This document shows, in pieces, positions 1 through 59,293 of a stretch of 59,293 nucleotides of DNA. The DNA is from Macrostomum lignano (Eukaryota). Made by a program: the position numbers and the translations under genes. The notes under the pieces are model-generated. The model had not been told where the DNA came from. It worked only from the letters and a program-made list of their open reading frames with translations, and did not search any database. How positions within the stretch are numbered: the first letter of the stretch is position 1; each line of letters opens with the position of its first letter. Location: assembly GCA_002269645.1 (NCBI GenBank), contig NIVC01000775.1:1-59293 (forward strand), in the 5' to 3' direction.

Positions 1-2368
1 ATATTTATGCCGAGTCAATCTACTTAAATGGCATATATATTTAATATGTACAAAATATCGAAAAAGATCAGTTATTTCCACAAAATCTCTATAAGTTGGC
101 ACATAAAAATCCATATAAAAACTAATATAAAAAGGTATTTCCAATAGACTAAATATTCTTCGATGGCTGCAACTAGTCAGAATAAGCTTTTCTTTCGATC
201 CAAACATTGGAAAAGTCGATACAATACATGTATGCGTGTTGAGTTTTCCGTAGTGTAATTCCGTAGTGTCAGCTTGATCCAAAAGCCAAGGAGTAATCAA
301 GATAAAATAAGATTTTTCAACTTTTGAAAATGTACATACACTTATATGTAGTTATATATTTAGATACGTAGATTTCGAGTTATGCATTACGACTCTGATC
401 TCTACGAACTAAAATTATGTACTCGTTAAACCTTTATTCGCAGTTTGAAATTTTAGAAAAAAGGATAATAAATTTACATGATGCATGTTTGACCACCATA
501 TCAGGATAGGGGTGCAATTTGGTACAAATATTTTCGCCAGACGGTTAGATTTCGCCTGTCGCTCATATGCTGATCCATACGAATAGGTTTTGGTGAATTT
601 CGGGTAGGGAAGTTGAAAGCCTTCCTACTGTACTATGCAATTCTGTTTTTTACTGTATGAAACGGGTGGAAATCTGCGTTACGCTTTTGAGGATTTGCAC
701 CTCCGGTGTACGGACGGAATGCCAACAGACTTTTATTGTTCCGCCAGTCTCGTGCACATAGTGCCGAAAAAATAGCTGTTTGAAATGCAAATTGATTGCG
801 ATGTGCAAGGCAAACGAGCTAGGACTGCTTGAAGGGGAAAACAGGAGAAGAAAATGGGGGCTATGCAATATGCATCCTTCCCTGCATGCTGCTTGCAGCG
901 CTGCCTCTAATGCGATCATTACCCCCCCCTCCCCTCAGCTGCTTCGTTCATTACCGAGTGGAGGAGAGGCTAGCAGCTGCGTGTGCGTCAGGAAAGAGCC
1001 GGCGGTTAAGCTTATGGAGATAGGGGGAACGAAAGGTAACAGAAGCGGGGGGCGGGGCGATCGATTGATTGGGGCCCCCGCTCCGGCCTGTTGTAGCTGG
1101 CCCTATAGCCTGCAATATGCAGACGAAATCAGAGAACTGCTGGGATTTCGAGGGAAGATGCTAGAATCAGCCTCTGGTGGGTAGCGGCCCCGCTGCTTCC
1201 TCCACTCTCGGATCCCTCTCCCCAAGCTTTGCGCTGGGAGCGCGGGAGATCAGTGTGCGGGGATCCGAAGCGCGGCTGGTTTCGTGGGAGGGCTGGTGGA
1301 ATGCGCGAGAGTTTCGGATGGGCGACCACCTTCCCCCCGGATGCTTGTATATTCATGCCGCCATTGGCTCTATCGCTGCTGCTCTATTTGTGCCTGCACG
1401 CAGCTTTTGCCTCCAGCATCCCCGTCCAGATCTCTCTCTCTCTCTCTCTTCGTCTGTTTAACTGGCCTCCCAATCGCGCCTTTTCGTTTTTTTCTCCGTC
1501 ATTCCGACTTGGGGGATCCATGCCTCATAGCTAAAACCTTGCAGACGTTATACATCAGAGCGAGACTTTCCGTCTTTAATTACCCGGTCTGAGCGGATAA
1601 TCAGAAAGCCAAAGGCGATCGCGGCATTTAAGTTTCAGGCAGAGCGACCTTCAGATTATATGAGTTGCCGCCACCAGGTAAACAAGGCATCTATCTCTGT
1701 TTAAAATCATTTTAGTTCATTTGCCTTCCCGCTTTCACTGGGCTTGCATTCTTATTTACCAGCTGCTTAGTGATCTCAAATCATTAAAGTCGTAGCAAAG
1801 AGCACCAGACAATCGTAATCAGTAATTTGTGGTCAAGATAACTGAAATCTACTGATAAAAAAGCAGAAGGTGGCGATGAAGCTATCAATTGTAGATTTTA
1901 GAGATTAGCAGCAGTGTGAGACCGCTACCAGTTCTGCAGATCGACAGATTCTGCAGATGCAAACTTTAGTCGTTTCCGGGGCATAAAAGGCTTGACACTA
2001 AAGGAGCAAAAATGAAACTTTCTACCTGACAAGTTGCGACAAAGTTGTCTGTTACTCAGCCACAAGTAGCAAGTCTACTCTTCCTACTACTTTAAATGCT
2101 TTAATACTTAATAAACCCTAAATCCGTAAGATCAAGGGATGACTAGTAAAACTATTCATGCGATATTTTCCATACGAAAATAATCTGTCTTACCTTTAAC
2201 AGTAACTGTGCAACTCAACGCCACAGCGAACTCACTTCTGGATTGCCTCAATGGAAGACGGCATTCCCTAAGAAGCTCCAAGTCCAGCAGCAAAATACAG
2301 AAGCCTCTGGAAAATCAGAATCAATTGCATATTCGTGACTTGACACAGCCTCCTCCTGGCGTAATAAA

Positions 2369-5300
2369 ATGCTGAAGAGCGTCTTCAAAACCTTCCAGAA
2401 GCAGGGCGCCGTTGAGATTCAGGTGGATCCGGGTGAGCAGTTACAGTTGAAACATCATTAATACACCTAGATTGCCTTCTCGATACTGTTATAAAGTACT
2501 TATGATGTACAAGGCAGTCATAATGCTATGGCAATTTGATCGTGACCTTGCGTCTGACACACTGAGTCCCGATATTCTGACTGAAACTATACCTATACGT
2601 ATTTAGTCCCCTTACTTGACGTCTTGAACAACTGCAAGGACCACTAGAAGTTACCATTGTATCAGGACGCAAATATTGCAAAATTATTTGAAGGCCCGCT
2701 TGTTTATGTGTATTTGGCGATTCTTGCCTTCAAAAAAGCATCTTACTCGATTGTTTTAAAGAAACTTGCACTACCTTCGAGCCTCAGAAGCTCTAGAATA
2801 GGTGTATTTTACAACAGTACAACGATATCCTCTAGTGGTCCTTGCACAACTGTCGATCATTTCGGTCGCTCGACTCCATGATTTGATATAGCATCTATTT
2901 TCAGCTTAATGGCGAGTTACAGTGGTCATATGGCAACTCGTGAATGCCATTTAATGATATGCAGATCTGCAGATCGGGTATCCTCGGCCACGCCTCTGGA
3001 ACCAAAGCTAATCAACGCAGCACTTGACACTTGCATACAACGCAACAATGTTTTGAAGGCATCTACGTGTATAGGTCGGGTGGATTGGCCACGGGTGCTG
3101 CGGTTTCATTTAACACTAGGATTGTGTGGCTAGCCTCAGTTTTTGCGTTAAAAAATGCGCTTTGGGAATGGAGAGCGGCATTGGGGAGTCGGCAATGCTA
3201 ATCTGCATGCACATGAGAGATTTTAAAGCGGTATTAGAAACTGAGACGCAGGAGATAGGATAGCTAGGGCCGGTACGGGGCAACGGGTCCCGTGACTGCG
3301 CTGCTGATATCTAACAAATGCAAGCAGCTGTACTGCATCTTTGCCCTACAGAGTGCGAGCCACAGTGGAGGGCAGCTGGGGGTGGACAGGGGGCAGACGG
3401 GAGTAACCCGACTTTGCGCTATCCGCAGTTTTTGGTCTCTCGTCCCGTGTGCCTTTGATGGATCGTGCGAGTCAGTCCACATATAGGGTTTGAAAAGCGC
3501 TGGAAGGCCGAAGGTGGGTGACTCGGATCCGATGGCATCGGGAAGCGGCTGGCCATCTGGTGTTTTTAGTGAAACCGCTCTGTTCTTTGCTGTCCCCAGT
3601 GTCTGTGTGGGTGGGAAGCTGACTTTGGCAATGGAGGACGGGCAGATTTCGACCCGCATTTTTCAGAATACGCATTCATTTCGATGCCGGTTGATGTTCG
3701 ATGCTATGCCAGAAATATGTTTATCAACTGTTGGGCATTGCCTTCCCTTTTTCTCTATTTGGTTGATGCAAAATATTTGGCTGTCAGACAGGTTAATTAA
3801 CTTATTTACAAGTAGTACTTATGTATGAGCCGTCAACCCATAAGGCCCTGAACTCGGAGGAAAGCTGCACCTATAAATTATCTGCGACAGCATGCGCTTG
3901 TCTGAAAATTCCTGCGTGTCTCCAGACCATTGCCGAACTGTTAATTGTACCTTTTAGACGAAACGGACCCGAATGTGCTAAAGAAGAAGGTGGAAATCAA
4001 GAAAAACAGAAATGTGGAAAAAGACTACATCATCGAGGAGGTCATTGGGAAGTGAGTGAGATCGTTTCTTAAAATTTTTCTCAACATCAAAGAGCATATA
4101 TATTTTTTAATCAAGTTTATTCCGTTTTTAATCATCATTAAACCGTTTCTAAGCGTGTGCAATGAGTCTAGGGAGAAAATGGGAGAAAATAGAAGTTTAG
4201 AATACAAACTATGTTCGATTTTGTTAGTAATTTAATAGAATTTATGCATCAATTTCTGCACAATATCCCAATGACAGCGGCCGATTCGGCGAGGTGCACA
4301 AGTGCACCGAAAGGTCCACTTCAAAGCCGTTCGCAGCCAAGTACGTCGCCACTTCTTGCGAAAACGACAAGGAGAACGTGTGCAGCGAGATCGCCATCAT
4401 GAAGAAGCTGAAGCACCCGCGCCTGCTTCAGCTGTACGATGCCTACTTTTTTCGAAATACCTACGTGCTCATCTTGGAGCTGTGAGTTTCGGGGGAGCTC
4501 CTCTAGGCTGCTGATCAGATGCATATTTACAGTAAACTGAGGCTCATGTATTATCAAATATTAAAATGCTGTTTCACTGTAATAATAATAATAATAATAA
4601 TTCATTACACCTGCTTAAATTGGCGGATATGCAACCGACAGCTCAGCCGCAGCTATTGCGCGGCGCATATGAAGGCCGCGTACGGCTGTTCAGTCCAAGG
4701 ACTGGGGGGTTGCCACACATACCCTCAATTACCCCAGCTAATGCTGGCACCCATTTTACAGTTGGGTGAACTGAAGCAATGCAGAGTTAAGTGTCTTTCT
4801 CAGGGACACAAATTGTTCCGAGTGGGTCGAGAATCGAACCCCCGACCTTCAAGTCGTGAGTCCGACGCTCTGACCACTAGGCTACAACTCTATAGAGATT
4901 CTGGCGGCGAACTGGCGGCAAACAGTCGCTAATTAACTCACTGTAAACTTGTATAAAATTTCCCGGCCAGCTAGTTGTTAGCCGAAATATTCACAATGCA
5001 AAAAGACCATCTAATAGCACCGATCTGGGGGCAGAGTAGCTTAATGGTAAACGCGTCTTACTCCCGCATCAGGACTTCTGGTTTGACACCGCACACCATG
5101 TGTCAGCATGTCTACGAGTGCGTACGGTAGTATGTGCTCAGGGTGGGCAGAACTGCCACAGCGCTGGTTTCGGGACGATGTCACCGTAGACGTTGCGCCG
5201 GGTGCCCGCAACCCTCTTGCGATTATTTATTATTATTATTATTATTATGAAATTGATTTCTAATTCCAGCATAACTGGCGGTGAACTATTTGACCGGGTC

Positions 5301-8300
5301 ATCGATGAAAGCTTCGATCTGACGGAAGCGAAGTGCGAAAAGTTCATGCGAGAGATCTGCGAGGGCATTGAGTACATCCACTCGCAGAATGTTATTCACC
5401 TAGATCTTAAGGTTGGCATCTGTGAATTTAAATATAACTGTAAGCCTGGCTGTTTCCATTAACGAATTGCCGACCACCTCCCACAGCCGGAGAATATTCT
5501 GTGCCTGACTCGCACCGGCTACCGCATCAAGATCATCGACTTCGGCCTGTCCCGCTACTGCGCCCCGGACCTGCGCGTCATGTTCGGCACGCCGGAGTTC
5601 GTGTCGCCCGAGGTGCTGGCCTACGAGTCGATCGGTCCGCCTGCTGACATGTGGTCCGTCGGTGTAATCTGCTACGTCCTGTGAGTCGCTAACTAATCCA
5701 GTTGGTTGATAGTAGCAGAGCCGCTCTGACTTTCGCGTCACGACCCCTGCTTCGAATCTGTGTGCGGCAGAATTGATTTGCGGCTTGAGAACGTAAAATT
5801 AGCCGGAGGTTGTCGTGCGATTCACAGCCGTGAGGGCCAGCCCCCAAGGCACAGAGAGTGTACATGCCTGACGATTAGAAAGTCAGGGCCGCTGTACTCT
5901 TACACCCTGTGGGAGCGTGTGCATGAGTGCGTGTCTGCGTACAGTATTGTGCGCGCTGGTACGCTCGCATGTGCTCAGGGGTCAGCGGAATGGGCAGAAT
6001 TGCATCACCGTTGTGAGACGATCTGGCCGAAGGCGTTGCACTAGGGTGCCCGTAGCCCTCCGCAATTTTTACCAATATTTTGGTTGAGCAACTGAGTATA
6101 CACCATAAAAGTATGCTAAACCATCAAAGCAGCTTCATTAAAGGGAAATCTGTGTATCGTTTCAGCCTTTCCGGACTGTCTCCCTTCATGGGCGACAATG
6201 ACGGCGAGACCTACTCCAACATCGCGAAGGTGTCCTACTCGTTCGAGTTCCCAGAATTTGACGAGATCTCGGCCGATGCCAGGGACTTTGTCAGACGCCT
6301 GCTGCAGAAGGACGCCAAGTGAGTTTAATCGATTCGTTTGCTTATTTGAAAGTCGAACCAGATCTGGAGGCGCCGTGGGGTACGGGAAAGACATGCAGGC
6401 ATTGCAATGCGGCAATGCACTTTTGGTGAATGTAGGGCGCACATCATACCAAGGACTACTTTAGTATACAAGGACGTAAAGCTCTTTAATCGTGTAATTT
6501 TTGGAGGCCCATTTCTTGGAAAAATACACTGCGGAGAATAGGGAAAATTCGTTTTTTTTCATAAGCCCAAAGTTGTATGCACGAAGGAACTAATTTTCAT
6601 TGAAATTGAATTGTACCTTCAAAATAGTGGCTTTAAAATACCTGCGTGCAACATTTTTATTACAAATACACTCGATTCAAGAATGAACAAAACGAAAAGT
6701 TAAGCTAGTGCCACTTGGGAGTGTTTACGATTTTGGGCTTATGAAAAAAAAAGAAAACAATAGGAAAATAAAACTTTAACAACACAACTACACAGAATAT
6801 AACTGAGAATTATAGAAATGGTAATCTTCACTGCCACAATTCCAATGCAATCATTGATTTTGTAATGCAGTGTATTATTTCCAAGAAATTGGCCTCCTAA
6901 AATGCACGATTTTTAGGTTTTATGTCCTGTCATACTACAGTGGTCCTTGCATCATACTTGGTACACGTCCAGAAAGACCGAATTCAATAGGTAAACGTTA
7001 TCATTCCAATAAGGATTACAAAGTGTACTAGTCAATTCTTTTTCTGCTTTCCGGGAGCAACCGACCGTACATCCGCAATCTTTGACCAGATCGCTCAAAA
7101 GAAGAACTCCCTGTTTCTCGACAACACCTTGAAATTCTGCGTGATTGCTTGCAACGCAATAGAAAAAACTTTTTTTCAGACTTAACACTTTTCGCGTAGC
7201 TCTATTTTTAATATGTATGTTAAAAGTTAACTCCTTCGTAAGAGCCTTCTTGCGAACGAATTTGGCTGCAGAAACTCCATATAATCCTAATTCTACTGGC
7301 CGTAGTCGGCAGACAAAACCAGCTTTGGCATTTGCGATTGCACATGACTCTTCGGCGCCCCCTCCCCGGAAAAAGGTATTAGATAAGTACAAGTTTTGGC
7401 ATAGAATTTTTCATCTGCAGATCAGATAAACAGCGGCTTGCCGGCTTTGGACAGCGCGCAGTCTTCTATCATCTATCAGAATCGAAAAGCAGCCTTTGCT
7501 TGTGTCATCATATTCGCGACAAACTATTGAGGGTACCATTATTCTCTGTCCGAAGGCATAATAAATGCATAAGCTTCAGGCAACACTTTTCTAATCATTT
7601 CTCGCACTGAGGTGGTCGAACTTGTTAAGAATAACGACTGTGCCATTGGTCAAGTAAATAATGTTTAGCCTATAGGTGCGGAGAGAGTGTGTGAGTGGGT
7701 AGTCAATAGCAACCTGGTCGATACGGGTCGGGCGTGCGCAGGAATAGAGATAGACAAGGCAGCCCCGCAGCGCCCAAGTCTGGACCGGCCGGTTCGTCAA
7801 TCACGCGCACACCGCCAGAGAGGAAAGAAAATAGCAAAAGAAAAGACGAACCGAGAGAATGCCAAGCTAAACGGACAACAGAGGATAGGAACTTTTCTGC
7901 GCTTCCACCTCTGCTAGTTTCTTCCCATTATTCATGGCAAATAGTAGTTTCCTTTAAGGAACGTACGCTCGTACAGTATATAATTGCCGTATCGCTGATG
8001 CACTCACTCCTTGAGTATGCTCTAAAGAGACAAAGTTGGCCAATATCTTTATTTTGATTTTAACTTTCTATTTGTTTACATTCTACGCACATGCCATTTA
8101 ACTTTCTCGATGTACATGCTCTCTCCCGTTAACACAATGATCAATTCCTGCAATTTTAGGAGTCGCCTCACAGCAAGCCAGTGTCTGAGGCACTCTTGGC
8201 TGAAGGTGAATCTTCACTTTATTATTTTGCTTCAAATGTACGAGTATTCGGCTGTTCTTGAGTGCACGTGAACCGGAACGATATTAAGCGTCGCTATAAT

Positions 8301-9650
8301 TTCCTTTACAGGACCCCGAAGCCAGCACTCACCAGGGCCATGTCTGCAAAAGACGTTTGAAGAGCTGGGTCTATCGCAGAAAGTGGCACGTAAGTAAATT
8401 TAGCTTTCCCCAGGAGGGGTATTTGTCAAATTTCTTGAAAAATTGCAGTTTAGGTAGTTCAGGGGTCGGCAAAATCCGGCCCGCGGGCCACATGAGGCCT
8501 ACAAAGCATCTTTATCTGACCCTAGGGTCCTTTAAAGCTTTTCAACAGCAATCTGGCTCGCTTAAGGTTTGTCTCTCCTCTCCTCTCTCTTCTCTCTCCT
8601 TTTCTCTCCCCCACTCCCCTCTCTCCCCCTCTCCTCTCTCTCCCTCTCTCCTCTCTTCTCTCTACCACTCCTATATCCTCCCCTCCCTCCCATTTTCTCT
8701 CTCTCCCCTCTCTCCCTTCTCTCGTCTCCGCTCTTGTCTTTCCTCTTATCTTTTTTATTCTTCTCTTATCCCATCTCTTGCCTCTTTCTTCTTTCTTCTC
8801 TTATCTTTTATTCGCTCTCTCTTTTTCACTCTTATCTGGCCCGCAGCCATGAGCTGGATTCTTCATCTGATGTAGTTAAAACCAATAAGAAAACTCGATC
8901 TTTCTGCTAGTATTAAAATGAGTAAATTAAACTCGGTTGCAGAAAGCATTCAACGCCATCATCGCGCTAATCAGAATGGGAGGCAAATTGAATGAGACTG
9001 ATGCAACAAAAGACACCGGCACCTCGAGCAATAAAACCGGCGCACCAAATACCGCAGAAACATCAAGCAACATTGGAAACCCTGAAGCGCCGAGCAAAAT
9101 CGAAAAATCAAACACCGGAACACCAAGTAGCACCGAAAAATTGAGTACCGAAACGCCAAGCAACAACGAAAAATCAAACACCGGAACACCAAGCAACACC
9201 GGAAAATCGACTGACGGAACACCGAGCAGCACCGAAAAATTGAGTACCGAAACGCCAAGCAACAACGAAAAATCAAACACCGGAACACCAAGCAACACCC
9301 AAACATCAAGTAACACCGACAAATCGAACACCGGAACACCGAAAAACACCGAAAAATCAAATACGGGAACACCCATAACCACCGGAAAATCGAACACCGG
9401 TAACACCGGAAAATGGAGTACCGGTAACACCGGAAAATGGAAAACCGGAAGTTGGAACACCGGAACGCCGAGTAACACCGGAAAATGGAACACCGGAACA
9501 CCGAGTAACACCGGAAAATGGAACTTTGGAAAATCAAGCATCGGAGAATCGAAAAACACCGGAGCAGCAAGCAAATCAGGAGCACCAATCAAGACGGGAG
9601 CATCAAACAGTGGAACATCGAGCAACAGCGGGCCATCCAAAAAACACTGA
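2369..9650 (+). CDS. MYLK: Myosin light chain kinase-like Ca2+/calmodulin-regulated Ser/Thr kinase (spliced, ~560 aa)
   Basis: Exons 2369-2432, 3958-4051, 4278-4481, 5270-5411, 5487-5680, 6166-6318, 8160-8205, 8312-8389, 8943-9650. All introns are GT-AG and phases agree (1683 nt). Motifs: IGNGRFGEV (Gly loop), FAAKYV, LILELITGGELFDRV, IHLDLKPENIL, IKIIDFGL, FGTPEFVSPE, DMWSVGVICY, LSGLSPFMG, RLTASQCLRHSWL. These are followed by RRKWH/KAFNAIIALIRM, matching the MLCK calmodulin-binding helix. The first exon is the least certain. Confidence 0.92.
2633..2846. mobile_element. Small MITE-like element with 16-bp perfect inverted repeats
   Basis: TGCAAGGACCACTAGA at 2633-2648 and its exact reverse complement at 2831-2846. 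It lies in MLCK intron 1. A related end occurs at 6938-6950. Confidence 0.5.
4580..4885 (-). mobile_element. tRNA-derived SINE family 1 (CORE-like central domain, (ATT)n tail)
   Basis: Minus strand reads TAGTGGTCAGAGC (A box) ... GGTTCGATTC (B box), then TGTGTCCCTGAGAAAGACACTTAACTCTGCATTGCTTCAGTTCACCCAACTGTAAAATGGG, and ends in an ATT microsatellite. Five further copies occur in the window. Confidence 0.88.
5027..5248 (+). mobile_element. SINE-like element, family 2 (tRNA-like head, (TTA)n tail)
   Basis: GGGGGCAGAGTAGCTTAATGGTAAACGCG head with a degenerate B box. Shares ATGTGCTCAGGG..GGGCAGAA..GGGTGCCCG with 5790-6070. Ends in (TTA)n. Confidence 0.6.
5790..6070 (+). mobile_element. SINE-like family 2 fragment
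   Basis: GCCTGAC..AAAGTCAGGG and CATGTGCTCAGGGGTCA blocks are shared with 17825-18075. The 3' block is shared with 5027-5248. Confidence 0.5.
6449..6950. mobile_element. Degenerate MITE related to 2633-2846, with an internal ~25-bp inverted repeat
   Basis: Right end AGTGGTCCTTGCA matches the 2633-2846 terminal repeat, and the left end CCAAGGACTACT is a degenerate match. GTAT..AGGACG.AAA...TTTG.AGGCCC is shared. Internal inverted repeat at 6552-6577 / 6726-6750 (TTTTTTTCATAAGCCCAAA). Confidence 0.4.
8460..8872 (+). mobile_element. hAT/Charlie-like MITE with internal CT-rich tract (right TIR not evident)
   Basis: Starts CAGGGGTCGGCAAAATCCGGCCCGCGGGCC, has a ~260-bp pyrimidine tract, and carries the family block GGCCCGCAGCCATGAGCTGGATTC also seen at 32913-33518 and 48839-49247. 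Confidence 0.75.
8985..9640 (+). repeat. Coding tandem repeats in the MLCK terminal exon (NTGTPSNTGK[W/S]-like)
   Basis: Repeated AACACCGGAACACC(G/A)AG units preserve frame. STEKLSTETPSNNEKSNTGTPSNT is present twice. Confidence 0.85.
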
Positions 9651-12212
9651 AACCTCAAAGCGCATCTCAGCTGAGTAGACGAGCATGGTTTTTTGCTTTG
9701 AATACTTCACGATCCTCACAATGAGTTTCAGGGGATGGGTCATTCCAAAAATATGTCAATTTTAACAAAAAGTTTTAATTTCTTTAATAAAAAATGATTC
9801 AATGAAGATATTCATAATACAATGCGGAGAAGCAATATATTAATCGAATATACTTCAAACAGAAAGACTATAAATAAGGCGTAAGACATTTGTAGCTGAC
9901 TCTTAAAGCACCTAAATCTCAGCTCAATGCGAAGCAATTCAGAACCGGATGTCTCAACAATGAATCATACGGATGACCTGTCGTCTGCTAACTCTTTTTA
10001 AGCCGCAAATGTAATTCGTAACTCTCTTTCTTTAAACCCTCAATACAATAACGGGTACCTTTGTATTGCTGATAGTTGAACGTGATGTCAATATTTTTAG
10101 CAGATCTCATTGCGCTCAGACATAAACTCCATTTATGCCTTGTATTGTACATGTAAATCCGCTTCACGAATCGCAATTCTGACTCTGTTTTTGATAGCAA
10201 CATCCAGGATGCCCCCCATTTGAAATGCACTGCCGCCAAGGAACACAAATTTATGATCGTATATTTATTAATGACTTAACAAAACGCAACTGCAGCAAGC
10301 ATTGACGCAGCTGTAGTCTGACCAACTGCCCCATCGCGGGTGCCTATTGTAAAAAATCATTTACTTTTGCGTTTTTGAGATTCTCTCTATTGTGAAACTC
10401 TTTGCAGTACTCCAACAGCTGCATATAACCCTGCTTCGTAGATAATCCCACCACTGTGCTTTATCCACTGTCCTATTTTCACTGTGAACGCCAGTTTTAC
10501 CCATCTGCTCTCCATACCGGATCGAATTTCAGCTTGACTGACGCCCCGCCGCTGCCGTCACTGCCACACTGGAGATATACTTAAACAGATTGCTATAATA
10601 CTCAGTTTCGATAATGAGTCACTGCGACTCTGGACTATAAATAGCTACCAGTATTCGCTTCCCCACACTTGGTGCGATCCTGTTTCCAGGTGGTGGGGAA
10701 TTATTATATAAATTAAAATTGTTAAAAATGAAATTCTCAAAGCAGAGACTGACACAGCAATAATACAATTGAGTTTGTTTTCATTGTTTGCATCAGTGCC
10801 ATCGTAAGGTGAAGAACACTTTGAAACAGAAAGCAGGCAGCAATTTATATTTGAACTACTAAGACTAAAATTCAAAACAAGTCAGGTACAGGTAAGAGCA
10901 GATAAAACTGCAGCATAAACTGGATAAAAAAAGCACAAAAAAGATTTTGCGTTTTAAAAACCGAGTGCCAATCAATCAGTGAGATTAATAGTGCTAATAA
11001 AGATTTAAAAAACCGCTGCAATTGCATAGCAGCTAGTGAAGATCAGAGAGAAATATTATAATTATATTAATAACAGCCGAGCAATATTCACAGTGGAGAA
11101 TGCGTACATGGGATCAGGTTATGACTTGAGCATACAACAGAATGCATAGAACTACTAAGCTACTACAGTAACTATTAAAAAGGTGCCAATGCTAAAACTT
11201 TTAGCCAAAGCAAAAACTGACACGTACTGAAAAAGTAAACAGCATGTACGCGCAGAGATGATTAAAAATCTTCACCGATATAACATAAAAATGTTTATTA
11301 AACACTTCAAGTGTTACTATATGTAGTCGGTCTGTGTGCTTTTATTTTATTATAATATAATACTAAATTTGAAAGAAAAGTTTCAAAAAAACTTAGCAAA
11401 GATTTTTAGCTAAAATTAGAATCGAGTACCTATTGAGCATGAGCAATGTTAGCATGAGCAATAATAATACATTAGCACCCTAAAAGTGTGGCCACGAAGT
11501 CAGTGTGTGCTAGCATTTTAAAAAGAAACGAAAATGCCAGAAAAAAAGATGTTTCTAGGACTATTTGAGTAAAAAAAATTGATGCTAAAAAACACAACTC
11601 AATTTTGTTGAAAAAGCGGATTAAATATAAAAAATCGGTACAATCCCAATCAGTACCACAGATACTAAAATAACTAGATGGGCTGCATATACTTAGTAAA
11701 ACAGCTTTCTACTTTCAGTTCAGTAGCAAAAAAGAATACATAAGCTATTTTATAAAAATAAAGACAGTTGAAATGACTTTGATAGAAGCCCACAAGCTTG
11801 CAGGCGTAAACAACTTGCTAATTGGTTCAGCAATGTACATTAGCCAGTCCACTGAAATGTACATGGCAGCTTTAGGCTGGAATTCTGAGAAAGGCAATAA
11901 AAACTGGGGCGGGGCGGGGGCAGTGTGGAAAGGCGCGGTTGGAGGGTTTAAGCTGGGGAGGGGTAAGAGCAAATAAATGAGCCTTGGCTTTAAAAAATGC
12001 ATTAAAATGCTTCTTTTTAACTTACTACTGAACTGAAAGTAGCTTGCACGCAAATGTACTGAGTGGCCGATCTAGTTATTCTACATCTGTGGTCAGCACT
12101 TAATTTTATTTTAAGCTGTTGTTAGCAAGTTTTTTAGATTTAACTCAGCAGTCTTAGCAATAGTAGTATTACAATTTGCAATGAGCCAGGCTAAGAACAC
12201 ATTAATAAATAA

Positions 12213-15200
12213 TTACAGTGACTCAACAGCGGTCGAGGCGGCGGCTCTGCGCTGCCGATTTGGCAGCCTGCCAAGCGTAGCAGATTGTTTAAGCCGGTGG
12301 CCAGGCCGGCAGCAGCCAGGCTGGCAGTAGTGGCCGCTGGACGCGTGGGAAATTACCGATATCGAGCGCCTGTAGGCGGCCAGCTTGGCTTTGGGCTGGC
12401 TGCGACACACCGGAGTGGCCGGCGCCGCTCTCTGCAAAAGGGGCCGACCGGACTCGGGTTAAAAATAATAGTTTAGACTGAGAAATGCCAGCAAAGCCGA
12501 GCCCGTTGTGGTGAGTGCGGGTCTCAGCAGTGGAGCCTGAGTCACTGTATCTTGGCGCTGTGAACTCCTGGTCTTGAAAATGTCTTTTGTGTCTTTTGCC
12601 GCTGTGAACTACCGATCTTGTAAATGTCCTTTGTGTCTTTTGCCGCTGTGAACTACCGATCTTGTAAATGTCCTTTGTGTCTTTTGCCGCTGTGAACTCC
12701 CGGTCTTGTGAATGTCAGTCAGTCTCTTTTGCCGCTATGAACTCCCGGTCTTGTGAATGTCAGTCAGTGTCTTTTGGCGCTGTGAACTCCCGGTCTTGTG
12801 AATGTCAGTCAGTGTCTTTTGCCGCTGTGAACTCCCGGTCTTGTGAATGTCAGTCAGTGTCTTTTAGCACTGTGAACTCCCGGTCTTGTGAATGTCAGTC
12901 AGTCTCTTTTGCCGCTATGAACTCCAGGTGTTGTGAATGTCAGCCAGTATCTTTTGGCGCTGTGAACTCCCGGTCTTGTGAATCATAATATCATAATATA
13001 ATTATAATAATAATATTTTTAAGTCTCAAAACTTCACAAGAGTTGATGATAGTGGAGCAAACGAGTGTCATTAAAATGACATGCCGTTTTTAAAGTGCAA
13101 ATAGTGAGTGGTGTTAGAAATAAATTTGTCAAATTGCGGTTAATTTCAGAGGCTATAGTCCAGTCAGTCTAGTGCACCAAGCGCTGATGCAAATTGCTAT
13201 GTTAATCTCCGGCATACAATCAAATTAAGTCGCCGTGCCAAAAAGCATTTAAGACGATTAAAACAAATAACGACGCCAATTCGTTAGCTAAGCCAATAAT
13301 TAGGCATTAGGCATGCAGGTAAATTACCTAGAATATACACTGGCTTATACAGACTGTACACGGATGCGATCTGTGCTTCCCAGATTCGGGCAGATCATCA
13401 CAATTTCTGAAATTTAGATTAAAAAAATATAACAGTAAATGTGCGCGTGTAGACGTAATAAAGTAGAACATATAGGATTATAGGACAGCCATTATAGGAT
13501 GACGCTGATGCTGCATGTATTTCTATCGTTGAAGGACTGTGAGGGAGACAGCGGCATCTCATTGAAGGACTGTGAGAGAAGACAGCGGAGTTCTATTGAA
13601 GGACTGAGAGGGAGACAGCGGAATTCTATTGAAGGACTGAGAGGGAGACAGCGGAATTCTATTGAAGGACTGAGAGGGAGACAGCGGAATTCTATTGAAG
13701 GACTGAGAGGGAGACAGCGAAATTCTATTGAAGGACTGTGAGGGAGACAGCGGCATCTCATTGAAGGACTGTGAGGGAGACAGTGGCATCTCATTGAAGG
13801 ACAGTGAGGGAGACAGCGGCATCTCATTGAAGGACTGTGAGGGAGACAGCGGCATCTCATTGAAGGACAGTGAGGGAGACAGCGGATTTTTCTGAAGGAC
13901 AGTGAGGGAGACAGCGGATTTTTCTGAAGGACTGTGAGGGAGACAGCGAAATTCTATTGAAGGACTGCGAGGGAGACAGCGGCATCTCATTGAAGGACAG
14001 TGAGGGAGACAGCGGATTTTTCTGAAGGACTGTGAGGGAGACAGCGGATTTTTCTGAAGGACAGTGAGGGAGACAGCGGATTTTTCTGAAGGACAGTGAG
14101 GGAGACAGCGGATTTTGAAGGACAGTGAGGGAGACAGCGGATTTTTCTGAAGGACTGTGAGGGAGACAGCGGATTTTTCTGAAGGACTGTGAGGGAGACA
14201 GCGGATTCTGAAGGACAGTGAGGGAGACAGCGGATTTTTTGAAGGACTGTGAGGGAGACAGCGGATTTTGCAGGACTGTGAGGGAGACAGCGGCATCTCA
14301 TTGAAGGACTGTGAGGAGACAGCGGATTTTTCTGAAGGACAGTGAGGGAGACAGCGGATTTTTCTGAAGGACTGTGAGGGAGACAGCGGATTTTTCTGAA
14401 GGACAGTGAGGGAGACAGCGGATTTTTCTGAAGGACTGTGAGAGCATTTCATTTGAGACCTACAATTTGTTTTACCAAGATACAGCCTACAGTAATTTTC
14501 CTTTGACCATGATAGGCATCGCATCTGAACAACATCGATGAAATAAAACATAGGCAGTATTCATACATACAGACGGGAACAGGCAGCCGTAGAAGCAAAT
14601 TCGTGTAGTCAATGGCAACAAAGTGCAGTGAACACGACAACAGTAAAAGGAATACACCGAAAGATACCATATACAAGGCTCACCAGACTAAACTGCGGCC
14701 CAACGCTCGTAGCAGCGGCCGGGGCGAGCCTTGGAATGCCGGACCGCGGCTGCGGTAGGCTGCTGGCTGCTGCTGGCGGCTGCTGTTGCATCGATGGCGC
14801 AGGAATCCGCGATTTCGGCGCCGAATTAGCTGAATTAGACGCAATAGGCGGCAACACAACCGCGCCAGGAGCTGCTGCCGATGGCGGTGGGATGCGGCTG
14901 GCGCCGCCGCTGCCACCTCCTGCTGTGCCGTTGGTTTCGTCACCCGCGCCACTGAGACGCCGCGGCAGGGAACTGGCGGAGAGAGCCGGCGCAGCGGCCA
15001 TGGAAGGCGGCGGCGGCGGCTGCTGCTGCTGCTTCTGTGCGAGCACCTTGGGGGCGGGCAGCGCCGATGCGGACAGGGACTTTTCGCCTCCGTTCAGGGC
15101 AGCCGCCGCCAGGTTGGACGGCTGCGCCAACTGAGCTGGTGGCGGTGTCGGCGCCAGCTTAGGAATGGCGGTTGGCTGGCGTAGGCCGCTAGTCTGCGAT

Positions 15201-18200
15201 GGCCGCCGGGCTGGGAACATCGAGTCATAGGATGCCGGCTGCTGCTGCTGCTGCTGCGGCGACGTCGGCTTCTGAGCCGACACTTCGATCACAGTCCGCT
15301 GGCTGAGGGCGCTGCTGTCGCCGCTGTCGGACTGGCCGCTGACGAATGTTTATTTTTGTAGGTTTTTTTAAAGTATGTTGAAACACAGCATAGTAAAAGA
15401 CCTAGCGTAAGCTACCACTTGCAGAGTGGTGTACATATCTGTTTTCTTCTTTCTCATCGTCAAGCAGTGTATATGGCAAAAATTGCACAAGCCCCACCAT
15501 ACATGCGCAATTACCTTAATTTACACTGGCCGTGCGGCTTAATTTTTGACTAAAAATGCGACTTAAATATGAAAGAAACCTAAGCAAAAGTTAAGTTAAT
15601 TTGGGGTAAACAGCAAGAGAAACTATGACAGTATTAGTAAGGTTAAACGCCTCGTCATCTAATTAGTATTACGACTATTTTTTCGGGTGGGCCACTCGCC
15701 AGCCGCGGGCCTGGCACTAGCAAACAGTCAATCATTCTCACCTGGAGCTGTAATTAGCCAAAGCGCTTGGCGAAGGCAGCGGCGAGCCGCCGGTAGCAGA
15801 GCGGACCGGAGAAATCTGCGGCAGCGGCAGCTTCGTTGCCATGGCAACCGACCGACTTGGCGAGGCTTGCGCTGTAGGAGTGAAAGACCAGTGAATCAGA
15901 GAATTTTCACAGCTAATAAAATTTGCACGGAGCTCGGCAGCCCAGCTACTTACGCGATGCAGCTTCAACGACCAACTTCTGCTCAGCCTCCTGCACGTCA
16001 TCATCATTCTCTTCGGGAATGCCAGCGGCAATAATGATAGCTTTGGTTTCTATGGTCTCCGGGCCGCTTTTGATTGGCTGACTGTCGCCAGAGCTGTTGC
16101 TGCAAAGGTGCGGAGAACAGCTGGCTGATTAACACCAGCTGGGAGAATGCAGCACAATCAAGCCGGCATGTGGGCCCAAGTGAAACTGACTGGAGTTTCA
16201 AGCTTGACATGAAATTATATTTTCAGCGCACAGAAGCTAAGAAGACATAATGCGCTTATCACACTACTGATGAGAGAAGCAGCAAACAAGTGTCAATAAT
16301 TGCTGTTTTATTGCCGTATATAATGTCGAATAGGTAAGTTCGGGGAAAATATTTGCATTATACTTTTTATCACAGAAGCATGCCAATTATGAAATTTGCC
16401 TGATCCGTTACGCAAAGAAATTCAAAGCACCCCTAGAAGAGGAAATTCTAGGCTGTAAAAGGTAAAATAAGACTGCAATTCTCGCCCCTTGACCGGGAAA
16501 AACTAAAAGAAAACAAAACATGCTTGACAATTTATAGTTTGACACTGTGATTAGACAGAATGAATTGAGGACAGTTCGGTTTTTTTAATGGAAGATGGGG
16601 TATGATGACAGGATTCTAAAGCAAACACTTCTTCTTAACTTACTTTATCTCCTACTAACTACTGTGAGCAGTATAATTTGCAAGTTAAGTCTGCTAAACG
16701 CTAGAAAAAGACGACACACTAAGGCTTGATTAGGCTGAGCATTTGATAAGCTATAGCCAACGCTATACATCATCATGGAGCTCTAAAAGTACTATCTGGA
16801 GTGGTAGACCTGAATTATTGCTCAAGATTTTAAGCTTAAAACTCCATGAATAGACCCTGGTGCGAGTGAGCCGTTTATGGATATTGATCGATCGAGTTCG
16901 TAAAAGCTGTAAATAATGAGCATGAGTATGACAGGTTTCATAGTGTCAACCGCCAGCTTTTATTGCACAAAGACTCCTCCTGCATCAATTAAAATTCGTC
17001 AGGCCAAGATTCTGAAATGCGAGGCCAGCAATGAAAGGAATTAAGAGTACATTAAATGCAGCGCAGTTCGGCTTAGCATTAAGAGGCCCCAGTGAACTGC
17101 TGCGCAAATTACTAGTGCAGCATCTGAGATAAAAAATAGGTTTAAAAACAGAAGCTCGAAAAGTCGAACTTCGCTTTCCCGGAAAGCTTGCTCGTGTAAT
17201 TAAAAACATTTAGGCTTTCGCCCCCCCCCTAATTTTGGAATAGCTTCGCAATTTCTGCGCTTGTTTGTTACAGTCTGGCAAACAGGGTCTGTCTAACTTG
17301 CTAATCAAAGCAAAAAAATTATTTAATCAATCTACTCACAGATAAATCAGCATGCATACTGCACGAGCTCATATCTACTTAACATCAGACATACTACTTA
17401 CTTGCTATGAGTAGTCACAGCATCTTTCTAAAGTGGAAAATGTTTGCGTATTGCAAACTAAAATTGTTTAATAGTAACACAAACTAGCGATAGCATGCTG
17501 TTATGACTCGGGTGTCATAAACTTCGTCTAGTAACTTAGATACGAACATCGGTTGAAGCATTTCTCTATAACTAAAACCCGAATGAGAAACATATTTTTG
17601 TGTACTAACTGAGGCCGACTGCTCGAATGAGTATTCTGCTGGACAGGCCTCAGTTGGTACGCCCCACAAAGAGGTTTCCGATCCAGGTTCTAGCTATAGA
17701 GAAATCCTTGATCAGGAAAAAGACAAAACATACAGGCAGTTAACAAAAAATGATCAACAGCTTGGGTTAGCTGGGAAGCTCAATGCACACCGGGTGCACA
17801 GCGATTCTGACTTTTGCATTGTCAGTCCCTGTAGCCCAGTGACAGCGCCTGGGTTCGATTCCCATTCTCTGGCCTTTTAACCTCACCTCTCTGACCTCAT
17901 CAATTTCAGTAGTGGTCAGGGTATGTCGCAGGGTTTATATGCCCACTAAAGTGTGCCCTCTGCCTGACAATGGAAAAGTCAGGGCTGATGTACACCCAGT
18001 ATGAGAGTATATCTGCATAATTATTTGCATGCGTGCTCAGGGGTCATCTGAATGAGCATGACTGCTTGCCTCATCACTGACTGTGGGATAGCTCAATTTA
18101 GAAAAAAAAATTTGATTACACCTGCCTTAATGGCCAGATGTGCAACCGACAGCTCAGCCGCAGCTATTGCGCGGCGCATCTGAAGGCTGCGTACGGCTGT

Positions 18201-21200
18201 TCAGTCCCAGGACTAAGGGGGGGGGGTCACCACACACAGTCTCAAATTACCCCAGCTAATGCTGGCACCCATTTTACAGCTGGGTGAACTGAAGCAATGC
18301 AGAGTTAAGTGTCTTGCTCAAGGACACAAATTGTTCCAGTGGAATCGAGAATCGAACCCCCGACCTTCAAGTCGTGAGTCCGACGTTCTAACGAATAGGC
18401 TACAACCCCCCAGGCAGTTGTTAATATAGAAATAAACAAAAAAGCAGAAACTGCTCGCACTGTGCGAGCAAAAGCAGACAAGCGGCCAGACAACTCACTC
18501 GACAGGCACAACTCGCAAGCTGTCGCCGGAGGCCGCCGCTGCTGGTTCGGCCCGTCGGTCAGTTCGCCGGTGATGCAGCTGGCGATCAGCGTCAGCCCGG
18601 GCGAAGCTCGGCCGGCAGCTGTGCCTGGTTGACGGCTTCCGTTCGAATCTGGCTGAGCGGCGCTGGCTGGTGCCAAACTGGTTGGCCTGCACCAGGCTGG
18701 TCTCCGTGCGGAAGCTGTGGTAAAACCTGGAGCGCAGGCGCAGCAGCTGCTTGGCTTTGCCTGGCGGTGCTTTCGGCTGCACCAGACGGAAGAACGAGTG
18801 ATGCTCAACTGCGCAACGCCACAGGTGCTTGCAGGTGCGAGGATCGGCCAGCTTGAATACGAATGTGTGGTCCTGCTGGGCACCCTGGGGTCAAGGGAAA
18901 GTGCAAGCCAATGGGCTTTAATTTGTGCCTTGGGTCAGCGAGGTTAGTAGAGGGGAAAACAGGTGAGAGTGCCAGCACGTGGCCATATAAAACACTGCAA
19001 CATATTTCTATATGGAGATCCACCGCTCGAAATAAGTTATCTCTAATTAAGTTTGAAATTGTGACTGAGCATTGATTTGAGCAATCTTTGACTTGCGGAG
19101 CTACTGGCTGGAGGCAATGTGAGCCGGCCATTAACTCAAATTCACTGATCTCGAACTTAAAATTGCTTAGTATAAAAAATTCCATAAAACACACGAGTCC
19201 ATATAAGTGCTCCAGTTGCAGTTATGTGGGTAGCGGCTTGCATTTGCAAACAGTATTATAAGCTGCTGATTGAAACAGTCAGCCGTCTCTGCTACTCCAT
19301 TCGCAATACACGCACTTGAACAATCGTCTGCTGTTTCCTACCCCCTATAGGTCGGGGTTGTAATGAGAATTGAATTGAATAAATTTGCGATTCATTAACG
19401 CATTTTGTTTAGCATGGTATGCCATGTATAGGAGTTAATTCTAGATTCAACTATAGCCAGGTCTGAGTCACAGCAGTAAAAAAAATCGCCTTTCTCACGT
19501 TGCAACATATTGTAGCATTTCTGCTCGGCAAACAGGAACGTACACGCGTGGCCCAACCCGTAAATCCAAAAGGCTGCTCTTCAAAGTTTGTGCATGTTGA
19601 ATTTTCGTAGCCTCTTATGTAGCTTTCGATTAGCGATTGTTGAAACATACAAGCATTTAACTCTACATACCAGAACAGTTCCTGCCAATCTATTACTAAA
19701 GGTTAAGGCTTTACTTGGTCTCTTAGCGAACTAATAATAGTTAATCAAACTTACCTTTTGCAGGTGTATATATAATTAGATATGTGCCTAGTGGTATAGC
19801 AGAGCCGCAATAATGTGGCAAACCGATACTTTACGGTATATAATACGGTATTAGACAACTTTTGTACCACAGAATAGACATTCAAAAGTTTGATGATGAT
19901 CAACTTTACAAAATTGAAATAGTAAAAATAGCTGTCGATGAACAGGGGCAGTACAGAGCATTATAAACTTTGCAGCGCCAACTATGAAAGTTTCTCCCAC
20001 TTAACTGACAGGTTCCCTTCTGTCCCGGTGTGCGCACAGTGCAACTTTAACCTCCCCCCCCCAGATGGTCTTCTTCTTTCTTCCCCGGGAATTTGCAGAG
20101 AAATAAATAGCTGCATGGCAAATTTTCAGCTGCCGAGTTGCTGCAGCAATCCCGGGTCACGCCGCAAGCAGCCGGCCTGTCGCAGATCTCCATCCCAACC
20201 CTCTAATCTGGCAGGAGAATTGTAAACAGTGAAAATGCGACTGTAGATTAAGGCTAGTGAGGGATCAACTGCTAGCTGCCTATCTAGCCAGTTTTATTAT
20301 AGGATCCAGGGCTCCAAGGATTGCCCCGTCTAACAGTCAGGGAGAAATGACTCACGTCATGAAAATTTATTCAGTGCTTGCCAAGGGCAACGCTGGACTA
20401 AACGCATTAAACCGGTAGGTCAACAGCAGGTAAACTTAGCTGGACACAGATGGGGCGCGTCAGTTTAAGAGTTTTACATTAATTCTCCTTGACTGGCCTG
20501 GCCAGATTAGTGTAAGGTGCAGCGGTAGCGGTATTGCATTGTCCCATGCTGTACGCTGATTATTCAACGCTTCTAATTCATTACTTAATATGGCTACTAA
20601 AAAGATATTTATGAGACAATGATTCATTTTTCACGAGTGGTGAAGCCTAAACCTCTAAAACCGTATACACAATCTACTATTGCTGAACAACCTGCAACTT
20701 CCCCTAAAAGAAGAAAAGTCCATGGAAAACTAAGCCTATCGATACATCTAATACTCGCATAGGAAGCTAAACAAGCGTCTGGAAACAGGAGCAGAAACTA
20801 AAAGAATGTGAATTCCCCGCGGTCCGGTCTTTTGAAATTCACAATCCGGCCCGCTCCAGGTTTGTGTCCCAGCTCAGCTCTCTTCACTCTGATAATATTC
20901 TCTCTTTTCTCTCATCTCTCGTATCTCCTCTCTTCTCTATTCCGTCTCCTCTCTCCACTCCGCTGGCCCGCAGTAATGCGCCAGATTCTCTATCTAGGTC
21001 TTGAGGTAATATTGACGCAATAAATTAGGTTGAGGTTGAGATTAAGCAGAAGCTGACTCAGTAATTTTTAAGCGAACTTGACTAAATGACCCATCGCTGG
21101 AGACACGTCTGACGAAATGTCGCAAAAAAAGCGTGGACTGTCTTAGAAAAGTCAAATTTTTTGATGAAATGGCATTTGCCGAAAAGACACACGGATGTGC

Positions 21201-24200
21201 AGCACTGCACCACTGCACATACAGGCTGCACACTTAGCAGCCAGAACTGCCTCTCATAGAATCGCCCTAAATTTAACCGCGGCTTTGTCAATTAGTTGCT
21301 GTCAGCTGCTTAGCCAGAGCCAGGGGGTAGCTATAGATGGAAAGGCTGAATACAATGAACGGGGAGGCGAGTAGACGAAGAAAAAAATCGGATGACTCAC
21401 ATCGTGCTCAACCATCTCCCTTCCCCATTTTCCCTTTTCAGGGATCTCTTGACAGAGATCTACGAGAGAGAGAGAGGCAGCAAGGGCTCTCTGACTCACT
21501 CAGGTTAAAATATGGCAATGGCAACATGAGGAGCAAAGCAATAGGCTGACTAGTCCAACGCTTCACAAGCAGGATGAAACATAGGCACAGGCCCTGCAGC
21601 ACCCTATCCGCAATCCATTATTTATAAACGTATAAAGCCACAAGCTGAGCTAATTCTTGTCAAACTCACCTGAGCATCATCTTCCGAAACGACAATCTTC
21701 AGACTGGCTCGGTTGAAAGCAATCTTCGAAATTCGCTGCCTAAAATGGCGATATAAAAATAACCATGACAGTAAAAATTCGAATGAAATTCTCTGCAATA
21801 GAACTGCATCAAATTAATTAGTTAATTACCAATAAAAGAAGCCGATCTTTTCGTCTCCATCGTACACCAGAATGCCAGCAGGCGTGAGGCCCAGCTGGTA
21901 TGTTCGATCGTCCTTGCCCTGAGAGAACAGATGAACATTGCCAAATGTAACAGCTCACCTAGCTCGCATGCTAGCGCAGGTTAATTACTTAAGAGTTGAA
22001 CAATTACCTGCACTTTGTGCATATCCACACCGTAGTTGTCCAAGTACTTCACTTTGTTCAGGTACATCTTCTCGCACAGAGACGGCGTTAAGTTGCGCTC
22101 CCTGCAGGACACGCGGATAAATTAACGTAAATTCTCCCCACTTCACCAGGTACTTTTCAAGCAATTGAAAGACAAGCAAAGATAGTTGGTATTTTGCCAG
22201 GCATCGTCACATCCAGGGAAAAATCCGCAGTGAGGAATGCCCATTCTGCCTCTCCGGTGCTGAGAATGCGGAGCACTTCATCTGTGAGTGCCCCGCCTTT
22301 ACTCGGGACAGGCTCACCTACCTCGGCCCAAACCCGGACCTCTCCAAAGTTTTCAGGCCCGAGAATCTCTGCCAGCTCGTCCGCTACCTAAGGGCTACCG
22401 GGCGAGCAACCATCCACCTCCTGGACTCTAAAGAGAGAGGCACAACACAGGATCTCCCTGTGCAACTCCCCAGCAGGGTCGGCGACGCCTCCCCACTGTA
22501 TCCAGATGCCCGGAGCTCCCTGCAGCTGAGTCAAGTCAAGACCATCGAGATGTTCTCGTAAATTCTCGATATTTCATGAAAATGATAATCGAATCCTTGG
22601 TCGAGATTTCTACTAACTAGTAAGCATCCAGGGCCTCTCTCTGTTTGACCATCTTGCATCATTTATAAAGACAGAGCATTCGGATTTATCACACAGACTT
22701 CTATTCAACAAACACTCACGCAAGCTTCTGGTATTCCTCGAACACCATAACTTCGAATTCTTCGGTTTGCTTCTCCTCTGGCAGGAAGTGGAACTGCGAC
22801 ACAAAGGCCAGGTTGTGCTTATTCGGATCGAAGTCGCCTTCCTCGGCTGCGATGTTATGTACGGCGTTGTATGGGGGACTTTGATTAGAATATATTAGCT
22901 TTAATAAGCTTCGGTTAGATTTTATTAGCTTCTATTAATTTTTATTAGGTCATTTAAGCTTCCATTAGGTTCTATTCGCTTTTATTAGCTTTCATTAGTT
23001 TCTTTTAGCTTATTTTGGCTCATATTAGCATATAATAGCCTCTGTCAACTTAGCTTTTATTATTCTTAATCTATTAGCTTCAGAAAACATTTATTAGACT
23101 CTCTTAACTTCTACAAGCTTTTATTTTTGGCATCAGGATCCCGTCCTAACTCTACCGGGAACCAGCGACTCTCATTTTTCATTCCTAACTCTCAAACGGC
23201 TCGAAGGCTCCTTGAGTGAGGAGACCGACCAACCAAACAGAGCACCTTGCAAAAACACAAGCTACTTACATTGGACGACTAGGGCAGCCAGTTCAGCAGC
23301 TTTTTCCTCATCGTTCACCACCAGCTTTCCGGCCGCAATGTCCGCTTTTAATTGCTGGACGTAAAGGTAGCTAAAATGGCAGGAAATTTCGAGAGTTTTG
23401 GTTGTGCAAATAGACATGTACAGCAAAGCTATGAATGGCTGTATTTTTTTAAAAACTATCTAATGTGCTTCGGGGGTTGCAGACTAGTGGTTAGAGCATC
23501 GGACTAACGACTGAAAGGTCGGGGGTTCGATTCTCGACCTACTCGGAACAATTTGTGTCCATGAGCAAGACACTTAACTCTGCATTGCTTCAGTTCACCC
23601 AGCTGTAAAATGGGTGCCAGCATTAGCTGGGGTAATTGAGGGTCTGTGGCGACCCTCCCCCAGTCCTTGGACTGAACAGCCGTACGCAGCCTTCTGATGC
23701 GCCGCGCAATGGCTGCGGCTGAGTTGTCGGTTGCTCATTAGGGCAGGTGCCCTGATAAAAGAACATCAACCTAGGCTTACCACGTGAGCTCCTCCTTGAG
23801 ATAGGTGTCCGGCTCGCTAGAAAAGAACTTCACCACAAATCTAAAAGTGTACGGAGGACCAGCTGCGGGAGAGGCAAATGAATGGCTTGAATAGCTGCAC
23901 TGTTCATAGGAATCACGGCATGAAAGTGCTATTGTATGCAATACTCACGCATTTTCTTTTTGATTTGCTTCTTCAGCGGCTTGGTCGGGTCGATCCAATA
24001 GCGCACGCTGTGAAAGTCGGTGTACTGCAGGCCAAAGTACTCGTGCTCATATTGAAAGTCCAAGTCATTGTAGACTAGCTCATACAAATCCCTGCCAAGG
24101 ACTTGCTTCTAAAATCATATTATTCAGTGCCATAATCATTTTATTAAATATTACTGATTAGTTATTAGTCAAATAGCCTTAATATTAGCCTTATTAGCCT

Positions 24201-26292
24201 AATACATGTAGCTTAATTAACTAAGAGAATACTAATAAATGTGACGAATATATTGTAATGGATGTTAAAACAAAAACACCGGCCTAATAACCTCTTATGC
24301 ATATTACTTATGACTAATTTATATTAGCAAGATGTGGCTACAACTACAAGCAGTGTCAAAGATATTTACTCTGGTAAGACTAGGCCTAAAGAGGTTTTAA
24401 CTTACTGTCTTAAATTTTCGAGTATAGAAATATTATTATGGCCACAATAAGACCAACTAGACTAAGTTGAAGCCTAGCCAACTGATAATTTTGCTAATAT
24501 TGTCATTTCAACCAGCACTTTTTGTACAAGTACATATTGGAAAACTTTTATGAGACATCTTTATGTGATTTTTATAGACATCAGTGTCCACTTTATAGAG
24601 ACATTAGCACATTCTGCCATGATATAATTATTGGTATCATTGAGGGTTATTCCATGAAAAAAGACACTTTTAAAGAAATTAAAATCTTAAAGACTATGCT
24701 AAACTAATAGAGTAATTAACAAATCATATTTTATAAGAAATATCCTTGCAAAAAACCTATTTATGATTCTAGATTGATTTCTAATTGCCAAATAAGGATA
24801 TATAGTATTTTTGTTTAAATTTGCTAAAATTTGCTCAAAAACTACTCCAAAATTGTTGAAACCTTGACTTACTATTAATACTCATTACTTTTAGCTTTTG
24901 CCTTGAAACTTCAACAAAATAATAATAATCTCTTCTTTTTATTGCATTAAAGATAAAGCCAAAACTGAGTTCAATTTTTTTATTTCAATTTTTTGAACAA
25001 CTGGAAGATAGATTCATTATGACCAGGATGTTAAAACTGTAATATCAAAAGTAAAATCATAGTAACAAAAAATTAATGCTGATCTGCCTCTCTGAATTGG
25101 AACTATTTAATTGATTGTTTGCTACAAATTGATTAGTTTTTTGCAAATATATATTAAGTAAAATGAAGGAAAAAATAATGTTACCTATTATTTTTGGTAG
25201 TTACAACTAAGATCATGATTAGTCAAGCTATAGTTATTTGCAAATCAACAAAACAGTTCTATTTTTCTAAATAAACTTTGTATTGACAACTTTATTTTCT
25301 ATATCATTCAGCAATATGAGGGAAATGATATCCCTTGCTAGGAATAAGCTAATTTATCTATAAGACACTATCTTAGAGTCAAAATTGGAAGTTATATTTT
25401 TCTAAGATTGCAGTTTCCAAGGATTTATCATCTTAGGATTGCTATCTATGGGTTAGAGATAGGATGGGATCCTAATGGTACCTGATAAAAAATTGATTTC
25501 ATCTATTTGGATCTAGGCATATTAGGCCTATATATTTATAAATATGTATCATTAAATAAAGATCATAATTCCTAATCCCACTTTTATAAATTTTTATCTT
25601 GTCTAACCTTTAATAGATTTGCTATACTAAGAACTTTCCTATAAGTATCAAAACTGCTACAAACCTAAAGGAGTTACTAACTTGCTATATTTTTATTACT
25701 AAATAATGAACACTATATTTTCTCGGGGAAATCAGAAAAATGAGTCAAAAAGGATATTGCAGTGCATTAAGTTTTAGTACTAAAAGACTTTTTAATAGTA
25801 AGAATAGTAAAATTAGGACTTACAATAAAAGTTATATCATATAGCCCTATTAGGCCTATCCATTGTTGCTTATGTGTGAAATATGACCAGGGGGTTGTGC
25901 ACTTTATACCTATGAGGACCACCTCAAAGACATAGATAATGCATATTTCTTATGATAAGAAATTCAAAGGGCTGCTATAAACCCTATGTGAGTGTGGGCT
26001 AAACAAAGTATGCATGGCTTTTGTTAATTAAAGCAAAATGCCATGCATTAAACATAAGCTGTTCTAATTATTTATTTCTGTTACGTGTTACAAAAGTTTC
26101 AATAAAGAACTAAAGAATTATTAAATGAATACAATTTGAATACAGTGTACTCACATTGACATTAAAATTTGCCTCTGTGTTATCGAGATACTGGACGACA
26201 CAATGAAGTGTGCTTTTGTCATGCACTCCATCTGAATTGTCCCGAGGAGATCTTGGCCGAAGGTGATGAAATAGCCGCCGGAAGAACTGCAT
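12213..26292 (-). CDS. EPB41L5: FERM + FERM-adjacent (FA) domain protein, Yurt/EPB41L4B/EPB41L5-like (~798 aa)
   Basis: Exons 26155-26292, 23949-24108, 23781-23862, 23270-23370, 22720-22846, 22008-22101, 21830-21918, 21670-21739, 18499-18884, 15954-16099, 15742-15871, 14684-15338, 12213-12431. All are GT-AG and in phase (2397 nt). Motifs: [106 protein letters not shown]. The low-complexity C-terminal exons are less certain. Confidence 0.9.
12545..12985. repeat. 45-bp minisatellite (~10 copies; first units ~41 bp)
   Basis: Unit GCTGTGAACTCCCGGTCTTGTGAATGTCAGTCAGTGTCTTTTGCC, in the last intron of the FERM gene model. Confidence 0.95.
13525..14440. repeat. 29-33-bp minisatellite with variant units (~29 copies)
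   Basis: Constant core GAAGGAC(T/A)G(T/A)GAGGGAGACAGCGG followed by variable tails CATCTCATT, AATTCTATT, ATTTTTCT, ATTCT or ATTTT. Confidence 0.95.
17825..18075 (+). mobile_element. SINE-like family 2 copy
   Basis: B-box GGGTTCGATTCCC near 17850. GCCTGACAATGGAAAAGTCAGGG and CATGCGTGCTCAGGGGTCA are shared with 5790-6070. Confidence 0.5.
18113..18403 (-). mobile_element. SINE family 1 copy
   Basis: High similarity along its length to 4580-4885. Confidence 0.9.
20815..21000 (+). mobile_element. Degenerate relative of the hAT-like CT-tract MITE
   Basis: TTCACAATCCGGCCCGCTC, a short CT tract and GGCCCGCAG..ATG.GC..GATTCT match the family blocks. Confidence 0.5.
22195..22547 (+). mobile_element. 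5'-truncated non-LTR retrotransposon (LINE) 3' end with CCHC zinc knuckle
   Basis: A frame not listed in the ORF track reads [26 protein letters not shown]...[10 protein letters not shown], the C-terminal C-x2-C..H..C motif typical of I/R1/Loa-type ORF2. Ends in AGTCAAGTCAAG. Antisense within a FERM intron. Confidence 0.75.
22885..23115. repeat. Degenerate AT-rich (TTATTAGCT)-like low-complexity repeat
   Basis: Recurrent ATTAG/TTAGCT motifs. A similar stretch occurs at 24150-24235. Confidence 0.55.
23478..23749 (+). mobile_element. SINE family 1 copy
   Basis: TAGTGGTTAGAGC...GGTTCGATTCTCG, then the CORE-like block and family 3' region. Reverse complement of the other copies. Confidence 0.9.
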
Positions 26293-28615
26293 TTAGTATA
26301 TGTTACAACAGCAGCCTCTTGTATGTTTAAACAGACGGCTCGATTCTTTATTATATTACTATTTACTGTGATGCAACTTTTCTGGCAATTACAGAACAGC
26401 AACTATTAACAAAATAAAATTGGATAAAAAGGCTAATACTGTCGAATTGATACGACTGATTGCTGAAAAACTACAAATATCTTTAGTAGATAAACATAAA
26501 AAGACAGCGAGAGAGGCAAAAATGGATGTAAAAGTTTAATAGGAAATACACGACACAATCGAACAGTTTGCAAAAAGAATGATAAATGCTTGATTTAAAT
26601 GGAGTTAATTATAAGAGTCATTAACTTTTTTTCAAGAGTAGTAAGTTACTATTATTTGACCTTTAATTTAATTTTCTAAAGCAGCTATGTTACTTCTGAG
26701 TATTAAAATTGTGTTTTTGAAAGTAAAGAATTCTAATTTGTTAAAATAGACAACCGGTAAAGTTTTTTATACACTTGCAAAAGCAAAAATATGATTAATA
26801 CGGCCAGGGCACGAACATAGGCCGCCGACAGAATCCTACGCTCGTAGTACGTCAGCCAGCAAACAGTCGACAGTCGACGATAACGAGCTACATCATGTAG
26901 TGCGAGCATTGTCCTCACTATAGCGGGGTTAGTATAATATGATGTTCTTCTATCAAAAGTTGTCCACCTAAGGTGCATGAAGCTGAAGCACAGGGTTGCG
27001 TCAACGACAAGGTGAGGGAAGAAAGGTAAGGAGATCACAATAGAAAGCTACATGTAGTTGCCGCTGCAAGCGAGAACGAATGGCTGCATCCGCTTCCCAT
27101 ATGTTGAACCACATCGTATGGCTGTCGACGATTTAGAGAAGCTGCTAGCGACTGACCCAATGTGGATGAAATAAAGAGCTTTGCTCAGAAAGAATTGAAA
27201 GTGAGAATTAATTGGAAATCAACCATCACCAACGTACAAGGAATTGATGCCGTCGGTCGTTTCGAGAAGTTTTCTAACTGCCAAATAATTTTTACACGGC
27301 TTGATCTCCACTGTGGTTGGAGTCCGATTGGATTGTTTCGCAATCTTATGAAACGGGGCAAGTGACCCAGTTTACGTTATCAACGATTCTTCGGCGCGGA
27401 AAACCGCGCTGCACCGGAAGAATTTGAAGATTCGAGCCAACTGCGACACCATGAGTCATAGAGTTTATATTTGAGTAGCGTCTGATGCAAAGTGAAATAC
27501 TACATGTATACATATGTATATTAAGTACGTTCACTCGTGGTTCGTACATGTATTGTAGTTGTGTTTTTCAATTTCTAAAAATTCTGAAATTCTGCACACA
27601 GAATCTAATTATAAGATTGGTAGAATGGGGACGGAAATTATTCATCTTACAATGTACAATGTACCTTTCCTCTAACCTGTCAAAGCAATCCACTCTAAAG
27701 AATCACTCGTAATATCAGTTTTGTGTTGGATAGATCTGTTGTGAAGCAGTTTTATGAAATCGCGTTACCTGTTCTGTGGCCTTGTCTGCGCTTAGCCCCA
27801 ATGCTTTGTTTGATGTCAATGTGCCTATTCTAACTAGCTCTGTTCAGCAAACCAGCATTGCTTCCTATGATGAGAAAGGATTTCTGAACTAGAGTGAGAG
27901 ATAACAGGTCTCTGCTGAATTGACAGCGAAATTAAATAAATACAACAACAAAGACTGTATTGTAAAATACTCAGATTAAATAAATAAATATATTGCTTTT
28001 AGAAAATGCCTATTCAACTGCAGCCTTGCCGCGGATTGCAAAAAGTACAATTAGGATGTCGCAAGCCCAATGTAGTAAGTAGGCCATAATTATTCATTCA
28101 GTTTTAGCAAAAATTCGACAAAATTCCGTTGAGAGACGAACTTAAACCGCACTGAGGCCATGGATGAATGAAACCATGAATTGCTCGGCTGCGGTTCAGT
28201 TCTCGCTTATTGGTTGGCCGAAACTGGCTGGCTGTCTATGGCCGAAATGCATTTTCCCTGAAGCTATTACATGTAAATAGGTTTTTACCATAGACAAAAA
28301 ACTTCTATGGCCCCGCCAGCTGCAATAGTCTATGGCCAAGAGACCATTGATTCAGTGCAATCCTTATTCGGTTCAAGGAGTTCTATAATTAGCATTCGGG
28401 ATTGGAAACGAGTTTTACCTCATAAGGCCACGCAAATTGTAAAGATAAGGAGACAGCACTGAATGTCTATGACTCTGTCTGACTCTGTCTATGCTAGTCT
28501 GGCCTCATAAGGTAAAACTGAAAAATTCGTTTCCACTCTAGATTGCTAATTATAGAACTCCTTGATTCGGTTGCTATGCTGCAATAAACAATCCATAATA
28601 CGGTCTGCTACAAGC

Positions 28616-28790
28616 ATTTTGGCGCCGCAGTCACTCATTTTATCCCCGGAGACACTCATTTTAGCGCCAAAGTCACGCATTTTGGCGCCGCAGTCACTCA
28701 TTTTAGCCCCGGAGACACTCATTTTAGCGCCGAAGTCACGCATTTTGGCGCCACAGGCACTTATTTTGGCGCTGCAGACACTCATTTTGC
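28616..28790. repeat. 21-bp minisatellite with 63-bp higher-order structure
   Basis: Monomers CATTTTGGCGCCGCAGTCACT / CATTTTA(T/G)CCCCGGAGACACT / CATTTTAGCGCC(A/G)AAGTCACG repeat as an A-B-C trimer twice, followed by two more diverged monomers. Confidence 0.9.
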
Positions 28791-28979
28791 TTCCTGCAGC
28801 AAAATTCTTGATTTCCATATCGGATCACAAGGAGGAGGGGGGGGGGCAAAGTATCGGCATGCCCCACAGCTTTTAGTGGGGGAGGGAGGCATGCCCCTCC
28901 TGTCCCCTCCGATGGCGACGCGCCTAGCTTCAGACTTTTTCACCAAACAGTTTCTTCAAACAATAGCTAGATATTAGGA

Positions 28980-29399
28980 ATTGTACCATGACCTTTGTGC
29001 CCGCTGGGCACTTATTCTTGCCTTTTAATGCCATAAACTACATTTAAGCCCGCTTGCAGGAGTCACACTTACTTTAATGCAAATTAGCGGGCAGTTATTG
29101 ATATTAACTGCCCGCTAATTTGCATTAGAGTAAGTTTGAAATAGACAATCGGGCGTTAAATGTCAATAATCCATAGAAATAAAGACTTTCCGTGACAATA
29201 TTTGCGTTCTCCGGGATTTTATTTGGTAATATTCAATAATATCCCGTAAAGTCTTTATGTCTATGGTTTATACGAGATTACACATGCCTTTTTCGGGAGT
29301 TATTTTCATAAATCCCTCAAAAGGCATGTTTAATCTGGTACTTAACTGCCCGCTAATTTTGTCCCACTTTGTCAAGGACACAAATGTCTATGGCACAAT
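28980..29399. mobile_element. Unclassified foldback/MITE-like element with nested hairpins
   Basis: Imperfect ~24-bp terminal inverted repeats (ATTGT(A/G)CCAT..GAC.TTTGTG.CC). Internal hairpins at 29068-29134, 29171-29266 and 29282-29329. Confidence 0.65.
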
Positions 29400-29827
29400 A
29401 ATAGTAATACCCATGCTTTGCGGGTATTAATGTACTATTGCATTTTGATAAAACTGTGTTCACAGAAAAAACAGCAGTGCAAACATGAGCTCTGTTGATC
29501 TTATGGGGGTTGGTTGGTACAAACCTATTGTTGAAACTTTGTTGCTGGGCATTTTGCGAAAGCGAATAGACAGCTTATTTTTTCAACTTGATTAAAACAA
29601 ATGCAGTTTGAAATCAAACAGACGAGCATTGCTCCAGTCAGCAGGGCTGACCAGAGCGCTATGGAATCGGCAAGCAGAAAAGCGGTGCTCAAGTCAGCTG
29701 ACCATCGATCCCCGAGCAAACACCGGCAGTAGCCATGAGCATCAATTTGCGCACCTGCTGGTTGCCAACAAATTCTGTTGCCAAATGTTTGAACGCCGAG
29801 TTGCCAGGTGGTCAAGCAGTCCAGGTG

Positions 29828-29835
29828 CATAAAAA
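29828..29835 (+). promoter_or_regulatory. Candidate TATA-like box of the ependymin-related gene
   Basis: CATAAAAA about 85 nt upstream of the ATG. An ATTAAA poly(A) signal candidate lies at 30780-30785. Confidence 0.35.
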
Positions 29836-29913
29836 GCACCCCTGGCCAGCGACCAGAGTCCATCAAGTCCACTCGATTTCTCACTGCCGGACATCCAGAC
29901 TCTCTGACTCAAG

Positions 29914-30582
29914 ATGAAGCTGCTGCTGCTGCTCACCGCCCTGGTGGCCACCGCCCTGGCCTGCGAGAACCCGCCCAGAGAGGGAGCCATCGGAGTGGCC
30001 GGTCTCGGCTACCACAACGGCACCTACCTCAAGCTGCTGGGAGGCATCGCCGGCTCCAAGGAGAAGAAGAAGGTGGCCGCCTACTTCAAGGTGAAGTCCC
30101 AGAACTACTCCGGACACCACTACACCATGTTCGACTTCGAGGCTGGCGTCGGCTACTACGCCTGGGGCACCAGCGCCGCCAATGCCCGGTGCGTGAAGAT
30201 CCCCGTGAGCCACGCCAAGTACTTCCTCACCCTGTGCCCCAAGATGTGGCCGAACAACCGCGTGGTGGCCCGCTCCACCGTCACCAGCCGCAAGGTGCCC
30301 ATCAGCGTGCACTGCGGCCGCATGACCAAGGGCGACCTCTCCATCAAGCTGGGCGGCGTCATCGATGACCGCTGCGTGCCGATCCTCATCAAGAAGAAGT
30401 ACAGGAAGAACGGCCAGTGCTCCGGCGGTATTCTCTTCTTCTTCGGCTTCCACCAGCCCAAGGACAAGTACTTCGAGCTGCCCGAGCTGTGCGCCAGCGC
30501 CAAGTTCTACAAGCCGAAGCGCGGAGAGGGCAGAAAGCCGTGCAGCGAGAAGACCAAGGGCCTGCCAACCCCCGACAGCTAA
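29914..30582 (+). CDS. EPDR: Secreted ependymin-related protein (EPDR family), single exon, 222 aa, very basic
   Basis: Strong GC3 codon bias. Signal peptide MKLLLLLTALVATALA. Ependymin-like pattern: C-x-x-P after the signal, MFDFEAGVGYY......RCVK, DDRCVPI, FF.GF....KYFELPELC. Eight Cys and N-glycosylation sequons NGT and NYS. The family call is from motif recognition, not a database search. Confidence 0.8.
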   Translation: MKLLLLLTALVATALACENPPREGAIGVAGLGYHNGTYLKLLGGIAGSKEKKKVAAYFKVKSQNYSGHHYTMFDFEAGVGYYAWGTSAANARCVKIPVSHAKYFLTLCPKMWPNNRVVARSTVTSRKVPISVHCGRMTKGDLSIKLGGVIDDRCVPILIKKKYRKNGQCSGGILFFFGFHQPKDKYFELPELCASAKFYKPKRGEGRKPCSEKTKGLPTPDS

Positions 30583-31004
30583 ACTGCTGGACTGACCTTG
30601 GACTGGGGATTTTCCACTGCAGCAATGCTGAGTACCGGCGTATGGCTGGTTAACTAGCAGAAATACACGAGACCTGCTGCTGCAGCTGCGAACCGCATTT
30701 GCACCATCGTGCTGCCTGAGTTGTCTTTGCCTCATTTTGCTCATCTGAATGGCACCGTGTTGGGATGGCTTGGATTGCAATTAAAAAAAGAACTGATCGA
30801 TTTTCAAGTGTTTTTTTAATAATTGCCGTTTGACGACCCGTCAGTATATTATTGATCTTAGGGAGCTCATGCATGTAGGGATCATTTTGATAGTTCTTAA
30901 GAAGCAATTTGAAATGGATGATTAAAACACTTTATTAAAAATTACAAGGCTAAAAATGAATTCCATTTCATTTACTGATGGTACTGATTCCTCTGGCCAG
31001 AGTG

Positions 31005-31820
31005 ATGAGGCTATGAGAGTGTCTAGGCCAACCAGGCGGCACAGAATCTCCGAGGTGAGGGTGATGAAGGGTCCCAGAGTGACGCCGAGCGCCGTGTAGA
31101 TGGCAATCAGCATCGGGAAGCTGGTTGAGTAGTTGAGCACCAGCACCAGGACTGCGCTGAAGAACAGCGAGACATTGTTGACGAGCAGGGGCGACACCTT
31201 CGGGTTGCCGGCGGCCCATCCGACCAGAATGCGGCTGAGGGTGTTGGCGCTGCCGAAGGCTGCATTCAGATACCTGGACTCACCGTCGGAGACTCCAATC
31301 CAAGCTATTAGGAAGCCGGAGTCCTTTAACAGAGACAAATCGGTCATCAGGAGGAACGCATCACGGATGGGTTTGGGCACCCAAGCCGCAGTCTCGTCCT
31401 CAGACTCTTCCCCATCAGGCATCTTTTCCGGTTTGGCGATGGTTCTCACTGAACCTTGAGTTGACATTTCGCCGGGGATTCGCGTCATTGAGATGACCAG
31501 CTGGCTCGGCGTCACTGCTGACCTTTTCCGTATTCTGGAACTCGCCAGACTCGCCACAGAGCCGGCATAGAAGATATCCTTGCGGTACAGAGGCCGCTTG
31601 AAGTCCTCAATGGCAGCCGTTGCTATGGGGTCGTCACACACCGCCTAGACGTCAAATTGGCGCGCCCGAGCAGCCTTGGTGACTTTGCAGCGGTTGCTGG
31701 CGGAGCCCGCAGGGATTTTCGTCCGGTGGTCGACGAGCGCAGGCAGGGATCGCAGCACGGCTCCCACGCTTCCGCCCTCGGTGCTGGTGCTCATCTTCCT
31801 GACGCTCACAGTTGAGACGA
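31005..31820 (-). pseudogene. SLC16: Disabled fragment of an SLC16/monocarboxylate transporter (MFS)
   Basis: RPLYRKDIFYAGSV (invertebrate MCT loop motif), DLSLLKDSGFLI, FGSANTLSRILVGW and FITLTSEILCRLVGLD. There is an in-frame TAG at 31645-31647, apparent loss of the TM7 segment between FLIAW and IGVSDGE, no TM1-6, and homology stops before TM11-12. Confidence 0.7.
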
Positions 31821-32723
31821 CAACTAATAGCTCGTAGCAACTTATGGCCCATGCGAGAGTGATGCTGCAGTGATGACGTCAGATTCAGAGCTACAATTAC
31901 CTAGCCTTAGGGGACTGTACAGGCCGGCACATAAACTTATAGACCGTTTGGTCTCGAATAAAACTTTTATGGAAAATTATAAATCTTCGTACTACAGAGT
32001 TTTCCAATGGTGCACTGCCATTGAATCCGGAACCTGTAACTTATTTTTTATTATGAACTTGCAATGTTCTCGATTCATTTTCAAGCAAAAATTAAGGAAA
32101 ACCCATTTTAAGTCGTCCTTGCAAAAATCCGCTTGCTCTAAACAAGGAGCTCCATTCCTAAACAGCGATTATACGATACCATCGCACCGAAGTTACTGTC
32201 ATCTCACTGTAGACAAGGCAGCTAGGAAGTCAATGCATGCAAATTATGAGTTGACTAATGTTTATTTGGAGCTGTACAGCAGGTTCAAAAAGGCTAAACT
32301 CACATAGTGAATTATTAAACACTAATAGCAATCGTACTAGAAGCTATAACACTTTGGGCAAGAGTAGAATAGGCAAAAACTTAGCAAGAAAAATCCTGAA
32401 CCATGTTAGATGTACGATTGCATGTATTGACTGAAGGTTGGAATCAACTGAACGAGAATTTAATATTGTTTTTACTTGGACTATTGCGTTCTCTATGAAT
32501 CAATGACAGTAAATAATCAGGAAAATTTTTAAAAGCTAATATTTTGTGGATGAGAAGAGTAAGCTCTGCTTTTACAGAGGATGGAAACATGTTTAAAAGC
32601 AGGGAAGGAGAGAAATGAGCCATGTTTGAGGGGGAGATTCCAAAGAAAAAACCAGCACTTTCTGCAACCGACTCTGTTATTAAATGATTTAAAGAAAGTT
32701 TGTTAAAACTATCCTACGTTGAT

Positions 32724-35700
32724 TTAAATTTTGCCTCGCTTCTTCCTGTCAGACAGGGACTTCATAATAGTAGCCATTTGCACCTCGGTAAAATTGAATA
32801 TGCCGATTATGGCCTTCAAATGCTGCAAGCCCTGGTCACGGTCCTTCTCGGTCAGGTAGTGGAACATCGAGTCCCTCAGGAATCTGAAATCACAATATAT
32901 ACCATTTTAAATGAGAGGTCGGCAAACTCAAAATCCTCAAAATCCAGATGAAGAATCCAGCTCATGGCTGCGGGTCCGATGAGAGTGAAAAGGAGAGAGA
33001 GAATAAAAGATGAGAGAAGAGAGAAGAGGGAGAGGGGAGAGAGGAGACAGGGGATAGAGAGAGGGTAAAGAAGAGAGAGAAGAGGGGAGGGAGGAGAGAG
33101 GGGAGAGGGGCAGAGAAGGGAGAGAGGGGAGAGGGGCAGAGAGGGAGAGGGGGAGAGAGGGGAGAGGGGAGAGAGGGGAGAGAGAGGGGAGAGAGAGGGA
33201 GAGGGAGAGGGGGAGAGAGGGGAGAGAGGGTAGAGGGGAGAGGGGAGAGGGAGAGGGGAGAGGGGAGAGGGGAGAGGGGGAGAGATGGGAGAGAGGGAAG
33301 AAGGGGCAGAGAGGGTAGAGAGGGAAGAAGGGGCAGAGAGGGTAGAGAGGGGAGAGGGGAGAGGGGAGAGGGGAGAGGGGAGAGAAGAGAGAGGAGAGGA
33401 GAGACACAAACCTTGAGCGAGCCAGATTGCTATTGTAAAGTTTCAAAGGACCCGAGGGTCAGATAGAGATTATTTGTGGGCTTCGTGTGGCCCGCGGGCC
33501 GAAGTTTTTCGACCCCTGCTTTAAATGTAAATTCCTGCAAATTGCAGTCTGAAATTCCACTGATGCCTTGATAACCAACCTGAGTCTGGCATCCGCTTCC
33601 GTGGCCGGCTGCTCACTTTCCGAGTAGGTCTCCATCAGTTTTAGAGTCTGCCACTTGTGCAGATCCTGCTGAGTTAGCTCCAGCTTCTCCACCAACTCAT
33701 CAATGGACACTTTGTCCGGCTCTTGGACCGCCAACTTTTCCAACTGAAATGTTTTTTTTAATTTCACAAGGATTTTTTTCTCTGTTAATATATAAGCATA
33801 GAAGGAAATAGGAAATCATGCATTTCATGTAATTTTACCCACCTCATCTTGCCGTTCAAACTTGGCAGACTCCTGGCCCTTGCGGTACATCTCCAAATAG
33901 TACTGTTGGTGGCGCTGCTCGCGCTCCTCCATCTCCTGGCGCAGTCGAGCCACCTCCCGTTCGAGCTCTTCCTCGCGTCTCTTCACCTCCCCGTGCAGGG
34001 CGGTGAGCGCCTGATAGTCCAGTGTCAGCTGGTCAATCTCCGCCTGCAGCTCGGCTATGAACTCCTCCTTATCCTTGACGGCCATGCTGATGTCCTCAGC
34101 TTTTTCGCGGGCCGCTGCCTCAATCTCTTCCTCGCGTTCCGTGATAACCTGCGAGATTCGGAAGCCAGCAGATCGATGTTCAGAGAATGTACAATATGTA
34201 CACGAACTAGTGAAGCTAGCAATTTTTTAAACAACTACTCGTAGTATAATAGTATTAATAATGTTAATGATAATATTTGACTCTACCTGCCCCAATGGCC
34301 AGATGTGCAACCAACAGCTCAGCCACAGCAATTTCGAGGCGCATCTGATGGCCGCGTACGGCTGTTCAGTCCAAGGACTGGGGGGTCGCCAATTACCCCA
34401 GCTAATGCTGGCACCCATTTTACAGCTGGGTGGACTGAAGCAATGCAGAGTTAAGTGTCTTGCTCAATCGAACACAAATCTTTCTGAATGGGTCGAGAAT
34501 CGAACCCCCCACCTTTCAGTCGTGAGTCCGACGCTCTAGCCACTAGTATGCCTACTGGTAGTAGTATGCATAGATAACAAGCTGAATATTAACCTGATAG
34601 GCCTCCTGCAGTAGCCGCCGCAACTCTTTAACCTCGGACTCTTTGCGCTGCAGTGGCGTCAGATACTGATTTTCGTTACTGGCCTCCAGCGCCTTGTTGG
34701 CCTCCTCCTGCAGCTTTTGCAAGCGGCCGCGGCTTGCCGCAGTCTGTTTGACCTCCACTCCGCCGCGTATTTCTGTAACAAGTAACAGATTTTCCCTGTC
34801 CCAGTGTTTCATAGTTCTTAGTTTCTAAAAAATATAACTTCAATCTGCTCATAAAAAAATTACATCAGTATAAATTGTTGAAAAGCCTCATACCTGGCAT
34901 TGGGGTTGCCTTCGTAACGTGCTGCAGCTCAGTGGAGTCGGGTGTGCGCTGGGTCACCCGGTGCACTCGGCTGACTCCTGGAGCTCGCAAACGGGATGGG
35001 CCGCCACCGCCGCCACTCGCTCCGCTGCCATCCGGAAAGACTTCGCTTGAGCCGCCCGACTCAGTCTTGCTCAACTGTGAAGAATTTGACCTGCGCAGCT
35101 CGTCTGCTTTGGCGGCCTGGATAGCAGAGCTCTGACTAGCAGCAGCAGTAGAAGCAGAATCAGCGCAGGTGGCTCCTGCAGCTGAAGCTGTCGGAGCATC
35201 ACCAACTGTTGCTCGCCGAGAAGCCGTCGCTGCCGTACGCGTAGTCTTGACGGTTGCATCGGCCGCCGAGCTCACTCGGACCTTTTCGCGGGTTGTCGCC
35301 GCTGGCTTTTCCGAGGTGATAGAGCGCCGCTTTGGTGGCGGCTTGCTGGTCAGCACAGGCTTCTCATCTCCGTCCTTTTCTTCGGTGGCTGCGGCAGGTT
35401 TTCGCACTGCCGTTGGCTTGGATTTCAGCGGAGACGCACTTGATTTGGCGTCTTTGGCTTCCTCCTGATGCTGCTGCTGCTGTTTCGGGGCAGTGGTGCG
35501 GGCTGCAGAGGTGCGGCGCACTGGAGCTGATGTCTTATGTTCAGCACTACCGGAAGCCTCTTCGTGCTCTGTTTTTGATGGCACGGGGATGGCTGTCGCT
35601 CGCTTTGGCATTGTTGGGGTCCTCTTGGTTTTTGAAGCCGCCGCTACCTCCTCCTTCCGACTATCTGCGCCAGCTTTTGTGGTAGGGTGAGAAGTCCCTG

Positions 35701-36736
35701 GCTTGGATTTTGTCACGGCTGGTGAGGGCTTACTGCCAGCCAACGGAGCCTTCTTGGGCTCCGCTTTCTTTGTGCTCTTTTTCTCCGAAGGTGGCTTGAT
35801 TTTCGACCCCGCTGGTTCATCTGCTTTTGGTTCAAGAGTTGTTGCTTCCGCTGCTTCCGCTGGAGGCTGCCGAGTGTCAGACGACTCGATCGCCTCCTCC
35901 TTAGCCTCCTGCACTGCAGCTTCCTCCTCTACTTTCTCGGTTGAGTTTGAGTCCACTTCTTCATTCTCTGCTTTTTCAGGCAGTACAGTCTCCGCCTCCG
36001 ATTCGACGTCCACTTTTTTGGGAGTTTCCTCATTCTCAGGCTCAGCAGTGCTGACTTCTGTTTCGTTGGCTTCGTTGGCCGCCTCCTCTGTGCTTTCGGC
36101 CTCATCAATAGCGTGAGCATCACTATCCGACACTGGGAGAACGTCAGGTTCTTCCGGACGCTCAGGTTCTTGAGCTACATCTTCCGTACGCGCCTCTACT
36201 GGCTCAATCGCTACATCCGTGCCTGACTCGATGACCAGCGTCTCCGATGTTTCCGTGACGGTGATGGCCAACTCCTCCTGAGCCTCTTCTTGATGGAGCT
36301 GAACAGCACCTTCATCGTTTGGCTCGGGAACATCCATTGAAGGCTGTTCTAGCTCTTCTTCTGACTCACAGTCAGCCTTCTCCAGCTCTGTCTCCACACC
36401 GGAGGCACTATCCGCTAGCAGTTCGCTCTCAGCTGATACAACCGCTTCAGTCTCCTGCTGCTCTTTGTTTTGAGCCTCCTGCTCCTGCATTACTGGCTCC
36501 TCACTTGAGACGCAATCCTCTGCTGGCTTCTCCTCATCCAAATACGATCCGTTAGGCAGCTGTGCTGATGGACTGGTCGGGTCATCGCTAGCCTTCACTA
36601 CTGCCGGGCCGCTGTCCGTCTCCGCATCCATGTGCTGGCAGCAGTATTGAATGCCCACTGAACAGGTTTTTGCTTGGCTCGTCGCTTCTTCTTCCTTCTC
36701 TGTCTGGCGCTCACCGATAGCTGTCGCTACAGACAT
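32724..36736 (-). CDS. qtc: Quick-to-court-like coiled-coil protein with C-terminal GRIP domain and long low-complexity N-terminus (~883 aa)
   Basis: Exons 34894-36736 (acceptor also at 36762), 34594-34772, 33843-34148, 33580-33743, 32724-32883, in phase (2652 nt). Coiled coil ends YYLEMYRKGQESAKFER. The last exon, absent from the ORF track, gives ARL-RFLRDSMFHYLTEKD..HLKAIIGIFNFTEVQ, a GRIP-type motif. The start codon is uncertain. Confidence 0.8.
32913..33518 (-). mobile_element. Full-length hAT/Charlie-like MITE with ~420-bp homopurine tract
   Basis: Ends GAGAGGTCGGCAAAC ... TTTTTCGACCCCTG. 8-bp flanks TTTTAAAT (32905-32912) and CTTTAAAT (33519-33526) match 7/8, as expected for a TSD. It sits in the last intron of the qtc-like gene. 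Confidence 0.85.
34243..34546 (-). mobile_element. SINE family 1 copy
   Basis: Matches 4580-4885 and has a degenerate AAT tail. Confidence 0.9.
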
Positions 36737-38890
36737 TGCATCGGAAGGCTGGCCTGACTTCCCTGCGCGGAGTTGAGGTGGGCAAAACTGCAATAGCTAG
36801 CTGGGACAGTGGAGACAGTGAGTTGGGACAGAGCCGGGTTGACTCTGCATTCGTGCGCGAGACGGGGCGGGAAGGCATGAGGGAGCGTGGCTGGGGCCAG
36901 CCGACAGCCCGGAAGGTCTTGGGCTCGGCTCGCATATTGATTTTCTTCTTTCTAGTGGGTCCTCGCAGCGCTGCGTCTATCTCAACCGTCTCTTTGAAAA
37001 GCACGAGTGCGTGATACTCTCCCACTGACCAACTGTTTCGCCCCGCCGGCCCCGCAGCAATGGTCTCAAGCCTGCATTGACTCTCTTTGAGTGAGTTTTT
37101 TAGCTACTCACCCAACCCGACTGCTATTATACTCGTAATAATAGAAAAAATTAATGTTATTTGAAAATGAAGCTCCACGAGTCGAGCACTTGTCTAACTT
37201 CTAGCATTTCATTCCCAGTGTTTCCATTCATGGCACCCCAGTGCCCAATTCAGGCTTCTCCAGTAACAATGTTCGAGAATAAGAGTAAAATTCTTATTCA
37301 CTCTTGCATATTAGTGGGTCCCAATTGGGTAATTCTGTCTTTTTTTATTCTGTTGTTGACTTCATACGCAACTTGTCCTCAGAAAATTTCTACACTTCCA
37401 GACTGACAACAAGCATTCAGTTTGATGAAATATTTAACTCTATTTGTCTATTTAACAGTTATAGTAGAGCAATTTAACTCAATATTGCAGTCATTGATTA
37501 CGCTCTAGCCAATGCTCCGTTCGAATGCGGAACTTGAGCTATTTGAGCTAAACACGAACAACTTTAGAAAAAGCGGGTTGGCTGTGGAAAAGCCTCATAA
37601 TGAGAATCCTGGAACAGAATGCATTGAAGAAGCGCAGCTGAGCTTTAATCGCGGGTTCCGGAAGTGAATCAGCGGTTACAGCACCCGGCACTCGCACCAA
37701 AGTACATGTATCTGCACTCGTATCCGTGCTCGCTCCATTCAACAATTATTATTATTCGAAGTACACGCAGTTATCTGCTCCAGCTTACCCTTGGGCAGCA
37801 ATAACGAGTTGTGAAGATTTGCTCAGCAGTTGTAGTCAGAGTTCTAAGAAAACAAGAGGCATCAAGCAGGCATCAAATCAAATGTTGAGCCGAGTTGCAG
37901 TGCCAATAGCCAACAGTACACGAGTTATATGTGTTCCACTCTAGAAATTTAAGGATATACGAGAGACTCGTAGCTTTGACTCGTTGTTTTGCTCCACGCA
38001 CAACTCCTAATTTTATTTTCGTTTCTTTTCGTCTCAACTGATCCCAGAAGCGACAACTCCCAAGGCTTCGGGGTTCGAGGGTTTTCATTTGCACAAACTG
38101 AGAGCAGAACTCGAGGCGAAAACTGTTGCATTTTAATCGATTGCCCGTGTAAGAAGTTGGAAAAGATACACTTGCGTACACGCTAACTGAAGGGTGGAGA
38201 ATACCCTTCCTCATGGAGAGCACCTTGCGAGAGCCTACAAGAGCTAGTGTACCACGAATTGGTGCAGGACCTGTTGCCTAGTCAGAAATAGAACGTCCCA
38301 ATCACTTTGCCACGTACGAGCGTAGTTATTAGAAATCATTTTCAAATGAGGATCGCACCAGTACCTGGCGTTGTATGTGCGTAGCTCAAGCTTATTTGAG
38401 CATATACAATATATAATGATAACATTCGCATTAGGGCTGTGGGCTCCCTGACGCAACGCCTTTAAAGACAACGTCCCACAACGCTGCGGCCATTATGCCC
38501 GTTTCCGTTGACTCCTGAGGACATACAATCGCGCACCCTTACACTCGCTCACACAGGAGTGTACAGCGGCCCAATTTTTCTAACCATCAGGCATGTACAC
38601 TCTCTGAGTCTTGGGGGTTGGCCCTCAATGTGCGAGAATTGCACAAGCCCCATGTCAAATTCTGGCCACTGAATTGCTCCCAGGTACTTGGCACGAGAGT
38701 CAGACAGACGCGTTTACCGATGAGGCGCTCTGCTGCTTGCTTCAGTGCTGTCTTTCCCTGTTGCTCTTTTAAAACTTTTTTCGACGACTGCCTAAGTAGT
38801 GTTTTATTGATGCTTGACTCATGACCTTGCTTTCTTACAAAATCAGGAACAATAAAAGCACTACTGACTACTGGAAGAAGCAAGTTAAGC

Positions 38891-39155
38891 ATAATAAATA
38901 ATAATTGATTACACCTGCCCCAATGGCCAGATGTGCAACCGACAGCTCAGCCGCAGCCATTGCGCGGCGCATCTGATGGCTGCGTACGGCTGTTCAGTCC
39001 AAGGACTGGGGGGTCGCCACACACCCTCAATTACCCCAGCTAATGCTGGCACCCATTCTACAGCTGGGTAAACTGAAGCAATGCAGAGTTAAGTGGATCA
39101 AGAATCGAACCCCCGACCTTTCAGTTGTGAGTCAGACGCTCTAACCACTAGGCTA
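38891..39155 (-). mobile_element. SINE family 1 copy with internal deletion
   Basis: Matches the family but lacks ~30 bp between GAGTTAAGTG and GAGAATCGAACC. Confidence 0.88.
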
Positions 39156-39628
39156 GAACCCCTTAAGCTTAAGTAGTCTACTGAATATCGCTTGTCAGGC
39201 CTAGGCTTGCACTATAGTAGCATACAGGAAGCATATAAGCAAATTTTAGTCAGAAGTGCTGCTGTATTATTGGTGGCTGTGCATGTGCAGTCAGCATCGA
39301 AGTCTGATCTATTGAGCTCAAACTAAGCATTCTTAACAAACTTTGCAACTCGCAACAGAGCTGATTGTCTTCAACCGAAACTGAAGGCTGGTATATTTTT
39401 GCAGAGTTTGTACTGAGACAGAACAGGCGAATTGAGCAGCTGGACTGATGCCGATAAGCTACTGGCTTGAATGGGTGAGAAAAATGGTACGATGCAACTG
39501 CTTCTTCGCTGCACAGATTCGTTTGATTTGTACAATGAACATTTCAGACATCATCAAAACTGCACTTGAAAGAGTGAATTCGGCTTCCACTGTTTAATTT
39601 TGTTGTTTAGATAGAAAAGTTTGCCGCC

Positions 39629-42600
39629 TCAAACAAAGCTGGCTTCGGTGTAGGGGCTGAAGCTTGGGTAATGCTGCTGCTTCCCAGGAGACGCCTTGTT
39701 CCCGTCGACGCAAAGACCTGACGGTGGCGGCGGCGGCGGCGGCTGCGGCGGCTGTACTGGCAGAGCAACCTCTTCGCCGCAATCTCCGGCCTGTCCGGTC
39801 TGACCAGCGGCGGCACCTTTGATCTCGTAGTACATGTGCAGGCCGGTGTTGTACAGCTTGGCGCTGTCGCCGGTTCTGCGGCCCAATCGGACGCCTGTCG
39901 TGTCCAGCGGCTGGTAGTCCTGCACCTGCTTGCGATCGGCCTCCAAGCCGATGCTGCCAGCTGTAGATAGGCGGAATGACACATTTTATCGGTTTTATTC
40001 GTTTGTTTGGTAAGTCAAGCAGTAGTTATTATCGCATTTTAGCGTCCGAATTTGTTTGAATAGCTCAGTCATTGCAACCACTACCGTTGAGTATTAAATT
40101 AGACAGACTGAAATATGAGCTGAAAGCGTAGCTAATAGAAACGAACCAAACGCACCTGGGCCGGGGCTGGTGGTGCAGTACCGGGCATCTCGTCCGGTCG
40201 TGCGGTAGCCGTAGGCACCGGCTGATGTTGTCGGCTTCAGCTGAAGATTCGCATTGTAGGTGCAGAAGTCCTCCTGTGTGAGTCGCAGGGATGGTCTTCT
40301 GCTGTGCTCATTGTGACTATGTGCATAGTTCAGCCCTAGCATCAGTTTGCTGTGCTCATTGTGACTGTGTGTTTAGTGCAGCCCTAGCATCAGTTTGCTG
40401 TGCTCATTGTGACTGTGTGCATAGTTCAGCCCTAGCATCAGTTTGCTGTGCTCATTGTGACTGTGTGTTTAGTGCAGCCCTAGCATCAGTTTGCTGTGCT
40501 CATTGTGACTGTGTGTTTAGTGCAGCCCTAGCATCAGTTTGCTGTGCTCATTGTGACTGTGTGTGCATAGTTCAGCCCTAGCATCAGTTTGCTGTGCTCA
40601 TTGTGACTGTGTGTTTAGTGCAGCCCTAGCATCAGTTTGCTGTGCTCATTGTGACTGTGTGTGCATAGTGCAGCCCTAGCATCAGTTTGCTGTGCTCATT
40701 GTGACTGTGTGTGCATAGTTCAGCCCTAGCATCAGTTTGCTGTGCTCATTGTGACTGTGTGTTTAGTGCAGCCCTAGCATCAGTTTGCTGTGCTCATTGT
40801 GACTGTGTGTGCATAGTTCAGCCCTAGCATCAGTTTGCTGTGCTCATTGTGACTGTGTGTGCATAGTGCAGCCCTAGCATCAGTTTGCTGTGCTCATTGT
40901 GACTGTGTGTGCATAGTTCAGCCCTAGCATCAGTTTGCTGTGCTCATTGTGACTGTGTTTAGTGCAGCCCTAGCATCAGTTTGCTGTGCTCATTGTGACT
41001 GTGTTTAGTGCAGCCCTAGCATCAGTTTGCTGTGCTCATTGTGACTGTGTTTAGTGCAGCCCTAGCATCAGTTTGCTGTGCTCATTGTGACTGTGTTTAG
41101 TGCAGTCCTAGCATCAGTTTGCTGTGCTCATTTTGTGTGCATAGTGCATTCCTAGCATCAGTTTGCTGTGCTCATTGTGACTGTGTGCATAGTTCAGCCC
41201 TAGCATCAGTTTGCTGTGCTCATTGTGACTGTGTGTGCATAGTTCAGCCCTAGCATCAGTTTGCTGTGCTCATTGTGACTGTGTGTGCATAGTTCAGCCC
41301 TAGCATCAGTTTGCTGTGCTCATTGTGACTGTGCGTGCATAGTTCAGCCCTAGCATCAGTTTGCTGTGCTCATTGTGACTGTGTGTGCATAGTGCAGCCC
41401 TAGCATCAGTTTGCTGTGCTCATTGTGACTGTGTGTGCATAGTGCAGCCCTAGCATCAGTTTGCTGTGCTCATTGTGACTGTGTGCATAGTGCAGCCCTA
41501 GCATCAGTTTAAAGTAAATACCCAAATGCATGAATCTAAAATCAAGGCATAAAAAGTAGCGAATCGAAAATTCCCAGCCCCGGCTAAAGTCTCCCAGCCG
41601 GACACAGATAGCACGTCGGTCTCTCCTCTTTCCTTCTCATTCTCTTAGTTTCAGCTCACCCCTCCGGGCAAGGGACTCGAGGCCACCGGGGGCTGGGATG
41701 TGGAAATAGGGACCGATCAGGTCGGATGGGGCCCGGGGAGGCTGGGAGCGAACGAGAGAGGCGGGATAGATGGGAACGGCGAATGTTGAGACCTTGGCAA
41801 TCAGATTATGAGCCGGGCACTGTCCCAGGCCCCCTTCCCACTCTCCTCTTCAGTAGATTGCCTTCGCCCCTCTGGCTGTCTCTTTTGCTCTATTGCTGCT
41901 TTTGTAAGGCTTGAACTCCGCGGCTCCGGGCCCGGGCTTCATCATTCCGAAACAGCCTCTCCGCCCTCCTCACTTTTGCCGAGCTCGGGAAGCGATAAAG
42001 CGACGGAAGGATGAAGGGACTTAGGCAGAGAGGATGCACGTAGGGATATTTCGCGGAAATATAATCCCCAATATAATATTTTCCAGAAATAAACAAATTA
42101 TGTTTATTTATGTTTATTTTCCAATTTTTTCGGCCGGTGCATCCAAATTAGATAAATTATTTGGCTTCTGACTCGATGTTCAGATTCTTCCCCAATGAAT
42201 TATTGCTCAGAAAGTTTCAGAAGTTACTATTACGAGCTAGGGTAACCATGCACCGTCGCATTTCTCAATCCTCAGCGTGTCAAAGGGCGTCTCACCTCTC
42301 CGTTGAAGTCTTTGTACGCAGGCGGCATGTCATACGAGCCGGATATCATTTTCACGTCCGCGTGCTCAGCATCTGAAAGGCGATTATTGTAAACCACATA
42401 TTTATTAACGTTGGTTTCAGTTAGCAAATTCAATGAGTAGGGAGGCTACCAGAACACCCAGTTTCTGATTGACAGAAATACTAAACATTTTCGAATGGTC
42501 AAGGCACACCACTCTATCCACTGTTCTACCCTACCTACTGCACTACCTACCTACTGTTCTATCCACCCACTGCTCTACCTACCTATTGTTCTACCTACTC

Positions 42601-45600
42601 ACCGCTCTACCTACCCACTGCTCTACCCACCCACTGCTCTACCTACCCACTGCTCTACCCAACCACTGCTCTACCCACCCACTGCTCTACCTACCCACTA
42701 CTCTACCCACCCACTGCTCTACCTACCCACTGCTCTACCCACCCACTGCTCTATCTACCCACTGCTCTACCCACCCACTGCTCTATCTACCCACCGCTCT
42801 ACCCAACCACTGCTCTACCCACCCACTGTTCTACCTACCCACTGCTCTACCCTCCTACTAAATGCACTAGCAATACTGCTTGAGATGTAAGGGCCCAGCG
42901 CCTCCATGAAGCGCATGTAAACGCTCAACAACCAGCAATAAATCACTCCTTTATGCATAATGTCGTTCTAGATTTCTAATCCGACTTGGTGGAGCTTCCT
43001 ATAGTTTTCTTAACTTTAAGAGAGTTTGACTGATTCGGGAAAGCTTCTTAGCAAAAGTGTGAGAGGCTCAGGCTAGCCCTATCGCTAGCCGAGAAGCACT
43101 TTGCAGAAATCTGAGCGACACTAAAGAGCCGAACTCCTGTGTCTGCAGCTCCGACTCTCGGCCGCCTCCCCATCGCAGCACAACTCACTCAGTCGCTAAT
43201 GAGAGCTGACTCTCCCTGTCTCAGACTCCGCCAAGCCGCGCCCATCCCAGCGGCACTGCTGCCCCCCCCCTGGAGCCGCGGTTCGAGTCTCAAGCTTCAA
43301 TTCGGAACCCGCTATTTTTTCATCGTCTCGAAAGCGAAATGAGTTGCCGAAAAAGCAAATGAGAGCCGCACTTAGTTGAAAAAGGCGGGGAGATGCGCTC
43401 CGGAATCGATGCAAAATCAGCTCGAGAGCTGTCCATCAAAACAAACTCGCTACCGGCGGCTTGTCCTCAGCTTGCAGTGAATTTTTGTGAATCCGAATAA
43501 ATTCTGTCTGGCATTCGCATTCTCTCCACCCTCGTGAATCGTTGAGCTCAAGCAGCTGTCGCTGGGGATGCTGCATGGGAATCCACAGGTGGGGCACCCG
43601 GAAATCGAAGGCGATTCTTGCTCGGCAAGGCGTGAGGACGCACTGTGTGAATATGCTGGACTGGACCACCTTCGAGTCTAATCCTGATTACACATAATGC
43701 ATGTATACTTCATGAAGGTTTTCATTTAAGATTTGACCTAAAATCTATCAAATTGGTCAAGCCTCTCTTGATTGCACACCTGGACCTGTTGTCATAGCAA
43801 CAGCTGGTTGTCGGCTCTTTTTGATGTAGACGGAGCGCTTGCGCACAATCAGGCAGACAACGGTGACCGTGGCGATGCCCAGCACCAGGAACATCACCGC
43901 CAAGCACACTATCACTATCTCGTTGCCGAGGCCCTTCCCTCCGCTGTGCTCGCCGCTGTCGCCTCCGCCGCCAGGTGAGCCAGACTCCGTGCCAGAGCCT
44001 CCGCCGCGATAGGCAGCGTCGCGCCGGTCGACAATATGCGCCCGGTACCTGGCCTCCGCCGAGCAGTTGCGCGCCGGCCGCGGTCGCAGGCACGCAGCAC
44101 TAGGATGAAGTCCCGCGCCGGCTGGCTGTGCAGCGCCTTGTTGATGAGCACCAGGCCTGAGCGCCGGTCGACGCTAAACAGATCGTGCACCTCCGCCCTG
44201 TTAAGCAGCTCGTAGTCTACCAGTCTATTGTCGCCCTCGTCTGGGTCCTCCGCCAGCACTTGGCCGATGCTGATTCCAGGCTCCCGCTTCGTGACCTGCA
44301 GGGGGTCGGTGTTGGTGGCTTGGGTGAAGGCAAAGTTGCAGTGAAATTCTCTGCTCCAATTGGGTCGATTGGGCCAACCGACAGCTCAGCCCCAGCTATT
44401 GCGCGGCGCATCTGAAGGCTGCGTACGGCTGTAGAGTCCAAGGACTAGGGGGTCGCCGCACACACCCTTAACTACCCCAGCTAATGCTGACACCCATTTT
44501 ACAGCTGAGTGAACTGAAGCAATGCAGAGTCGTGTCTTGCCCGAGGACGCAACTTGTTCCGAGTAAGGTGCAGAGTCGAACATCCGACCTTTCAGTCGTA
44601 AGTCCAACGCTCAAACCACTAGGCTAAAACCCCTTCTACTTATACTTCATAATGTAGAAGCTGTGAACAAAGACGCTTACATTTCCGAGGTCTTACCTGA
44701 AACACCTCCGGATGATTGGGCGTCAACCGAAACACCGGCCTGTTGTCGTTTTCATCTTCCACGGTGACCGACACCAAGCAGGTGCCAGTCAGTGCGCCGT
44801 GCCCGGACCTCGGCTGGTCCTCGGCGAGCACGCGAAACGAATAGTGCGCCTGCCGCTCCCGGTCCAGCGGCATCGACGTCTTGATCTCGCCAGTGCGCCG
44901 GTCGACGCTGAAGGCTCGCCAGTCCGCGTCGCCGTCGCGGTCGTCCAGCCGGTAGGCGACCGCGCCGTTGCCCAGCTCCTTCTCGTCCTCGTCCTCGGCT
45001 TCGACGAAGCCGACCGTGCTGTCGGCTGGCCGATTCTCGCGCACCCGCAGTCGGTACTCTGCCTGCCGGCACATCGGCTGACGGTCGTTTGCGTCGACCA
45101 CGCGGACGGTGACCGTGGCAGTGGCGGTCAGTGGTGACTTGCCGCCGTCCGTAACCAGCACTCGCAGCGTGTAGCTGGCCTGCCGTTCTCGATCGAAGAC
45201 CACCAGCGGTCTGAGCTGCCCGGTGTCGGCGTTCACCTCGAAAAGTCTGGCAGCCTCCAGGTCGGTGGGATCGAGCGCGAACTGCAGCCGGCTGTTGTTG
45301 CCGATGTCCGCGTCGTGCACGTGATTGCGCACTCGGCCCTGCAGCGGGCGTCGCTCCGCGTCTTCCTCCAGAGCCTGAAGGAAAGTGCGGAACATCTCTT
45401 ACACATTGTTTCCTTCCACTGCCTACTAGTTTACATTTTAGTTCGCTAAATGAGCCGTCAAATCACTTGGCAACGCAAAGCATTACAAGCTACTCATACG
45501 GCAAATTCAGTTTAATGCACTTTTAGCCGGTAAGATTAGCCAACTGAGAAATTGATCAGAGTCGGACTGAAAGCGCCACAAAAGACGCTTTATTGATTTA

Positions 45601-48600
45601 AGAAATCCGCTACTCATTCGTCTAGTGTTTCGTGGAATTTTTGCGCAGAACCTGCCGTAGCTTATCGCTTCAGAGCAGTCTCCCTGGAGGTCAATCAATC
45701 TCTCACAGAGTAGCATAGCTACATTTATTAGCGATGCCCTTGAACTAACCCCAGAGCAAAAAGAGATCCCAAACCTGGAAGACGATTGGTCCATCCACCA
45801 CCGGTGGCGAGTCGTTGACATCCTCGATGGTCACACAGTAGCTGGCGCGGCCTTCCAGACGCTGCGAGTCCCGGCAGACGATGCCGAAGCAGGCCCGGGA
45901 AGAGACCTCGCGGTCGAACACCCGGTTTGTCACCAGGTCGAATAGCTTCATCTGAAAGAAGCATTGACGGGCGGCATACGAGGACTCAAGCAGTGAGGGC
46001 ACCAATGCCTTCTATGCGGAAATAATGATGTTGATCAGCCGAACTGCCAATGCAAAGGACTCAATTAGAAACTATGAAAACAGTCTCTGCCTGCCTAAAA
46101 TGGAGAGTAGGCCAGCAATAATTTCGGGTCAAGCGAGAGCTAGGAATCGTTTGATCCGATGGGCCTATTAGTTTGGTGGCTGGACTATCAAAGACATATA
46201 AAATGAGCCAGTCGTATTGAATTACATCACTCCCCATCTAATTAGAAACAATGCTCTGCAGTTGCTCCGCATGAGCTCATGCAGATGTGCATCATTGCTC
46301 GGTCTCTAATCTTTCACTTGCACCTCTGCACCAAGGATCTGGGCTGGGGGGGGGGTATCTCAACTATGCTCAAAGATCTGGCCTGTCATCTTTTCATTTT
46401 TTGGTCTCTAATTTTAATGCCGTCTTCTTTGGTAAGGCTTCTTATCATTCCTAGCCTCTCTGCAAAAGCCAATGACGCAATAGATATGGCTTCTCTTCAT
46501 TAGTAGTTGAAAGCAGATGTTGACATCGGTGCAACTGGCTTCATTAATCCGTGCCTAATAACTTCTATTTATATCGCTTTTTCTGATGGAGATACACATG
46601 AATTCATACCTACTAATGTGTCGAAAGTAAAGAAGAGTTATTTTTTCTACGGACCGATACACTTCAACGACTGCTCAATAGAACGTAGACGAAACGGTTG
46701 AACTCATGCCCATAACTTAGTAGCGAGATTCTTGTCTCCCCGGAGGCTTGACTTTGCTGTCCAATTATCGAGTAGCGCTTTGCAATTTTGCACCGGGCAA
46801 TTTAAATAATGATTGCAAGGCTGCTGTACGCACAGACCGTCAATTCGTGATTTGACGCGTGGGGAAAAACTGAGGAGAGCATGGCCGATTTTCGCAATCA
46901 GAGCACCGTTAAAAGGGCCTGTGCTATGCTCCATGATTTTTAGATTAAAGCCATTGCACCCTTTCTCTGCCTCCTTTTCTTTCTGCAAATCGATTCTTGG
47001 AAATGAGAATGAAGGGTCAGAGGGAGCACATGAAGCAATCTCATAATCCCCTCGGGAGACAACTCGGCATTGACGGCCCGTTGTCCCCATGGAGGAGAAG
47101 GGAATTCAGCTTTCAGAACAAAAAATATAGGGGCCTAAAAACGCAATTCTGCGTGCAAATAACTGCGGGCTGACAGATTAAAACAGAGAAAACGGTGCTG
47201 TTTTCAGAGATTCAAGCGATCCTTGGCTATCACAAGAATTAGCTCTGCCCGCACTGACTCAGCACGACTGTTTTCGCTTGATTGAGCGTTTATCATTTTT
47301 TCAAAGAAACGATTTCTTAATTAACTTCAGTTTTTCATGAGTAGAAAAAATTCCTCTTTATTTTCTGGTTTTTGCAATTGATTGATTTCAATAGCTATTC
47401 TTGTGGATTAGGCTGAGGTGCGAAACCTATTCAGCTATTCGGAATGATCTACCTGAGAATCCAAAGTTGAGAAAATCAGATAGCTTACTGCATTGGGTAC
47501 ATTGGAGCATCGCTAAAAAGAGCTCCTAAGAATGGAAGACTCCCAGGCATTTCAGCTTGGGAAAGCTCTGAAAGCTCACTGACTCTTCCTTACCGTGGAA
47601 TCGGTGGGTGCCGATGATCCGTAGTTGACACTGGAGGACAGCAGAATAAAAGGCACCTCTTGCCCGTGCTCGCTCAGGCCTCCAACCTGCAGGTGCGAAG
47701 GCGGCTGATTGTCACTCAGAACGGTCTCACACTGGACATGGTCGCCCGTGTCCAGGTCGCGAACAATGACCTCGGCAATCTTGCTTCTCAGCGCCAGGTT
47801 CTCTGGAATGCTTGGCGCTGATGGGCTGGCAGTGCATCCAGACGGCAGGAAGCAGGTCTCGATGGTGGGCGCTTCGTCGACTCTGTCCAGCACCGAAATG
47901 CTGACGGTGGCTGTGGCCGTTTTGCGGTACTCCTTGTCGCGAGCATTATCCCTGGCAATCACCTGCAAAAGCAAATCGAATTTTTGCTAATTTTAATTCA
48001 CAAACGTGTTTGTTCAGTTGGAATATTTTATTTCCTGAGAGTTGCACATACCTCAAACAGAAAGTACTTCTTGGTCATTCGATCATAGTCTAGCGGCTTG
48101 CGAATGATGATTCTGCCGTTTGCCAGCACGGCCAGGTACTGCCTGGCCACCTGCTGGTCCTCGCCGGCCGTGGCAGCGAAGTCGTAAACAACGGTGCCGT
48201 AGTCGCCGGAGTCCCTGTCCGTGGCTTGCAGCTGCAGCACTTCGCTGTTCACCACCTCGTTCTCGTAGATCGGCTTGGGAGGCGTGTAGAAGGCGCGGTC
48301 GAACTCGGGCGCGTGATCGTTCACGTCGATGATGATCACCTGCAGCATGATGGAACCAGTGAGCGGCGGGTTTCCCTCGTCGATTGCCACGAGGCTCATG
48401 TTGTACGAATCCTTCTCCTCTCGGTCGATAATTCGCGACGTCTCCAGTGACAGTCGGTTGTCCTCCGCCGTCTGCTTCAGCGAGAATGGCGCACCAAGGT
48501 TGTTCAGCTTATAGCGAACTCTGCCGTTCTTGCCCAGGTCTTTGTCTACCGCGTTGAGGATAAATTTGTTCTTGCCGGGCCCATCGCCGTCGAGGAATTC

Positions 48601-48718
48601 GACCCGAATGACATTGCCAGCCACTGGCCAGCTTGGTTGTTCATCGTTGATGTCATTGATGAGAACAAGCACGTCCACCTTCTGGCTCAGTGAGTCCTGG
48701 TAGATGGAGAACTCGTTC
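39629..48718 (-). CDS. PCDH: Protocadherin (at least six complete cadherin repeats plus the end of a seventh, TM helix, cytoplasmic tail); 5'-incomplete; one frameshift
   Basis: Exons 48052-48718, 47687(or 47657)-47962, 45775-45951, 44697-45374, 43780-44295, 43454-43677, 40156-40273, 39629-39960. Repeated DINDEQP/DVNDHAP/DANDRQP/DENDNRP, AxDxDxG and DRE motifs. TM IVIVCLAVMFLVLGIATVTVVCLIV. C-terminus EASFV. A 1-nt shortfall occurs near 44074. Confidence 0.92.
40299..41510. repeat. 46-50-bp minisatellite (~25 copies)
   Basis: Unit GCTGTGCTCATTGTGACT(GT)n(GCA/T)TAGT(T/G)CAGCCCTAGCATCAGTTT. Length varies through the internal GT run. Confidence 0.97.
42505..42860. repeat. 16-bp minisatellite (CCACTGCTCTACC(T/C)AC)n
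   Basis: About 20 tandem imperfect copies in a protocadherin intron. Confidence 0.92.
44350..44626 (-). mobile_element. SINE family 1 copy in the intron within cadherin repeat 7
   Basis: Matches the family consensus and lies between exons 44697-45374 and 43780-44295. Confidence 0.88.
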
Positions 48719-48838
48719 CTGCAGCAATGGATCCACCGTATGGTCAGAAACTACTCAAGTCTCTCAGAATCAAATAAGAAGCAATATCTGTCTCATATTC
48801 ACAGTAATATTTTGGGTCTATCTAGGAACTTTCTAGGT

Positions 48839-49247
48839 CAGGAGTCGGCAAACTCTGGCGCCCCATGCGGCCCGCAAAGCCTCTATCCGGCCCTCGGGTC
48901 CGTTGAAACTTCACAATAGCAATCCGGCCCGCTCAATGCTTTTGTCTCTTCTCTCCTCTCTCCCCTCTGCACCTCTCCCCTCTCTCCTCTCCACCCACTC
49001 CCCTCTCTCTTCTCCTCCTCTCTCCTCTCTTCTCTCTCTGCTCTCTCCCCTCTGTCTCCTCTCTCCCCTCTATTCTCCCACCTCTCTTCTCCCCCTCTCT
49101 CCTCTCTCCACTCTCCCCTCTCTTCTCTCCCTTCTCTCGTCTCTCCCCTCTTTTCTCATCTTGTCACGTCTCTTATCTCCTTTATTCCCTCTCCTTTCCT
49201 CTCTAATTTAGGCCGCAGCCATGAGCTGGATTCTGAGCTGACCCCTG
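48839..49247 (+). mobile_element. hAT/Charlie-like MITE with CT tract
   Basis: CAGGAGTCGGCAAAC ... GCTGACCCCTG. Flanks TTCTAGGT / CTCTAGGA match 6/8 and fit the NTCTAGAN target preference of Charlie-type hATs. Confidence 0.82.
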
Positions 49248-49724
49248 CTCTAGGAATATACTTCGATTGACTGTTGCAATTCACTTCAAATTTCATATCA
49301 CACTACTTTTCGTATGGCTTGGTTCAACAATATCTACATGTAGCTATATCAAGGCAAAAAAAATAGTGCAAACCTACTTATTTTAGCTGAAACAATAGCA
49401 AATATTGCCGAAATGGGTTCGGGTTATCCCAATCCAGCTGAACAAATCTCTCTGTGGACTGCCATGGGATCTGGTGGGTTCGGTGTATTGGGAAGAATAA
49501 TATTGCCAATATTCCTATGATCGAGACACGCAAAAGCAGATGAACTATCAGCGAAAGAGAGCTCTATGACAATGTTGGGCTGTGCTACCAGCCTTTCAGC
49601 ATATTACAAGTATCCACCTGTTCTGCCCATGCAACAGGGGGTGAATGCGGGTTGGTCTCTCTCTCTCTCTTACCCTGCTGTTTGCCTCTCTCAGTGACCA
49701 CACAGAGGCTTTCACTGGGGTGTA

Positions 49725-49725
<1 letters not shown>

Positions 49726-49758
<33 letters not shown>
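49726..49758. repeat. (GT)n microsatellite
   Basis: About 16 GT units. Confidence 0.97.
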
Positions 49759-49762
<4 letters not shown>

Positions 49763-49763
49763 G

Positions 49764-50950
49764 CACGGGGCATTTGTTGGGCCATACGCGTACAACGGGA
49801 CCCGCACTGTTGGGCCAAAAAAAATGTTGGGACTGTCCCATCAAGTCCGTCCAACACTTCCAAAAAAGTTACAATAGCAGCTCAAAAAAATACTCTATGG
49901 ATTCAGCTCGACAGCCTCTTTTTGATGGTGCAACTCATTTTTAATAATTTTACTTGCTGTGTCAATAAATAAGCAAAAACTGGCGTCCCAATAAGTAAAA
50001 ATGATACAAAATTCGACCAAATCACTATTGGGACACTGAAATGGCTAATCTGCTCCCGCATATTTTTATTGGTTTTTTCTCATATTTTTACTAATAGTAG
50101 ATTTCAAGCGCATTCATTTGCTGCAGTCTTTGTTTTAAGACGTAAATACATAGCATACATTAAAATACATACAAAGCAAAGCATAGCAAAACACTTTTAA
50201 GGGTATTTTATTGTCAAAGGATGGTTCTGGATGGAGATAAACCTAAAGAAATGACAAGGGCTTAAATTTACTTCTGACTGTGATGGGCATCAGTACTCTA
50301 CACGAACTAAATTGTTAGGACAGTGTTGCAGTGTTGAATACAACAGCCCACTCTTGTTAGGACTCATGCTATTGACTGCTGCGCGCATTCGATATTCTAT
50401 AAATTGTTGGAACTGTGTGCTAGAGTGTCGTTTACAAAAGCCCACTCATATTAGGACTTACCCCATACATGTTAGGACTAAGCCCTACCCCCCTGTGTAC
50501 ATGGCTCCAATTTACCAGAGTCCCCTTGCTAGTTAGGTGTACATTTATTTTGGTCTATTATTGACGCCACCCCGCAAACGTACGGTAAACAAAATTGGCA
50601 TGTACTCGCCATGCTGAAATCAATGGTCAACTCTGCCTCTGCCATGGCACCCGAGTCACCATGGTATGGAAAGAACAGCATGGAATGGCACAGCGATAAA
50701 CATGTAAGTGGTATTAAAAAACTTTGTCGGAAACAAGAAGCATTTATATTTAAATGCTATAAAAAATACTGCTCCTGCTAAGCAGTACCTACCTTTCCTT
50801 CAGGTATATCACCTTTGATCAACTGCCATGTGGCGCAATTGCCAAAGGATCCGTCGACTTTAACCGGTAAGCTGTAAAAGCTTTGAGTAAAACTTGACAT
50901 TTCGTCTGAATCCATTGACATTCAATAGCCTACGTGTCCAACCACAAAAA
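49764..50950 (+). mobile_element. Putative left end of a DNA transposon with subterminal motif array
   Basis: Begins CACGGGG immediately after the GT microsatellite. Ten copies of T(G/A)TT(G/A)G(G/A)(A/C)C occur in 49775-50478 in both orientations. The other end is not in the window. Confidence 0.45.
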
Positions 50951-53900
50951 TTATAAGTTTTGTACTTTTAACTCTCAGATCGGGTCTTAGCAGATTTCTA
51001 TAGCTATGCATGCAAGGGCCCCTCAGAAGAGATGCTTAAACACTGCAGTGCATTTTTCCTAGCAATTATTGGGACACGAAGTGTTGGGCCACTGTGTGTG
51101 TGTCTAGTTTTTTCCGCATTTGTTAAGTCACCTAAAGAACTCAATTAATAAAGGGCTCCAGAACAAATTGATGGGCAAACGGATGACACACTGCACAGAG
51201 ACTTGTTGGGACATATTAAAAACAGCTTATTTTAGAATGGGTACACTTTACTAAAGTAGAATGCTCCTACAGAAAGCTGCAAGCAAACTAGCATCTTCTG
51301 GAGCTGACATGCAGAGAAGAATGATTTTGTCGTCCTTAAAATCACTAAATCGATATGCGAAATCGATCTTTTGCTAATCCCACCACAGGTTCCAATGAAA
51401 AGAAGAAACGAAACCCATTGACTAAATTGGGACTCAATCGATGCCGACTGCAACTGAGCAGCTTCGACTGCAGCTAATAGACTTGCTAGATGCCAGAATG
51501 ACAGCATCAAAGTTAAGCAGAAGCTTCAATGAAAGGTTAGTTCACTCATTCGTTTTCGTGTCTAGAGCAGCTCAACTAGCAGATTCTACGAGAGTAATGC
51601 TTAGATGCCAGCAAATTGCTTCACAGCATCTAAAGTCTTAAGCAGAAGCTTCAGAGATGAAAGGTTAGTTCATGCTGTGGCTCGCATTCAGATTTTCGTG
51701 TCTAGAAGCGTTATTAACTTTTTGTAGCTTTTAATACTACTGCAGATCAGAATGGGTCTTAGCAGAATTCTATCAGCTATGCATGCAGAGGGCCCCTCAA
51801 GCCCCTCAGAAGAGATGCTTAAACACTGCAGTGCATTTTTCCTAGCAATTATTGGGACACGAAGTGTTGGGCCACTGTGTGTGTGTCTAGTTTTTTCCGC
51901 ATTTGTTAAGTCACCTAAAGAACTCAATTAATAAAGGGCTCCAGAACAAATTGATGGGCAAACGGATGACACACTGCACAGAGACTTGTTGGGACATATT
52001 AAAAACAGCTTATTTTAGAATGGGTACACTTTACTAAAGTAGAATGCTCCTACAGAAAGCTGCAAGCAAACTAGCATCTTCTGGAGCTGACATGCAGAGA
52101 AGAATGATTTTGTCGTCCTTGAAATCACTAAATCGATATGCGAAATCGATCTTTTGCTAATCCCACCACAGGTTCCAGTGAAAAGAAGAAACGAAACCCA
52201 TTGACTAAATTGGCAGTCGACTCAATCGATGCCGACTGCAACTGACCTGTCAGCTTCGAACTCAGGAGAGCAGCTAATAGACTACGAGAGTAATGCTAGA
52301 TGCCAGAATGCTTCACAGCATCAAAGTCTTAAGCAGAAGCTTCAATGAAAGGTTAGTTCATGCTGTGGCTGCATTCGTTTTCGTGTCTAGAAGCGTTATA
52401 ACTTTTTGTACTTTTAACTCTCAGATCGGGTCTTAGCAGATTCTATAGCTATGCATGCAAGGGCCCCTCAGAAGAGATGCTTAAACACTGCAGTGCATTT
52501 TTCCTAGCAATTATTGGGACACGAAGTGTTGGGCCACTGTGTGTGTGTCTAGTTTTTTCCGCATTTGTTAAGTCACCTAAAGAACTCAATTAATAAAGGG
52601 CTCCAGAACAAATTGATGGGCAAACGGATGACACACTGCACAGAGACTTGTTGGGACAGATTAAAAACAGCTTATTTTAGAATGGGTACACTTTACTAAA
52701 GTAGAATGCTCCTACAGAAAGCTGCAAGCAAACTAGCATCTTCTGGAGCTGACATGCAGAGAAGAATGATTTTGTCGTCCTTGAAATCACTAAATCGATA
52801 TGCGAAATCGATCTTTTGCTAATCCCACCACAGGTTCCATGAAAAGAAGAAACGAAACCCATTGACTAAATTGGCAGTCGACTCAATCGATGCCGACTGC
52901 AACTGACCTGTCAGCTTCGAACTCAGGAGAGCAGCTAATAGACTACGAGAGTAATGCTAGATGCCAGAATGCTTCACAGCATCAAAGTCTTAAGCAGAAG
53001 CTTCAATGAAAGGTTAGTTCATGCTGTGGCTGCATTCGTTTTCGTGTCTAGAAGCGTTATAACTTTTTGTACTTTTAACTCTCAGATCGGGTCTTAGCAG
53101 ATTCTATAGCTATGCATGCAAGGGCCCCTCAGAAGAGATGCTTAAACACTGCAGTGCATTTTTCCTAGCAATTATTGGGACACGAAGTGTTGGGCCACTG
53201 TGTGTGTGTCTAGTTTTTTCCGCATTTGTTAAGTCACCTAAAGAACTCAATTAATAAAGGGCTCCAGAACAAATTGATGGGCAAACGGATGACACACTGC
53301 ACAGAGACTTGTTGGGACATATTAAAAACAGCTTATTTTAGAATGGGTACACTTTACTAAAGTAGAATGCTCCTACAGAAAGCTGCAAGCAAACTAGCAT
53401 CTTCTGGAGCTGACATGCAGAGAAGAATGATTTTGTCGTCCTTGAAATCACTAAACAGATATGCGAAATCGATCTTTTGCTAATCCCACCACAGGTTCCA
53501 GTGAAAAGAAGAAACGAAACCCATTGACTAAATTGGCAGTCGACTCAATCGATGCCGACTGCAACTGACCTGTCAGCTTCGAACTCAGGAGAGCAGCTAA
53601 TAGACTACGAGAGTAATGCTAGATGCCAGAATGCTTCACAGCATCAAAGTCTTAAGCAGAAGCTTCAATGAAAGGTTAGTTCATGCTGTGGCTGCATTCG
53701 TTTTCGTGTCTAGAAGCGTTATAACTTTTTGTACTTTTAACTCTCAGATCGGGTCTTAGCAGATTCTATAGCTATGCATGCAAGGGCCCCTCAGAAGAGA
53801 TGCTTAAACACTGCAGTGCATTTTTCCTAGCAATTATTGGGACACGAAGTGTTGGGCCACTGTGTGTGTGTCTAGTTTTTTCCGCATTTGTTAAGTCACC

Positions 53901-56900
53901 TAAAGAACTCAATTAATAAAGGGCTCCAGAACAAATTGATGGGCAAACGGATGACACACTGCACAGAGACTTGTTGGGACAGATTAAAAACAGCTTATTT
54001 TAGAATGGGTACACTTTACTAAAGTAGAATGCTCCTACAGAAAGCTGCAAGCAAACTAGCATCTTCTGGAGCTGACATGCAGAGAAGAATGATTTTGTCG
54101 TCCTTGAAATCACTAAATCGATATGCGAAATCGATCTTTTGCTAATCCCACCACAGGTTCCAATGAAAAGAAGAAACGAAACCCATTGACTAAATTGGCA
54201 GTCGACTCAATCGATGCCGACTGCAACTGACCTGTCAGCTTCGAACTCAGGAGAGCAGCTAATAGACTACGAGAGTAATGCTAGATGCCAGAATGCTTCA
54301 CAGCATCAAAGTCTTAAGCAGAAGCTTCAATGAAAGGTTAGTTCATGCTGTGGCTGCATTCGTTTTCGTGTCTAGAAGCGTTATAACTTTTTGTACTTTT
54401 AACTCTCAGATCGGGTCTTAGCAGATTCTATAGCTATGCATGCAAGGGCCCCTCAGAGAGATGCTTAAACACTGCAGTGCATTTTTCCTAGCAATTATTG
54501 GGACACGAAGTGTTGGGCCACTGTGTGTGTGTCTAGTTTTTTCCGCATTTGTTAAGTCACCTAAAGAACTCAATTAATAAAGGGCTCCAGAACAAATTGA
54601 TGGGCAAACGGATGACACACTGCACAGAGACTTGTTGGGACAGATTAAAAACAGCTTATTTTAGAATGGGTACACTTTACTAAAGTAGAATGCTCCTACA
54701 GAAAGCTGCAAGCAAACTAGCATCTTCTGGAGCTGACATGCAGAGAAGAATGATTTTGTCGTCCTTGAAATCACTAAATCGATATGCGAAATCGATCTTT
54801 TGCTAATCCCACCACAGGTTCCAGTGAAAAGAAGAAACGAAACCCATTGACTAAATTGGCAGTCGACTCAATCGATGCCGACTGCAACTGACCTGTCAGC
54901 TTCGAACTCAGGAGAGCAGCTAATAGACTACGAGAGTAATGCTAGATGCCAGAATGCTTCACAGCATCAAAGTCTTAAGCAGAAGCTTCAATGAAAGGTT
55001 AGTTCATGCTGTGGCTGCATTCGTTTTCGTGTCTAGAAGCGTTATAACTTTTTGTACTTTTAACTCTCAGATCGGGTCTTAGCAGATTCTATAGCTATGC
55101 ATGCAAGGGCCCCTCAGAGAGATGCTTAAACACTGCAGTGCATTTTTCCTAGCAATTATTGGGACACGAAGTGTTGGGCCACTGTGTGTGTGTCTAGTTT
55201 TTTCCGCATTTGTTAAGTCACCTAAAGAACTCAATTAATAAAGGGCTCCAGAACAAATTGATGGGCAAACGGATGACACACTGCACAGAGACTTGTTGGG
55301 ACAGATTAAAAACAGCTTATTTTAGAATGGGTACACTTTACTAAAGTAGAATGCTCCTACAGAAAGCTGCAAGCAAACTAGCATCTTCTGGAGCTGACAT
55401 GCAGAGAAGAATGATTTTGTCGTCCTTGAAATCACTAAACAGATATGCGAAATCGATCTTTTGCTAATCCCACCACAGGTTCCAGTGAAAAGAAGAAACG
55501 AAACCCATTGACTAAATTGGCAGTCGACTCAATCGATGCCGACTGCAACTGACCTGTCAGCTTCGAACTCAGGAGAGCAGCTAATAGACTACGAGAGTAA
55601 TGCTAGATGCCAGAATGCTTCACAGCATCAAAGTCTTAAGCAGAAGCTTCAATGAAAGGTTAGTTCATGCTGTGGCTGCATTCGTTTTCGTGTCTAGAAG
55701 CGTTATAACTTTTTGTACTTTTAACTCTCAGATCGGGTCTTAGCAGATTCTATAGCTATGCATGCAAGGGCCCCTCAGAGAGATGCTTAAACACTGCAGT
55801 GCATTTTTCCTAGCAATTATTGGGACACGAAGTGTTGGGCCACTGTGTGTGTGTCTAGTTTTTTCCGCATTTGTTAAGTCACCTAAAGAACTCAATTAAT
55901 AAAGGGCTCCAGAACAAATTGATGGGCAAACGGATGACACACTGCACAGAGACTTGTTGGGACAGATTAAAAACAGCTTATTTTAGAATGGGTACACTTT
56001 ACTAAAGTAGAATGCTCCTACAGAAAGCTGCAAGCAAACTAGCATCTTCTGAGCTGACATGCAGAGAAGAATGATTTTGTCGTCCTTGAAATCACTAAAT
56101 CGATATGCGAAATCGATCTTTTGCTAATCCCACCACAGGTTCCAGTGAAAAGAAGAAACGAAACCCATTGACTAAATTGGCAGTCGACTCAATCGATGCC
56201 GACTGCAACTGACCTGTCAGCTTCGAACTCAGGAGAGCAGCTAATAGACTACGAGAGTAATGCTAGATGCCAGAATGCTTCACAGCATCAAAGTCTTAAG
56301 CAGAAGCTTCAATGAAAGGTTAGTTCATGCTGTGGCTGCATTCGTTTTCGTGTCTAGAAGCGTTATAACTTTTTGTACTTTTAACTCTCAGATCGGGTCT
56401 TAGCAGATTCTATAGCTATGCATGCAAGGGCCCCTCAGAGGAGATGCTTAAACACTGCAGTGCATTTTTCCTAGCAATTATTGGGACACGAAGTGTTGGG
56501 CCACTGTGTGTGTGTCTAGTTTTTTCCGCATTTGTTAAGTCACCTAAAGAACTCAATTAATAAAGGGCTCCAGAACAAATTGATGGGCAAACGGATGACA
56601 CACTGCACAGAGACTTGTTGGGACAGATTAAAAACAGCTTATTTTAGAATGGGTACACTTTACTAAAGTAGAATGCTCCTACAGAAAGCTGCAAGCAAAC
56701 TAGCATCTTCTGGAGCTGACATGCAGAGAAGAATGATTTTGTCGTCCTTGAAATCACTAAACAGATATGCGAAATCGATCTTTTGCTAATCCCACCACAG
56801 GTTCCAGTGAAAAGAAGAAACGAAACCCATTGACTAAATTGGCAGTCGACTCAATCGATGCCGACTGCAACTGACCTGTCAGCTTCGAACTCAGGAGAGC

Positions 56901-59293
56901 AGCTAATAGACTACGAGAGTAATGCTAGATGCCAGAATGCTTCACAGCATCAAAGTCTTAAGCAGAAGCTTCAATGAAAGGTTAGTTCATGCTGTGGCTG
57001 CATTCGTTTTCGTGTCTAGAAGCGTTATAACTTTTTGTACTTTTAACTCTCAGATCGGGTCTTAGCAGATTCTATAGCTATGCATGCAAGGGCCCCTCAG
57101 AGAGATGCTTAAACACTGCAGTGCATTTTTCCTAGCAATTATTGGGACACGAAGTGTTGGGCCACTGTGTGTGTGTCTAGTTTTTTCCGCATTTGTTAAG
57201 TCACCTAAAGAACTCAATTAATAAAGGGCTCCAGAACAAATTGATGGGCAAACGGATGACACACTGCACAGAGACTTGTTGGGACATATTAAAAACAGCT
57301 TATTTTAGAATGGGTACACTTTACTAAAGTAGAATGCTCCTACAGAAAGCTGCAAGCAAACTAGCATCTTCTGGAGCTGACATGCAGAGAAGAATGATTT
57401 TGTCGTCCTTGAAATCACTAAATCAGATATGCGAAATCGATCTTTTGCTAATCCCACCACAGGTTCCAGTGAAAAGAAGAAACGAAACCCATTGACTAAA
57501 TTGGCAGTCGACTCAATCGATGCCGACTGCAACTGACCTGTCAGCTTCGAACTCAGGAGAGCAGCTAATAGTCTACGAGAGTAATGCTAGATGCCAGAAT
57601 GCTTCACAGCATCAAAGTCTTAAGCAGAAGCTTCAATGAAAGGTTAGTTCATGCTGTGGCTGCATTCGTTTTCGTGTCTAGAAGCGTTATAACTTTTTGT
57701 ACTTTTAACTCTCAGATCGGGTCTTAGCAGATTCTATAGCTATGCATGCAAGGGCCCCTCAGAGGAGATGCTTAAACACTGCAGTGCATTTTTCCTAGCA
57801 ATTATTGGGACACGAAGTGTTGGGCCACTGTGTGTGTGTCTAGTTTTTTCCGCATTTGTTAAGTCACCTAAAGAACTCAATTAATAAAGGGCTCCAGAAC
57901 AAATTGATGGGCAAACGGATGACACACTGCACAGAGACTTGTTGGGACATATTAAAAACAGCTTATTTTAGAATGGGTACACTTTACTAAAGTAGAATGC
58001 TCCTACAGAAAGCTGCAAGCAAACTAGCATCTTCTGGAGCTGACATGCAGAGAAGAATGATTTTGTCGTCCTTGAAATCACTAAATCGATATGCGAAATC
58101 GATCTTTTGCTAATCCCACCACAGGTTCCAGTGAAAAGAAGAAACGAAACCCATTGACTAAATTGGCAGTCGACTCAATCGATGCCGACTGCAACTGACC
58201 TGTCAGCTTCGAACTCAGGAGAGCAGCTAATAGTCTACGAGAGTAATGCTAGATGCCAGAATGCTTCACAGCATCAAAGTCTTAAGCAGAAGCTTCAATG
58301 AAAGGTTAGTTCATGCTGTGGCTGCATTCGTTTTCGTGTCTAGAAGCGTTATAACTTTTTGTACTTTTAACTCTCAGATCGGGTCTTAGCAGATTCTATA
58401 GCTATGCATGCAAGGGCCCCTCAGAGGAGATGCTTAAACACTGCAGTGCATTTTTCCTAGCAATTATTGGGACACGAAGTGTTGGGCCACTGTGTGTGTG
58501 TCTAGTTTTTTCCGCATTTGTTAAGTCACCTAAAGAACTCAATTAATAAAGGGCTCCAGAACAAATTGATGGGCAAACGGATGACACACTGCACAGAGAC
58601 TTGTTGGGACATATTAAAAACAGCTTATTTTAGAATGGGTACACTTTACTAAAGTAGAATGCTCCTACAGAAAGCTGCAAGCAAACTAGCATCTTCTGGA
58701 GCTGACATGCAGAGAAGAATGATTTTGTCGTCCTTGAAATCACTAAAAGATATGCGAAATCGATCTTTTGCTAATCCCACCACAGGTTCCAGTGAAAAGA
58801 AGAAACGAAACCCATTGACTAAATTGGCAGTCGACTCAATCGATGCCGACTGCAACGACCTGTCAGCTTCGAACTCAGGAGAGCAGCTAATAGTCTACGA
58901 GAGTAATGCTAGATGCCAGAATGCTTCACAGCATCAAAGTCTTAAGCAGAAGCTTCAATGAAAGGTTAGTTCATGCTGTGGCTGCATTCGTTTTCGTGTC
59001 TAGAAGCGTTATAACTTTTTGTACTTTTAACTCTCAGATCGGGTCTTAGCAGATTCTATAGCTATGCATGCAAGGGCCCCTCAGAAGAGATGCTTAAACA
59101 CTGCAGTGCATTTTTCCTAGCAATTATTGGGACACGAAGTGTTGGGCCACTGTGTGTGTGTCTAGTTTTTTCCGCATTTGTTAAGTCACCTAAAGAACTC
59201 AATTAATAAAGGGCTCCAGAACAAATTGATGGGCAAACGGATGACACACTGCACAGAGACTTGTTGGGACAGATTAAAAACAGCTTATTTTAG
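50950..59293. repeat. Large tandem array, ~661-bp unit, ~12.5 copies, runs off the window end
   Basis: Anchor GGGCCCCTC at 51016, 51790, 52461, 53122, 53784, 54446, 55107, 55768, 56428, 57090, 57752, 58414 and 59074. Spacing is 660-662 bp after the first two units. Units are near-identical. Confidence 0.98.

Follow-up and report, generated by a model that had tools for sequence, protein, structure and literature searches.

A CpG desert in the first intron of a Macrostomum lignano FERM-domain gene probably belongs to a class of promoter-proximal zones with accelerated CpG loss

The first intron of a FERM-domain gene in M. lignano is occupied by a CpG desert that we consider probably one member of a class in which CpG is converted to TpG or CpA ~10 times faster, likely through germ-line methylation of promoter-proximal housekeeping DNA. 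In the mechanism we propose, housekeeping transcription units would be methylated in the germ line along their first intron or outron, where deamination of methylcytosine would give TpG and CpA. We infer from sequence that 5mC causes the loss and, likewise, that methylation takes place in the germ line. The window analyzed is a 59,293-nucleotide stretch of contig NIVC01000775.1.

The desert (24110..26083, no strand assigned) was delimited by composition and by an HMM segment spanning 24044–26183. Its GC content is 27.9% (277 C, 273 G), and exactly four CpGs are present in 1971 bp, at 24245, 24280, 24419 and 25724, where ~38 are expected. The resulting o/e of 0.10 compares with 0.78 for the whole window, and the count is improbable against an AT-matched o/e of 0.85 (binomial p ~7e-11). 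An initial annotation, made by eye, had given these four sites, 35–40 expected CpGs, C and G each near 14% and no CpG at all in 24421–25723, and it was accurate on these points. GpC, CC and GG are still common, as it also stated (ratios of 1.54, 1.26 and 1.30), and the flanks are indeed CpG-normal, with o/e values of 1.21 in the upstream 1 kb, 0.94 in exon 1 and 0.80 in exon 2. An inverted-repeat search for the ends of an element spanning the desert found none, and Rfam gave no match at E≤0.5 over 23400–27000. Tandem arrays were masked in all analyses; 40300–41510, a candidate second desert, was rejected as a 50-bp tandem array whose repeat unit itself has no CpG.

Contigs from four runs, whose RNA nature is our guess rather than a matter of record, join 24108 to 26155 (CT..AC on the + strand) and thereby define a minus-strand FERM gene whose GT–AG intron 1 (24109..26154, 2046 bp) is filled by the desert, as had been proposed. 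The library field of the runs is empty, and none is labelled bisulfite or nanopore. Exon 1 (26155..26553, minus strand) is CpG-normal and carries the 5′ UTR and the first 46 codons, with the ATG at 26292; its 5′ end is approximate, as contigs cannot reveal a transcription start. The CpG-normal kilobase upstream (26554..27553, no strand assigned) is presumed to be the promoter. Exon 2 (23949..24108, minus strand) encodes the FERM_N domain. The desert begins ~470 bp downstream of the approximate transcript 5′ end, and depletion reaches ~65 bp into exon 2, after which CpGs resume. Among desert genes, the FERM gene alone has a transcription start that is even roughly known.

The annotation had pictured one targeted locus in a genome otherwise without CpG loss, and neither part of that picture stands. 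We found 19 deserts of 1–7 kb in 440 kb of sampled M. lignano DNA, or about one per 23 kb. In the AT-matched comparison that the annotation itself had named beforehand as able to overturn its reading, 15 of 53 500-bp windows below 33% GC have an o/e of 0.10 or less, and the intron belongs to the lower of the two modes of their distribution. Deserts make up 12% of the sampled bases and hold 1.6% of the CpGs (247/15,207), a share consistent with reports of ‘low levels’ of 5mC in M. lignano (PMC11292947, PMC10658182). Six of the 19 have a Pfam-confirmed gene downstream in the sense orientation and four an unconfirmed coding segment; nine have no identified gene, five of these lying in one cluster and two around a Gypsy insertion. 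One desert (L082) follows a NEK-like gene, starting past its stop codon. No HMM desert was detected within 10 kb at the DNMT2 and SRA-only loci, the latter being more than half tandem repeat.

Housekeeping transcription units are the preferred setting of deserts, which tend to lie at the 5′ end. A desert is present in the 3 kb before the first domain in 7/14 proteasome genes but in 0/20 ligand-gated channel loci (p 6e-4), a contrast between one pair of gene families in which two of the channel loci duplicate others. Anywhere in 10 kb, the counts are 11/14 and 0/20, with 7.5 kb examined for the channel genes, whose 5′ exons may lie beyond. For four of the seven proteasome genes that have no near desert, one precedes the same-strand gene upstream. 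Deserts appear to be anchored to the transcription start and not to each ORF.

The mutation spectra bear most directly on how the CpGs were lost. Homeologous copies were compared in 8 of 12 groups, the four below 0.5% divergence being skipped. Only 27/66 desert CpGs are common to the homeologs, as against 277/313, 772/827 and 1547/1604 outside; 31 of the 39 differences are TG or CA, and other dinucleotides are shared at 0.89–0.95. CpG>TpG is raised ~10-fold between copies, and in deserts only. In the FERM intron, the CpG at 24245..24246 is the sole one of the four common to both copies, the other three reading TG, CA and TG. Polarized trios give CpG>T frequencies of 6/146 in deserts, 24/2767 within 1 kb and 35/8339 farther away, and stratification over 13 trios yields 6 observed desert events, the full count, against 0.6 expected (p 3e-5). 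As read from these comparisons, CpG loss in deserts is in situ and recent. Together with the repeat-copy spectra described below, they support the methylation-type CpG hypermutation that the annotation had suggested.

T>C and long-branch rates were taken per trio because pooled values are confounded by unequal branch lengths. T>C is reduced in deserts, chiefly as TpG>CpG (2 observed, 8.8 expected), a deficit that deamination alone does not predict.

Could CpG be removed independently of 5mC, either through a deaminase coupled to transcription and active just downstream of promoters or because CpG is selected against there? The TpG>CpG deficit would fit such a process, as would a 1.4-fold rise of CpH>T in deserts (trios) and an excess of CpA>TpA in desert repeat copies (24/208 versus 12/800), although 15 of 21 such events in repeat copies come from one copy. 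The position of the zones also recalls promoter-proximal hypermutation, a known phenomenon. We nevertheless regard this explanation as unlikely, given the strong CpG specificity, the strand symmetry (TG 4088 versus CA 4040), the predominance of TG/CA transitions among CpG losses in neutral repeat copies (61/64) and the presence in M. lignano of a full DNMT1, DNMT3 and UHRF1 set. On trio tips alone the CpA>TpA excess is marginal (25/4930 versus 20/7337, p 0.047). The CpA/TpG level of deserts (1.12) is essentially that of AT-matched DNA (1.11), which counts against germ-line methylation. Under germ-line methylation, DNMT3 may be the source of this weaker CpA>TpA component.

A second question is whether the 5′ limit is genuine. 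Methylation could cover the whole gene body, or act uniformly at a low rate, and leave a trace only where unconstrained DNA is oldest, with codon selection and young repeats setting the apparent boundary. Deserts do often end at a GC-rich coding exon, CpG>T is ~2-fold up in their 1-kb flanks, and old transposon copies persist mainly in deserts. Far from deserts, however, CpG>T (4.2 per 1000) is near CpH>T (2.6–3.3), FERM introns 3–5 have o/e values of 0.66–0.79 (0.47 for the 86-bp intron 2), and synonymous CpGs are retained from 65 bp into exon 2 onward. A mark running through the gene body, as in invertebrate gene-body methylation, is not seen in the downstream introns and exons, which are near CpG-normal, nor in CpG>T, which is not raised beyond 1 kb. 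We accordingly give this reading little weight.

Contrary to the annotation, the intron is not non-repetitive: ~24640–25330 belongs to a dispersed repeat family. The stretch 24644..25330 (+ strand) is an old non-autonomous DNA-transposon remnant, with a 3′ end that is not confidently placed. At its 5′ end, 17/20 bases agree with the terminal repeat of a 4.1-kb young element, and identity to other family copies is 68–80%. The motif CCACGAG of young terminal repeats is CCACAAG or CCATGAG in old ones. The ends of young relatives are GGG..CCC, with a 4-bp target-site duplication that is exact in 3/6, has one mismatch in 2/6 and is absent in 1/6; for the remnant itself, a search for the 3′ end and duplication found neither. 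Sola2-like DNA transposons have GRG termini and 4-bp target-site duplications. In a search for a Sola2-type transposase, Pfam gave no hit over the cut-off, and at E≤1e-25 the one match was to an own-species protein.

These observations raise the possibility of repeat-targeted methylation or a RIP-like defense, with deserts being decayed old transposons plus spreading. A third of the intron is transposon, nearly all loci seen for the old family have their copy within a desert (20/20 loci and 14/14 hits in two surveys), and the CpA>TpA excess exists. The remaining two thirds, however, are without match among the sampled loci, and coding exons within deserts are depleted as well (DNMT3, RRP1). 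Nor is the zone the single old insert envisaged by the annotation. A second repeat family, with 37 copies classed by flank o/e, points the same way. All 25 copies with flanks at or above 0.6 keep their CpGs (0.61–0.88), the four decayed copies all have flanks at or below 0.43, and CpG>T is 37/194 versus 26/718 between flank classes, although flank and copy values do not correlate significantly overall (rho 0.19, p 0.26). Four of the seven copies in flanks below 0.3 retain CpGs and are presumably young insertions. Young transposons retain theirs too, so that loss of CpG by transposon copies regardless of position is not borne out among the copies examined. RIP leaves a high TpA/ApT and a low (CpA+TpG)/(ApC+GpT); the values here are 1.02 and 1.32 for the intron 1 desert and 1.00 and 1.38 for the class, and duplicated DNA, which RIP strikes irrespective of location, is intact in all 25 repeat copies in CpG-normal DNA. 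The annotation's TpA enrichment thus has a small real basis in the raised CpA>TpA of desert repeat copies but is no strong excess. All 12 PF00145 matches, from 15 candidates, are DNMT1/2/3-type, with no RID/Masc1-type methyltransferase among them, though a divergent gene could be missed. Targeting of repeats as such, and with it the proposed genome defense, therefore seems quite improbable, and the remnant looks like a passenger in the desert.

Capture of CpG-poor donor DNA from a virus, organelle or symbiont, also offered by the annotation, would account for the low GC and sharp edges. It is hardly credible given that deserts unrelated in sequence recur at the starts of many genes and that desert CpGs are still turning over, and the homeolog spectrum largely refutes it. 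Among viruses, the search covered phage DNA and returned no match to the desert, and no mitochondrial gene was recognizable by eye in code-9 ORFs.

Returning to germ-line methylation, the DNMT survey that the annotation had recommended yielded the DNMT1, DNMT3 and UHRF1 noted above. Planarians lack both DNMT1 and DNMT3. An intact DNMT3 PWWP domain has an H3K36me cage of F303, W306, W330 and D333 (PMC13031684). Pfam gives no PWWP hit in the M. lignano DNMT3, and the cage positions read Q, Y, W and E with a one-residue gap in a weak alignment that we mapped ourselves. Speculatively, an altered cage might account for a mark that fails to track H3K36me3 farther along the gene. A more ambitious version, which we hold only tentatively and think rather less likely than not to be right in full, is that gene-body methylation has been rewired in Macrostomum. 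A cage-altered DNMT3 and a CXXC-less DNMT1 would mark the first intron or outron only, ending at the first internal exon and with CpA as a second target, leaving a map, legible from sequence, of operon heads and of promoters active in the germ line.

The prediction is that 5mC resides in the ~12% of DNA holding <2% of CpGs, inside housekeeping promoters and not in transposons as such. RNAi and transgenesis are available in M. lignano, a model species, making this cheap to test. If true, it would (i) place gene-body methylation opposite to the H3K36me3 pattern, (ii) provide a natural test of DNMT3 targeting and (iii) supply a marker, based on sequence alone, of where transcription units start in a genome with abundant trans-splicing. 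No description of a first-intron or outron desert pattern appears in the literature searched, which excluded most subscription papers and Wasik et al. 2015 (PNAS). The latter is reportedly the primary source on M. lignano methylation and may already locate 5mC.

Among known systems, fungal RIP likewise removes C by C>T changes and includes a CpA>TpA component, but in M. lignano CpG is dominant, repeats are not the target, the indices differ and a RID-type gene is not seen. Vertebrates and cockroach are reported to differ in having the first intron as the less methylated part. The holometabolan pattern (PMC7691181) resembles the deserts in its 5′ bias and housekeeping genes; as described there, the bias concerns exons near the 5′ region, whereas M. 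lignano depletion affects mostly the first intron, UTR or outron. A first-intron chromatin zone, in which H2Bub1 drops after the first internal exon (PMC4199367), has a similar extent along the gene, but it is described there as a histone mark in human cells, and a link to DNA methylation is shown in neither system. The best reading is that the pattern would be a variant of gene-body methylation, with 5mC confined to first introns and outrons. The mosaic gene-body methylation of annelids and oyster (PMC11292947, PMC9246332) shares with the deserts their housekeeping genes, CpG context, CpG-normal promoter, DNMT1/DNMT3/UHRF1 set and CpG depletion by deamination. It spans the gene, however, whereas the M. 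lignano footprint ends near the first internal or coding exon, with near-complete erasure (o/e 0.1–0.2) and sharp edges.

The desert in FERM intron 1 (24110..26083, minus-strand gene) contains CpG only at 24245, 24280, 24419 and 25724 by exact count, with a GC content of 27.9% and a CpG o/e of 0.10 versus 0.78 for the window. RNA contigs from four runs join 24108 to 26155 by splicing and extend exon 1 to ~26553; on the transcript, the desert therefore runs from about +0.47 to +2.45 kb. Exon 2 encodes the FERM_N domain (Pfam). Count and splicing agree with the four intronic CpGs of the initial annotation, and its CpG-rich flanks are borne out by the near CpG-normal kilobase upstream and remainder of the gene. 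The RIP-like process it proposed is rejected for deserts, the indices here being 1.02 (TpA/ApT) and 1.32 ((CpA+TpG)/(ApC+GpT)). The locus has three near-identical copies, as expected of a hidden polyploid (PMC10468722); one of the four CpGs is common to both other copies, which have four others.

The intron had also been described as non-repetitive, but ~24640–25330 is an old repeat whose other copies are 68–80% identical (43 matches from 40 of 104 candidates scored). The terminal repeat that its 5′ end matches belongs to a young 4.1-kb DNA transposon (L129 on contig G000:C2647; also L130–L134), which has near-identical copies and internal-deletion derivatives, a transposase-like gene with an intron and mostly 4-bp target duplications. 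The old copies sit in deserts that reach past the shared repeat part, and carry CCACAAG or CCATGAG in their terminal repeats at the place where young ones have CCACGAG. The remaining two thirds of the intron had no match among the loci compared.

Rather than an exception in a genome otherwise free of CpG loss, as first supposed, the desert belongs to a common class. A two-state HMM, applied after tandem-repeat masking to 440 kb in 11 blocks of large contigs hand-picked blind to content, called 19 deserts of 0.55–7.6 kb. These comprise 12% of the bases and hold 247 of 15,207 CpGs, with an o/e of 0.18 versus 0.85 in AT-matched non-desert DNA; o/e is at most 0.10 in 15 of 53 windows with GC below 33%. 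A 50-bp tandem array (window 40300–41510, 25 copies) is CpG-free because its unit has no CpG. A long-period array (~51500–59293) runs to the window end with an o/e of about 0.5–0.6.

Homeologs (8 of 12 groups used) share 27 of 66 CpGs in deserts versus 88–96% outside, and 31 of the 39 desert differences are TG/CA. Polarised CpG>T changes on the tip branches of 15 trios number 6/146 inside deserts, 24/2767 in the 1 kb around them and 35/8339 at greater distance; stratified over 13 trios, the desert count is 6 against 0.6 expected, with CpH>T at 1.4-fold and TpG>CpG at 0.23-fold. These sequence comparisons show that CpG loss is recent and in situ, the latter as the initial annotation had suggested in one of its readings; its other reading, capture from a CpG-poor donor, is rejected. 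Long-branch divergence in deserts is ~2.4-fold above that of AT-rich DNA outside. T>C substitutions fall below expectation, TpG>CpG most of all, and deserts show no CpA/TpG excess; both features are only partly accounted for by the mechanism proposed below. TG (4088) and CA (4040) are equal in 23 deserts oriented by nearest gene.

A second, abundant repeat family was compared by location. Four copies placed in deserts by eye have lost 64 of 84 family CpGs (28 TG, 33 CA, 2 TA, 1 other), and 15 outside copies 45 of 315. When 37 non-redundant copies were classed solely by their flanks, the 25 with flank o/e of at least 0.6 were all intact, as were 4 of 7 below 0.3; the four decayed copies had flanks of 0.00–0.43, and the rank correlation between flank and copy was not significant across the 37. 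CpG loss appears to follow position, not repeat identity, and TE-targeted methylation is rejected for deserts. CpA>TpA is raised in desert copies (24/208 versus 12/800; by flank class 21/367 versus 18/1332, 15 events coming from one copy), with no such rise at CpT. DNMT3-type enzymes methylate CpA, and the excess, with few copies behind it, fits such activity.

Of 12 repeat-bearing loci, 7 are immediately 5′ of N-terminal exons confirmed by Pfam, in genes we take to be V-ATPase A, LIM-binding, CCAR1, casein kinase, PRP8, BDP1-like and CDC50; 3 precede unconfirmed ORFs, 1 is ambiguous and 1 follows a stop codon. The 19 sampled deserts precede Pfam-confirmed genes in 6 cases and unconfirmed segments in 4, the other 9 being without an identified gene. 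When genes were taken as the starting point, the distance from the end of a desert to the start of the domain was 3 kb at most in 7/14 proteasome subunit genes and 7.5 kb at most in 11/14; the 20 ligand-gated channel loci have no desert in the 10 kb examined. For most of the seven proteasome genes lacking a nearby desert, another gene on the same strand lies upstream (four are Pfam-confirmed); a desert sits ahead of that gene in four cases, which fits operon heads; sections of PMC8629364 report SL trans-splicing in 30% of genes and operons holding 15%. By eye, over half of the 23 oriented deserts have their end ~100 bp or less from an acceptor or an ATG, a figure that exon GC content may bias. 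Short CpG-normal islands with desert on both sides (G000:C814 ~161.9–163.2 kb, C3 ~134.6–135.5 kb and C305 ~387.0–387.7 kb) separate divergent genes, one pair being DNMT3 and a DAO-family gene, and are likely bidirectional promoters. At G000:C10 ~545.2–549.1 kb (L051), a Gypsy-like element lies between two desert segments; it has normal CpG and a long open reading frame and is likely a young insertion. In the window, a single-exon gene at 29911–30582 (+), with deep RNA-contig coverage and no desert upstream, encodes a signal-peptide-like, cysteine-containing product without a Pfam match. Dispersed tRNA-like SINE copies were seen by eye at ~23470–23780, 18120–18400, 34290–34550 and 38910–39160; the very high RNA-contig depth over the first probably comes from other copies.

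The survey of DNMT genes that had been called for, a PF00145 search, recovered genes of three types, which we read as DNMT1, DNMT2 and DNMT3; each type has three copies. One DNMT1 exon shares 98% identity with a protein recorded under Macrostomum lignano, and DNMT3 has a similar match. DNMT1 (P0001) has RFD, BAH and catalytic domains; neither Pfam nor the intervening genomic DNA shows a CXXC. DNMT3 (P0122) has ADD and catalytic domains and a PWWP below Pfam detection: residues ~159–208 align weakly with that of DNMT3A, placing Q, Y, W and E, by our own mapping, at cage positions F303, W306, W330 and D333 (PMC13031684, in part), so that the cage appears altered. UHRF1 is present as PHD-SRA-RING, read from translation. 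A second gene (L199, G000:C2851, and homeologs) is SRA-only, with no further domain in its 3.3-kb locus, and possibly encodes a methyl-CpG reader.

Most likely, DNMT3 would set symmetric mCG in a promoter-proximal zone of germ-line-active housekeeping units, DNMT1/UHRF1 would maintain it, and deamination would then strip unconstrained sequence of its CpG, transposons that land there included; we infer 5mC as the cause, the germ-line timing and the targeting. Full methylation of deserts would give merely 1–2% mCG genome-wide, consistent with the 'low levels' of 5mC stated for the species in portions of two reviews (PMC11292947, PMC10658182). Excerpts of Sarkies 2022 (PMC9246332) call the pattern in free-living flatworms unknown, and the parts consulted of PMC3710501, PMC12801592 and PMC4455052 add nothing on that pattern. 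Deserts would work like invertebrate gene-body methylation but do not extend through the whole gene. They resemble the holometabolan 5′ bias, which the relevant passages of PMC7691181 describe for exons, and their extent is like that of the H2Bub1 drop past the first internal exon (PMC4199367, in extract).

Follow-up and report, generated by a model that had tools for sequence, protein, structure and literature searches.

Satellite-like arrays inside mobile elements have a precedent in Tetris (PMC4079207), a foldback DNA transposon from Drosophila virilis that seeded a satellite from its internal tandem repeats, and more broadly in transposons with tandem-repeat cores. Residence in microsatellites is likewise known for the MuTAnT Mutator-like elements in (TA)n of Medicago (PMC4486113) and for the microsatellite-associated MITEs of pineapple (PMC8449440), non-autonomous elements with terminal inverted repeats (TIRs) that have the same microsatellite on both sides and leave it uninterrupted at empty sites. 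Cryptons encode a tyrosine recombinase, lack TIRs and have been proposed to recombine a terminal motif with an identical target, so that the motif then lies on both sides (PMC3212892, PMC9977147). Macrosatellites and intronic tandem repeats, finally, combine long units and high identity with variable copy number and an intronic position.

We analyzed a stretch of 59,293 bp from Macrostomum lignano, hereafter the window, which is the entire contig NIVC01000775.1 (assembly Mlig_3_7, GCA_002269645.1) and stops within an array of 661-bp units. Reading structure, insertion site, history, transcription and mobilization jointly, we consider it probable that this array forms the tandemly repeated interior of a non-autonomous M. 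lignano mobile element residing in (TG)n. The element is a new family, and the kind of system is already known. It resembles Tetris in being non-autonomous and satellite-like, with inverted termini and an internal array of varying copy number, but its unit is long (661 bp) and, according to annotation, transcribed and spliced, and it has short imperfect TIRs instead of long foldback arms; the comparison is one of structure, not of superfamily, and a free-standing long derived satellite is so far known for Tetris alone in this pair. With MuTAnT and the pineapple MITEs it shares TIRs, non-autonomy and a microsatellite that flanks both sides and is uninterrupted at empty sites, whereas its target is (TG)n, its host an animal and its length 9-14 kb owing to the array; a 9-bp target-site duplication or a long Mutator-type TIR is not demonstrable. 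The counterpart of the Crypton motif would be (TG)n, although the element has TIRs, and neither a recombinase nor a circular form was seen. Unlike macrosatellites, which it matches in the features listed above, the array is bounded by transposon arms and present whole at several unrelated loci. Our literature search returned no description of M. lignano satellites.

The 661-bp array and its arms

The features that define the array and the part of the element to its left are as follows (a slash marks a unit or splice boundary throughout).

50950-59293, plus strand: tandem array of the 661-bp unit, recognized by anchor spacing and unit junctions
52396-53056, plus strand: representative unit, from junction GAAGCG/TTATAA to the next junction; each unit holds two exact copies of TGTTRGGMC and one looser variant
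51437-51803, plus strand: aberrant stretch over the junction of units 1 and 2, with 124 additional bp, a partly duplicated donor module and many small indels
49759-50949, plus strand: left arm of the mobile element, 1.19 kb, without a long ORF
49762-49796, plus strand: left terminal inverted repeat, core CGCACGGGGCATTTGTTGG
49775-50478, plus strand: subterminal cluster of TGTTRGGMC in direct orientation, a motif that the TIR contains too, with looser variants at 50028, 50407 and 50451

The array covers 8344 bp, or ~12.4 units of 660-663 bp that are >99% identical among units 3-12, which upholds the initial annotation's description of a homogeneous 661-bp macrosatellite with at least 12 near-identical units. 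A 26-nt anchor recurs 13 times between 51034 and 59092, at a spacing of 783 nt for the first interval and 660-663 nt thereafter, and the unit junction GAAGCG/TTATAA is found at 50950 (the array start), 51711, 52396, 53057 and onward to 59009. These are head-to-tail copies of high identity, that is, a tandem repeat. Units 2-12 each depart from the consensus in 1-7 alignment columns, and because the variants are common to subsets of units, this variation is unlikely to be sequencing noise. The aberrant stretch at 51437-51803, absent from the first units of all three sister arrays described below, reflects local rearrangement or else poor polishing of the assembly.

Sister copies were found on three other contigs (L008, L009 and L010), with arrays of 18.8, 17.8 and 10.9 units. 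The left array boundary falls at unit position 633 in all of them, as in the window: a 29-nt match carries it directly in L008 and L009, and in L010 the left arm continues into the array without a break. The right boundary, at unit position 549, is common to the three. Homology between copies stops on the left exactly at (GT)n (window 49727/49759 versus L010 7503/7534) and on the right ~520 bp beyond the array, at (TG)n, and the flanks outside (TG)n differ among all four copies. The repeat thus occurs in unrelated contexts (n = 4 loci) with sharp common boundaries, and the array is the cargo core of a composite repeat made of a 1.19-kb left arm, n units of 661 bp and a 0.52-kb right arm. Two left ends (window, L010) and three right ends (L008, L009, L010) were observed, and the complete copy in L010 measures 8919 bp. 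In the window the copy consists of left arm and array; its right arm falls outside the window, and its own right junction is absent from the assembly. The left arm is 97% identical to L010 7534-8724 (2.6% substitutions), with unrelated sequence upstream of the microsatellite. Its L010 counterpart carries no annotated CDS, and it has no Pfam or protein match. No second copy of 49400-52480 was found in the remaining window or in seven further loci (L001-L007).

Units differ by 0.5-1.1% within arrays versus 0.9-1.6% between arrays, and the variants lie in blocks of neighboring units. The units therefore show concerted evolution, being more alike within an array than between arrays. Neighboring units would have been homogenized, most plausibly by unequal exchange or replication slippage, and copy number would have drifted between 11 and 19 units after the array arose. 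Arm differences between copies (1.7-2.6%) exceed those of the units (0.9-1.6%), a point that weighs against our reading.

The initial annotation had seen here a satellite being born by amplification of an exon-intron cassette. This is not what the copies suggest: the array boundaries are identical at four places (unit positions 633 and 549), at 11-19 units. Since all four copies share these boundaries, the array predates the insertion into the intron described next. Its placing of the array inside a transposon, by contrast, was correct, as the arms, TIR, sister copies and empty sites attest.

A protocadherin intron and its empty sites

Two further features concern the host locus.

39607-48723, minus strand: protocadherin-like gene (Mlig026595 family), from the residue-173 exon to the stop, host of the insertion; placed by tblastn of the proteins P0002 and P0140, Pfam Cadherin and splice junctions, with its 5' exons past the contig end
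49727-49758, no strand: (GT)16 microsatellite found by TRF, target site and left flank of the element; homology to the loci L011 and L012 runs to 49757 and stops

Relative to the annotated protein, the window covers the counterpart of residue 173 and everything after it, and the signal-peptide/EC1 exon is missing, in agreement with the earlier remark that the signal peptide and most of the first repeat lie elsewhere. A first cadherin search had given nothing at E <= 1e-40, and no gene record was found for P0001 or P0002. In the other two subgenome copies, L011 and L012, a distance of 3.7-5.3 kb separates the exon corresponding to window 48723 from the signal-peptide/EC1 exon upstream of it, and the insertion point falls ~1 kb from the former. 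These exon positions support the proposal that the array sits in an intron of the protocadherin gene, in antisense orientation. The element landed in the protocadherin intron that directly follows the signal-peptide/EC1 exon, and did so in only one of three subgenome copies.

Three subgenomes have been described in M. lignano, and large indels were reported as the main difference between them (PMC10733133). The three copies of our host locus differ by ~1.2% substitutions and so match these subgenomes. L011 and L012 are empty sites: each has a single, uninterrupted (TG)n, is colinear with the window up to 49757, reads ..GTAAAG(TG)nCGCGCTTGCTGCG.. and has no match to either arm or to the unit. 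The window locus is thus a clean, datable example of a large subgenome-specific insertion (>9.5 kb). All five element junctions abut (TG)n (left in the window and L010; right in L008, L009 and L010), and with the single (TG)n of both empty sites this indicates microsatellite targeting, albeit in a small sample.

Beyond the contig end, the predicted order is more units, the last of them ending at unit position 549, then the 0.52-kb right arm, (TG)n and CGCGCTTGCTGCGATAAAATAG. We considered L008 and L009 as continuations of the window locus and rejected both, as their right flanks are unlike the empty-site sequence and lack a cadherin exon. The host intron would have grown from 3.7-5.3 kb to >13 kb, and its pre-mRNA may meet antisense transcription from the element.

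Could these patterns reflect segmental duplication or an assembly artefact instead of a mobile element? The assembly is known for redundancy and for errors in repeats (PMC5730564, PMC10733133), the array is cut by the contig end, and 51437-51803 looks poorly polished. However, period and boundaries are alike on four independent contigs that each have array-specific blocks of variants, homology breaks sharply at (TG)n between unrelated flanks, and two subgenome copies offer clean empty sites. We therefore hold this explanation to be highly unlikely.

Termini and the route of mobilization

The left TIR pairs with the reverse complement of the right end, CGCACCGGGCACTTGTTGG, in L008, L009 and L010. 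The TIR is imperfect (~19-35 bp, with 16 of 19 core positions paired) and starts 4-6 nt inside the microsatellite boundary; its score was reached by none of 2000 shuffles of the terminal 40 or 60 nt, and in ~330 kb of scanned M. lignano DNA the TIR motif was confined to element ends. TGTTRGGMC, a motif derived from the TIR, recurs through the left arm and within each unit. All 32 exact occurrences in the 59-kb window fall in the element and on the plus strand, versus 1.36 expected, and the terminal motif load comes to 2-3 copies per unit and 30-60 per element.

Judged by its TIRs, unrelated contexts and empty sites, the element appears to be of the non-autonomous class II TIR transposon type, an assignment that stops short of superfamily. 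The hallmarks of Helitrons (5' TC, 3' CTRR, insertion between A and T) were absent: the ends read TTTGCGCAC.. and ..GGTGCGTGATTG and lie within (TG)n. Movement was probably by cut-and-paste, with a transposase acting in trans that would recognize the TIR and TGTTRGGMC. In the DNA examined, neither a transposase nor an autonomous partner was found, and what the arms and unit encode is not recognizable.

As (TG)n borders both flanks, a target-site duplication is unreadable. The (TG)n on the window's left flank is as long as the entire (TG)n of the empty sites; an element bringing its own (TG)n, or recombining through (TG)n, therefore fits at least as well as a staggered cut. The same element might accordingly integrate as a circle, through crossover of its own (TG)n with genomic (TG)n, either as a Crypton-like element served by a tyrosine recombinase in trans or by reinsertion of eccDNA, in which case the TIR halves would be inverted binding sites flanking the crossover tract. 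The full-length left tract is what would be expected if the second tract arrived with the element, (TG)n is directly oriented on both sides of every copy, and tandem arrays form circles readily. Cryptons also provide a documented model in which a terminal motif recombines with an identical target (PMC9977147), but those described use short specific motifs and lack TIRs. No recombinase gene is known for the element, and its inverted termini and subterminal motif repeats resemble transposase binding sites. The observations would fit both routes, and we consider the circular one the less probable.

A retroelement origin is harder to credit, and we think it unlikely. Here the element would be a non-autonomous retroelement moved by a Penelope-like or non-LTR element with a microsatellite bias, and the right (TG)n would be its 3' tail. 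Penelope-like elements are indeed strongly biased to (CA)n or (TA)n, where target-site duplications become unreadable (bioRxiv 10.1101/2021.04.23.441226; PMC9977147), and the transcribed strand, as given by the annotation of sister copies, would end in (TG)n. Against this, both left ends (n = 2) are full length and identical, without 5' truncation, all genomic copies retain introns, and the termini are inverted rather than direct: a terminal comparison found no direct similarity between the element ends and no pseudo-LTRs. Nor did an Rfam search find a hammerhead or any other family. The hallmarks of Penelope-like and non-LTR elements (direct terminal repeats, 5' truncation at the two left ends, a hammerhead) are thus absent, and we retain the TIR transposon as the preferred reading.

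Splicing and coding capacity of the units

Two intervals of a representative junction and unit are needed for what follows.

52352-52424, plus strand: 73-nt junction 'intron' of the initial annotation, from the donor to CTCTCAG/ATCGGG (n = 11 junctions from units 2/3)
52172-52351, plus strand: representative 180-nt exon, acceptor CCACCACAG/GTTCC and donor AATGAAAG/GTTAGT, as defined by sister-array annotation

The initial annotation proposed that consecutive units are joined by splicing through a ~70-nt chimeric intron, which measures 73 nt. All 12 units carry the donor-like sequence AATGAAAG/GTTAGT, and the acceptor-like CTCTCAG/ATCGGG follows exactly 73 nt past it at each junction from units 2/3 on (n = 11); in unit 1 the donor module has its nearest downstream acceptor of this type 889 nt away. 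GenBank CDS models of the sister arrays (BOX15_Mlig001640g35, Mlig025015g3/g4; PAA45935.1, PAA47379-81) pair this donor with an internal acceptor and join one unit to the next in cis. Two of the CDS models examined (P0129, P0139) are reproduced exactly by ATGAAAG/GT..(482-485 nt)..AG/GTTCC in L008, L009 and L010, and every one of the 12 window units has sites of the annotated type, which delimit exons of 179-180 nt and introns of 480-482 nt. The NIVC contigs belong to the Mlig_3_7 assembly, for which gene annotation was RNA-seq based (PMC5730564). The proposal was therefore right about the donor and about the joining of consecutive units, both seen in sister-array models, and not supported on the intron: the annotated one measures 480-485 nt and ends at the acceptor CCACCACAG/GTTCC, and the 73-nt interval is used by no annotated model found. 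By the annotation of sister copies, the plus strand of the element would be transcribed, with one exon of ~180 nt per unit and splicing from the donor to the internal acceptor 480-485 nt downstream.

The two 'exon-like blocks' annotated upstream (~50611-50705 and ~50805-50867) fall in the left arm. A chimeric intron derived from two related introns would call for homology between the terminal part of the left arm and that of the unit; we rejected this, as the similarity was not significant, with 342 of 1000 shuffles attaining its score.

The cassette was further described as phase-preserving and, in a coding version of that model, the satellite would have been born in place from an exon-intron cassette with a rebuilt 73-nt intron. 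Both splice-site consensus sequences, and the 73-nt distance between them, do exist, and the unit donor leaves 2 codon bases, the same phase as the upstream block (..TTTAACCG/GTAAGC). The stretch between the 73-nt acceptor and the donor, however, is 587, 588 or 589 nt long, a multiple of 3 (588 nt) in only 3 of 10 full units, and holds 5-11 stops in the entering frame. Unit 1, the sole unit adjoining the unique upstream block, is frameshifted by an extra T and meets a stop after 7 codons. Stops interrupt all frames, exon lengths are 587-589 nt or 179-181 nt, and ORFs of the unit in six frames reach at most 68 aa. Short ORFs are frameshifted between arrays (26 aa in the window versus 60 aa in L009 and L010). 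Neither arms nor unit have a Pfam match. Among 5.8 billion proteins, the joined unit ORFs matched one M. lignano gene model only, and the homologues are gene models of the repeat itself; a 78-aa ORF belongs to a cluster limited to two known members, and one scan of metagenome contigs with a 31-nt unit segment gave 0 matches. Together with the identical array boundaries at three other loci and the different acceptor of annotated splicing, these results already contradict the model on both origin and coding, and we accord it almost no likelihood.

Arrays with a good donor in each unit also recall spliced-leader (SL) RNA genes, which often lie in tandem arrays of 0.5-1 kb, and each unit could in principle supply the 5' exon for trans-splicing. 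An old gene model, P0001, does link the unit donor to an unrelated EGF-like gene. Yet the known 35-nt M. lignano leader (PMC8629364) has no match in the window even with 3 mismatches allowed, no Rfam SL match rises above chance, annotated models join units in cis, and the arrays are parts of a bounded element, all of which leaves this the least probable of the explanations considered.

Under the transposon reading, the product has only short, unconserved ORFs, and we therefore read it as a non-coding transposon transcript. More speculatively, we can picture a mobile and self-contained unit of non-coding transcription, perhaps moving as a circle via (TG)n, in which the array multiplies both a periodic spliced exon and the terminal binding motif of the element. 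The array would then be functional rather than passive cargo, for example by recruiting or titrating a recombinase or by serving as a source of piRNA or antisense RNA on host genes such as the protocadherin; we regard this as improbable. The ~60-aa 'hypothetical proteins' in GenBank (Mlig001640, Mlig025015, Mlig001723 and Mlig004721 groups) are artefacts of the 661-bp repeat. By default, Tandem Repeats Finder probably caps the period at 500 bp. The genome paper ran it with default settings (PMC5730564), through which the 661-bp repeat probably escaped masking.

These observations suggest that a satellite has spread through the genome as mobile-element cargo, with a microsatellite as its landing site. 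We also considered whether the 'V' variant of P0001 might place the EGF-like gene just past the contig end and rejected this, as V is the common state in all sister arrays and the EGF gene appears in no flank examined. The P0001 model suggests that neighboring genes may obtain donor sites or promoters from the element.

The array and its sister copies

The tandem array of near-identical units described in the initial annotation is real, and the start proposed for it, 50950, matches our junction-to-junction measurement. From 51034 to 59092 a 26-nt anchor recurs, 13 times in all, with a first spacing of 783 nt and later spacings of 660-663 nt, and the unit junction GAAGCG/TTATAA falls at 50950, 51711 and 52396 and then every 660-663 nt to 59009. 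The NIVC contigs belong to the Mlig_3_7 assembly of M. lignano line DV1 (PMC5730564); since the window is a whole contig, the array reaches the contig end and its length of about 12.4 units is a lower bound. Units (42% G+C) 2-12 differ from their consensus in 1-7 alignment columns each, and several variants are common to subsets of units, a pattern expected of real copies and not of sequencing noise. The sole badly diverged stretch, without counterpart in the first units of three sister arrays, reflects either a genuine rearrangement or incomplete polishing of the PacBio assembly:

51437-51803: aberrant array stretch with 124 bp excess, numerous small indels and an additional, diverged donor module

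The sister arrays emerged from protein searches. Searched without a profile against 1.8 billion representative proteins, P0001, a gene model of the older ML2 assembly, retrieved two more small proteins of unit sequence. Unit-derived GenBank proteins of Mlig_3_7 are PAA45935.1 (BOX15_Mlig001640g35) and PAA47379-81 (BOX15_Mlig025015g3/g4), whose loci led to three further contigs with the same 661-bp repeat:

L008, NIVC01005182.1: 18.8 units
L009, NIVC01003857.1: 17.8 units
L010, NIVC01004473.1: 10.9 units

All three arrays end on the right at unit position 549, and their opening 29 nt (unit position 633 onward) are identical to each other and to the window at 50950. Units diverge by 0.5-1.1% inside arrays versus 0.9-1.6% between them, and variants occur in blocks of neighbouring units; both patterns fit unequal exchange inside arrays after the copies separated. 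Divergence between the arms of different copies, at 1.7-2.6%, is higher than that of units.

Element boundaries, empty sites and mobility

The array is part of a bounded mobile element. On the left, L010 matches the window at 97% from (GT)n at 49727 through 50949 and is unrelated upstream of the microsatellite; on the right, L008, L009 and L010 have in common ~520 bp after the array, followed by (TG)n and then complete divergence. One copy is complete:

L010 copy, 8,919 bp: left arm (1,191 bp), array, right arm (522 bp)

The ends are inverted (left CGCACGGGGCATATGTTGG.. versus the reverse complement of right ..CCAACAAGTGCCCGGTGCG), a score reached by 0 of 2000 shuffles. Across ~330 kb of M. 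lignano DNA, this terminal inverted repeat (TIR) motif was found only at the five element ends, each adjoining (TG)n. Part of it, TGTTRGGMC, recurs as direct repeats throughout the units and in the left arm; of 32 exact matches in the window, none falls outside the element (1.4 expected).

Empty sites were reached through the cluster of a cadherin match, by way of the annotated protocadherin-like proteins PAA60238.1 (Mlig026595g2) and PAA66439.1 (Mlig026595g1). The corresponding loci, L011 and L012, follow the window colinearly between ~29.7 kb and 49757 and are unrelated afterwards, and neither arms nor unit had a match in either locus. Their sequence across the insertion point is ..GGGGTGTAAAG(TG)nCGCGCTTGCTGCGATAAAATAG.., that of the window ..GGGGTGTAAAG(TG)nTTTGCGCACGGGGC... 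The three host copies are ~1.2% substitutions apart, which fits the three subgenomes of DV1, whose differences are reportedly for the most part large indels (PMC10733133). Given the empty sites and this divergence, the element entered the window copy after the subgenomes separated.

Inverted termini and subterminal motif repeats point to movement by a transposase acting in trans. The direct (TG)n tracts on both sides of the element, the left one in the window being as long as the entire empty-site tract, are equally compatible with a circle that integrates by way of its own (TG)n, whether Crypton-like (PMC9977147) or by reinsertion of extrachromosomal DNA. A microsatellite-biased retroelement, Penelope-like or LINE-dependent, is less likely, since the element ends carry no direct terminal repeats, no hammerhead was found and the two left ends examined show no 5' truncation. 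The element has no Helitron ends.

Internal tandem arrays acting as a satellite liken the element to Tetris (PMC4079207), and microsatellite targeting by a TIR element to MuTAnT (PMC4486113) and pineapple MITEs (PMC8449440). The M. lignano element unites both features in a flatworm, with periodic splicing in addition. Our literature search found no description of it, and we regard it as a new family within an already known kind of element.

Splice-like sites and transcription

The donor-like AATGAAAG/GTTAGT is present in 12 of 12 window units, and the acceptor-like CTCTCAG/ATCGGG follows exactly 73 nt later at 11 junctions (units 2/3 onward); both are similar to genuine splice sites in the cadherin gene next to the array. 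The initial annotation had taken these sites to bound an exon-intron cassette spliced in phase from unit to unit. The sequence does not support that reading: the acceptor-to-donor stretch varies from unit to unit (587, 588 or 589 nt), holds 5-11 stops in the entering frame and, in unit 1, loses the frame after 7 codons. Together with the short unit ORFs (at most 68 aa) and their lack of any Pfam match, this rules out the unit as a coding cassette. All unit ORFs combined as one query against 5.8 billion proteins gave a single match, the M. lignano gene model P0001, in which residues 1-44 are repeat-derived.

The Mlig_3_7 GenBank annotation was built from RNA-seq (StringTie/TACO plus de novo transcriptome), with ORFs called by TransDecoder (PMC5730564), and according to its models of the sister copies the element is transcribed and spliced. 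In L008, L009 and L010, 60-aa models correspond exactly to a two-exon CDS, ATGAAAG/GTTAGT .. 482-485 nt .. CCACCACAG/GTTCC. The proposed donor is thus supported by the models of the sister arrays, and its partner is an internal acceptor in the next unit, not the one 73 nt away; the older ML2 model P0128 has the same junction. Splicing as annotated makes each unit contribute a single exon of 179-181 nt, and both sites are intact in 12/12 window units. A concatemer of the window exons joined in this way stays open for at most 64 codons. The unit ORF is not conserved between arrays: the window equivalent of the 60-aa ORF stops after 26 codons, and 60 codons are reached in L009 and L010 by a 1-nt difference from the window and in L008 by another. 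The default maximum period of Tandem Repeats Finder is 500 bp, a limit that would account for unit-derived 'genes' getting past the repeat filter. The assembly paper used this program with default settings (PMC5730564).

Two neighbourhoods outside the window were also noted. P0001 (UniRef A0A1I8FFY1) begins with 44 unit-derived residues and continues, by way of the unit donor, into a gene of EGF-like type, which suggests either a host gene that receives its 5' exon from another element copy or an error of the gene predictor. At L010 16452-17204, ~750 bp separate the element's right end from a downstream alpha-mannosidase (GH38) gene of like orientation, where chimeric or read-through transcripts could arise.

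Host gene and other repeats

The exon matching window 48723-48043 is preceded, 5.3 kb upstream in L011 and 3.7 kb upstream in L012, by the exon that encodes the signal peptide and the first cadherin repeat, and (TG)n lies ~1 kb from the former. These positions bear out the initial placement of the array in a protocadherin intron, as well as the reported absence of that upstream exon from the window. The element is antisense to the gene.

39607-48723 (-): protocadherin copy without a gene on record
40300-41510: 50-bp minisatellite within a 3' intron of that gene, 25 copies with 93% matches

Both other subgenome copies have a gene record; its absence here is likely due to 5' exons cut off by the contig end. 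Identity to the annotated protein is only 86% over residues 861-979, and the last exons in the window gave no match above 85%. The minisatellite spans ~1.2 kb in the window, ~1.6 kb in L011 and ~1.0 kb in L012.

Other features of the window were as follows:

29914-30582 (+): 222-aa ORF with a signal-peptide-like start, and ~1.1-1.3 kb of sequence surrounding it
4580-4888, 18102-18416, 23479-23738 (-), 34303-34551 (-), 38898-39095: short interspersed repeat of ~300 bp, at least 5 copies, 83-91% alike
12540-12983: 45-bp minisatellite, 9.9 copies
13529-14442: 33-bp minisatellite, 28.5 copies, underlying a repetitive minus-strand ORF of 330 aa

The 222-aa ORF has no Pfam domain. Its identical product occurs on at least 10 Mlig_3_7 contigs beside varying neighbours (MFS transporter, Piwi/Argonaute, ADH, FERM), and the ORF with its surroundings looks like a dispersed, possibly mobile, gene-bearing block. 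The ~300-bp repeat, also found in the subgenome copies, is SINE- or MITE-like.
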